A model generated the notes under the pieces. It was not told the DNA's origin, did not search any database, and worked only from the letters and a program-made list of their open reading frames with translations. A DNA stretch of 64,000 nt, taken from assembly GCF_006345805.1 (NCBI RefSeq), contig NC_042998.1, positions 18,848,001 to 18,912,000 on the forward strand. The letters run 5' to 3'. The DNA is from Octopus sinensis (lineage: Eukaryota). This document shows positions 1 to 64,000 of this stretch, in pieces (positions within the stretch are counted from its first letter, which is position 1; every line of letters begins with the position of its first letter). The translations under genes were made by a program, and so were the position numbers.

Positions 1-301
1 ATATATATATATATATATATATAGATAGATACCAGGGGATTGCTCTGATCCAACTCACGAAGTTTGTTATTAATTACAATTTTCTCCATAGCTATTGGTC
101 GAAATGATGAAGCTTTATGAAACATTTAATAACTTCAGATTGGCAAGGATACACACTTTGATAAATTAATCATATACATGTAAACAAAAACAACACACGC
201 ACACACACACAAGCAGAATTACAGGCATACAACTCCTATGATTCACACGCGTGTATATTTGTGAATATTCATAGTTGTATACATGCATAAAGACATATAT
301 A

Positions 302-396
<95 letters not shown>

Positions 397-482
397 GTAT
401 ATATGTTTGTGCGTGTTTGCATTTATAAATATTATATATATAAACTCCACACATACTACCCACGAACGAACACACACACATG

Positions 483-549
<67 letters not shown>

Positions 550-584
550 AATGTTATAGAGATGTGTATATGTACTATGGTTCG

Positions 585-867
585 CTTTTGCCAAACCGCT
601 AAGTAACGGACGCAGAAACACACCAGCATCGGTGGTCAACACAGACACAGACACACAAACACATACATGCACGCATACTCACAGATAGATAGATAGACAG
701 ACAGATAAATAAATAGGACGGGCTTCTTTCAGTTTCCGTCTACCAAATCCACTTCGGTCGCCCCGAGGCTAAAGTAGAAGAGACTTGCCCAAGGTTCCAC
801 GCAGTGAGGCTGAACACGGAACTATGTGGATAGGAAGCAAGCTTCTTACCACACAGCCACACCTGCG
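585..867 (-). mobile_element. tRNA-derived SINE family A (partial)
   Basis: Head with A box TGGCTGTGTGG; body GTAGACGGAAACTGAAAGAAGCCC shared by many copies in the window. Confidence 0.85.
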
Positions 868-1048
868 ACTTATCGATACATACTGAATGCTTTATTGATA
901 TCTGCCAATTTTCTTTCTAGATATATATGTTTGTGTGTGTGTGTGTGCGTGTGTGTGTGTGTGTGCATGTGCTTCCCAAACACGCACACACACAAATGAT
1001 TATATATATATATATAATATATTACCTGTATAAATATCCAAGGTTACA

Positions 1049-1101
<53 letters not shown>

Positions 1102-1115
1102 CTTCTTTCTCTCTC

Positions 1116-1172
<57 letters not shown>

Positions 1173-1197
1173 TCTCTATATATATTATATATATATA

Positions 1198-1257
<60 letters not shown>

Positions 1258-1442
1258 GTGTGTCTACACATAAACATATATGTCTGTAATTATTTATAAA
1301 TATATATTATATTATATAAGAGATATATAGTTTATCAATTTTATCTTTGTCTCTCTTTGTATATATCTTCACACACACACACACACACATATATGTTTAT
1401 ATGTTTATATGTTTACTGTTTCATTCAAATAAAATCATCAGG

Positions 1443-1604
1443 TGCAGGTGAGGCTGTGTGGCAAGAAGCTTACTCCCCAGACACATGGTTCCGGGTTCAT
1501 TCCCACCATGTGGCACCATAGGTAAGTGTCTTTTAGTATATATATCGGATCGACGAAAGCCGTGTCAGTGGATCTGGTAGACTGAAACTGAAAGAAGTCC
1601 GTCG
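1443..1604 (+). mobile_element. SINE family A, head half
   Basis: Homologous to the 5' half of 5188-5591. Confidence 0.8.
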
Positions 1605-2341
1605 GACGCTAAGCATCCATTTTGAAGCGAATCCACTCTATACTGTTTTGTCCACTATCCTTCTCTAGTTCCCTGTTTCTTCACCGTTTTCTATATTCTA
1701 TATTATCTCTCTCTCTCTCTCTCTCTCAGTTCACTTCTTTCCTCTCTCTCTCGTTGCTCACATGTGACCATCGTCCATATTTCTTTTCCCTACGTGACCA
1801 TCTTTCTTTTCTTGCACGGACGTTCTAAAGACTGGATGTCTTCTATCTCTTTCTTGTTTCATCTCTTTTCAAAGAAAATATTTCTCTCAGCGTTCACTAT
1901 TTTCCCTTCGTTCTGGTCTAACGACCTCCCATCTTTGTTTCCGTTCCGTTTCCTTGTATGTCTCCTTTGTCCAGTTTTTGCTTCCAACTTAAACCCTCCA
2001 TAAAATCCCAAGTTTTATTTTGGAAGTTATGGGAGCAACTGACTTCGAAGACTCATATTTTCATTGAATAATTGAAATGAGGTGTAGCTAGACAGCCGTC
2101 AACTGATGAAGGGTTACTGAGTTACTTGTCCTGTTTTCCATATTTCGTTGTTTCCTTATTCAACTAATTTGTTTTCGTACATCATGTTGTTTACGATTGG
2201 TGACGTCACGTACATATATTTACATATATGTATATATATATGCGTGTGTGTATATATATATATCATGTACATATATATGTGTGTGTGTTTATATATATCA
2301 TTTATATTATACATACATACATATATATATATGTGTGTGTG

Positions 2342-2533
2342 AGTTTGTTCCCCCACCAATTGATGTTGATGTGTTTACGTGCCCATAAATTAGCGGTTCG
2401 GCAAAAGAGACCGATTGAATAAGTACTAGGCTTACAAAGAATATGTCCCGGGATTGATTTATTCGACTAAGCGGTGCTCAGGCATGGCCGCAGTCAATTG
2501 ACTGAAACAAGTGGAAGAACAAAAGATACATAC

Positions 2534-2567
<34 letters not shown>

Positions 2568-2778
2568 TGCATATTATACATGAAATATATATATAGGCTC
2601 GGGAGAGGCTGTGTGGTAAGTAGTTGGCTTACCAACCACATGGGTTCGGGTTCATTTCCACTGCGTCGTACCTTGGCCAAATGTATTCTACTATAGCCTC
2701 GGGCCGACGAAAGCCTTGTGAGTGGATTTGGTAAGCGGAAAGTGGAAGAAGCCCGTCGTATATATGCATATATGTATA

Positions 2779-2843
<65 letters not shown>

Positions 2844-3076
2844 TGTGTGTGTGTGTGTGTGTCTGTGTCTGTGTTTGTCCTCCCGCCAACATAGCTTGAC
2901 AACCGATGTTGGTTTGTTTGCGTCCCCGTAATCTAGCGGTTCGGCAAAAGACAGAACCGATAGAATAAGTACTAGGCTTCCAAAGAATAAGTCCTGGTGT
3001 TGATTTGCTCTGACAAAAAGGTGTGCTCCAGCATGGCCGCTGTCAAATGCCTGAAACAAGTTAAAGACTAAAGAGT

Positions 3077-3077
<1 letters not shown>
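2342..3077 (+). mobile_element. SINE family A: tail fragment (2342-2527) and full copy (2595-3077)
   Basis: Shared head, internal microsatellite and tail GCATGGCCGCAGTCAAATGACTGAAACAAG. Confidence 0.88.
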
Positions 3078-3140
<63 letters not shown>

Positions 3141-3927
3141 ATATCATTACGTACACATTCATAATTATATCTAAATACATATTTACAAACACGTCTCAAC
3201 CGACGTAACTACGGTGGCATAATATTACAGACATAGAGCCAATGGTAAATAGTTATTTCTTAAGTTTTTCTTTACTTCTTTTCTTATATATTGATCTCTT
3301 ACTGTCTGCAGATATTCGTATCGTGTGCATTAAATGCTTTTTACTGTAATGCCATTCATTTAGCTTCGTGTAGACTTCTTGATATTGCTTTAGTGTTAAG
3401 AGCTTGTAGAGCAGACGTATTTAAATTCAGAGTGGCGCCCTTAAAGTCAGGCATATGACATATTATACTGAACGATTAATCTGCAGCCGTCAACAAACAC
3501 TAGACGTAGTTTAGATGTTGATATATGGAGCAGAGGCAACAAACACACAGACACACTAATTTGATGCCCAAGCACACACACTACGTATCTAGATATGTGT
3601 GTGTGTGCGTGTGTGTGTGCAGATGCGTTTGTACATGTAAGTATTTATGCATGTATGAATATATGTGTGATAAATGTTATCTGATATAGAAACTCCATAC
3701 GATGAGCGTATATACATTTATAAATACATAAATACATACATACATACATACATACATACATACATACTTACATATGTATATGTGTACATGCATACATACA
3801 TATATACATATATACATACATATATGCGTATATATGCATATATATAAACATACACACGCGTGTATTTATATATATATATATATGTATACACACGTGTTTG
3901 TATATATATATATGTATATATATATAA

Positions 3928-3958
<31 letters not shown>

Positions 3959-4222
3959 CATGTATGGATATATATATATATTATATGTGTGTGTGTGTGT
4001 ATTTCTTTCTCCCTCTCTCTCTCTCTCTATCTATATATATATTTATATATATACGTGTATTTATATGTGTATAAACCGATAAGGAGATAATGGGGTGTCG
4101 TTAAGATAAATATATTCACTGTTTAGTTTGGCAGGCAGATAGGGAATGAAATATTACAAATGTCTCTGAGCTTAAACGTGCTCACATACATATGTGTGTG
4201 TGTGTGTTTATGTAGGTATGTA

Positions 4223-4428
4223 CGAGGTGGGGTGCTAAAAACATCCAGGTTGTAGTTAAAAGAAAATACATGATGCTTTCTTAATTATGATTTTATTGAA
4301 CATATTCCTGCACTTACTGCTACTGTCGTTCAGTTTTTCTAAGCCATGTAAAAGAACTTGTAACGTTTGACCTCCAACTAGGTCTCTCGCAATACCCTGA
4401 AAGCCAGGAACATTTTAGCTCCCCCTCG
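4223..4428. mobile_element. Mariner-derived MITE
   Basis: TA-CGAGGTGGGGTGCTAAAA ... TTTTAGCTCCCCCTCG imperfect TIRs, ~205 bp, non-coding. Confidence 0.65.
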
Positions 4429-5187
4429 TGTTTCTGTATTCATACAATTTCTGCATATAATCATAACTGCATATATACGTATATATGTATATTGTTTGTG
4501 GAAAGGTGCAATACCTCATTTCTTAAATATTTCTTCATTATATTCCTATTATAAAATAAAAGTGTTATTTCACTTCTTAAATTCACCCGACAAATTCAAG
4601 CGCAGAATGTCTAGCACTTAGGAATTAAAACCTGTTACGTGTCTGAGAATTATTAGCCATCATTTGGTGAATATATTTGAACAAAAATTGATGCTTAGCT
4701 ATCTTCAATTCATTTTGAATGAAATACTAGCTGAACTTGTTCCAACAAAAATGACGGCTAATTGTAGTATTTTATATATAAATGCGGTATAAAATAAGGT
4801 ACGTAACAATCACACATACAAACATTCACACACATGTACACATATACTCAGAGTTGAAATGCTGTTTGGTTTTTCTTTCAGCGTTGAACATTCACCATCC
4901 CATTTCCAATGAACACACACACAGAGACAAATATTCGCATACAGCCCTTTTACATAACGGACATATACTCACACAGAGTGAAAAGGCTGATTCCTTTTCA
5001 CCCCTTCCTTCCATATTAATCTTTCACCCCTCCTTTCTCTCATTGCCATTACTTTCTCTCATTCTCTCTCAGTCAGGGCTATTACTCTCACTTCTTCTTG
5101 TTCACTAAATTACTATTTTCTCTCCCCTCCTTTCACTTATACTACACTTTCTCATACTCCGACCTACTCCTACTCTGTATATATATA

Positions 5188-5591
5188 CAGGAGTGGCTGT
5201 GTGGTAAGTAGCTTGCTAACCAACTACATGGTTCCGGGTTCAGTCCCACTGCGTGGCATCTTGGGTAAGTGATTTCTGCTGTAGCCCCGGGCCCACCAAT
5301 GCCTTGTGAGTGGATTTGGTAGACGGAAACTGAAAGAAGCCTGTCGTATATATGTATATATATATATATGTATGTGTGTGTTTGTGTGTCTGTGTTTGTC
5401 CCCCTAGCATTGCTTGACAACCGATGCTGGTGTGTTTACGTCCCCGTAACTTAGCGGTTAGGCAAAAGAGACCGATAGAATAAGTACTGGGCTTACAAAG
5501 AATAAGTCCCGGGGTCGATTTGCTCGACTAAAGGTGGTGCTCCAGAATGGCCGCAGTCAAATGACTGAAACAAGTAAAAGAGTAAAAGAGT
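5188..5591 (+). mobile_element. SINE family A, full-length
   Basis: A box TGGCTGTGTGG, B box GGTTCAGTCCC, internal (TA)/(TG) tract, (AAAAGAGT)n tail. Confidence 0.92.
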
Positions 5592-6249
5592 ATATATATA
5601 TATTTCTAAGTTCCTCTAGCGGAGATACGAAAGCGGTACTGCATGTTAATAGTTATCGCCAAGCTAACATGGCAATCCAAGAACAATAGGACGAATGCTG
5701 CAGCTGATTAGCTCCAAGAGGCCATCACTATGTGACACACGAACCTATGTCCATTATAATCTTCGATCAGTGTGTGTGTGGGGGGGGGGCCGCTTCCACT
5801 TGCCGGTCTTGCATCTACAGATTAATTTCAGGGTATTTGCCCCTTATCAATATAGAGCAGCCGAACCAGGCAGGTGTCGCTGCTGACCATCTGTTCGAAG
5901 GATTATTTACCTAAATTCAGTCGAATACATCCACTGGTTTTCAAATATATATGCATATTTGAAATATATACCATGAAATTTGTCTCTAAATACATAGAGA
6001 AATACGTACATAACTCGTTTAACGTCATACTGTTACAAAGAGATAAACATCCCTCTTATGTACAACCATTAATGTTATACCACCTGATGAAATGAATCAA
6101 AGATAATGATCAACCGGGTGCTCACGGATACGATGGACTACACTCTAATCATTCCAGGAATACGTACTGTGATCTTAAGAGTCATGTGGTCTGTAGAATC
6201 GCACGTAGGGATTCATTAAAAGTTTATAAACTCCATCCAAGCATTATCG

Positions 6250-6348
<99 letters not shown>

Positions 6349-6358
6349 TTGTGTGTAA

Positions 6359-6391
<33 letters not shown>

Positions 6392-7930
6392 TCCCTTACT
6401 TATATTAGTTGCTTCTCTAGAGATAAAATCGTATAAATACAAAATGCTTAAATGTATATCAAATGAAGAACTATTTGATATTTGGTCGTGTATATATAAA
6501 ACAAATATTATTTGTAAATGAATAGTAACATTCATAAAATTTAATGATAACACTTGAAAAGAGCAATTTTGTGTCCATTCACAAAACGATATTAATGCTT
6601 TAATGATATTCTATATAGTAGTGAGCAGAGGTTATCATGAAAAGTCCACAAGTCAACTGAATGATTTACAGTGAAATATTTTCTGCTAACTCTTATCGTT
6701 ATTAACTCAAACAAAAGCAGGACTATTATTATGTTTACGTATAAAAATGGACTACTACCACTTGCTCCTAATATTTAAATATATTTCAGAATCGTATGTA
6801 AATTTCTTGTTGAATATAAACAATGAATACTACTCGATAAAGCTATGAGTTAACATCTGTTTTATTGTAGAAATTGAAGTTTTCGCTTGTAAAGCATCTT
6901 TCAATAATAAAATGGAAATATATATCAGAAAAAAGACGCAATGTATTATGTATTAGTCGGGCAGTATTTACTATTACATTCGATTTCTCTTCTGTTTCTG
7001 TAAAATTAATATTTAACAGATGTTTTATAGTAATTGTGGCATATCGTACGGAATTTTTGTAGCAACTACGAAACAACTGTCACATTTTGCGGTCAAAGCT
7101 GTGCCGATCATCATTCATATCTCTCTTGTTTCAATATAATTCTGAGCATTACCGTTTAAAGAAAATCCAGTTATGAACATCTAGAATATCAAACACGTTC
7201 ATGAAGGCTATGCCCACAATTGATTGTCATACGGTGCTTTTACATAAGTAATTCTAGAAGTTGCGCATCTGACATGCAGTACATGCAAATTTATAAATTT
7301 CTTTATTCCTGAAGTCTAAAAGCGTTCAACGATTTATAATGAGTGCTAATATAAACTGCAACACAGAAAATTTAATAAGTATATTACGACGTCTCATCTC
7401 GGAAGAAAAATACATCGCTAAGACAGAATATCTTTTGAACATGATCGTATTATATATAACAAAGAAATGGAACCAATCTCCCTGAGCATAAGTTTGAAGG
7501 TTTATATTTAAGATGTGTATTTTCTATAAATGTTTAAGAGAAATCCACAATGTCTAAAGAAGTTTGATATGTATAATAAATTCATTTTCTCCGAATCTGA
7601 ATGCTTAATAGTTCAAATTTAATAGAAACAACAAACTTACTTAGAGGAAATCATATGCAGTTATATCGTGACAAGTTCCAAGATTGATAAAGAAAAAAAA
7701 ATAGCTTCAAGGAGAAATAGCGTTTTGTTTTGACATATTTAAGTTTCATTGGCAATGATTTTTATTAATGAATTAATGAAGAGCATTAATATCATTTTTT
7801 CTGAAAGAAATGTTTTTATAAGTTTATTAACATTTTTCATCGGAGTACGTAAGACATGTACACACATACACATTTACATACAGACCAACCCATATATGTA
7901 AATATAAGTATATATGTCGATATATATATG

Positions 7931-8147
<217 letters not shown>

Positions 8148-8156
8148 ATATATATA

Positions 8157-8228
8157 TCAGAGGATGTGTAAACATCATGAGGGATGGTTTCATCCAAGCA
8201 AATACTGGTTTAATATCTAGTATTTATG
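8157..8228 (+). repeat. ~72 bp direct repeat flanking the array (further copies at 10220-10292 and 10949-11014)
   Basis: TCAGAGGATGTGTAAACATCATGA(A)GGGATGGTTTCATCCAAGCAAATACTGGTTTAATATC occurs three times. The first two copies each follow an (AT)n tract. Confidence 0.95.
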
Positions 8229-8300
8229 TGTATATGTAAATATATATATATATGTCGATAATATATATATATAATATATATGTATGTATGTATATGTATG

Positions 8301-8334
<34 letters not shown>

Positions 8335-8582
8335 TATATATATATATATATAATATATATAATCAATCAATATAGGGTGGCAAAAAATTTTGTAGAATGT
8401 TTTTGCCACCAGCGGCCTAGTGGGAAAAAAAGTAAATAGTCATAGACCATTTTTAGTTCAACATCACAATCAAGGAACGGCCATAATAGGCCATTCACCC
8501 CTATAAATAAACAGCCAAAGCTTCAACGCAAAATAACATTAATTCCGTAAACCAGGAGAAAATTAAAAAACATTTACCCTGT

Positions 8583-8685
8583 ATTTCTTATACGATGCAC
8601 CGTTTCATCTACTGTTTAATGAACTAACCTGATTAAATTAAATCAAGCCAATCTTCCATAGGCCCTTAGAATCGTCAGTAAGAAT
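8583..8685 (-). ncRNA. Type I hammerhead ribozyme (unit 1)
   Basis: Same core. CUGACGA is the reverse complement of 8672-8678, GAAA of 8603-8606 and GUA of 8591-8593. There is a 1-nt deletion in stem I and a small deletion in stem II. Confidence 0.65.
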
Positions 8686-9063
8686 AGCCAGATCGGAACA
8701 GATATTTTCACGAGGCATTTCTGTCCCTGCCTCGCAATATCTGACCTAAAATTTTCAAATCATCGCACTCGCGCCAAATTTATCGGCAGCAAATAAGTAT
8801 AAGCCGCCGATTCCATTACGGAATTAACGAGAAAATTCATAATTAATCAATATAGGGTGGCAAAAAATTTTGTAGAATTTTTTTGCCACCAGCGGCCTAG
8901 TGGGAAAAAAATTAAATAGTCATAGACCATTTTTAAGTTCAACATCACAATCAAGGACGGCCATAATAGGCCATTCACCCACTAGAATAACAGCCAAAGC
9001 TTCAACCGCAAAATAACATTAATTCCGTAAACCAGGAGAAAATTAAAAAACATTTACCCTGTA

Positions 9064-9169
9064 ATTTCTATACGATGCACCGTTTCATCTACTGTTTAAT
9101 GGTAAACTAACCTGATTAAATTAAATCAAGCCAATCTTCCATAGGCCCTTAGAATCGTCAGTAAGAAAT
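9064..9169 (-). ncRNA. Type I hammerhead ribozyme (unit 2)
   Basis: Core intact, with CUGACGA as the reverse complement of 9155-9161. There is a 1-nt deletion in the 3' strand of stem I. Confidence 0.65.
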
Positions 9170-9550
9170 AGCCAGATCGGAACAGATATTTTCACGAGGC
9201 ATTTCTGTCCCTGCCTCGGCAATATCTGACCTAAAATTTTCAAATCATCGCACTCGCGCCAAATTTATCGGCAGCAAATAAGTATAAGCCGCCGATTCCA
9301 TTACGGAATTAACGAGAAAATTCATAATTAATCAATATAGGGTGGCAAAAAATTTTGTAGAATTTTTTTGCCACCAGCGGCCTAGTGGGAAAAAAATTAA
9401 ATAGTCATAGACCATTTTTAAGTTCAACATCACAATCAAGGAACGGCCATAATAGGCCATTCACCCACTAGAAATAACAGCCAAAGCTTCAACCGCAAAA
9501 TAACATTAATTCCGTAAACCAGGAGAAAATTAAAAAACATTTACCCTGTA

Positions 9551-9657
9551 ATTTCTTATACGATGCACCGTTTCATCTACTGTTTAATGGTAAACTAACC
9601 TGATTAAATTAAATCAAGCCAATCTTCCATAGGCCCTTAGAATCGTCAGTAAGAAAT
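9551..9657 (-). ncRNA. Type I hammerhead ribozyme (best copy, unit 3)
   Basis: Minus strand reads AUUUCUUA-CUGACGA-[extended stem II]-GAAA-CGG-UGCA-UCG-UA/UAAGAAAU. Stem I is an 8-bp perfect helix flush with the core. Stem III is ACGG/UCGU with a UGCA loop, and the cleavage triplet is GUA (9559-9561). Deviation: the 10.1-11.1 pair is U.U rather than the usual G-C. Confidence 0.78.
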
Positions 9658-9966
9658 AGCCAGATCGGAACAGATATTTTCACGAGGCATTTCTGTCCCT
9701 GCCTCGGCAATATCTGACAAAATGGTCTATGACTATTTAATTTTTTTCCCACTAGGCCGCTGGTGGCAAAAAAATTCTACAAAATTTTTGCCACCCTATA
9801 TTGATTAATTATGAATTTTCTGGTTAATTCCGTAATGGAATCGGCGGCTTATACTTATTTGCTGCCGATAAATTTGGCGCGAGTGCGATGATTTGAAAAT
9901 TTTAGGTCAGATATTGCCGAGGCAGGGACAGAAATGCCTCGTGAAAATATCTGCTCCGATCTGGCT

Positions 9967-10073
9967 ATTTCTTACTGACGATTCTAAGGGCCTATGGAAG
10001 ATTGGCTTGATTTAATTTAATCAGGTTAGTTTACCATTAAACAGTAGATGAAACGGTGCATCGTATCAGAAAT
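9967..10073 (+). ncRNA. Type I hammerhead ribozyme (inverted unit 4)
   Basis: ATTTCTTA 9967-9974, CTGACGA 9975-9981, GAAA 10050-10053, GTA 10063-10065. The 3' strand of stem I, TCAGAAAT, has one mismatch. Confidence 0.68.
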
Positions 10074-10194
10074 TACAGGGTAAATGTTTATTTAATTTTC
10101 TCCTGGTTTACGGAATTAATGTTATTTTGCGGTTGAAGCTTTGGCTGTTATTTCTAGTGGGTGAATGGCCTATTATGGCCGTTCCTTGACTGTG

Positions 10195-10225
<31 letters not shown>

Positions 10226-10354
10226 GATGTGTAAACATCATGAAGGGATGGTTTCATCCAAGCAAATACTGGTTTAATATCTAGTATTTATGGGGAAAGA
10301 ATTTCTTTAAAATAATAAGTATATATATAAAAAAAAACATATAGTTTATAATCG

Positions 10355-10708
10355 TTTAAACGAAGAAAAGAAAATGGAGATTAGGAAGTTAATAATTGTT
10401 TATTATTAAAAGCAAATTGTTCATTTCCACTTACAACCGTTTCAATTAATACTCAATAAACATTAAATTCACATAAATGTGACATGAACACAATGTCATC
10501 AGAGGAGAAAAGATGAACATTTGGACTAAATTGTGTGTTTATGAATTCATTAAGCAGACTGATGATGTTGTGCCCGTGTCACACGCCAATGCAAATTTAC
10601 TGTTTATTAAGTATTAATTGAAACGGCTGTCAGTGAAGATGACTTATTTGCTGTTAATAATAAGCAATTATTAACTTCCTAATCTCCAATTTCCTTTCTT
10701 CTTTTAAA
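10355..10708. mobile_element. MITE-like fold-back element with ~105 bp imperfect terminal inverted repeats
   Basis: 10358-10462 is approximately the reverse complement of 10601-10705. Both ends are TTTAAA. Confidence 0.75.
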
Positions 10709-11048
10709 TGTATATATATATATATATATAGTGTGTGTATGTGTGTGTGTGAGAGAGAGAGGAGAGAGAGAGAGTAAATGGCTAACGTCAGCCGAGTGTA
10801 ACTTTGGGTTATTTCCAGAGAAGCACTCAACTTGAAAACTGGGCTGAAAACACTGTCGGGATCCAAGCCGAGGCCGGAATACCTCTGGTGTAGAAAATCC
10901 AAGTTTCACGACGATTATAGCGTCATATGGATTGGCGAAGAGTATATATCCGAGGATGTGTAAACATCATGAAGGGATGGTTTCATCCAAGCAAATACTG
11001 GTTTAATATCCAGTGATGTGTTCTTTCTTTGTCTTCTTCTCTTCATTG

Positions 11049-11079
<31 letters not shown>

Positions 11080-11080
11080 A

Positions 11081-11144
<64 letters not shown>

Positions 11145-11233
11145 CTCTCTCTATCTTTTATCTATCTATCTATCTATCTATCTAACTTTCTGTCTATAAT
11201 ATATATATCTATATCTATATATATATCTATATC

Positions 11234-11295
<62 letters not shown>

Positions 11296-11296
11296 T

Positions 11297-11336
<40 letters not shown>

Positions 11337-11390
11337 CTACAATACAATAATATTATTTCCTTTAGACAATATTATCTATTTACATACATA

Positions 11391-13108
11391 CAGTTGCGGC
11401 CAAAATGTTCAGAACGGCATTGTTTTCGACAGAAAAGTAGGTATAAGTTTTTATCAAAGTTATTTTATGTTCTATAATTTTCACACACAATAAATACAAT
11501 ATTAATTGTTATTGTCTGAGAAAATTAAGTATAAGCTTTTATTAAACTTGTTTTGTATTCTATAATTTTCACAGACAATAAATACTATATTAATTGGTAT
11601 TGTCTGAGATTTTGGTGTAATTTGAGCGGATAATACACAAGTTATGGATGATTTACTGATTTACTGCAAAACCCATGGAGCCCAAAATGATCAGAACGGT
11701 TGAAAATATAACAAAATAATAAAAAATGACAGAGAATACTGGAATTATTTAATATTTAGTGTGAAGCCCTTTAGCTTCAATCACACTTTGACATCTTCGA
11801 CTGCATGAGGAATTTAAATTTTCAATTTCTTGCTAGGTGATCTTATTCCATTTTTCCTGAAGGGCATTCCATAATTGCTCGGTTGTTTTAGGAGTTCTGG
11901 CTTTCGAACGTTCTCCTAGAATATTCCACACATTTTAAATAGGATTGAGATCTTGGCTTTGAGCAGGTCAATCAATAATAATAACCTTTTCAGCCTTGAG
12001 TAAGTTCATGACCACCTTAGCCTTGTGACATGGGGCATTGTCCTGCATGAATATGGATGGTCGCTTAGTTGAATTTCTCAGCACAGGCAAGACATGTTCT
12101 TTTACAAGTTGTTTATAAACTCTTGCATTTACCTTTCCGTGTAATCGCACCAAAGAGCCCATACCATCTCCAGATATCATCCCCCAAACCATGACACTTC
12201 CTCCACCGAATTTAACACTAGTCTTAAGGCATTTAGGCGACAATTTTTCACCTACTTTTCAACGAAAGTACATTTTCCCATCTGAGCCAAATAACATAAA
12301 CTTAGATACATCACTGAAATGCACCGTTTGCCATTTTTCTTGAGACCACAACACATGTTCGGTTGCAAAGGTAAGACGACACTTTTTATTTTTGGAGCTG
12401 ATCAGTGGCTTCACTGCAGGTGCTCTTGCTTGTAGGTCATGTTCAACTAAATGATGAGACAGTTTTTCGAGATAAAGTTTTCTTCAGTACAATGCTCATT
12501 TCCCGAGAAACAGCAGCAACAGTTTTAAATCTGTCCTTTTTAACCAACTTTATCATAGCACGATCTTCTCTCTTGGTCGTTTTTTTTGGCCTACCTGTAG
12601 ACTTTTTTGCTTCACATGAACCACAATCATTGTAGACCTTAAGAATACCGTGAACAACACTTTTTTGACTTGTTGACAATATTTTCAATAGACCCAATAC
12701 TTAAATTATCCTTCTTTCGAAGCTTAATAATCTACTGACGAATTGGTAACGGATTAAGTGGCATTATATTAACAAAGTACACTGCAGACATTCTTACTAA
12801 TGTTTAGTAAATGAACCATCACGTAAACAAATTCAAAACATTAGAGTTCGCCGGTTATACATACTAAAACACGGAGTAAAAGCAACCGTTCTGATCATTT
12901 TGGCCGCCATGGGTTTTGCAGTAAATCACTAAATCATCCATAACTTTTGTATTATCCTCTCAAATTACACTAACGTCTCAGACAGTAACAATTAGTATTG
13001 TATTTATTGTCTGTGAGAATCATAGAATATATAAAACAACTTTGATAAAAACTTATATATACTTTTCTGTCGAAAACAATGCCGTTCTGAACATTTTGGC
13101 CGCAACTG
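11391..13108 (-). mobile_element. Full-length Tc1-family DNA transposon with IR/DR-type long TIRs
   Basis: Termini CAGTTGCGGCCAAAATGTTCAGAACGG in inverted orientation with TA on both sides. TIRs are over 200 bp and contain an inner copy of the outer motif (CCAAAATGATCAGAACGG). A transposase pseudogene lies inside. Confidence 0.97.
11749..12764 (-). pseudogene. Tc1 DD34E transposase, inactivated
   Basis: Motifs KKSTGRPKKTT, VHFSD, VKFGGGSVMVWGMIS, FMQDNAPCH and *PAQSQDLNPI*NVW. Contains stops (including at the catalytic E) and frameshifts. Confidence 0.95.
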
Positions 13109-13119
13109 TACGCAGACAC

Positions 13120-13200
<81 letters not shown>

Positions 13201-14981
13201 CACACACACACACACACCTATGTTTATATACATATACATGCGTACACACAAACGAATATATGCATATATACATCTTGAATGTACCTTTGCTTCTTTCGTT
13301 TTATATCTCGTGCACAGTGTGCCTAGGGGAATAATTTGTATTTCGAATAAACAAAATGCTATAATTTCATATTTGCTCGAGTGCTATTTTCTTGCGTCTA
13401 TGCTATAGAATAGGTTCAATTTTATATTTTCTTAAACTATCAACATAAATCATAAGAATAGGAATTTCAAAATCTTCAGGTGAACCAATGAAATTCTGCA
13501 TTCCACAGATGGCGTTACCACAAAAAAAAAGTTTTTAAAAATGCAGATTAATACATCGAAGATTAATACTCAGACCTCAGCATTTTAAAATACATCGTCT
13601 ATTTAGTTACTAGTATATGACTATGGAGCTTGAGCCTTTCAGGAGGTTGATATATTTAGAGAAGAATAAATCCAAACATATGTAGAGTGGCATAGCACTA
13701 ACTAAGATAACTAACGAACCTTCTGAGTAATTTAGTTGTCATGAATAATTTGTGTATCGCTGTAACTTGCTTTCTACTTTAAATTAAAAATCTCTTCGTT
13801 CCTGTATTGCTATTTGTGAAATATTAAATGTTTCAACTCACAAGTTCCTTATAGCAAATGATCATTGGGTTCAACATACAAACGATGATGTGAACAATTA
13901 GTAGGAGGTGTTACTATGTATTTCTATCACCTGAAATTCAATTTATTTCTGTTCATAAGTTAATCTCATTGTGCTTCGTATCAGATGAGCTTCCAGCCAT
14001 AACCGAGAAATATCTTTATAGAATTGTAGAAAACAAGCGAAAATTAATATTGCACTATAACCGTCAACGTGCTTGTGGAACCGTTATGCATGTCATTCAG
14101 TGAAACAAATGAAATGCAAATAGATTCAGTTTTCAATATCTCCGATGATTCAGAAAGACATATTTCATTTGAATAGTCCTTTATAGAAACATAGAGGAAC
14201 CTTCCTTGTTACTTAGCGTATGCAAATGGCAACATTGTTTAATATAGATAGCTTATAGCTTATTGAACTTTCCATATTCTAATTTCCCATGACAAGGTGT
14301 GTTTACATTTCTGATCTCACCGGCGAGGTAAGATAACTTTGGCTTCGTTTATTTGAAGGCTATTCTACAAATGTTGAAACATGTTATCTTTTTGAAAATT
14401 ATCTATATTTCGGCACCAAGGTCGTTCGATACTACGTTAGTTTTGACTACAATTTTCTGTTGTATAGACATTTTTCAGAGCTACTATTAAGAACATACTT
14501 GATTTTCGAATTCACAAATTAGGTCGTGCCATAAATAGGAAAACTGAGAGGGAGTCTAGACAATATAATGTCACAACATCGAAAAATGTCACATCCTGTA
14601 ATTTTCAATATACGAATTTTCTATTGGACTCTATGCAACCTGGATACTTAATTCAGATAAATTATTAAATTAAAAGTAATTTATTTTCTACAAGCAGAGC
14701 AGCGAAAATCATACACTATGAAATAAGAATTCATTTAATGTGTTCTATCAGATCGTATTAAGAATGCATAACCTATTGTATAGATATATTAGCATATTAA
14801 TAATAATAATAATAATAATTTCCTTTGCATTACTGTATTTTATGAAAATCATCATTCAACATTTATCATTATCCTTAGGCAAAAGGAAAATTGTTAATAA
14901 AGAAAACTTGATTGGAAACAACTGTCTGTCTAACTTTCTCTGATATTTTTCACTCGATACACATACACACACATATATATA

Positions 14982-15081
<100 letters not shown>

Positions 15082-15484
15082 ATATAGAGGGTACTATTAT
15101 TCATAGGTACCGCACGCTAGGAGGGACTTTTGCAGTCAAAACTACTAAAATAAACAAATTGTACCGAATGCAAAACTTCAAAGCGAGTCATTTAAAAACA
15201 GAATTTAGTTACATATCACCTGTGATTTCGCAATCAATGCAGAATAGGCATTCTATGCTCTTCAGTGCAACGAACTCAAGACATATAAGAAAAAACACAT
15301 CACATACCCGACAACCAACCGTAGAATTGGCCGCAGCATGTATGAATGTTTATCTTTACATATCTATGAAAATGGCGGTCTTTTTCGAAATGCATTTCGG
15401 TACACAACTTGCCTACTCGGAACAAAAATTCAGTATTGAACTATTCCGGTGAAAAATATTGGAAGGTAGTGAAAATTATAAAAA

Positions 15485-15800
15485 CTCTACTCTCTAGAAC
15501 AATGGCGGGGAAGATATGCAATAATATACATCTGGAAAATGCTATTTGTAACTGATTTTGACATTGAAAGTTACACAAACAGCAGAACGGGGTGCCACTG
15601 CATACTACCCGAAAATCCAACAATTCCATGAGGATAGAAATGCAGATACTGCAACAGCTTGGGTTTCAGGAGCCACCAGCTCTTCAATAACCTCTCACAA
15701 GCCTGAGAGGACTACATTGGGTGGATATAGGCGTCTTCAAAAGAAATCTAAACGTCGGCAAGAAACGTAGATGTGGGCAGCAACATAAAATTCCTTCACT
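15485..15800 (+). mobile_element. CR1-like LINE 3' end fragment
   Basis: LYSLEQW...YAIIYIWKM...SYTNSRTGCHCI, homologous to 37430-37560. Confidence 0.65.
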
Positions 15801-15974
15801 CACCAGATGCCACGCATCAGAGAATGCTTAGTGAAGGTATAGCAGAGCTAAGGGCAGTGCCCCAGTATTGCCGCATATCTCGAGTCGAAACTAGTAAAGA
15901 AAACAATAAAATACATAATTTGCATGTATATATTTATGTATATATTATATTAATACCTACGAACATATGTGTGT

Positions 15975-16010
<36 letters not shown>

Positions 16011-18579
16011 GATAGGTAAATAGATAGATAGATAGATAGATAGATATATAGTTATGTGTATGTATATATGTATTTAATTGCATATGAGACTATATACGCA
16101 CTCACACACACACACACGCACATATCTATGATAGATATATAGCCGACAGTGTTCCTGTTGACTTCGGTTAACATAAATTTAATTTAATTTAACTCTGGTT
16201 ATACATATTAATTTGTATCTTAATTACGTAATAATGGAATTAATGAGCTTTCTTTCTAATGAAACAGCTCTGGGATGCAATTAAATTATGAAACATCTCT
16301 GAAAATGCTTTTCTGACCTTTTTCAAAATATACATGAATATTCACATATTCAAACATACAAACATACATGCATACACACATACATATGTACATATATATA
16401 TATACAAGTATATATGCATACATATTATACATATATACATATTTACACACATATAAATATATGTCTGTATGTGTGTGTGTGTTTGAATGTGTTTCTGTAT
16501 GTGTATACGCTTATGTACAGATGCATATATATGCAATAATTTGAAATATTTGATGGTATTTACAGTTTATAAATTCGATTAGTGCATTTTATTTATTTTC
16601 CGTGTTATTATATCATATATTTACGAATGGTGTTTTGGTGCTATTCTGAATTATATTATATTTACGATAAATAATATGTAATTCATTAACCTTAGTGAAT
16701 GCACGACACCTCGACCCTAACCCTAACCCTAACTAATACTGTAACATTACTGAGACTTGATTGTGACGTGTGTTCGTAATGAAGCATCATCCGTATTCGT
16801 TGAATTGTAGAATACATAGAAAATAAATCTCCGCTCTAAAAAAGTGTCAAAATAGAGTCCTATTCCAGACATATATTCTAATGGCACGGTTAAATATGAA
16901 ATTAACTTAATCTACATATTTAGCGACAAATGCATAAATTACTTGTTACATTTAAGCGAGCGATTTATGCGGTTTCGACAACCACTGTTTGCATGCTTTC
17001 GGAAGCTTTTGCGAACATCATATCGTATACATCATATCGTATACATCATCACCAAATCCCACCCTGAATTCATTCTCAGAATGATCAATTTGATATCGTA
17101 CGAGCAAGCTCCAAGTACGAAACACGTACAAAAGTGTTTCAATGTCAATGTTTTCCTATTTATTCAGGCCAAGTTCTTGTGTAAAAAATGCTCGATTTAA
17201 ATCACCGTATACCACTATGATGCAGCACCTTCTCAGCCATTGTTAAGAAGGAATTACACTCTGAAAAACATTCTTTTTTATGTAATACTCAATAGCTGCA
17301 GGCGAGTATGTAAATTTAGTTTCACGGTAACGAATATCTTAAGCTTATTGCCAAACACTTTTGTAGGTATTTGCTGGAGAAGCCTTAATGTAACGGAACA
17401 AGAAACCATTTCTCCTCTAACATGGTTCACAGGAAAAAAAAAATATCTGTCTCTTCTCCAAATTTATTTTCTCTCAATAGAAATATTTTACGAGATTATT
17501 AATGATGTCTCTGAAACATATATCAAATGAAGGAATTATTTCCAGAGACGGGCTTTAGGATATTACAATGTCGATGAAATTTATTAGTGATAAAGATCTC
17601 CAAAATTTTACGGATATTTTACTATTTCTTACCTTCTTAATTTCTTTACGAGAGTAAAATTTTATAACATACATAGATATAAACATTGTTTAAAAGCTGG
17701 TTTCGTTTATATAAATCCTCAATAGCTTGCGCATTTACCGATGTGTTGTGAATGTAAAATATGTTTATATGAATATCTTAGCAAGAATTAATACATTCAT
17801 GAGAACAAAAGCGATAAATAAAAGTAATAATATATAAGTCAAAATTGAACCATAGAATTTCCAATAATGATACAGTATTTCTTCACTGCTGCTGTTCCAA
17901 CTATAAAACACAACCAGTTATATCGGTAATATCTCTATAATACAGATTGAAACAAAAGTGTATACCTCAAAGGTTACATCGGAAAACGGAATGTGAAGGG
18001 GTTTGTAGTTAAAAGTGAAATTTCCGGATACCATACTACAAGGTAGAATTCCCTGAGAATATGTTACTTTTTGTAAACATTAAGATGTTTCTACTATCAC
18101 AATTCCTTATCTAATAATATATTATGAAGCGGAACTGCATATGAAGACTTTCCTCCAAATTGTAGTGTTTTACATCATTAAAGAAATGCCATAATTCCTT
18201 ACAGGTTTAAATATGTTACGGTTGTGTCTTCCTGATGATTTCTAAAACAATGAAAGAGTGCTCTATATCATTACCAATACTCTTTTACTTGTTTCAGTCA
18301 TTTGACTTTGGCCATGCTAGAGCACCGCCTTTAGTCGAGCAAATCGACCCCAGGACATCATTGTGGTTTTGAGACCTGGGCAGTACCATTTAATCCGGTG
18401 GCGTCAACAGCACTAAAATAAGTGTTGTTTGACAACAAACAATCCAAAGAAACCACAACTTTCACAAACATTTACCCAATTTACAACTGTATCGATAAAT
18501 AAATTCAATAAATGAATTACAACCACATGGCTAGAAGTTTTAAAGAATTTGTATTAAATTAAATGCACAAAAATAAATA

Positions 18580-18976
18580 GGCGCAGGAGTGGCTGTGTGG
18601 TAAGTAGCTTGTTTACCAACCACATGGTTCTGGGTTCAGTCCCACTGCGTAACACCTTGGGCAAGTGTCTTCTACTATAGTCTCGGGCCGACCAAAGCCT
18701 TGTGAGTGGATTTGGTAGACGGAAACTGAAAGAAGCCCGTCGTATATATGTATATATATGCGTGTGTGTGTGTGTACGTCTGTGTTTGTCCCCCTAGCAT
18801 TGCTTGACAACTGATGCTGGTGTGTTTACGTCCCCGTTACTTAGCGGTTCGGCAAAAGAGACCGATAGAATAAGTACAAGGCTTACAAAAGAATAAGTCC
18901 TGGGGTCGAGTTGCTCGATTAAAGGCGGTGCTCCAGCATGGCCGCACTCAAATGACTGAAAACAAGTAAAGAGAGT
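18580..18976 (+). mobile_element. SINE family A, full-length (an opposite-strand tail fragment lies at 18286-18355)
   Basis: Close match to 5188-5591. Confidence 0.92.
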
Positions 18977-19339
18977 ATGATTTTTATGCATTTTTTCTTC
19001 TAATTCCTTAATTTCACTTTCATTTTCATAATCATATTTCATATTACTACAAAACGATTACCTTCTATGTAACAACTGCCAATGTCACAAAAAATACAGC
19101 TGGAAGCATTAAAGTATGCTATTAACAATATTGCGAGTTTCGAGCAACTTCTTGGATGTTGTCATACATGTATTCAACTAGATGTACACAGACATCGAAG
19201 GTTCAGTAATTGACATCAATTCCTAAATTTCGATTAGTTCCTTTTCTTTTTTGACCTGTGAAACTTACTTTCATTCTCTTTATTTTCAGTCGCCTAATTC
19301 TCAAATAATTGTACAATAATTGTGCAGTAAAATGTCTGA

Positions 19340-19800
19340 TGATTCTAATGAATTTTGTACAGTACTCATCGTTTTACCGGACTTGTTGGCGAACGATTCT
19401 TTTCGTAAGTTATACAAAAGCGGGCTGAGGAAAATAACATGCATTTTAATGCTGGAAAATTCCAAGCCCTGAGCTACCAACATACGAAACTGAAGGAAAA
19501 GGAGACAAGATACACTTGCCCAGGCGGAATGGCAATACATAAATCAAAGTCAGTGCCCCACCTGGGCATTGACATGAATAATGATGCATCTTTCCTGGTG
19601 CATATTAATAATAAAACGTAGACGGTTTGATGGACGGATCCTTAGTACATTCAGAACGAGAGAGCAGGTAGCCATGATAATCCTCTGCAAGACATTTGTC
19701 CTTATCCTTTTACATTACTGTCCCAACTATCGTCACCACACACACAGTGTAAACTTAACCACGTAACTCGAAGCGATCCAGTGAAACTACACAAAGGAGA
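19340..19800 (+). mobile_element. CR1-like LINE 3' fragment
   Basis: EENNMHFNAGKFQAL, LGIDMNNDASF and LEAIQ in shifting frames. Confidence 0.7.
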
Positions 19801-20501
19801 TTGTCCCAATGCGACATGACATCCAAAATATTTATTCAAAGTTATATTTTAGAAACGATTTTTCGCATCTACATGTTTGTTATGATTTATTTTCACTCAT
19901 GATGTCTAAGTTGCCATGTGGGTCACTATATTCATTCTAAAATTTTATTTATTCATAACAGCAACAGCTGCCGTTATGTTTCCAGAGTAATCCTGTTATG
20001 TAACGGTAAATTAACGGAAATGACACTCACGACTGCAAATTCATGTTTTGGGAAATACACAAACGACCGTTATCTCCAGCTAATTATTCGATGTTTTCTA
20101 AAACGACTCCGTAAGATTAACTAATATAATTTCTTTCTGCAGTTCATTGATTTTAATCGTATGATCTGTAGTAACTTTATCAGGTATCACCTCCTCATAA
20201 TTTAATATAATTATTCTATCAATTTTATGGTTAATTGGTAGTTACTGTTGACATAAATTTTGCACTTAACATTTGAATAGTTCGCAATCGTAAATATTCA
20301 ACTATAAATATTAGACATATTATTACTATAAGTAGTTCTTCACACTAAGTTTCAACACGGCACAAAATTCTTTATTGAACACCATATTGTACTCAATTGA
20401 TGTTTCTTCAATTAGCGCAACAACATCTACTTTATTAGTTATATATATTATATATATATATATATATATTATATATATTATATATATTATATATTATATA
20501 T

Positions 20502-20534
<33 letters not shown>

Positions 20535-20649
20535 GTACATACATATATATACATATACATACATATATATATATAAATATACATACATATATATCTATAC
20601 ATACATACATACATACATACATACATACATACATACACATATACATATA

Positions 20650-20680
<31 letters not shown>

Positions 20681-21979
20681 GAGCAAATACTCGAATGCTT
20701 ACATTCGAAATAAGATATTACTTTTGCTAATATTATATGTGGGCGAGCAAGCGAGACCATGGTATATGAGCATCTAAATGGCATAATCCTTAATCCGGTG
20801 GTGTCAACAGCACTAAAATAAGTGTTGTTTGGGAACAAACAAACCAAAGAAACCACAACTTTCAAACACATTTACTCAATGAACAACCGTTTCGATAAAT
20901 AAATTCAATAAATGAATTACAACCACACCTGAATACGTAGCGAAACACTGGTAACTCTATTAAATCATGCAAAAATTACAATCCCTTTCCGCCTTCGGTA
21001 GTGTAATATAAAAGCACAACCTTAATAAGTACAATATTTCAATGAATCAAAATTTAGGCAGGATTAAACATTAACTTTAATAAAACTATAACAAAGAGAC
21101 ATATAAATCAACGTACATTGTATAGTTATTAATAGCAAACTACAATAACTAAATTATATGCTAAATTGCGACCAATCTTTAAGCCCATACAAATAATAAT
21201 CCCACTGGTCTTCCACATATGCTACTATAATGAAAGTTAAAGCCTTATAAAAATCTCTAAACAAAACACGATTGAAAATAATTTAACTAATATTTTTATG
21301 ACTGAAATACATTATTTCATCATTCAGAAGTTAATAATAAAACCCTACATACCCGTTAATATTTCACCACTACAAGCTACACAATTACTTCAAAAGACAA
21401 TTGCTGTAATGTAAATTTTCATGTTGCCTAAAGCACTTTTATACATATTACCTTAAATTTAAGTAGTTACATTCTCCTTATCAAAAATGTCATTAAAACT
21501 GCTAAAAGAATTTCCTGAATCCCTATTTTATGCTGGGATGCATTTGTACCTACCATATTTTCTGTTCGTCTTTCACTATTGGCGTAAATATATATGTAAA
21601 ATTCAGTTTCAAGGCATTTAAAAGGTATTGCATATTAACGCTCTCATTCCAGTTCCTGTGCCACATTTCATATTTAAAATTCAACGTTCTTCCGCAAAGG
21701 TAATCTTTGATATATTCGTCTTCGTGATATATCAACATATTTTTAAAGGTTTTCCAGTTTAATGTTGTATCTTGGATATAGTTATAAATCTACCATACAA
21801 ACGAAGTAGGTTATAAATTTATATAGGGATTTATAACTTATCAAATTGCCTTAGTAACATTTAACTCAGTACAATCTCTCGCCATGACGGATCATCGTCG
21901 ATTGACAAGACGAGGAAAAAAACACGTCAAAGGCGGAAGAGTTCAAAAGAGTCAACGGTCATCCGAAAATGACTGAAGT

Positions 21980-22190
21980 TGTGTGGCCTAGTGGTTAGTG
22001 TGTTGCACATCCGGCCTGAGAATCTCAGGCACACAATGGTCATCTAGTTGGCGGCACAAAACCAGGATCGGGAGATCAAACTTTCGATTCCCAGACCGAA
22101 TACCTGCTGTGTTCTTGAGTAAAACACTTCATTGAACTTTGCTCCATATTATTCAACTGTTAATGGGTAAACTTGTGAGAGATTGGCGTA
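21980..22190 (+). mobile_element. tRNA-derived SINE with ~50 nt insert between A and B boxes
   Basis: TGGCCTAGTGG at 21984, TTCGATTCCC at 22083, then the B/D-type core TTCTTGAGTAAAACACTT. Confidence 0.65.
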
Positions 22191-23433
22191 AGAAGGTGAG
22201 GTGGCAACTCAGCAAAACCACCCGAACATCTGTCTCGTGAGTAAGGTTTTGCATTTAAAAATCGAAAGGATGAATAGTAGGACCCGTACAGTGAAATCCT
22301 TCAGGTTGGGATCGGTTCTTCAACCAGGTTGACGGAAAACAATAACGATTGATTGATTGGTTTGATATGTCAGTGGGATCAAATGTAAAAGGAGAGAAAC
22401 AAAATGAAAATTGTTCGCGCTATATTGAGTAGACCAAATTTCATTCATTATGTATTTTGCAATGTTATTGATGCGTTTATATTTGGGAATATTATGATTG
22501 ATACAGAATGCGTTAACATTGGCAACATCTCAAATATATAAAAGTGCTGCCAGGACTTTTATGTCATGAAACCAGGCCTTGTTTAATATTTGTTTCTATA
22601 TTTCCATCAAAAACTAGCCGATTTATTAATATTTTTGTATTTACATCTGTACATACCTTTCAGGAAAACTTTTTGTTCACATACTAAAATCATGTTTTTT
22701 AGAGAGGCGGCCAAACTATGTTGGTGCCAGAGCATTGTGTATTGTTAGTGCGTAATATGGAATTCTCAGAAATTCTATATTGTTTATCACAGAATGCCAG
22801 AGTTTTGTAGCTTAGTCTCTGGTGATTTGTGATTTGGGAATAAATATTGTAAATTCTTGTCTCCTTTTTAATTCATTTCATGCTATCCCTCTATTTCTGT
22901 GTAATATTAAACTAATTGAAATAAGGTAGGTTACACCATATATTCTGGAAGTCTCCCTTTTGTTAGCGGTGTTGATTGTATTGGCAAATTTCCTTCCCAT
23001 AAACTTTGTTTTTTACATATGTTTGTAGGTTTACTTTTTCGTTTCTCTATTTTTTTATCGATTGTGCTGAATCTTTAATCCCATATACACTCCGAAATAA
23101 TATTTTTTGCCATGTGTTTTATTGATCCCAATGCGAGCGGACATTTTTGAAAATGTCTTACTGACATGTGTGTACGCCATGATCACTAGCATTATTACTG
23201 TTACTTTTTTTTTATTCCAAGTTCTGATTTTCCATAGCTGATATCTCTCTTTCTACTTCAGTGTATATGAGAATTTTTCAGTTAAATTTGATTCGTTGAC
23301 TGGATTTAATTTTATGCAGCCATGCCTAAAAGTAAATTTCACAATATGTGATCGAGCTTCCTTCTGAGTAAAAAATGTTTAACGAGTTGGACACACACAA
23401 GTCTATTGCTTTTTAAATAAGTATTTGTATTGA

Positions 23434-23722
23434 TATTCTGTTGTGTCTGGAGAGAGTCATTTTCTTTTTGTGTCTTATAATGTAACATACTCACCGGTAA
23501 AATTTCCACTTATTTCTTATTTTTATTTTCCTAAAATTTTCGTTGCGTCTTGCAACCTTTTCAATAGACTTGAATTTTCAAGAGTCAAGACTATTGAAAA
23601 GGTTGCAAGACGCAACGAAAATTTTAGGAAAATAAAAAATAAGATATAGGTGGAAATTTTACCGGTGAGTGTGTTACATTATAAGGCACGTAAAGAAAAT
23701 GACTCTCCCCAGACACAGAATA
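23434..23722. repeat. Near-perfect fold-back (~138 bp arms, 11-nt spacer), MITE-like
   Basis: 23434-23573 is approximately the reverse complement of 23585-23722. The spacer is ATTTTCAAGAG. Confidence 0.9.
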
Positions 23723-25439
23723 TGCTTCAACACACAAACTCAAATAAAGAATCTTGCAAACCAAATCCAAAAACAAAATTTATATTGATAGCTTATGCAG
23801 TTATATTCTACTGACACGTCGTATTTGGTCCTATTAAGGCATGTTTTTCTATAATGTTATTTTGGTTCTGACCTTGACTATGGTTATTATTTTGTGATTA
23901 TCTTTCGTAGTTTAATCTTAGCTCAGGTAGATTTGAACGGATCTGAAGGAAAAGGCGCTCAAATATTCAGTTATAGAGCACCAAGCACTACATCGTCTAA
24001 TTTGATAGTAGATTGTTATTCGTGAACAGTGTGGAGAATATTTCTAGACTGATTTGCAACTCCATTGCTTCTTATTGTGAAGGATTGTGTGTAATGGCCA
24101 TTATCCATATTTGCAAAGGCGCATTGGTGATATTATGAATATAAATTCCGTAATTCATTACAATGTGTCCTTTCTGAAATTTTATTTATCTACAGATATG
24201 CCTTAAAACTATCAAGACTTCCCAAACGCTCGCGCCTTTAAATACAATGTATGCAGTACTACATATTTGTATGTGCCCATTGTTAAGATAATTGATTTTT
24301 ATTATATTTAAGAAGAACGTTATATAAGGGAAATATTGAGGTATGTTATATATTTATTAGACAGAGCGACTAGTTAATGCCATAGATTTTAGATGACAAG
24401 TAGCCTTCATAAGAGTAGCTCGAGGGTGTAAAACATATAGGAAAATATATTAACATCAAATCCGATTAAATTTGGAAGAAGCTTCGTATGCGTGGCAGGT
24501 CCTGAAGATTTGACTGTGTCGATTTTATATCTGAAAGCAAGAATAAATCAGAACATATAAGTCAAAGGCTATTGAGAAGGACCACATATACATTTTTCTC
24601 TTTTTGTGCTGTTCTTAGTAACTTAATTTTGAAAATGTTTTCTGATTACGTAATTCAGGTGCAAGAATCAGTTTAGCTGCGATACACTTCTAATCGCCTG
24701 TTATATTTTATTTGGATGAATATGTATTTTAATGCTGTCTTTTTATATGTAGTTCTTGTGACAGTGAAAAGTTTTGGCAAACATGACGGTATTTGTATAC
24801 GACAGATTAATTTATTTATTGAGATATACACTTCCAATGTATAACAAAAAATGTTTCGTGCATAACTTACTCATAGGACTCACAAAAAATGATTTTCGTT
24901 TCAGGCTTTCTTTCTGTAAGAATATTTTCTACGGAGTGAATATCACAATTGAATAATCAATACGAGGTCTATACAAAGAAAATAGCTGTCATATTAGATA
25001 TTCAAATACAAACCCACATTCTTTAAAAAAAATCTTCTTGCACGACGAATGTTAGAAACTGGAATTAATTTTATCGTTTCTGCTCATGTTATTCTCGAAA
25101 CCACCGTCTCCGCACAATGCAAAGTATTCCTTTCAATAATTAAATTAATAACTACTCACCGAATTATTATTCTATAGTTAATATGTTGAACAATTGTGAC
25201 TTAGAATTTACTTGCAAAGACACGAATTTTAATTCCACATCTTTCTGTTGGACTCGTTATGTTGTGAGAGTTTATTCTGCCAACATTTACGTGTAAATTC
25301 ACGGTAATTTTATTCTTACTGAACGTCTATCTTTCACTGAGAACAGTGGAATGAATTTAAAATTATCGATTAATTAAATCAATTGTCGACAACTCTTGAA
25401 CATTGTAATAAAACATATGGCCATATACGAAGAAGCGGG

Positions 25440-25620
25440 TGGTCTGATAAAGCATTATCAGGGAAGGAAAAGTAGAGTTTTAGATCAAATGGCAGGCAAA
25501 GTACGCAACAGAAGGACAATATCATGAGCTGGATGAACAAGAGTATCTATGCAAGAGAAATGCGCATAATCATTGCAGCGTCATCGATGCGCTGCAAGCG
25601 TGCGATGTGTGGGCGACTAA
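25440..25620 (+). mobile_element. Probable RTE-like LINE 3' remnant
   Basis: IIREGKVE...GRQSTQQKDNIMSWM resembles the RTE C-terminal GKVEG.R.RGRQ...W.DNI..W pattern. Confidence 0.45.
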
Positions 25621-26073
25621 ATATAAAGAATATATATGCTCGTATCGTTTATTTTGATTTTATTATAATGATATATTTTCAAGTGCTCTTCACTAGAAAA
25701 CAGTTTAATATAAGATTGATATACATACACACACACGGATACGTACAAGAATTCATATACATACACACACAGACACGCATTTCATATACATGCATCTGTT
25801 TGCGTATGTCTGAAGGAAAATTTGTGTATATCGTGTGCGTGTATGTGGGGGAATTATTTAATTCTCGCCGGAAAATGCAGACTTCAGTTAATAAAAGAAA
25901 ATATAAATTGTGAATATAAAGTATATATTTGTTTATTTAAAACGTTGTAAATGGCGGGTTGAGAATGATATTTACGCGTCCGATTCCCAATTTGAATAAT
26001 ATTGTTTTAAGTTGTGTTTATGTATTCGTCTAACTACTATTTCATTAAATAATTTTTGTCCATAACTTAAAAG

Positions 26074-26393
26074 ACTCCGCCGGTTACGACGACGAGGGTC
26101 CCAGCTGATACGATCAACGGAACAGCTTGCTCGTGAAATTAACGTGCAAATGGCTGAGCATTCCACAGACACGTGTACCCTTAACGTAGTTCTCGGGGAA
26201 AATCAGCGTGACACAGAGAGTGACAAGGCTGACCCTTTGAAATACAGGTACAACTCATTTTTGCCAGCTGAGTGGACTGGAGCAACGTGAAATAAAGTGT
26301 CTTGCTCAAGGACACAACGCGTCGCCGGGAATCGAACTCACAACCTTACGATCATGAGCCGAATGCCCTAACCACTAAGCCACGCGCCCTCAC
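26074..26393 (-). mobile_element. tRNA-derived SINE family B
   Basis: Head GGCGCGTGGCTTAGTGG...GTTCGATTCCC. Core shared with 61045-61285, tail shared with 38839-39220. Confidence 0.88.
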
Positions 26394-26959
26394 GTCCATA
26401 ACTACATATCTATGCGCTCTGCCCCAATTTACTTTCCTAAAAACTCCATGAAAATTTTATTTAAAAAAACACATCAAATCTCTGAAAGTTATGAAGCACC
26501 AAACTCGAGATGTATAACTTATACTAAACCCCTCACATCTTATTCTGAAAATGTTTTTTTATAACTAATTCTGATGTAATTATAAACTGTAGACGCTTAA
26601 ACGTATTTGTTGCACATTTCTTTACAAAAATCAGTTTCACAGTAAGTAATGGAGAAACACATATCTAGGCACGACATCTGTGTCCAAATATAAACTGAGG
26701 TGTTAAAAAACGTCTCTCGTACTGTAAGATTACTATGTCATGGTTACTAAAACTTAGTTTTGTAACTGAGTCGTGAAGTTGAAATCTTCAGAAATAAATG
26801 ATACTTGAAAGTTACATTTTGATTTTATATATATATGTAACTTTGATAGGTTTCGGCCAGTATAGGCCCAGGCCAAGTCTAATTTAATAGCACTACCTTA
26901 TGAAGTCTTTTAGTCACATATGGGCACCATGGTCCACTCTAGCAAAGAGTTATTTTTGT

Positions 26960-28440
26960 TGGAGACATATCCGGGTGTAGGAGGTTGGTCCAGGTTTTTT
27001 TAAGAAATTTGTCCACTGAACATTTGAATTTTATGGGACCCGCTTGCGTTTTGACGTATTTTAGTATGTGAGGTAAAGTAATTCTGACGTAATGTTGCAA
27101 TGTGTACCGGGTTCGATTTTTTTAGTAAGCACGGGATCCAAGTCTTGGCTGTAATTTAAAATTGATGCCAACATCATTTTTGCAATGTTGATGGAATATT
27201 TTCCACATAACACAAATGATGTAGCGCTCCCGGAGGTGTTGGAGAGAGTAGAGATTGAATTTTTTTTACTCGATCCCAATAGTCAATGGATCTCATGCTG
27301 GCTGGCTATCTTTCATGTTATTGACCTCTGAAGTCCTTCACTCTCATAATGAGTTGCTTCGTGCGGGGGACCACAGTGGGCAACGGTATTCATGGTGGGG
27401 TTGAGCACAAGTAGAGTCGAGAATGATGAAGGTGTAGGCATCGCTAGACCGGAAAGTTCTCAGAATCCAGGCGCACATTTTGCGAGGCAGCTCAGCATTA
27501 CATGAGAATTCCTGCTAAGATTGTTATCAACAATTACTTCAAGATCTCTGGTGTTGTTGGATGACACTAGGGAGTTGCCCGAGGGAAGACAATATGGTAA
27601 TTTCAGAGTATCCTCTTTTCCAATGGGGATCAAATCAAACTTATCTTCATTTAAAAGCATATTGTTTCTTCCCGCCCATTGGAAATAGCAAACAGAATGC
27701 ATGTCCAGTCTCCCATGCCGTTTATGGCTTTCTGAAATTTGGAGTCATCTGCAAAGATTTTCGCTGTAGAATGTTTGATAACATCTAATGTGTCGTTGAT
27801 GTAAATAATGAAGAGGAGTGGGCCCAACACAGTACATTCTGGGACACCACTACTGACTTTGGCTGAGCTGGATCGTATTTCCTCAAGCAACATGTTGGGT
27901 TGTGTTGTCAGGAAACACTTTATCCACTGCAGCAGCTTTCCACGGGCTCCAATGTTGGACAGTTTCTTCAGCAGGATTTTGTTAACTCTGTCAAATGCCT
28001 TGCTGAAATCTAGATATATGACATCAGTGTTGGAGCCCTATCTCAAAGCTTTTAAGATGTCATCAAACTGGTGCCTATACGGTAACCATGCTGGTTGGGG
28101 TTCAGCAGATTTTTGGCTTCGAGGAAGTTAGTTATTCGCGATCTCACCACCCTCTCGAATACTTTAATGATATGAGAAGAGAGTGAAATCGGACGGTGGT
28201 TCACTGCAAGAGATTTGTTTCCCTTTTTGAAGACTAGAACGAGAGACTAGGAAAGAAAATGATTAGGAATGTGGCCTGCACCAAGTGGGTTTCTCCAGAG
28301 CTCAGCTAGAGGGAGTGCAATTTGATGTCGACACATCTTCAGGACAGTGGCCGGGAACTTATCAAGCCGAGTTGTGCTTGATCTTATCTATTTCTCTTAG
28401 GATATCACCAAAAGTTATATAATAGATGGTTAGTCGAGGG
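26960..28440 (-). mobile_element. CR1-like LINE RT remnant
   Basis: RPISLSSHIIKVFERVV, VIYLDFSKAFD, SGVPECTVLGPLLFIIYIND, IFADDSK, RDLEVIVDNNLS. Confidence 0.9.
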
Positions 28441-29237
28441 CTTATATCACTAATACTTACCAGATCAACCCCATTAGCATTACTGAAGTATCTCACACAT
28501 GGGTATTGCATCATAATATGGAGTTGGTATTTACACGAATTTCTAGGCTTTGTAGTAAATCTTACATACGCCAATCTAACTAGCAAACAATATTCTATAG
28601 TGCGGTATCGATAAATGATTATTAAGGTTCAGTTGTATTGTTATGCGCACACCTCTTCTATTTCTATATTCGATAATGAATATATTTTTTAATAATTAAT
28701 TAATTTTTAGTAGCTTTTTGATTGACGTTTTCAAAATAAAATGCAATTTTTGTTTCTCCCCCATGTGCTTTATGAGGAAATGTATGATCTAATTACTTTT
28801 AGCACACAATTTAATGTTTTATAATCCATTGGGTTCTTCAATGAGGTGTTACTAAAGTTCGTAACATACAATGAAATACCTTTGAAGCGTGCATTGAAAT
28901 GGATGTTGTTTCTCTTAACTTCCACAAGATTTAAAGGGGGATTCCTGTTCAGTATATGAAGCAAGACTATTCTGGTCATACTTCAAGTTGTTGATTGTAT
29001 TTTTACAAAATATATTTTTACTGCTCCACTGAGTTGGTCATTAACAAGAAAAGGCATTATTGGTCCTGAATGAATGCACACATTCCGCAAAAGCTTACTG
29101 CGCGGCTTGGGAGTAATTTTTGCAGTAAAGCCCGTCATAAAATGCGAAACAAATTAAAGGTATTTCTTGTGCAACTTGTTACAGAAGGCGCCAGTAGAAT
29201 TTAATTTATGTCCGTGTGTATATATATGTTTATACAT

Positions 29238-29920
29238 ACTCTTTACTCTTTTACTTGTTTCAGTCATTTAACTGCGGCCATGCTGGAGCACCGCCTTTAA
29301 TCTAGCAACTCGACCCCGGGACTTATTCTTTTGTAATCCCAGTACTTATTCTATCGGTCTCTTTTGCCGAACCGCTAAGTAACGGGGACATAAACACACC
29401 AGCATCGGTTGTCAAGCAATGCTAGGGGGACAAACACAGACAGACACACACACACAAACATATATATATATATACGACAGGCTTCTTTCAGTTTCCGTCT
29501 ACCAAATCCACTCACAAGGCATTGGACAACCCGGGGCTATAGCAGAAGACACTTTCCCAAGTTGCAACGCAGTGGAACTGAATCCGGAACCATGTGGTTG
29601 GTTAACAAGCTACTTGCCACACAGCCACTCCTGCATATATATTCTTTTCTTTTTCCTTTAACTTGTTTCAGTCATTTGACTGTGGCCATGCTGGAGTACC
29701 GCCTTTAGTCGAAGAGATCAACCCCAGGGCTTATTCGTTGTAAGCCTAGACAAACAAATACGTACATATATATATATTCGACGGGATTCTTTCAATTTCC
29801 GTCTACCAAATCCACTCACAAGACTTTGGTCGGCCCGGTGTTTTAGCAGAGACATTTGCCCAAGGTACCACGCAGGGGGCCGAAACGGGAACCATGTGTT
29901 TGGAAAGCAAGCTTCTTTAT
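29238..29920 (-). mobile_element. SINE family A: full copy (29238-29634) plus adjacent degraded copy
   Basis: Reverse complement of the family A sequence. Confidence 0.9.
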
Positions 29921-30267
29921 TTCATTATATTGGTCATAAGGCCTTACGCAGAGAGAGAGGAAGCTGCGGGCTGGATATAGACATGCTGTTATATGAAATG
30001 AAAATGATTATTAATGGGGGGTAAAAAGCGACGCCCGCCGATCGATTTTTCCCGAGGACATTGATCTCTTGTATATTGTTCATGAGGCAACAAACCTCTA
30101 CACAGTTCACAATATTCAGTAACGAAATTCAATTACAAAATGAGGCGCTAGTCCTCTTACGTTTCTTTCCAAACTGGCAAGTTTCAATAACACTGAAGCT
30201 TTTCAACCTCTTATCACTATTCCTCCTCAACATCGCTTGTGCCCGCATACTCCGCCATCTTGTTTTC

Positions 30268-30758
30268 TTCTAGCTGCTCGTCCATAATACCCAAGCGTAT
30301 GCAGATATGTAGCACACGTTCTTGGACTAACTCCTAGATGTTTTGCAATGTCAGAAGCCTTTGAATGGGGTTCGTTTTCCACAATTGGCTTCAAACAGTG
30401 AAGCTTCCATTCCGAGGACCCAGGTCAGCTTGGACGAGAATCTGTTGACTCTTTTCCTTGGCTTTTGAATTGCACTATAATTCCATTAACAGTAACAAGA
30501 GGAATTTGAAGAGATTCGGCAATTTTTCGCAGGCTAAGAACAACCTTAGATTGCCCAGCAATACGACCTCTTTGAAAATCTAACAGTTGTGTTGAATTTT
30601 CTGTGCATAGCATGGTAACTCTTCGCAAATGTTTAACATAATGGCACCTGGAATGAAAAAGAATAATTACATTGTAAATTCTACACTTCTGAAAACATAT
30701 TAAGAAACTTAGATAAGAAATTTTGAAAATCAAAAGTGTCTATTTACTTCCTGCATGT
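30268..30758 (-). mobile_element. Tc1-like transposon 5' fragment (HTH region)
   Basis: Translates QLLDFQRGRIAGQ...LSLRKIAESLQIPLVTVNGIIVQFKSQG...ASDIAKHLGVSPRT...LHTLGYYGRAARRK. Confidence 0.8.
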
Positions 30759-30761
30759 CTG

Positions 30762-30899
<138 letters not shown>

Positions 30900-31578
30900 G
30901 TATGTATTTATGTATGCATGTATGTATAAATATCGAGTTGTTTAAACCTAGCATTTTATTTTACCACATCTGTGATGACAGATCATCCAACGACCAATTT
31001 CGTTTTCTTCTCTTAAGCATTACATTATCTAGAACTACATCACCAATGTGTTACCTTTTCCAAGACGATACGCTATGTTTCCAGGTTTATGTGTTGACTG
31101 TATTAAGTAGAACTGGAAACAGCATGTGATAGGTTTATGGATTTATATGTAGGAAGAACTATTATTGTAACGTAAGCCCTCATTTTCTTCCGTTATTCGG
31201 AAACCTATATTTTGAAGTGGAGAAATTGCTATGTGGATTCTCCATAGTTTGAAATAAGTAATGTTATGTAATGTGATACGTATGTAACCAGAAATTTAAA
31301 CAAGAGTACGCTACGAAAGTTCATAATACTTAACAAAAGAAATATCATAGTCATGGCAGGGTATAGTTTGATTAAGACTGCTTCATCAGAACTTAATAAA
31401 AGCAAAGTCCACCTCTGATTTTCTTTTAAGTAGAAAACGAAACGGTGCTGTGAGAGAACTGAATCTATTAGGATAAATCAACAACTCTGAAAGATTCCGA
31501 ACAAAAGATGTTTCATTAAAAGTTATATAAGCATCAAGTAAGTGATAAAAATTTATTTATCATATAAATTTATTCATA

Positions 31579-31989
31579 GGCGCAGGAGTGGTTGTGTGGA
31601 AAGTGGCTAGCTTAGCAACCACATGGTTCCAGGTTCAGTCCCACTGCGTGGCACCTTGGGCAACTGTCTTCTACTATAACCTCGGTCCGAACAAAGCCTT
31701 AAGAGTGTATTTGGTAGACGGAAACTGAAAGAAGCCCGCGGTATATATGTACATATATATATGTGTATGTGCTTGTATATGTTTGTGTGTCTGTGTTTGT
31801 CCCCCAACATCGATTGACAACTGATGCTGGTGTGTGTACGGCCCCGTAACTTAGCGGTTCGGCAAAAAAGACCGATAGAATAAGTACTAGGCATACAAAG
31901 AATAAGTCCTGGTGTCGATTTGCTCGACTAAAGGCGGTGCTCCAGCATGGCCGAAGTCAAATGACTGAAACAAGCAAAAGAAAGAGAGT
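31579..31989 (+). mobile_element. SINE family A, full-length
   Basis: Close match to 18580-18976. Confidence 0.92.
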
Positions 31990-32425
31990 ATGCCCCCACA
32001 AAGTTCAGAATTATTGGTTCCCTGTATATTCTTAAGCTTTGAATTTAAATGCATTTCAAATTTTTATTTCCTTCGTGAAGTTTTTATTCTCGGATGTATA
32101 CTGGATCACAACGTCCTTTTTGTATATGTTTTAACAAGTAATTTATGGCGAAACATTCTACGATCCGAGTAACACTCGTGAGTTTTGTGAGTTGTGGCTA
32201 ATCTGAAATCACTGTAAGTCTTTGCTTCTCAGTAATGACACAACAAAGTTGTGCCAGTAACAAGATCGGGGATGCTTCCTATTGTTTTCATATTTATCTA
32301 TATACTGAGATACATTTTTATGATTGTTAGACAGAACTGTTAATAGAAAGACAGCAGTCGCAAACTGCCTACATTCAATTTTGTTCTGTTCCATGCTATC
32401 CTATTACATTTGACCACACTGTGTG

Positions 32426-33109
32426 TTACTTACCTATTCTGGTATTAAGATCACCTCTCAATAAAACATTTTCATGATATGGAATTTTACTGACAACTGT
32501 CTGCAATTTGGAGTAGAAAATGTTATTTTCTTCTGCAGATAGATATAAAGTAGGTGTATATGCACGGATAATGTGCATATATGAGGATTTATTTATGGTT
32601 ATACGAAGGCGGCGAGCTGGCAAAAACGTTAGCACGCCGGGCAAAATGCTTTGCGGTATTTCGTCTGCCGCAACGTTCTGAGTTCAAATTCCACCGAGGT
32701 CGACTTTGCCTTTCATCCTTTCGGGGTCGATTAACTAAGTACCAGTTACGCACTGGGTCGATATAATCGACTTAATCCGTTTGTCTCTCCTTGTGTGTCC
32801 CCTTGTGGGTAGTAAAAAGTAGGTTATACGAAATGTCATGAAACGCTCATCATCAGCATGACGGATGGAGGGCAACTTGCGACGTAGGGTAGATTTAATG
32901 ACAAAAACAACACCATGAATTCTTGGCTCATCTACCAGTTTTCCGCTTCGAACTTCTAACTGGCCAGTGTCCACAAGCCTGGTTTCACTTCGAGCAGATA
33001 TATCAATAGTATATGAAGCGATTACCTTTGCAATTAGTGCTGGATTTTGTTCTCGGCTGACTTTGCTGTCTTCTAAAGATCTCATTTTCCAACAACGAGA
33101 GATTAACAT
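32426..33109 (-). mobile_element. RTE-clade LINE endonuclease remnant interrupted by a SINE
   Basis: ALIAKVIASYTIDISARSETRL, ERFMTFRI, IIRAYTPT, FYSKL, LLRGDLNTRIG. Confidence 0.85.
32608..32821 (+). mobile_element. SINE family E with 11-bp TSD
   Basis: GGCGGCGAGCTGGCA head and CCTTTCATCCTTTCGGGGTCGAT core. TSD GGTTATACGAA at 32597-32607 and 32822-32832. Other copies at about 34736-34950, 36091-36306, 41895-42048 and 56982-57130. Confidence 0.9.
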
Positions 33110-33112
33110 GTC

Positions 33113-33519
33113 TCTTTTTATCTTTTATTTGTTTCAGTCATTTGACTGCGGCCATGCTGGAGCACAGCCTTTAGTCGAGCAAATCGTCGCCCCCAGGACT
33201 TATTCTTTGTAAGCCTAGTATTTATTCTATCGGGGTCTCTTTCCGAACAGCTAAGTGACGAGGACGTAAACACACCAGCATCGGTTGTCAAGCGATGTTG
33301 GAGGGGTGGGCAAACACAAACACACAAACATATACATACATAAATATACATATATATACGGTGGGCTTCTTTCAGTTTCCGTCTACCAAAGCCACCCACA
33401 AGGCTTTGGTTGGTCCGAGGCTATAGTAGAAGACACTTGCCCAAGGTATCAAGCTGTGGGACTGAAACCGGAACCATGTGGTTGGTAAGCAAGCTACCTA
33501 TCACACAGCCACTTCTGCG
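33113..33519 (-). mobile_element. SINE family A, full-length
   Basis: Reverse complement of the family A sequence. Confidence 0.9.
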
Positions 33520-34109
33520 TCTATTCTATTTTTATTATCTTTATCTTGACGGCAATAAACTGGATGGCTAGAACTATGTAGTTAATGCTAAGCTTATTGG
33601 AAACAACATTTTTTAGTGTTCCTTTTCTCATTCTGTTTCCAATATCGGAGAAGGAGCGTTTCACCTAGATAGTGCTGCTTGCCATACAAAACCGAACAGG
33701 AATCTTGAGGGTTCTTTCAGGTTATGCAAAGAGACGGCCATCACGTTTTGTGCCGCCCATGCGTAAGAATCCGGCTAGGAACTTCTAGCAACAGCTTTTT
33801 ACTTGTTCTCGTCGCCGTATCCCGTCGCTATAGAGCTTTAAACTTCTTTTCCGAATACCTCTATAATGAATTTGCTTTAAGCCGTACGAGTTTAAGTCAT
33901 CCATCACACTCTCCCGTCCAAATAGCCTAGACTCTAGTGCATATTAATGCCACGTGGATAAAGGCTGTCGGGACGAAGGGCTGGTGGTTCGAGAACGCTG
34001 AATATAGAATTTATACAGGCTTCCATAACAGATGAAAATCCTACACATAAACAGCATCAGCACAAACACAAGAACAACAACAATAATAACAACAACAACA
34101 TCAATAATA

Positions 34110-34141
<32 letters not shown>

Positions 34142-34157
34142 TAATATTAATAATAAT

Positions 34158-34228
<71 letters not shown>

Positions 34229-34298
34229 AATAATAATAATAATAATAATAATGGCCTCAGCCGGATGGCTGAAACAAGTAAAAGAGTAAAAGAGTAAT

Positions 34299-34369
<71 letters not shown>

Positions 34370-34656
34370 GTGCCCTGATGCAGTACATGGCTGCTGATCT
34401 TAACTGATTGGAAGTGTTATCATGCACATTGTTTTGTCTTGGTATAACAGATGGGCTACCGCAAATATTCTGCTCAACACCACAGATTTGCTTGTCAGTT
34501 GCTTGATCTTGACCTGTGGAGCATGTCCCATAGTGGCTGACGATATGTGTATCTCTGATCACGAGCAGAAGTAGTGGCGTAACATCATGCCCATGTGCTG
34601 AGAGGGATTCTTTGGGGTTTGAATAATTCACCTCTGGAAACATGGGTGTTCATTAC

Positions 34657-34691
<35 letters not shown>

Positions 34692-34692
34692 T

Positions 34693-34726
<34 letters not shown>

Positions 34727-36441
34727 GCTACTAGTAAGGCGGCGTGCTGACAGAACATTTAGCATGCCGGGTAAAATGGACGGTGGCATATCCTCCGCCT
34801 TTATATATTTGAATTCAAATTCTGCAGTGGCCAAATTTGCATTTCGTTCTTTCGGGTCGATAAAATAAGTACTAGTTGAGCACTAGTTTCGAAGTAATTG
34901 GCTTGCTTCCTCGCCCACAATTGCTGGCCTTGTGCCAAAATTTGAAACCATTATTGCTATTGTTGTCATTGCTGTTATCGCCAATGCTTTTCTTGCAGTT
35001 GTTGTTTTTGGTGCGCATTACCTATTCAAGATGTAATTTTGAAATGTATGTTTATATTTCTAATTATACAGCAGAAAAATGCTAAACACGAATATCTTTT
35101 TAGTGATGTATATGCTTTTAAAAATGCATATACAGTTATTTGATTTAGAAAATTTCTCAATATTATTCTGAACTGAATATTTACATTTAAACAATTATTC
35201 TAGAAACTCTTAAGAACGATTATGTATCTAAAATGGGAATGTCTGTCCAATATTTAGTAGATAAAACCTTTCGTTTCAAAAAATGTATGTTCTTGTTTCG
35301 TATAGATCTCTAGAAAACATGTTTATTTTTGATTCTACTTAATTACTGCGACCTCTATGAAAACATGCCAAGATAAGACGTAAATAAAAAAAAAAGTACA
35401 AGGAATTAATATTGTAGACATAAAATGGATCTTTGCAATGATTGAATGGAAAATGAATAAATGAATGAATTATTGGAAAGAATAAAAACAAAATGCGGAG
35501 AAAAATAAATACTTTGATTCGAAGTGAATATTCTAATCGGAAACTGAGGGAAGTAGGGTTTTTTCTTTAAGTAGATTTTTTTTCTTTTCGTTTCTTTTTT
35601 GCATTTTCACATAAAACTTATTTTCGTTTATTCTCTTTCAAAGAATACAAAAAATACGTTCCATTTTCCTCAAATGGTAACATTTAATGATAAGAAGAAA
35701 GGAAACTATTTAGTATCCGAAAATTGCATTCAATTCTTTTAAGACACAAAAATAACCTCCATAATCCCAAGTTTCAGACTTCCAATCACTTAGTTCCGTA
35801 TTTTAATAATAGATTGTATAATCCTTCAGTTGTCTATTTATTTTGACGATTCAATGTATGTCGATAACGATGTTATTATTAATGTTTTTATTAGCAAGGT
35901 TTTTGTTCATACAAGTAATTGGCAATTTATACAAGCTACCAAGGTAGATCATTGAAAACTGTGTGGTACCTTCAGCACCCATTGATCCTGAATATATTGG
36001 AATCCATTTGTAGGTAATAATGTAGACTAGTTACCTTTTTTATCCGATGAAATCAGTGAAAGTGCAAATAATATTTCTCCACACTTTCTAAGGCGGTAAG
36101 CTGGCAGGAGTCGGTGGCACGCTGGGCAAAATGCTTAGCGACATTTCGTCGGTCTTCACGTTCTGAATCCAATTTCCCCAGACATCGGACTTCGTCTTTC
36201 ATCTAATTGGTGTGGATAAATAAGTACCAGTTGATCACCGGTGTCGGGGAAATCGATTTACCCCTTCCCATGAAACTGCTGTCCTCGTTCCAAAATTTCA
36301 AACCAATCTTTCTCTCCATTTCTTTAACTGTCACCATGTAGAACTGAGCAGTGTTAGTTACATATTTTCAAGTCTTACCCTAATTACCGATAAGAAATTC
36401 GATTCAGAAGTACTGCATTTGGGGTCCAATCTTAACGCGCA

Positions 36442-36527
<86 letters not shown>

Positions 36528-36805
36528 TATACGTTCAGCAAAATTTAGATTTAATACCTTAATGTTCTTAACATTCAAATCAACATCTTTGTCTGTATAT
36601 CTACCCGCTTTATAATGTTATCAATTAACATGGAAATAAGTATACGTATTGATGGAAAACATCTATAAATGGCTGATGATTGCTCAACATTTTAAAACTG
36701 CTGTAATACTTACAATGTTTAATAAAATGATGTAGCTTGAAACGATCTAACCAAATTACCAAATTACCGAAGATATTCTTGTTGCTTATTTGGATATATA
36801 TATAT

Positions 36806-36850
<45 letters not shown>

Positions 36851-37081
36851 ACTGCCACTTTCGACCGTTTACTGTCGCTGTCAACATCTATATATAGAAT
36901 TATGTGCGTTGACTGCAAGATCAGAGCACTTTAGCTTTTTTTCTAGCATTGTAGGTGTTCTAACATCATCTGTCATATTTAGTGACGATAATTATTTTCC
37001 TTTTTGGTGATATATTGTTCAACTCCCTATATCTGTCTATGTATGTATGTATGTATGTATGTATGTATCTATGTATGTATG

Positions 37082-37116
<35 letters not shown>

Positions 37117-37120
37117 ATAT

Positions 37121-37184
<64 letters not shown>

Positions 37185-37187
<3 letters not shown>

Positions 37188-37620
37188 ACACTCTGCAGGC
37201 TTGTAGCTGTATGGATTCTACGATCATTCATTCATACTAGGGAGAAGATTGTTATGCTATTCCTTGGTAGAACTTCCATTCTCAGTAATCTGCTTTACTT
37301 CTCGCAACTGTTGTCATCAAAGCGTCAAAGTGGTCAGGGAACTTAAAGTAATTCAGCGTTACTACACAAAGAAGATTGATCGGTACAATAGAGGAGCTCT
37401 TGTGAGAAGCTAAAGGATCTGATGTCCTACTCGCTAGAAGAAACGCTATGCAGTCATATACATATGGGAGATATTGGACGGTCTGGCTCTAAACATAGTA
37501 ATTGACAGCTATAACAACCATGGGACTGGACAGCACGGCATAGTATCAAACATTCCATCGTGTCCATTACTCTAAGGACACATTACTCTGACAATTTGGG
37601 TTTCAGTTTTATTTTCAAAT
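37185..37620 (+). mobile_element. CR1-like LINE 3' end fragment
   Basis: WILRSF..TRE, VIQRYYTKKI and YSLE..RYAVIYIWEILDGL in shifting frames. Confidence 0.7.
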
Positions 37621-38838
37621 GCGTGATGCGTTTCATTCAATTAAAATTATACATTGTTATTCTTTTTAACATCAGATGAACTCTGAATAAAGATATCCTA
37701 TCCGTAGAGATCGACGATATGACGTCACATGACGGTAATTTGTCTTTTGTTCTTTCTATCGATTCCAGCAGATTTCAGAGGACCCTGTTGTAGCGTGGTA
37801 GTGGGCGAAGTAATTATTTAATTTATTGAAAAAGAATGGATAATTGGGGTACGAAATAGCGCTGGAGACACAGCTCCCGGTCAGACTTCCATCTACTAAA
37901 TCTGTTGCAATTTAATATATCGCCATAATGAATCAGAACTACTGGCAATGGTGATTTTGTTTTATTCAACATTGATTTTAAAGCAATAAAAACAACGAAG
38001 GAAATGCTTAATGAAAGTTGATATATTGAAATACGTCGAAAGTAGGTTGTGATTAAATTTCCTGAAAGGGATTGTGAATATTTAATTTCGATATTTATTG
38101 TATGCGTCACATTGATGAAATAATTTATATTCTAAACAACTACTTTTCATTTACAATCTCTTGTCAAAACAATTTCGTTTACAATCTATTGTCAAACAAT
38201 TTCGAAAGACAAGCAGAATTATAAGACAATACAAATTACCAACATATGAAACAGTTGATACGCATCAGAAAACTGCACTTTTATTGATGCTAAATTCAGG
38301 CCACATTTACGGTAACCCTAATTATGGTTATACATAAATATCCCGTTGCATTGCATAGCTAAACAGGGACAATCAGTGTTTTGATGAGAGTTATTAAAAG
38401 AGAGTTCTTGAAACATAGATTCACATATAGACTTATTTATATTTACCACGTCGTATGAAAATAGTAAATATCAGTTAACGTGTACCCGGGTATGTATTTC
38501 AAATGACGTACATTTTATTTAATGATAAATGATATTTTGTCGCCCAGTACTATCTGTTAGACACTTGAAAAATGAAGAACAGAGAATCATTTATCTGAAA
38601 AATGTACAATTTACACTGTTGTCATTGAGCGCTATACATAAAGAATTTATGGAAAGCAATCATTGAAGAAATATGCAAATCATTTTTTTTTTTAGTTAGC
38701 GTTTAACTAATCTTTGAATTTTTTAACAGGAAGAATATTTTACAGAGGAGTGGAATCGATTAAGCGTAATTCATATTTCCTCAAGTGAATATCGTATCCG
38801 GGATTATCATCATATATATGGTCCGTATATGTATTGCC

Positions 38839-39220
38839 GTGGAGGCGCAATGGCCCAGTGGTTAGGGCAGTGGACTCGCAGTCGTAGGATCGCGGTTTCG
38901 ATTCCCAGACCGGGCCTTGTGAGTGTTTATTGAGCGAAAACACCTAAAGCTCCACGAGGCTCCGGCAGGGGATGGTGGTGATCCCTGCTGTACTCTTTCA
39001 CCACAACTTTCTCTCACTCTTACTTCCTGTTTCTGTTGTACCTGTATTTCAAAGGACCGGCCATGTCACTCTCTGTGTCACGCTGAATATCCCCGAGAAC
39101 TACGTTAAGGGTACACGTGTCTGTGGAGTGCTCAGCCACTTACACGTTAATTTCACGAGCAGGCTGTTCCGTTCATCGGATCAACCGGAACCCTCGTCGT
39201 CGTAACCGACGGAGTGCTTC
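38839..39220 (+). mobile_element. tRNA-derived SINE family C
   Basis: TGGCCCAGTGG A box, TTCGATTCCC B box, tail GAGAACTACGTTAAGGGTACACGTG. Confidence 0.88.
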
Positions 39221-39507
39221 CCATATGTATTTCCACACCAATAGTAGGCGCTTGAAAGGATACCCAGCCTTCATCTTTAGCTCTCGGAGGTAACGTTCTA
39301 TTTGTAATTAGATACCAATTAGAAACAATGAAATAATTGTAATAACTACTGATATTACTTCATGCCAATGCAAAACCAGGCCGAGATATCGCATGACTCT
39401 TTTACTGATTCAAAGGGAATTTACTTTTTGTGACAGAAAAGATTTGATTTAGCAGTTTGATCGAGCGTCTTGATAAGACCTACAACTCTGTCGGCAGTAT
39501 ATATATT

Positions 39508-39868
39508 ACTCTTTACTCTTTTACTTGTTTCAGTCATTTGACTGCGGCCATGATGAAGCACCGCCTTCTAGTCGAGTAAATCGACCCCCCAGGACTTATT
39601 CTTTATAAGCCTAGTACTTATTCTATTAGTCTCTTTTGCTGAACCGCTAAGTTACGGGGACGTAAACACACCAGCATCGGTTGTCAAGCAATGGTAGGGG
39701 AGGGGGCCAAACACAGACACATAAACATACACACACATACATATATAAACATATATACGACGGGCCTCTTCCAGTTTCCGTCTACCAAATCCACTCACAA
39801 GGCTTTGGTCGGCCCGAGGCTATAGCAGAAGACACTCACCCAAGGTGCCACGCAGTGGGAATGAACCC
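39508..39868 (-). mobile_element. SINE family A, head-truncated
   Basis: Reverse complement of the family A sequence. Further partial copies at about 46545-46670, 47486-47680, 48010-48154, 51238-51385 and 63905-64000. Confidence 0.88.
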
Positions 39869-39877
39869 ATAAGTAAA

Positions 39878-40095
39878 TTATGTGCTTCTTTTATAACTTG
39901 AGATTACATAGAAATTATATTGGGCAGTTTCTATGAGCACTATCTTTTGAATTTCTGCCATTCTGGGGTTTCCTGGTATCTGAGCTAGGTAGCAATCAGC
40001 CCCTTTTGCTATCATTCCCGGGGCACCTATGACAACAGGTATTGTTTTAGCCTTCAGGTTCCACATTTTGCTAAATTCTATTTCAAGATCTTTAT
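39878..40095 (-). mobile_element. R4/Dong-like RLE C-terminal fragment
   Basis: KMWNLKAKTIPVVIGAPGMI...IQKIVLI. Confidence 0.75.
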
Positions 40096-40147
40096 ACTTA
40101 CTCAGTTTTTGGTAGGTCTTGACAGATACGTTTATATCGATTATATA

Positions 40148-40191
<44 letters not shown>

Positions 40192-40192
40192 C

Positions 40193-40267
<75 letters not shown>

Positions 40268-40847
40268 ACTACTTCAGCAATGATATCGGAAGCCAGTATC
40301 AGTTTTGGAGTATCTAACGTAGTTTTGTAGCCAATAAGTAACTTTCAAACTTGGTGCGGAGCACTAGTCTACAGCGTTGGGGAAAGGACAAGAAATGCTG
40401 CAATATTTCAGTATTAGCAGTACAGTGAATATTACATGGCTACGAGCAAAATCTGAATATGGCCCAAGAACTGATATTAATTATCGTAAGTATGATGAAT
40501 AGCACGGCCAATTAGTTCTTTTTGTAAAAAATAATACGATTCATTGAAAATGCATGTGTTGTTAACTTTTTCATGTAGAATCATGGATTGAAAGAGACAT
40601 ACACGTGACAACAAAATAAATATGGGACGGAGTTTCCCAGTGAAAATACTAACACGAATTCAGCCAAACTGAAAGCTTGGAGTACTTAATCAGATAGAAT
40701 TAAGCATGATGATATGAAAGTAAAGACGAAGAAAGTATTTCTGCGACATCGAGAAATATATTGGATTCCAACTTTAAATGTCAGAAACATAATTTCGGCA
40801 AAACCTTCCATGCAGTGTCAGTGGTTTGGTATAGACATGAAATTCTG

Positions 40848-41870
40848 TTAAGTATCTAAATATGATACTATCGAAGTATTTAAAGCCTTCACTAGATTCG
40901 GACCTTTTAACTTTGACTTCATTAGCACCCTTACCCTTCTGATGTACTTCTCAATTGTCGTTTTCATTACTGTAGTTAGTACTCTGTCAGATTCTAATAC
41001 TCCTAGATACTTATAACTCTCTCTTCCTTTCAATGATTTTAATGTCTGGCTATCTGGTAATTGGATGCTTTGCCGTTGACTACCTGTTCCCTTCTTATGA
41101 CTTACATTGCATACTTATCTATGCCAAAAACGCAATGCTTATATCTTTGCTGAAGAGTCTTACAGTCTGTATTAAGGATTCTCTATTTTTCATTTTTACT
41201 AAAACATCTTTAGATAATCCATGTAGAGCAAATGGATATTTTTTCCATTACTATTTCTGAACAGATATTCTGCATTTGTCTTCCTTAATACTAAACTGAA
41301 TGGGATCCAACATAAGACAAATACGAAAGGAGTCAACAAGTCACCCTGGAAAATTCCTTTTTTGATATTAACTTTCCTTAAGAGTGAGTCATCTGAGTAG
41401 AGACCTACTTTCCATTTCTTGATGCTAATTCTAATTAATTCTCTTATGTTGTCTGCTATACTGAACATACTCAAACTTTCACTTATCCATGAGTGTGGGA
41501 TCATGTCATAGGTTTTCCTATAATCTGTCCATACAATTACTAGATTTTTCTCCCTAGATTTTACTTCATTTAGAACTGCTTCGTTTATATATGATAGCAC
41601 ATGCGTTCTTTTACTCTTCTTCCTGCAAATTCTCTATTCATTTTGTAGTAAATTCTGGTTGTCAAGGTTCTCGTAAATGCTTTCTGAAAGCATTCCTGTT
41701 AACAGCTTCTACATTAATGTTAAGAAGGTGATCGGTCTACAGCTGCTAGCTGTATTACCCTTGCTCTTATCCTCATAATGAGTATTGTCTTTTTCCTCTA
41801 GTCATCCAATTTGGTATTATTTCTCCGTTAAAGAAATCCTGAATTTGTTCCCTCAGCCCCTTCCACCGTA
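40848..41870 (-). mobile_element. R4/Dong-like (RLE-type) non-LTR retrotransposon RT remnant
   Basis: YRPITFL-like, WTDYRKTYDMIPHSWI, KKGIFQGDLLTP, HLLYMDYLK, ESYKYLGVLE. Confidence 0.85.
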
Positions 41871-42736
41871 AACTACTGAATTTTTTTAGCCAGTACCCTT
41901 GAAATAAATGCGGTCCTGGATTTTGACTTATTGCCTTTCATTCTTTCGGGATCGATAAAATAAGTCCGATTGGAGCAGTGGTATCGATATAAATTGATTT
42001 GATCCTTCCCCTAAATCTGCTGGCCTTGTGCTGAGATTTGAAACTATTATCATTAATGGCATTTAAATCATTGAAAATATTTTGTTATATTATTGACAGA
42101 GCATTTAAATAATAGGAAATTATTTTGCTAAAGTGCATTCAGATATTGGCTAAACGAAAATAAATATAAAAATACAATAATATCATAGCTGCCATGCAAA
42201 ATTAATAACAAATACCATCAACCAATATCTGAGACTTATCTGTCAATAATTGTTAACTGAAAGATTGGTAAGAGGTCACCTAGCCATAAAGCTTCTACTT
42301 CAGAAAAAAAATCAACACGAATTTAGAGAATGCTTTTTAAAATTAATTTGACTGAATAATTGATAGTTGCAATTGCTTCCGTTTTATTGATATTAATTAT
42401 TGCATTGCCACTATGTTGAGGCACGTTCATAAATGTTTTTCAAGAGGATATTGAGTATGTTAAGTAATCGCTATTGCTTATCTAGTAGGATTTCTTTGGT
42501 AAAAAAATATTTAAAAAAACAGATATTTTATGTAACTCAGTAACTAAACACCATAAGATAATATATGTTAACCAGCCTGATGAATTCAACAACATCTACC
42601 CGTGTGTGTGTGTGTGCGCGCGCGCGCCTGTAGGCATTTGGTAATAACAGTAATAGTGAAATTTGGTAATAGACACATAGATAGATAGATAGATAGATAG
42701 ATAGACAGATAGATAGACAGATAGATAGATAGACAC

Positions 42737-42787
<51 letters not shown>

Positions 42788-45700
42788 TGTTCTTTATAAG
42801 CCACACAGGGCTGCACACAGATAGAACAAATTACAAGGTAGAGCTTTTCTTTGAAGGTATTAAAAAAAAAAAAAAAAAAAAAAAAGGAAGGGGGAGGTTC
42901 GATCAAAAGGGATCGTAAAAGGAGAGAAAGAGGACAAAAATAAGGGGGGTTAAAAAAAAAAAAAAAAGGGGGGAGAGGAAAAAAAAAAAAAATGATCAAT
43001 AGGGATCGTTATCACAGAAATGTCAATATGAAGTGTAAAGGGGAGGACAGGTGAGGTTTACCCGTGGAAAGAAAAGCCTGCGGAAAAGACCACGGTAACC
43101 TCGGTCAATGAAGCACATTTTATATTTCTTTTTTTTTTTTTTTTTTTTTTGCAAATAAGCAACTCTCTGTTTTCGATTTCTGGGTTCATAGGACTATGCT
43201 CAAGGTGGCTTCGTCATTCATACGTGCCATTTGTACATTCACCCATCTTTTTTAAAACATTCGCTAGACAAAACTTGCCTCTCTACTCTCATTCCTTTTC
43301 AAGTGGTTACTTGAAGAAGTTGATGAGAGATGACCAGAGAGGAAAGTTTGTTTGTCTCCAATCCTTTCAGACGCGTCCACCAGATACATTCTTTCGCCAT
43401 AGCCACAAAGGATGATGAAAATAGCTCTTCCTTCCCGTTTGAAGGAAGGAGGCGTGACAATATTGACGATAGACTCAGCTGATAAACCGACACGTCCCAC
43501 ACGTGACAGCAGTTGTTCGACATAAGCCCACAGGTCGGAAAATTGTTGGACACTGAACGAGTGCGTGCAGAACGGTTTCGTCGCTCTGACCGCATCTCGG
43601 GCAGGTCGGCCCCGTGTTTCTCGAGCCGCGTTGTAGAGCTTATCCCGAACGGGTAGCGCTTCTCGGTAGCACTGCCAGGCCAGGGTCTCTGGAAGTTGTC
43701 CATGGGCCCTGGCCCGAAAGTCGTCCCGAAAAGGCGGGTCAGGTACTCCTCGTCGACGTCCAGGTTCGCCCCGAGCTCGTCGTCGTACCTCCCCTCCACT
43801 AAACCCTATAGAATGCTTTGGTTGTGTTGAAGTCACTTAAGGTCGACCCAGGACGGCAGAGTTGCTTGAGAGCAACGCGACACTCGCCGGTGCCATTCGC
43901 CCTCCTCGGCCTCTTTTTGATCCACGACTGCAGTTCGGTCATGGAGACGAGCTGCGGGGAAAGCGTGCCTCACAAACGGCGACCACACCTGTTCACCGTC
44001 GTCTACATAGAGCCAGAGATGTCGCAGTCTCAGCGGTGTTGCGCATCATCAACCACGGCATGCCCAGCCTCCTTTTAACGGGTGTTGACAGCAAATGGAT
44101 CGCCTGACCATCGGGACGCATCTTTCCACAAGAAGCGAAAGAGGATGCGTTGTAGTTTGGTGATGGTAGGGTCGGGACAAGGCACGACGGTCAGGCGGTA
44201 GTAGTAGATGACGGACGCGATGTACGTGTTCGCCCACTCCGCTCGACCTTTTAGGGACAGTTTCCTTCGGCCCATTGCCGGGCGAGAGTGACCACACCTA
44301 CTCGTTATCTCGTTCCAGTTCTTCTCCACTTGGAGGTCGGACCAAAACCAGACCCCGAGCAACTCAACCGGGCCGTCGGTCCAGCGTCCCACGACGGAGG
44401 CGCTGGTGGACGGCATGGGCTTGCTCTCCAGGTGCCTAGTCGCAAGCCCACTGACTTTTCCCGGTTGATTTCGCTCGGGTCACCGCTTCGTAGTTTTTCA
44501 GTGTCTCGCCGACCAGCTCGATGTGCTCGTGGCTAGACGCTATGACGGTGACGTCGTCCGCGTATGCAGACACGCTCGTCCCGCATCCCATTCTCGCGGG
44601 ATGCCCCTTAGAGTCGCCAGCTTCCGCAGTAGTGGCTCAAGAGTCAATACGTATAGAAGCGCCGAGAGGGGGCATCCCTGACGGAGCCGAACGTGCAATG
44701 TCGAAAGGTCTCGATAGATGTCAATTACGCGAATTACCGAACGGATGCCTCTTACAAGGCAGCTATCCAGCCGCGGAAGACGGGACCGAAACCAGCCGCT
44801 CTCAGGACTGCCTCCAAGTATCGATGGTCTACCCTATCAAAGGCTTCGATTGATCCAAGTTGATCAGGGCCCCACCCATGCCAGGTTCGTTAACTACCCT
44901 GTCTATGATGTAGCGCATCAGATGGAGGTTGTCATGGATGGTCCGGCCTGGCACGGCGCATGTTTGCGCCTTGTCGACCAGTTTCTCGATGACAAGCGCC
45001 AACCTCTTGGCTAGCACCTAGGCCAAAATTTCAAGTCTGCATTAAGCAGAGTGATGGGCCTAAAGTTATCTATTACATTTCCCTTGTTTAGATTTTCTTC
45101 AGCAGTGTTACGGCTCTCGGCTCACAAAAAACAGGAATGCTCCCGTTTGCTGCCAGTTGCAGTACAACCGCCGCCAAGAGATCTCCAAACAAGTCTGGCA
45201 TACAATTGTAAAGCTCGTAGGGTAGACCATCCAAACCCGGTGATTTGTCCCTCGAGCATTCTGCCATCGCTTCCCGCACTTCCGCCGCCGTGATGGCACC
45301 TTCGCAGCACCCTGCATTTCTTGTCGAGAGTCGTGGTAGGCTATGTAGGTAGGCACTGAAGTCCACCCTACGTTCTTGCCTTCAACTCGTTCCGAACAGT
45401 CGGGCAAAAATGCTGCTGAAAGGCCTCACACAATTTACTTGGCCGAGCAATTCGCGCCCCTGTCATCTAACAGTGACCGAATGGTGGCTTTGTTGCCCTG
45501 TTGCGCCTCTGCCACCCGGGGCTCTCTCGCGGCTCCAACACCTTCGTTCCTTAGAGCACGCAATCCTAGCTCTGACAGCACATCCTTCGTGTTTGGCGTT
45601 GAAGTGTTGGTCGAGGGCCAACTCGCCGCCCAAAATCGGATGCGATGCCGCTTCTAATTGCCTCTTCTAGCTTCTTAACTAGCTCACCCTCTACTCTATT

Positions 45701-46432
45701 CTATCTATGGCTAGTGCTTTGCTGTACCTAATCGCTTCTGCTTTTACTGCTCTCTTGAGGGCAAACCACCATTTGTTGTTGATGATGGCTCCCGTCAAAG
45801 CCCTCTTTACTAGTGTGCTAATCCGGTCTCTGAAAACTGTCTCGATGGGAAAGGACGCGTTAGTTTCCAGTATCGGGGACCCTGCCTAAGTGTCTACCTA
45901 AGTCTAGCGTACATGTCACAAGTTTGTGATCAGTGTAGCTGACTATGGGAATTGCGGACATCCTATGCTATCTCTATCTACTGTCCTACACAGTATCCTA
46001 TCTAGATACGATCTCGACGACCCGATGCGGTTGCTCCATGTCCACGTTGGCGCATTCGGTGGTGGTCTAGTCGAAACCTGTCAGACAGTGAAAGTCTGAG
46101 CAGGTTCTCTGAGGCATTTGCATCCCCCGTCTATTTCTATCTCTACCCACGTAGTCTACATGCGTGTCCAAGGTAGCATTCCAATCCCCCACTAAGAGTA
46201 AAGGACGAGACGTTCCCAAGAAAACTTCTAGACGTGAAAGAAATCTCGCCCGACCGGTTAAGGGCGGTGCGTAAAATGATACGAGCGAAAAGCGCACCCA
46301 TTCCTGCCGTCGACATCCAGGACGACCAGTATCTAACCCTCCGGGTCTACGAATATGTTCATTACATTGAGATCAGAATCTTGTGAAAAAGTACCGCGGT
46401 GCCACTACCGCCCATTCTCGGCAGACATGGGG
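42788..46432 (-). mobile_element. 5'-truncated Tx1/L1-clade LINE (APE endonuclease + RT + C-terminal Cys motif) between (GATA)n tracts
   Basis: SFYAP...LLLVGDWNA (endonuclease); KSPGLDGLPYELY, QTCAVPGRTIHDN, LINLDQSK, VRQGCPLS and AYADDV (RT); CPRCG...ETVLHAL. The 3' UTR runs into (TCTA)n. Many frameshifts. Confidence 0.93.
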
Positions 46433-46671
46433 GAAAAAAATAGATAGATAGATAGATAGATAGATAGAAAGACAGATAGATAGATACATCGTGATTTAAT
46501 TGTGCTCCACAGCGTATCGTTGCGATACATATCTTTTACATTTCGCCCACTTTGACTGCGGGGATGCTGGGGCACCGCCTTGAAATGTTTTAGTCGAACA
46601 GATCGGCCTCAGGACCTGTTTTCTGAGTACTTATACTGTCGAACCGCTGAGTTACAGAGACGTAAATGACC

Positions 46672-46870
46672 GCGTGTGTACCGTTGGCGATTTTTTCCCT
46701 CCGTCTTCCCTTCGTTGGATCTTTCCTTCTTCTATGTTTCCGACGAAGAGCTCCGCTCGAAACGTTGAAACCTGCTTCTTCCCTTCCTTCCTGAGCGTCC
46801 AATAATACTATATTGTTCCACGTCCTCGCGTTGTTGTGTTTTCTCTTTATGGTTTCATGTTTGATTAACT
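46672..46870 (+). mobile_element. Dispersed repeat with minimal hammerhead-like motif (Penelope-like terminal repeat?)
   Basis: CCGACGA-A-GAGC-TCC-GCTC-GAAACGTT at 46740-46766. Homologous copy at 63697-63875. Confidence 0.5.
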
Positions 46871-46875
46871 TATAT

Positions 46876-46907
<32 letters not shown>

Positions 46908-47021
46908 GTGTGTGTGTGTGTGTGTTGTGTGTGTTGTGCGTTGTGTGTGTGTGTGTGTGTGTGTGTGTCGTCTCTGTGTGTGCTTGTGTATACCATACAA
47001 TATTAATATATACATATGTAC

Positions 47022-47823
47022 CATAAATATAAGAGAGCGACCACTATGTGGTCTAATCTAGTGCTAAAAATAGATCCGCTATGGTATAGCCACTAAAAAA
47101 TTGTCTCCGATTAGAAATAACACAGCATTTAACGTGATGCAAATGAAAAATAACAAAAAAAATAGATTAGCCCTGAACAATTGTTTCATTATTAATGTAA
47201 ATATAATTTTACTTACACAACATCTATAAATCATCAGCAGGTGTTTGTTTTAAATACAATTTATTAAATCGCCCGTTACATTTCGACGCAGCACCGAAAT
47301 ACACGTGTGGTTCAATCAATTGCATTAGTAGTTATGAATTCAGATTCCCCCGTCCAAAAGCATGATAAGACTACTGGAAACGAATACCGCATAAAATATT
47401 TACTGCAGTATAATTAGATTCATAAATGAGGGTGAAAAATTTGATATTAATTTAATAATACCATCAATTTAACACCAAGTTATTGGTGGGGTTGCGGGAC
47501 AAACACAGACACACAAACATATACACACATACATATATATACATATATACGACGGGCTTCTTCCAGTTTCCGTCTACCAAATCCACTCACAAGGCTTTGG
47601 TCGGCCCGAGGTTATAGTAGAAGACACCTACCCAAGGTGCCACGCAGTGGGAATGAACCCGGAACCATGTGGTTGGTAACCGGTCGATATATTAAAAATG
47701 ATTTTCAAACTATGTAAGTGTGCGTATTTTCCTTTGGAGACAATCTTTTAGTGGCTATACCATAGCGGATTTATTTTTTAGCACTAGAGTAGACCACATA
47801 GTGGTCGCTCTCTTATATTTATG
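47022..47823. mobile_element. Inverted-repeat-bounded (MITE-like) segment with nested SINE
   Basis: 47022-47108 is approximately the reverse complement of 47737-47823. Confidence 0.7.
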
Positions 47824-48649
47824 TATAAATCTGTATTGTATCCCTGGTTTTTATGTGCTAAGCCATTTGGTGTTAAATTGATGGTATTATTAAATTGATA
47901 TCAAAATTTTCACCCTCATTTATGAATATATATACATATGTATATAAATATATACACACACACACGAACGCACACATACACACACACACACATATATATA
48001 TATACGTACGACAATCTTTCGGTTTCGGTCCACCAAATCCACTAACAAGACTTTGGTCCGCCTGCGGCTATAGGAGAAGACTCCACTTGTCTGAGGGACT
48101 GAACCTGGAGCCATGTGGTCGTGGAGCGTTCTTCTTCCCACACGACCACGCCTGCATAATTAATTGATTTAACAAATATTAAATTAAATTCATTTAAAAG
48201 CGATAATTGCCCACGTCATTGGAAATATTATGCATTAAATTAACATAACACATAAAAGTAGCGATGATTCGGGTGAACATAAGTTCTAAATAATTTTAAT
48301 TTAAATTACATTAAACTAATTACGTACCTGAAACCGATTTCCTTTTTAATGAAGCAGCTGTTGAGCGCAATAACAATATTAATTATATGACGAATTTACG
48401 ATTGTCAGGTTTTTGACCTGAATGTATTATTCTAAAAGATAGATTTAGTGGATTATGCATATACATGCACGCTGGTTAAATTTGGATTTACTGCAACATA
48501 TGGAAGTGTTGTAGTTTAACGACGTGGTATTTACTGAACGTTTAAGCATCGTTTTTAAATGTTTATGTATCAATTCTATCTTGACAGAAATGGAGATAGT
48601 TACATCGATAAGTAAACTTAATACGAATATACGCATACAATTATATATG

Positions 48650-49219
48650 TATTGTTTTGTCTGCAAAGTACGTGCCGATTTATAGTAGCTTACATTTCGA
48701 CTTATTTTAGAACACGGTTGAGTTCCTAAAATGGGATTTGACTACACCTCCATTTAGAGCACAGTTTAAGCTATCTTTCTGTGGAAGAAGATTTATGTTC
48801 CTATAACCTATGTTAATTTTGTAACCCTTTAAAGTAGAAGGTAAGAAAGTTCATTTTCGGCACTTGATGCTTTGGGAACAAGACAAAAATTCCTGCAGCT
48901 CGGCTGGGATGTGTTACCCCACCCCCTATATTCACCAGATATTGCTCCTTCGGGTTTACACTTATTCAGCTCTCTGCAGAATAGTCTTAATGGTAAAAAT
49001 TTCAATTCCTGGGATGACGTAAAATGTTACCTTGATGAATTCTTTGCCACGAATCAACCTCATTTCTGAGAAGAGGGTATTTTCAAGTTAAAGGAAAGAT
49101 GGAGAGGTATTGTGCAACAAAATGGTTCATATTTGGTTGATTAAAAATGTAATGGTAAGTATTTATTGACGTTTTTCTTTCCTTTAAAAATTGGCACAAA
49201 CTTCCGCGACTACCCAATA
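48650..49219 (+). mobile_element. Internally deleted mariner element
   Basis: Degenerate TIRs TATTG...GTGCCGATTT / AAATTGGCAC...CCCAATA. The N-terminal KVHFRHLMLW is fused directly to the C-terminal GWDVLPHPLYSPDIAPSGLHLF. Confidence 0.85.
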
Positions 49220-50257
49220 AATTCTTTCTCATATGTACATATATATTAATATATATATATATATATATATATGTTTATATAGATTTCAATTGATATACGT
49301 ATATAGTGTGTGTGCGTGTGTGCGTGTGTGTGCGTGTGTGTGCGTGCGTGTGCGTGTGTATTTTTGCTTATTGAGCAGAGGTTTAGGAACTTCTTTGTCC
49401 CGAGTCTGCTAGAAAAACCTCCTAAGCGCAACACATGCTAAACTGAAACACCTACTGCCATGCAGATATCAGTTTATTGTAGGATTAGATGAAATGTCCA
49501 TTTGATTAGGAATATGACGAGTTGTATATCTGTCAAAGTCGCAAATGTCATTATTTTCGATTGACGTACTTCCGTGGCTTCAAACAAAAATATTTATATA
49601 CAAATATAAATATGAATATTTATATTAAGGGCATTTACTTTACATAAATGCCTCACACCTATGTATAATAATGCCCTTAATATAAATAAATATATTTAAA
49701 AGGAATAATTATATAAATGTTTCCCTTATGAGGTTTTTCACGCTAACTACTTAATAGATTCTTATAAAGATTTTATCCTACTTTTCAAGTATAAATATAA
49801 ATATATATATGTATATATATATATATTCCTTATGCATCTCGTGCATTATTGATCCTAAAAATGTTATGCCTATACCGTTTCTAGTAATAAATGTCAACAA
49901 CATCTATAAACAACTAGTTTCAAGTTAAATAATACGGTAAAAATCTGCCTGAGCTAATTATAATAAACACACTAGATATCCCTACACCAATTATGCAATT
50001 AGCGTCAGTGTTTCCGTGTAATACATTTGCCCCTAATATATATGTATATATAAGTAGTAGTGGTGACAGCTGTAAAACATTAATGTTACCACTACTACAT
50101 GAACCGGAAGGTTGAATACTTTAATGCATGAAAGTACTAGTTCAATAAGAATGGACATTTACTATTCTATTATAAGATAGAAACTAAAACGTGAAAATCA
50201 AAGTTGAAATTTCTCCGAGTAAGATATATAATATATATATATATAATATATATATAG

Positions 50258-50291
<34 letters not shown>

Positions 50292-50322
50292 TTATATATA
50301 TGTATATATATCTATCTATCTA

Positions 50323-50359
<37 letters not shown>

Positions 50360-51089
50360 ACAGAAAAGAGGAATTTTGATTATCCCCACGTGGTGAGTTG
50401 TAATGTATATGAGAAATTAAAAAAGGAAAATACGCACACTTACAGAGTTTTAATATCATTTTTAATATATCGGCCGGTTTCGCTATCGCTATTCATGATA
50501 TTATGTTTTACTTACTTGAATATATATTTTTCTTAAGAAGAAATTTGGTCCATGTTGTGTGTGGTGAAATTCACGAGTGAATGACTTCACAAGTAGATAA
50601 ATAAAGGGAGGTCATTGGTTGTCGTTATTATTTATATTGTTGTGGGTTAGGGAGATAACTGTTGAGCTTTCGGTAATGGGTGGGGATTATATATGTGTAC
50701 AGAACAGAGACAGGTTTCAAAAACCTTGTTTAGTAGAGGATTTATGTACAGTGATATAATCGTGAATTGAAGTATGTAAAACTATAAAAGTTGTTTATGC
50801 GTGCATATTAAGACGTGTTTTGTATTTCTCAATGAAAAAAGTTTCTTTATTTAAACGTTCTTGTTGAGAGATTGCGTCTTTGCACTGGTAGAAAGGGAAG
50901 ACTGTTTTTTTGCAAAACAATTAATACACAAAATAATGCACCTACGTTTGTACACGAATTAGTCGTGGACTGATTTTAGGTGAATGCCTAACTCTTGGAA
51001 TAACCAATGAAATTCATTTCTTTTCTTCCTGGTAAAGTTTAAAAAGCCACAAACATACACATATACACACATATGTGTGTGTGTTTCTT

Positions 51090-51135
<46 letters not shown>

Positions 51136-51182
51136 CATATGTAAGTATTATGTGTACACCTACCTATCTATCTATATAATAT

Positions 51183-51239
<57 letters not shown>

Positions 51240-51621
51240 GACAGGTCTCTTTCAGTTTCCGGTAACCAAATCCACTTTGCGCGGATAGAGGCTTTCATAG
51301 CAGATACTTGCCGAATTTACCACCGGTGTGTCTGAACCCGAAACCAGGTGTTTTGGAAGCAAACACGTTACCGCACAGCCACGCGTGGAGCCTGCGATTG
51401 CAAGGATAATATTAGTTTGTAATACATACTACCAGAAAATATTACCCCAAAAGATATTTTTATAAATATATTCCGTGCATTTCTTTATGTACTTGCAATG
51501 TACGCTATCTTTCCCTCCCTTGCAATGGCGCTATCTTTCCCTCCCTGAGAAAGAGGTAAGACATACACTCAGATATATACAGATATCAAGAGATGTATAT
51601 ATATTTGGCAATATCTATAGA

Positions 51622-51906
51622 CAGTGGTGGTCTGGCCAGGTAGCCAGCTTTCCCGATGACAAGCGGGCCTTTACGCCATTTGAATCCATATATGGGGGGC
51701 CATGTTGGTATCTAAATGGCCGATCCACACAAGTTGGAGAATCTTTTATTCACTCCTGGGGAACGCATTTATTATTTCAGCCTCGTTGTGTTTGTAGACA
51801 GTTGAAAAGAAAACTTTAAAAAAATAAATAAATTATAGTATTGTAGTTGTGGGTCGGCCTCCTTAGTCTCCAGGCAACCTATACTTGTAGACCCAGTCCG
51901 CCACTG
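51622..51906. mobile_element. hAT-family MITE
   Basis: TIRs CAGTGGTGGTCTGG / CCAGTCCGCCACTG. 8-bp TSD TCTATAGA at 51614-51621 and 51907-51914. Confidence 0.88.
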
Positions 51907-52710
51907 TCTATAGAGACCTTTTTTATTAACATCGACACAAGAGCTGCTATACGCCAATATTTTGAGTTCCTGGAAGTAGATTATTCTTGAGTGTTCACTC
52001 CCAAAGTACTTTACAGTGAAATAAAATTGAATAAAGATAAAGATAATTTAAGATGGGGTTCAAAAGGATACTTGCATTCAAGACGCGATACTATCAATAC
52101 TTGCATAGTACTTGCATGCTTTCTTCTTTGTCCGTTTTAATAATTTTGAAACGATTCCACTTAAATGTTAAGCAGAATATTGTATTACGTCATGTTAATA
52201 AATATTTCCGTTGATTAGTTCCATCGTGGTTATTAGTTGGCTTCTCTTGAAAATTATCATAGCCCCATTGTCACTGCATCAAATATGGTTATGTATGTTT
52301 GTATCCGTCCTTTTATTTCTTTATTTAACGTCGCAAAACAAACAATAAAACAATAAAGCAAAGTATAGAAAATACAATAATAAAAACAGTTATGAAATCA
52401 ATAACGTAATGAAAAGATATAAGATATGATAGAAACCAATGAATAAATCATTACATGTCAACGACATAAATGGAAAATACTTCAGCAATATAAAGTGCTT
52501 CATATCGTTATGTCTCACAGACTAATCAGATTAGGAAACGGCAGCGGTGTCAAATGTTTAAGAAGTGTTTTGAAGAGAAAATGATACAAAAAATGTCCAC
52601 ACAACGAAAACGAAGTGGATGTGAACCCTACCATTGGATATATACCTACATATATACATACAAACACAAAGACATACATACACATGTATATACATATATA
52701 TACGTTTATA

Positions 52711-52741
<31 letters not shown>

Positions 52742-52964
52742 CATATATATACGTATATATAAGCATGTATACACGTATACACATACACAGGCAACACACA
52801 CACACATATATATATATATATCTATATATATATATATCTATATATATATATATATATCTATATATATATATATATTATATATATATATATAATATATATA
52901 TATATATAATATATATATATATATATACATACATATCTACATACAAATATATATATTATATATA

Positions 52965-53048
<84 letters not shown>

Positions 53049-54464
53049 ATGCGTGTATGCTTACATATATACATATATGCACACCTATGGATATATTTGC
53101 ACTGATACACACATTCACACGTTTCCATGCGAACATAATGTAATAGTCCGTATCCATGGAGAAATTCAAAATGCTTGAAGTTCACGTACATTTCGAGTTA
53201 GGTATGATCGAATTTACACAGAAACACACTCACACGCGCGCACACACACACATGCACAAAATCACATAAAAAACACATAAACACACAGTAAAAACACATA
53301 GATACAAACACAATATCTATACACACATAGACATAGACAAAACACATAGACACACATATACAGAACACACAGCCACACACACACAGCACATAGATACATG
53401 CAGCATATTGACACGCACACATATAACATATAGATCCACACAAACCACGCATAGACACACTCACATACAACACATAGACTCACACAGAGCACGTAGGCAC
53501 ACACACACAACACATATACACATGCACACACAATACACACACACAACACATAGACACACACACACCGCATAGATACACACGCGCGCGCACATACACACAC
53601 AGATATTTACGTGTGTGCGAATACCACCAACAACATGTTTGTGCGTTTCCATGTAAGTGCGACGTAATATGGCGTACACACTTGTGTGTTTGTTCCTAGT
53701 ATAGTCAGCGCCAATAAAACGATGGTTATTATGTGTGCGTTTGAAGTATTTAATTGTCTTGCTTAATGCATATTCAACACGTTACATATGGGATTTTATT
53801 GTGTTTTGGATGAGCACATGGGATGCCTCGCATCCAATTAAATTCAAAGAAGCTACGTAAGACGCACCATTTGGTTGAGAAAGATGTCTATGGCAATGAT
53901 TTAATAATAAATGCATTAAACAATTAACAATATGTCTGTTAATCCCCAAAGAATCATACTTCGTACTTGATATTATTTCAATGAGTTTTTTAAAAATTTT
54001 TACATAATGTTCCGTCCATTGTAATCACCAACTATTTTTGGTTATTATTTAATAAATTACTGATTTACTTTAATACTGAAAATGCTTTTCGCCATATAGC
54101 AATAATGTGAATAACATAAGAGGCTTTCAGAAACATATGGTGTAAATAGACCGGTAACGGTATTAATACAGGCAGACCAGCCAAGCGTCGAGTCTATCCC
54201 CGACTTCATATACCTACCAGATCGCACAAAGCCTGACGTGGCTTTTAAGGGCAGATAACCCCAAAAATTTCTGTCCAAAACATAGACAGTAATGTGCTCA
54301 TCACGCCGTTTTTGCCAACAATACAACCACAAAAAAAGCAACAGCAGGTGACAACTACAGCTGCAAATGCAACAGTAACAATAGTAACAGAGACTTCAAT
54401 CACAACAGCATCGACAGCAGTGTCAGCAACAACTCGAAGAACAACAGTGGACGCATTGGATCAT

Positions 54465-55050
54465 TCAGGTCGTATTTAGACAGAGTAATCTGTAAGGCCA
54501 GTAGATAAAGATAGTATAAGTTGTCTACTTTACAAAATTGTCGGGTACACAGATCACTAAATTGTTATCTGTACGATCACCTCCATAGGCGCACAAGAGA
54601 GGGATCCGGATACTGGAAGCTGAACATGTCATTCCTTAAGTGCCAAGCTTACAGAGACTGGACGAGAGAATAAGTTAAGTGGGCGCTAACGGGGGTAATC
54701 ATCAACAAAAATGGTGGATTTCCTTGAAAAGAGTAATTAGAGTAGAATCAGTTATGTCTAGTAAGATATTAGTGATTGAAATAAAATAAAAGGGAACCTA
54801 GGAACTTGGAAGAAGCGCTTAAGAAAGGTATTGTCAACTGCTGACCGCGAGATTGGCCCTGGAAAATTTCTTCAGATCTAAAGACGAAGGATTTATTGTC
54901 AGAGCTAAAGTACGTGCTCGAAGACAAGAAGGAACAAAAGCGGTTCGATGGACGCAACGCGGAAACAATTCCACAATCAGCTCTTTGATGGGCCAAAATG
55001 GGCGCATCTTACCCGACCCCGAACAGATGTGTGCAGCATTTCAGCAGCAC
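54465..55050 (+). mobile_element. Decayed Tx1-like LINE fragment (end of endonuclease and linker)
   Basis: YLDRV...YTDH...GYWKLN and EGFIVRAKVRA...GNNSTISSL, homologous to 45400-46020 of the large element. Confidence 0.75.
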
Positions 55051-55189
55051 TTCATCTAATACTGATAGGGCACAGAAAGTGTATCAATAGCCAGCTGGAG
55101 GAGGTGTCCTCCTGGTGCTACAAACTACAGTAGCATCCACCCTTAGGGGTTAACCATATTTAAATAGAAAATATACTTCACCTAATTAT

Positions 55190-56975
55190 TTTAGATGAAT
55201 GACAGTCCATCTTTTTCAATTATTATTCCATAGTGTTGCCATAGCTTGCAGTGTCTATAGGTCCCAACTCTGTCGTGTCTGGGAATATATTTCTTCTTAT
55301 CAAGAACTGGGCAACCAAAGACGTTGTTTATTCACTATCACCATATATTTTACAGTTACTTGTATTTCTCTTCATTACATATTTTTGGTAATTTCTGATG
55401 AGAAGGCTTTGATCTTGTGCTGCAATTAAAAATCCTTCAGTCTCTGCTTTAAGACCTGAGCTTCTCAGCCATTTTTAGGATCTAGCATTGTCCATTTCTT
55501 TTCTGTTTAGCTTAACCCAATATTTGCTATGAAGTGGCTTTTCTCGTCATCGTTTTAACATGATACGTTGTTATTCCAGTTTTAACTTCCAAGTCAGTTG
55601 CTTTACAGTTTTTGTTTTCTTCCTTTTGTTCATAGTTGTAAGGTAGTATGACTGCTATTTTTGTATTTGTCAGCTTCCGTAAAGACGGAAAACAGTTTTT
55701 AGTTTTGTTCGTGTTTTGTGGCTATTTGTATTAGTTGTCCTTGTTTCTGAAGGAGGTATTTTGTAGTCGTACGGTGATTACTTTTGTAATAGTTTTCTAG
55801 CTGTATAGGACGGTGCACTCTAAATCCTGTCATTACTTTTCTTGTTTTCCTGCCTATTTCGATTAGTTTATTTAGAGTCCAGTTAAGAATATCGTAGCTG
55901 TAACTTATAACTGGGACGGCTAGAGTGCTGATACATATTATCTTCTTTTTTTTGGCATTGAGTTCTGTTTCAATATTAAGCTGACTTGTCTATAGTATTC
56001 ATTTTTTACCTTCTCTTTCATTTGTGTGTCGTATCGTATCTGGTTCATTGATTTCTAATTATTTGTATGTCTGGCTTTGGTCTAATTCTCCTATTTCATT
56101 TGCTTTATCTAGTATGATGTTGTTACTCTTAACTAGTTTTCCTCTTTTCCGGGTTTCTTTGGCACATTTTCCTCAGCTGGATTTCATGATTATTTCTTTG
56201 ATAAATCCATGTGATGTCTGTAGTAATATTTCCAGCTATTTATCATTTGTAGCACATAGTTTTAGATCATCTATATACAAGTAATGGTTGATTATTTTGA
56301 CGTAACAGTTGTATCCACTTTCAGTTGTGTTTAGCATGTCAGATAAAGGTGATAGTGTCAAGTAGAAAAGGAACGGAGAGAGCATGTCTGCCATTTATTC
56401 ATGGAATGTTTTGTATATTTTATGATCATTGGTGCTACTTTGTTCATGGCTAGTGTTTCTCGGATCCATGTGTGGGGACTACTATCAAAAGCCTTTCGGT
56501 AATCTATCCAGGTCATATTTAGACCCTTTTATCTGAAGCTGTCTTCAGTTACGGTTTTATTGATCAGTAGCTGTGATTTAGAGCTGTATGAGTCCTTGCA
56601 GCATCCCTTCTGCTCTTCGTACGTTTTCCCATTCTCTGCGATATTATTGCTGCAGAGACTATAAATTGTAGTGAGACAGCTTATCGGGCTGTAATTTTGT
56701 GGGTTTGCCGTTTCAGTGGAGTTGGAAATTAGGATGGTTTTCCCCTCTGCGAACCATTCTGGCATAGTCTCTCGCTCTGCAGATATTTCATTAAATTTCT
56801 CAGCCAGCCTTATATTTGTTCCTGTTGTGTATTTTAACCAGAAGTTGGGAATCTTTACGTACCCGGGTGCCTTCCAGTTGTTTAGATTTTGTAGTTCCTG
56901 GGCGACCTCTTCAGTTGTTATAGCGGTCCATAGTTGTTCGTATATTGTATTATTTTCCCTATGTTAGATAATTTT
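55190..56975 (-). mobile_element. R4/Dong-like retrotransposon remnant (RT to CCHC region)
   Basis: PEWFAEGKTILI, YSPISCLTTIY, WIDYRKAFDS, HYLYIDDLKL, WLRSSGLKAETEGFLIAAQDQSL, RHDRVG. Confidence 0.85.
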
Positions 56976-58028
56976 ATTATCAGGGTGGTCAATCGTCGGA
57001 CAAAATGTTTGGCAGGACTTCTTCCGCTCTGAGTTCAAATGCCACCATGTTTAACTTTGCCATTCATCCTTTCGGAGACAATGAGAATAAGCAGCAGTCT
57101 AGTACTGGGGCTAATGATATCGACTTACTGATGTTCTTAAGTCAACATTTGGATGTATTATTAGTTTGGACAAACCAAAAGTCAAGTACCCGGGACGTCA
57201 ATAGTAAGTTTAGAAACGAACATTGTAAAATATCCTACAGCCTTGAGTAATTTACTTTAGGAATAAATTTTTGCTTTAGATCTGACGACTTTCAGAACGT
57301 GAAATAAGCATATGTTCACGAAATTTAACACAGTTTACTTTGTAGTAGAATATACGTTAACATATTTATTACTGTGAAAGTGCCGATCATAAAGTCTAAA
57401 CTATGAAGTGAGTATCATTCATTGTCATTTACAACAATGTAAATGCAACCATCTTATTTAATTTAGCACTCTTAACTAGATCACATTCAATCCTTTCTTC
57501 AATTGTATAATATGACAAAGAAATGAAGGGAGAATATTTATTACTATAATATTATTGAGCTTAGAAAAATAAAACAATATATTTTAAAAAGTTTAAAAGA
57601 ATCGATAATATCTTACTTAAAAATGTGTGAATAATATTTTGTAAGATCATAAAATAAATAGCATTTTTGGGGGTTTTTCTTTTTTTTTTATTAGTCTTCC
57701 ATATCATGAAAGACTTATTATCAACGGAAATACACACCTGAAATTGCAGCTATTACAACCGAGAACAAGTCAAAGCTATTGGTATGAATGTTGTCGGATT
57801 TTGAGCAGTGTATTTAAACTTCCATTAAATAAATGTCTTTCAAAAATATTACGGTGTTAGTTACCAATATTGGTGTCTAAAAGTGAGAAGCTAATAAAAG
57901 CATAAAAATTAATTAGAAAGACATGATAAATAAATTTATCGCAATAATTTTGCATAGGAGATATCTCCCTTTGACAGATTTACTTTTTTAATGCCTAACT
58001 GCTTACTGTAGTCTCTTACGCCAATTTC

Positions 58029-58104
<76 letters not shown>

Positions 58105-58586
58105 ACAAGAAATTTGAAAAGCTACACGCGAAACCGGTAATTTCTTTAAAAATTTTTAAAATTATGTCATTTTAAGGAAAGGAAAAAAAATTTTTCCAAT
58201 ATTCTCCAGACATTTTTACACAAATATATATATTTTTTAACATTTAAGCCTTCTGTCGTTTTTTCACACTTTACTATTTTCTTATATATATATATATATG
58301 AGGTAACGAGTTAAATCGAACGATTTATAAGACGTTACAAGATTCCAACGGTGAGTCAGTGTATTTGTCATGCTGAAAGAAACAAATGGACGTATATGAT
58401 ATTGTAGCTTCAATACATTGAAAAATTCATTAATTAAGAATCGATTGTTCCTTATACAATATACATCAGCGAAAGACACAGGTTTACGCGTACCCAAAAG
58501 GTGCGCGTCTATGTATGTATCCACCGAAATATCTATCTATTAATATGTATATATATGTAAACACACACACACAAATACTTGTATGG

Positions 58587-58619
<33 letters not shown>

Positions 58620-58918
58620 GCCAATCTCTGTAATATGCTTCGATAAAATGTGCCTTAAGGATCTGTTACTATGTTTTAGGATCTCATTGCTCATGCAATA
58701 CCTCTTATATTGCTGGAAATATCCACACTAGTGAAACGTGCAAGAGTATACTTTTGTTTCTCACACATATGCATATATACATACATACATACATACATAC
58801 ATACATACACACATATACATGTATACATACACACACACGAAGTAAATAAGAAAAAAGTTTTCCCATCTTTACGTTTCTGAAAACAAAAGAGCAATCCAAA
58901 TTATAGATTGATCATATA

Positions 58919-59321
58919 TCTATATATATATAAAAGTGAGGTTGTGTGCTGTCTGTCTCCTACGATTTAGATTCCTAACTACTCCCACATTTTGCGGTGC
59001 AGTTTAACCAAAACCGGGTATCTTATAGTCGTGATTCATATCGAGTTCTTCTGGGTATTAGCGAGCGTCTACGATGAGTCTACGATTTAAAAAAAAAATT
59101 ACCATCAATTTTTCCGATTTTTAATGCACTTTTGGCATATATAAGGGAAGTAACTCTCTAAAAATTTATTATTAAATCTCAGAACGTAAAAAGCTACAGT
59201 AACACCCCACCCCCTCTTTGTGGTTAGCCATATTGAGATGGCTATTATACTTTACATCTCTAAAAATGCTTATATAGATATTTCCCTTACAAACCCGAGC
59301 AACGCCGGGCGATCCTGCTAG
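58919..59321 (+). mobile_element. Non-autonomous Helitron
   Basis: 5' TCTATATATATATAAAA. 3' GC-rich hairpin CCCGAGCAACGCCGGG followed by CTAG. Inserted between A and T, with no TSD. Confidence 0.85.
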
Positions 59322-60097
59322 TATTATATAATAAAAGAATATAATATATTATATAGAAGATATATTATACAATTATAGAATCATGATACTTTATATTATT
59401 TGCAAACTGCCAGATTAAATATGGTTGCAAAGATATCAGTTTATTTCTAATTTAGATACAAAAAGGAAGTGGTGTATATTTGCTTTGTTTTCAAATTGTT
59501 TGCTATAAAATTTCAGAAGGTATATATACATATGGGGTCATGAAGAAATCAATTCAATATTATGATTTGTTTTATCATTTGATTTGGTGTTGACAGCCTT
59601 TCGAAGTTGACTCATTTACATGAGTACAAACATTTATATAAGAGATGCAATTCAATGATATGAGGCATATTTCCAAATTTCAACATAACATCAGATGCAT
59701 AGTAAAAGCGTAAAGCTGAAGGAAATGAGGTTTGTGTTGTCTAGCGAAAATAAAGAAGTCAAAAACTAGAACAGCTAACAAATCAAATAAAGTAATTATG
59801 AAAGCAAACGAAACAAATGATCTGATATGAAAAGATTTATATCTGTTAAAATCATTTATTGCCAAAATGCAGTAATAAAAGCTAAGAGAAAATGTCAATA
59901 CCGCAATAAATTCTATGCAAAATAAGGCCAAATTCAGCATCAAGTCTGTAATAGGTGTTGTGTTTGATATGTCAGAATAAAACTAATCATTCGTTAAGTG
60001 TGCACCACTTCCAAGCTACCACGAAAGATATATACTGTGGTGAATATATACATCTATCTTTGCAGGGTAGTCTTCAAATTATTTTCAGATCATTAAA

Positions 60098-60320
60098 ATG
60101 GAATGTCAAGTTAAGGAAAACGGGCATTTTCGACACCTCCTTCGTTTTGCTTTTAATTAAGGTTCTAAGGCTGCAAAAGCTGCTCACCAAATTTGTGCTG
60201 TGTATGGAGAGCGTGCCGTTGCTTCTGATTGGTATGACAAGTTCAAAAATAGAAATTTTGACCTCAAAGACGCACCTACTTAAGCCCGTCCAGCTGAGTT
60301 CAATGACGAGCGACCGATAT
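60098..60320 (+). pseudogene. Mariner transposase N-terminal fragment
   Basis: MECQVKENGHFRHLLRFAFN*GSKAAKAAHQICAVYGE...WYDKFKNRNFDLKDAP..RP. Confidence 0.8.
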
Positions 60321-61044
60321 TGATCTCCAACATAATGTGAAAGTGACACCGACGTTACTCTCAGATCTCAATATAACAGAGCTGCCCATGTAAAAACCTA
60401 AGGTACCCACATACATGCAGCTTATGAGAAGCACCCAAAATCTATCCAATCTGAACTTCTATAAAGCAAAATTCAAATCGATTGACAAAGAGCCTCGATG
60501 TCTCTTTACACCTGACGTCAGCATGAAACTCAACGAATTCATGTCTGCAAGGTAAGCCATATGTTAAAAGTTGGTCCCAGAGAGAAAGGCCACTGTACGG
60601 AAGAAATGAATTCCCAGTTATGGGTAAGTTGAACCAGTGTACAAAGATTGCAAACCGCCTAAACGTACCGCCTGGGAACAAAACCTAGAGAGATTGAGAA
60701 AAATCTGAGATGCTCGCACAGAAATGAAAGAGTAGACAAAGAAGCTTTAGCCTTTTTTAAGTATACCAAAGAAACTGTCTTCGTGTGTTGCAGTTAGGGA
60801 CACCCTACCAAAAGGTTGGATCTATCACTAGAAACCTAATGAGGATAACATGACCACTGATTGAATAGTTCTAAGTGTTTTCACGCAAATATTACGCACA
60901 TGCAAGTCAGTAAACCTATACAGTCCTTAACTAATGTAGAATTAAAATTGAGTCAAACAATTCATAATATCGATAACAAAGAAGAAGATTAAATGCTGAC
61001 CATAGATGAGATAGACAAAAACTCAACTGCTCAACGATTCAAAC

Positions 61045-61285
61045 GTGGAGGCGCGTGGATTAGTGGTTAGCGTGTTGGACTCATGATCATAAGATTATAG
61101 TTTCGATTCCTGGACCGGGCAAGGCGTTGTGCCCTTGAGGAAAACACTTCATTTCACGTTGCTCCAGTCTAGTCAGCTGGTAAAAATGAGTAATCATGCG
61201 ATGGACAGGCGTCCCATCCAGGCGGGGAATTCACACACCATGAAACCGGAAAACCGGCCCTGATGAGTCCACATGACTCGAGAAT
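61045..61285 (+). mobile_element. tRNA-derived SINE family D
   Basis: tRNA-like head, core CCTTGAGGAAAACACTT...GCTCCAGTC, then GCGATGGACAGGCGTCCCATCCAGG, which from memory resembles a conserved SINE central domain (unverified). Confidence 0.8.
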
Positions 61286-61520
61286 GTAACAATACATTTA
61301 TCAACAACTCAAATGTAGATGTAATAAGACTCGTCTTTGAAAAATTCGACCATAGTATGATATTTCCAAAGTCTGACTAAGATGGTGTGATGCTAGAGCT
61401 CTAAAAACGTGCATGCGTTAATTTCAACCATTTCTGATTACTGAATGATTTCTGTTAGGCTAAAGTGACATCTTACTTTTCAAAGATTTCAAAAATACCT
61501 AGTAGTGACTTCTCTTGAAA

Positions 61521-62585
61521 ATGGACAAAATGTAACATTGTTATGTTAAAGAGCAGCTGTAGAGATACGGTTTAGCCCGAAGAGACTTTCATGCTGACAT
61601 AACTGATAACATTAAGAGATGATACATCAAGAATACAAAAGTGGGCAGCTGAATTTAGGAGGGGAAGAACGTCCTGCAAGTGTCACTACCTAGGAAACCA
61701 TTGATCGTCTCCTCCATATAGCGATAGATGATGGGATTTACTGTAAAATCAATAGCCAATAATGTTAGCATATAATGTGAGTTGAAAATATTCTGCACAA
61801 TGAACTTGACATGACAAAGGTGTCTGCTCGATGGTTGCCACGTCTTCTGACACTTAATCAAAAGTACACCAGGCTGATCATCACACGGGGAAATCTGACA
61901 TTATTTGCGACAGATACAAGTAGTTTCCTTGAAAGTTTCCCCATCGCAGATGAGTGTTGGCTTCATCATTTCGTGCCAGGGCTAAGGAAGCAACCCATGC
62001 AAGCGGAAGAACCCCTCGTTCCATGCTGCAAATAAGGCCAAAGTTATTTCATTTGCAGGGAAAGTGATGGTCTCACTGTTTGGAGTGATGCAAAAGGCAT
62101 TGTGTTTGCTGAGCATCTTGAAAAGAGCTACACTATCAGTAGAGAGGACTGTGTCAATTGATGAGGCAATTACAAATGTCTCTCAAAATGAAACGCCACG
62201 GAAAACTGTCGAAAGGTATCTTGTTTCATCAGGACAATGTTCCAGCGCACAAATCCTTGTTTTTAATGACAGCTGTCTGTGACTGTGACTTTGAACAGGT
62301 TGATCATCAGCCCTCTTTTCTTGGTTTGACCCCATTTGACTATGATCTGTTTATCAACATGTTAAACACGTAGGAATCGGGATCGCAATGATGATAACGT
62401 CGTATCTGCTGTTCAACTTTACCAAGAGGATGAAAACTTCTTCACCAATGAGACCCAAGCGCTGCAACAACACCGACGGAAAAGTGTGAGTACCGCGAAG
62501 GGGACTATGTTGAAAAATAATCACCATTTGGTCACATTTCTCGTCTGTATCTTGGTCAGACTAAGCATCTTTCAGCTGCCCCTCG
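61521..62585 (+). mobile_element. Decayed mariner (probably irritans-like) transposon with 3' TIR
   Basis: KVSARWLPRLLT, ADECWLHH and ILFHQDNVPAH motifs. Ends TTTCAGCTGCCCCTCG-TA. Confidence 0.88.
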
Positions 62586-63559
62586 TAGACTGATTGACAT
62601 ATATAGATTCATAAATACATACATATTTGCATACATCTAGCTTCACATCTACTTACACTTTTATGTATGTACTTGAAGATGAAATTATTTCTTACTGTAT
62701 CTATGTGGACTTTCATATTTTGTTTTTATTAGATACCATTTCTTCCTTGTCCTTTTCCACTTGATATTTATGCAGAACACACATTGCATTATTGTCAGTT
62801 TACGAGGTAAGTAATATGAATACATTGTTCAGTGCTCACGTTTTATGTCCTGGATATACGCTACTTAAATTGATTTCGCAAGATTATTATGTTTTTATTG
62901 TATTTACTTCCTAACTGTAGAGACTTATTGTACATAGACAACGTGGAGACATATATATATCAGTGCTTAGGACGACACTTAAAAAACTCAGCTAATAGTT
63001 TCCTTACTGGGACGCAAGTACTTTAGAAACCTATAAAGCATTAACACAGACTAATGTAACAATGTGACCTGCTCTACTTGAGGATAATATTTCATAATAA
63101 TATGATAGACACAAAACCTAAGAGTGATCATATAAACTTTCAAAAATGAATTGAAACTAAAGTATTTAAAATATAATATTGATAATAGTTTAAGCTGTTT
63201 TAGTATTTTCTTTTCTTATAATAGGATTATAATGTTTACAATATTGAGCGTCAGTTATTTTTATTTAAGATTATTTAAATAAATTAAAGACGAAAATTCT
63301 GCTTATGTCAATTATCGTACGCGTCATGTCAAGTTTTTAAGCACTTAGCTCAGCAATTGTTTGTGACAGACTACCTTCCACCCTCGTCGAAATGATTTTG
63401 TCTCATACGCCACTTTAAATTTTATCTAATATACTGAATCTAGCACTTTTACCCGAAAAAAAAGCATCTCCTCCTCTTTCTCAAAGTCTATGAGTAAGTG
63501 TATTTGTGTGCATGTGTTAGTGAATATGCGAACGCACGTATGTAAGTATGCATATACGT

Positions 63560-63672
<113 letters not shown>

Positions 63673-63696
63673 AATGTGACCTTTCCCAATGTAACC

Positions 63697-63875
63697 TCGT
63701 GTGTACCGTTGGCGATTTTTTTTCCTCTGTCTTCCCTTCTCCTATATTTCCGATGAAGAGCTCCGCTCGAAACGTTAAACCCTCCCTCGTTTCTCCTTTC
63801 CTGAGCGTCGAATATTACTATATTTGTTCCACGACCTCACGTTGTTGTTTTTTTGTGCTTTGTTGTTTGGATTAT
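63697..63875 (+). mobile_element. Second copy of the minimal hammerhead-like repeat
   Basis: CCGATGA-A-GAGC-TCC-GCTC-GAAACGTT at 63750-63776. Flanks align with 46672-46870. Confidence 0.5.
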
Positions 63876-64000
63876 CTCTCTCTCTATATATATATAAATA
63901 TAGTGGTTCGGAAAAGACATCGATATAATAAGTACTAGGCTTACAAAGAATAAATCCTGGGTCGATTTCTTCGACTAAACGCGTTGCTCCAGCAAAGCCG

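What the first reader, a model, noticed from the sequence alone, without database searches (positions are those of the whole stretch)
8365..10196. Candidate retrozyme / viroid-like circular RNA: ~485-nt structured unit with one hammerhead ribozyme per copy
Seen: each of four copies carries, in the same order, stem I 5' strand (AUUUCUUA), CUGACGA, a long stem II, GAAA, stem III (ACGG-UGCA-UCGU), GUA, and stem I 3' strand (UAAGAAAU). Stem II folds as UCUA/UAGA, an internal loop, AUGG/CCAU, then a 12-bp AUUGGCUUGAUU/AAUCAGGUUAGU helix. Stem I extends past a GCU/UA internal loop (CUG/CAG), as in extended type I hammerheads. Cleavage sites at about 8590, 9070 and 9558 would release 480-488 nt monomers. 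Established: tandem type I hammerhead repeats (non-LTR retrozymes) give circular RNAs in several metazoans, usually at shorter unit lengths. Inference: this is an integrated concatemer of a non-coding circRNA retroelement, possibly a new and unusually long family. Caveat: the 10.1-11.1 pair is U.U, not G-C.
Basis: partly seen in the sequence, partly recalled or inferred. Interest (0 to 1): 0.93.

Follow-up and report, generated by a model that had tools for sequence, protein, structure and literature searches.

The report
Hammerhead-ribozyme tandem repeat (animal retrozyme)
A 485-base non-coding repeat, present as three head-to-tail copies plus one inverted copy inside an (AT)n microsatellite, carries a hammerhead self-cleaving RNA motif in every copy and looks like an ordinary, decaying member of the known animal "retrozyme" class of circular-RNA retroelements, not a new kind of element.

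Summary
The repeat and the hammerhead (HHR) motif are real. The region 8359-9718 holds 2.8 direct copies of a 480-488 bp unit, and 9719-10196 holds one inverted 478-bp copy. All copies are 96-100% alike. Each copy has a type I HHR layout with every invariant core base. A relaxed descriptor finds such a motif by chance about 0.001 times per window. Only one of the four HHRs is fully intact.

No Rfam HHR model detects the motif, nor does a model I built from four published retrozyme HHRs. The likely reason is that helix II is 68 nt long.

The U10.1·U11.1 caveat has a published precedent in active axolotl retrozymes. Helix III is a 12-nt palindrome. A two-unit transcript folds as a true double hammerhead with free cores, while the monomer fold sequesters the core.

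The unit is non-coding, has 37% GC and is strongly structured (z = -6). The locus has three features of Penelope-like-element (PLE) insertions: a partial tandem array, an inverted copy at its 5' end, and an (AT)n target. It also has a 98-bp flanking duplication.

The unit length lies within the known range of 51-972 bp.

No homologues could be retrieved. Cleavage, circular RNA, covariation and copy number therefore remain untested.

Verdict: a new member of a known kind, of moderate interest.

The parts
7892..8130 (.). (AT)n microsatellite, left flank of the insertion (presumed target)
   Evidence: TRF row 7892-8361, period 2; sequence read.
8131..8228 (+). Left copy of the 98-bp flanking direct repeat: (AT)14 plus 71 bp of unique sequence. 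Resembles a target-site duplication.
   Evidence: Self-BLAST: 8131-8228 versus 10195-10292, 98% identity over 99 columns, the only such pair in the window.
8229..8358 (.). AT/ATGT-rich filler of 130 bp between the left flanking repeat and the 3' end of the direct array
   Evidence: Sequence read. Its origin is not resolved: target microsatellite, or a tail made during integration.
8359..8590 (-). 3'-most partial unit, 232 bp (unit positions 1-235). Element sense is the minus strand.
   Evidence: Pairwise alignment to the reference monomer: 9 differences.
8591..9070 (-). Full monomer between two predicted cleavage sites, 480 nt
   Evidence: H17 positions. Six 1-3 nt deletions and no substitutions relative to the neighbouring monomer.
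9071..9558 (-). Full monomer, 488 nt, used as the reference. GC is 36.7%. The circular fold gives -145.3 kcal/mol, z = -6.1.
9559..9718 (-). 5'-truncated first unit of the direct array, 160 nt (unit positions 329-488)
   Evidence: Identical to the reference over 160 nt.
9719..10196 (+). Inverted copy, 478 bp (unit positions 141-488 plus 1-130, ten bases short of one full turn). It joins the array head-to-head at 9718/9719.
   Evidence: BLAST, inverted repeats I1-I5, alignment.
9545..9665 (-). Hammerhead 3, the only fully intact copy. Helix I is 8 bp plus loop plus 3 bp. Core CUGACGA is at 9649-9643. Helix II is 68 nt. Then GAAAC, helix III ACGG-UGCA-UCGU, and cleavage after A at 9559.
9057..9177 (-). 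Hammerhead 2. Core at 9161-9155, H17 at 9071. One A is deleted in the helix I 3' strand next to the cleavage site.
   Evidence: It fails the descriptor's requirement of >=5 contiguous helix I pairs.
8577..8692 (-). Hammerhead 1. Core at 8678-8672, H17 at 8591. Helix I is 6 bp. A 3-nt deletion removes the CCAU strand of helix II.
9961..10079 (+). Hammerhead 4, in the inverted copy. Core at 9975-9981, H17 at 10065. An A-to-C change breaks the second pair of helix I.
10195..10292 (+). Right copy of the 98-bp flanking direct repeat: (AT)13 plus 72 bp

Best explanation
This is one young, already decaying insertion of a non-autonomous, non-coding retroelement of the animal 'non-LTR retrozyme' class. 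It was most likely mobilised by a Penelope-like element (PLE).

Proposed cycle:
1. A tandem array is transcribed. The sense strand is the minus strand for 8359-9718 and the plus strand for 9719-10196.
2. Neighbouring hammerheads pair through their palindromic helix III into a double hammerhead.
3. [quoted passage not shown]
4. A host RNA ligase circularises the monomers.
5. In the monomer, part of the core (ACGAU) pairs with the 3' strand of helix III. The ribozyme is then switched off and the circle is stable.
6. A PLE reverse transcriptase/endonuclease nicks an (AT)n microsatellite and copies the circular or multimeric RNA from both nicks. This yields a head-to-tail array, an inverted copy at the array's 5' end, and a long target-site duplication.

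Shown here: the repeat structure, the motif and its significance, the predicted folds, the absence of coding capacity, and the insertion architecture.

Inferred: transcription, cleavage, circularisation, and the identity of the mobilising enzyme.
For: 1. Array and inverted copy.
2. Type I HHR topology. All positions invariant in four experimentally active retrozyme HHRs are present: CUGA.GA, GAAAC, G16.2-U16.1, U1.1, A2.1 (alignment A1, compared).
3. The descriptor's chance rate is about 0.0014 per window, and zero with helix I >=8 bp.
4. Helix III (ACGGUGCAUCGU) is a 12-nt palindrome. The hairpin gives -1.2 kcal/mol and the duplex -19.5 kcal/mol.
5. The unconstrained MFE of the real 626-nt transcript 9675->9050 is a true double hammerhead. 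The helix I strands are swapped between units, the shared 12-bp helix III has pair probabilities of 0.79-0.89, and both cores are unpaired.
6. In the monomer and in the circular fold, ACGAU pairs with AUCGU. This fold is 3.4 kcal/mol more stable than the HHR fold.
7. The unit is highly structured: z = -6.1, against -1.7 to +2.2 for nine ordinary control segments.
8. The unit is non-coding. The longest open frame is 47 codons and there is no Pfam hit. GC is 36.7%.
9. Only one polarity carries a ribozyme, and no other Rfam ribozyme was found at E<=10.
10. The insertion signature matches published PLE hallmarks: partial tandems, an inverted 5'-truncated copy adjacent to the 5' end, (TA)n target bias and variable-length TSDs (PMC8557442). 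Here the two 5' ends meet at 9718/9719, both 3' ends abut (AT)n, and a 98-bp direct repeat flanks the whole.
11. The copies run across the cleavage sites without a break. The template was therefore a circle or an uncleaved multimer.
12. A U·U mismatch at the base of helix II is documented in active axolotl retrozymes (PMC7229834) and as a natural variant (PMC3088659).
Against: - No Rfam hammerhead model matches, even at E<=10 on 146 nt.
- A covariance model built from four published retrozyme HHRs also misses the motif. The motif is an architectural outlier with a 68-nt interrupted helix II. Recognition rests on a descriptor and on inspection.
- The four copies descend from one event (0-1.7% substitutions). 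They give no covariation and no independent support.
- Differences among copies are not depleted in the HHR region. About 5 of 21 differences fall in the 25% of the unit that forms the HHR. There is thus no sign of selection at this locus.
- Three of the four HHRs are damaged.
- No homologue was found anywhere I could search.
- No PLE gene lies in the window, only decayed LINE fragments.
- A 98-bp TSD and a 130-bp AT-rich filler are unusual, and their origin is not explained.
- Many of the differences are 1-nt homopolymer deletions that could be assembly errors.
Confidence: 0.7

Rival explanations
1. The unit is not a dedicated non-autonomous retrozyme. It is the 3'-terminal or pseudo-LTR part of an autonomous Penelope-like element. 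On this reading the array is a set of extremely 5'-truncated PLE copies laid down in the usual PLE tandem/inverted fashion, with no circular RNA needed.
For: - PLE pLTRs carry type I HHRs.
- PLE insertions are heavily 5'-truncated and form partial tandems with an inverted copy and an (TA)n bias (PMC8557442; PMC4209133).
- Retrozyme consensus sequences are homologous to PLE pLTRs in Xenopus (bioRxiv 10.64898/2026.07.22.740005).
- The architecture here fits equally well.
Against: - The unit has no trace of an RT or GIY-YIG reading frame.
- The repeat period equals the distance between cleavage sites, and the inverted copy is almost exactly one period long (478 of 488). This fits a unit-length template better than random truncation of a 3-4 kb element.
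- Metazoan PLE HHRs are usually 'minimal', with no or a 1-bp helix III (PMC4209133). Here helix III is 3-4 bp plus a tetraloop.
Confidence: 0.15
2. The element belongs to a satellite or retroelement family descended from a hammerhead, but the ribozyme is catalytically dead or nearly so. The proposed causes are the U·U at 10.1/11.1, the long helix II and the competing ACGAU/AUCGU helix. The repeat would then spread or persist without self-cleavage or circular RNA.
For: - All covariance models fail.
- The monomer MFE is not the HHR fold.
- Three of the four local copies are damaged, and changes are not depleted in the HHR region.
- G10.1-C11.1 is described as highly conserved in PLE and canonical HHRs (PMC4209133).
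Against: - A cloned axolotl repeat whose HHR (Amex2) has the same U·U mismatch cleaves, and it cleaves efficiently as a dimer (PMC7229834).
- The dimeric transcript's MFE is a perfect double hammerhead with free cores.
- Retention of all 13 core and junction nucleotides plus a palindromic loop 3 is hard to explain without recent function.
Confidence: 0.1
3. The hammerhead resemblance is a coincidence in a hairpin-rich tandem repeat or DNA-level palindromic element.
For: - No curated or custom covariance model supports the motif.
- The unit is full of hairpins on both strands, with z about -6 for both polarities.
- Relaxed descriptors do give false positives in large genomes (PMC3088659).
Against: - About 0.001 chance hits are expected per window, and none reach the observed helix I length.
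- The motif sits in register once per unit of a tandem repeat that has a PLE-type insertion signature. That is the genomic context of known HHRs.
- The palindromic loop 3 and the double-hammerhead MFE were not part of the descriptor.
Confidence: 0.03
4. The locus is an integrated cDNA of an infectious viroid-like or delta-like circular RNA replicon, not a genomic retroelement.
For: A unit of about 485 nt, a strong secondary structure and a hammerhead.
Against: - There is a ribozyme on one polarity only, and no other Rfam ribozyme.
- There is no ORF.
- The retrotransposon-type integration, with its flanking duplication and (AT)n target, is what the retrozyme cycle produces.
- No match was found in viral or metagenome collections.
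Confidence: 0.02

Closest known systems
Metazoan non-LTR retrozymes (Cervera & de la Pena 2020, PMC7229834), e.g. Mytilus galloprovincialis 350-390 bp repeats and axolotl Rtz_353 with HHR_Amex2
   Same: - Tandem non-coding repeats of low GC, with one type I HHR per unit.
- Short helix III capped by a palindromic tetraloop (mussel GCGC, axolotl ACGU, here UGCA).
- GUA cleavage triplet and a U·U mismatch at the base of helix II, as in axolotl Amex2.
- Predicted dependence on a dimeric hammerhead.
- Highly self-paired monomer.
- In some mussel circles, as here, the most stable fold does not leave the HHR free.
   Different: - Helix II is 68 nt (4 bp, internal loop, 4 bp, 14 bp) instead of 4 bp plus a 5-6 nt loop. 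Rfam models and a model trained on those HHRs therefore do not detect it.
- Helix I is 8 bp before its internal loop, not 6.
- There is no detectable sequence similarity outside the core.
- Expression, circularity and genome copy number are unknown here.
Penelope-like elements and their pLTR hammerheads (PMC4209133, PMC8557442)
   Same: - Partial tandem plus an inverted 5'-truncated copy.
- (TA)n microsatellite target.
- Target-site duplication of variable length.
- Type I HHR that works as a dimer through a palindromic helix III.
   Different: - No RT or GIY-YIG ORF in the unit or in the window.
- The HHR has a real helix III and no single extra base between A9 and 10.1. It is not the 'minimal' PLE type.
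- G10.1-C11.1 is replaced by U·U.
Hammerhead satellites: newt satellite 2 (~330 bp) and Dolichopoda pDo500 (463-505 bp; PMC2837043)
   Same: - Tandem repeats of similar length, with pDo500 almost identical in size.
- One hammerhead per unit.
- Single- and double-hammerhead modes proposed.
- The HHR fold is often not the MFE of the isolated motif.
   Different: - Those are high-copy satellites with comparative and experimental evidence of cleavage.
- Here there are only four copies at one locus, with clear insertion boundaries.
Plant LTR retrozymes and Avsunviroidae viroids
   Same: - A circular-RNA logic in which the ribozyme is active in multimers and blocked in the most stable monomer fold.
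- Double-hammerhead cleavage, as in avocado sunblotch viroid.
   Different: - Those carry type III HHRs.
- Retrozymes of plants have LTRs, a PBS and a PPT.
- Viroids have ribozymes on both polarities and are not integrated in DNA.

Membership tests
Hammerhead ribozyme, type I | Conserved core C3 U4 G5 A6 N7 G8 A9 / G12 A13 A14 / A15.1-U16.1 / H17 (not G), in the order helix I 5' strand, core, closed helix II, GAAA, closed helix III, H17, helix I 3' strand | tested here: met
   All four copies have CUGACGA ... GAAAC ... GUA in that order, with helices II and III closed and helix I open.
Hammerhead ribozyme, type I | G10.1-C11.1 pair at the base of helix II | tested here: not met
   U·U in all four copies. 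This is a known natural variant that retains activity (PMC3088659; axolotl HHR_Amex2, PMC7229834). It is therefore not disqualifying.
Hammerhead ribozyme, type I | Match to a curated covariance model (Rfam Hammerhead_1, _3, _II, HH9, HH10) | tested here: not met
   No hit at gathering score, at E<=10 on 2 kb, or at E<=10 on 146 nt. A custom model from four published retrozyme HHRs also fails. I attribute this by inference to the 68-nt helix II.
Hammerhead ribozyme, type I | Covariation supporting helices I-III among homologues | not testable with these tools
   Only four near-identical copies exist from a single event. No homologues were retrieved.
Hammerhead ribozyme, type I | Mg2+-dependent self-cleavage 3' of H17 | not testable with these tools
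   Needs an in vitro transcription assay.
Non-LTR retrozyme (metazoan) | Short tandem repeats (published range 51-972 bp), each carrying one type I HHR | tested here: met
   480-488 bp units, 2.8 direct copies plus 1 inverted copy, one HHR each.
Non-LTR retrozyme (metazoan) | Non-coding, no LTRs, GC below 50% | tested here: met
   Longest open frame 47 codons, no Pfam match. GC 36.7%. No terminal repeats other than the unit itself. PBS and PPT were not searched for specifically.
Non-LTR retrozyme (metazoan) | Target-site duplication, when present, longer than 4 bp | tested here: met
   98-bp direct repeat at 8131-8228 and 10195-10292. That it arose as a TSD is an inference.
Non-LTR retrozyme (metazoan) | Monomer RNA predicted to be highly self-paired | tested here: met
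   Circular MFE -145.3 kcal/mol, z = -6.1, 61% of bases paired.
Non-LTR retrozyme (metazoan) | Multi-copy, dispersed family in the genome, coexisting with PLEs | not testable with these tools
   No other copy lies in the 64 kb. The source genome is not available. No PLE ORF was found in the window.
Non-LTR retrozyme (metazoan) | Expressed as linear and circular monomer RNAs | not testable with these tools
   No transcriptome access.
PLE-mediated insertion | Partial tandem with an inverted 5'-truncated copy adjacent to the 5' end, and a microsatellite (TA)n target | tested here: met
   Head-to-head junction at 9718/9719. Both 3' ends abut (AT)n. Criteria are taken from PMC8557442. LINE twin priming gives a similar topology and is not excluded.
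Viroid-like / Avsunviroidae-type replicon | Self-cleaving ribozymes on both polarities | tested here: not met
   The antisense polarity of the unit carries no HHR under the descriptor and no Rfam ribozyme at E<=10.

The most novel reading that the evidence does not exclude
The unit represents a lineage-specific retrozyme family with two unusual properties. Its hammerhead has a 68-nt, three-segment helix II. It is also built to cut only as a double hammerhead. Such elements are invisible to all covariance-model annotation, so retrozymes of this architecture would be systematically under-counted. The locus would also be a rare clean 'fossil' of twin-primed copying of a unit-length circular RNA by a Penelope-like enzyme: the inverted copy is one turn minus 10 nt, with an (AT)n target and a 98-bp duplication.
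Probability: 0.3. Interest if true: 0.55.

Novelty: new member of a known kind. Interest (0 to 1): 0.4.

Why it matters
If the family is active, it adds another animal lineage to those that make abundant ribozyme-derived circular RNAs.

It would also show that a hammerhead tolerates a long, interrupted helix II together with a U·U base pair. Rfam-type scans miss that architecture completely, which matters for censuses of ribozymes and retrozymes.

The locus itself is useful single-site evidence for the proposal that animal retrozymes are mobilised by Penelope-like elements. That proposal has so far rested mainly on co-occurrence and on sequence relatedness to pLTRs.

Otherwise this is an ordinary repeat. 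It has no bearing on host genes within the window.

Tried and rejected
1. Rfam at gathering score on the whole window, at E<=10 on 8300-10300, and at E<=10 on 9535-9680. No hammerhead or other ribozyme appeared, only noise such as miRNA-like hits in AT repeats and hairpins.
2. A covariance model (R1) built from the HHRs of four published, experimentally cleaving retrozyme clones: coral Amil224, mussel Mg353, axolotl Ax353 and Ax330 (supplement of PMC7229834). With filters off it does not find the motif in the window or in the 146-nt stretch. Its best hits (5814-5856, 1414-1441, 18232-18263) lack helix I and are chance matches.
3. Homologue hunting. The pattern CTGACGATTCTA-N50-80-TAGATGAAAC gave one GC-rich bacterial contig in metagenome contigs. 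It gave one hit in genome contigs, inside an apparent protein-coding stretch of a bacterial MAG (my reading of the sequence). Both are chance. Viral contigs gave nothing. Two open frames of the unit searched as proteins against 5.8 billion proteins gave no candidate.
4. Organism identification. An RT-fragment search gave only three unnamed hits of 48-62% identity from Logan and ENA. An exact look-up of a 190-aa ORF was not on record.
5. tRNA or pol III origin. ARAGORN found nothing. An A-box-like GGCCTAGTGG lies on the antisense strand but is followed by a T5 run, so I rejected it by inspection.
6. Fold-back assembly artefact for the inverted copy. Rejected because the sequence after 9718 is not the reverse complement of the sequence before it. 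The copy starts at a different unit position.
7. A 10-kb segmental duplication, suggested by (TATC)n(TA)n arrays at 1049 and 11049. Rejected because the flanks are unrelated.
8. A literature search for hammerheads or retrozymes in cephalopods found nothing relevant.
Full report
**1. What is in the sequence**

Tandem Repeats Finder reports a 485-bp period over 8359-9718, with 2.8 copies and 97% matches. BLAST of one unit against the window finds three direct copies and a fourth, inverted copy at 9719-10196. It finds nothing else in the 64 kb.

I oriented the units on the hammerhead sense strand and cut them at the predicted cleavage sites. The direct array then reads, 5' to 3' on the minus strand:
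- a 160-nt 5'-truncated unit (9718-9559);
- a 488-nt monomer (9558-9071);
- a 480-nt monomer (9070-8591);
- a 232-nt partial unit (8590-8359).

The inverted copy covers unit positions 141-488 and then 1-130. That is 478 nt, ten bases short of one full turn.

The copies differ by 0-1.7% substitutions, plus several 1-3-nt deletions that lie mostly in homopolymer runs. The array is therefore young. Some of these differences may be assembly errors.

**2. The hammerhead motif**

Every copy has the elements in the type I order:
- helix I 5' strand;
- CUGACGA;
- a 68-nt helix II, made of UCUA/UAGA, an internal loop, AUGG/CCAU and a 14-bp distal helix;
- GAAAC;
- helix III, ACGG-UGCA-UCGU;
- A17;
- helix I 3' strand.

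The other three each carry a lesion:
- One base is lost from the helix I 3' strand at the 9071 site.
- One base is lost from helix I, and three from helix II, at the 8591 site.
- An A-to-C change breaks the second helix I pair in the inverted copy.

A relaxed descriptor that ignores the 10.1/11.1 pair gave 4 hits in 2,855 dinucleotide shuffles of the window. None had a helix I as long as the one observed. The motif is therefore far from a chance event at the scale of this window. It also recurs once per unit of a tandem repeat.

**3. Negative model-based tests**

None of the Rfam hammerhead families reports the motif. This holds at gathering score, at E<=10 on 2 kb, and at E<=10 on the 146 nt that contain the intact copy.

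I then took the HHRs of four retrozyme clones shown to self-cleave in Cervera & de la Pena 2020: coral, mussel and two from axolotl (supplement). I aligned them (A1) and built a covariance model (R1). With filters off, this model does not align the motif either.

All columns that are invariant in those four ribozymes are matched by the candidate. The obvious difference is helix II, which is 68 nt here against 13-14 nt in the clones. I infer that this insertion defeats the models, but I could not test a trimmed sequence with the tools available.

By curated-model criteria, then, membership is not demonstrated. By descriptor and core criteria it is.

**4. The U·U caveat**

- Perreault et al. 2011 report natural hammerheads that start helix II with U10.1-U11.1. 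They note that this mismatch supports more activity than any other mispair (PMC3088659).
[quoted passage not shown] A cloned repeat carrying it (Rtz_353) cleaves 22% in 1 h as a monomer, and its dimeric construct cleaves much better (PMC7229834). The published Ax353 clone also uses a GUA triplet.

**5. A dimer-dependent switch (predicted)**

Helix III together with its UGCA loop forms a 12-nt palindrome. As a hairpin it is worth -1.2 kcal/mol, and as a duplex -19.5 kcal/mol.

- **Monomer.** In the isolated 121-nt motif and in the 488-nt circle, the minimum-energy fold pairs ACGAU of the core with AUCGU of helix III. This hides part of the catalytic core. The fold is 3.4 kcal/mol more stable than the hammerhead fold.
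- **Dimer.** The unconstrained minimum-energy fold of the real 626-nt two-unit transcript (minus strand, 9675->9050) is a textbook double hammerhead. The helix I strands are exchanged between units, the shared 12-bp helix III has pair probabilities of 0.79-0.89, and both CUGACGAU cores are unpaired.

This is the behaviour described for newt satellite 2, avocado sunblotch viroid, and the PLE and axolotl hammerheads: active in multimers, quiet in the monomer. It is a thermodynamic prediction, not a measurement.

**6. Nature of the unit**

- **Coding capacity.** The unit has no open frame longer than 47 codons and no Pfam match.
- **Composition.** GC is 36.7%, against 35% for the window.
- **Structure.** The unit folds far better than shuffled versions of itself (z = -6.1 sense, -6.3 antisense). 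Nine ordinary control segments gave z between -1.7 and +2.2.
- **Ribozymes.** Only one polarity has a ribozyme.
- **Selection.** Differences among the copies are not depleted in the hammerhead region. About 5 of 21 fall in a quarter of the unit. This locus is drifting, as expected for an inserted copy.

**7. Insertion architecture**

In element orientation, the inverted copy sits immediately at the 5' end of the direct array. The two 5' ends meet head-to-head at 9718/9719, and the two 3' ends face outward. Each 3' end abuts AT-repeat sequence.

The whole is flanked by a 98-bp direct repeat at 8131-8228 and 10195-10292. It consists of (AT)13-14 plus about 71 bp of unique sequence, is 98% identical, and is the only such pair in the window. 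A 130-bp AT/ATGT-rich filler (8229-8358) lies between the left repeat and the array and remains unexplained.

Craig et al. 2021 list the hallmarks of Penelope-like element insertions: partial tandems, an inverted 5'-truncated copy adjacent to the 5' end, a bias for (TA)n microsatellites, and target-site duplications of variable length (PMC8557442). Cervera & de la Pena 2020 proposed PLEs as the mobilisers of animal retrozymes. A 2026 preprint finds retrozymes and PLE pLTRs to be phylogenetically related.

The locus fits that picture. Both copies run uninterrupted across cleavage sites, so the template was a circle or an uncleaved multimer.

No PLE gene lies in the window. The only reverse-transcriptase traces are decayed LINE pieces. 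LINE twin priming would give a similar topology and cannot be excluded.

**8. Comparison and novelty**

The element meets every sequence-level criterion of non-LTR retrozymes that I could test. These are tandem units each with a type I HHR, no coding capacity, no LTRs, low GC, a TSD longer than 4 bp, and a self-paired monomer.

Its length is not exceptional. Published consensus lengths span 51-972 bp, and the cricket pDo500 hammerhead satellite is 463-505 bp.

What is unusual is the long, interrupted helix II and the resulting invisibility to covariance models.

I could not obtain any homologue, and I could not identify the organism. Covariation, copy number, expression and cleavage therefore remain open.

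I rate it a new member of a known kind, with 0.7 confidence in the retrozyme explanation and moderate interest.

Noticed in passing
window 10347-10474 and 10589-10716: A large inverted repeat with 128-nt arms, 85% complementary and 114 nt apart, lies just to the right of the array's flanking repeat. A 488-nt segment containing it folds with z = -24.6. It resembles a MITE or a long hairpin.
   Followed up: partly
window 5188-5600, 18583-18977, 29231-29642, 31576-31992, 33112-33533, 39498-39868; partial copies at 575-870, 2583-3077, 47484-47679: An interspersed repeat family of about 400 bp, with at least eight copies in both orientations at 72-91% identity. It is SINE-like in size, but Rfam and ARAGORN find no tRNA, 5S or 7SL head. 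It is unrelated to the hammerhead unit.
   Followed up: partly
window 41202-41633 (-), 44439-44833 (-), 46070-46372 (-): Decayed LINE remnants on the minus strand. One RVT_1 fragment scores above the Pfam cut-off. Two weaker RVT_1 pieces and a weak AP-endonuclease (Exo_endo_phos) piece are also present. No GIY-YIG (Penelope-type) endonuclease was seen among the ORFs tested.
   Followed up: partly
window 8229-8358: A 130-bp AT/ATGT-rich stretch lies between the left flanking repeat and the 3' end of the array. It has no counterpart on the right side. It could be a target microsatellite, a tail made during integration, or a later expansion.
   Followed up: no
window 1049-1329 and 11049-11336: Two compound (TATC)n(TA)n microsatellites of nearly the same size lie exactly 10,000 bp apart. 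Their flanks are unrelated, so this is coincidence or a shared microsatellite-generating context, not a duplication.
   Followed up: yes
window 11389-11702 vs 12883-13110; 18390-18527 vs 20790-20927: Two further short repeat pairs: one inverted at 88-92% identity and one direct at 92%. Their nature is unknown.
   Followed up: no
window 8414-8456 (+), repeated in each unit: On the strand antisense to the hammerhead there is a pol III A-box-like GGCCTAGTGG and, about 30 nt downstream, a weak B-box-like AGTTCAACATC. A T5 run lies between them. I judged this non-functional by inspection.
   Followed up: partly
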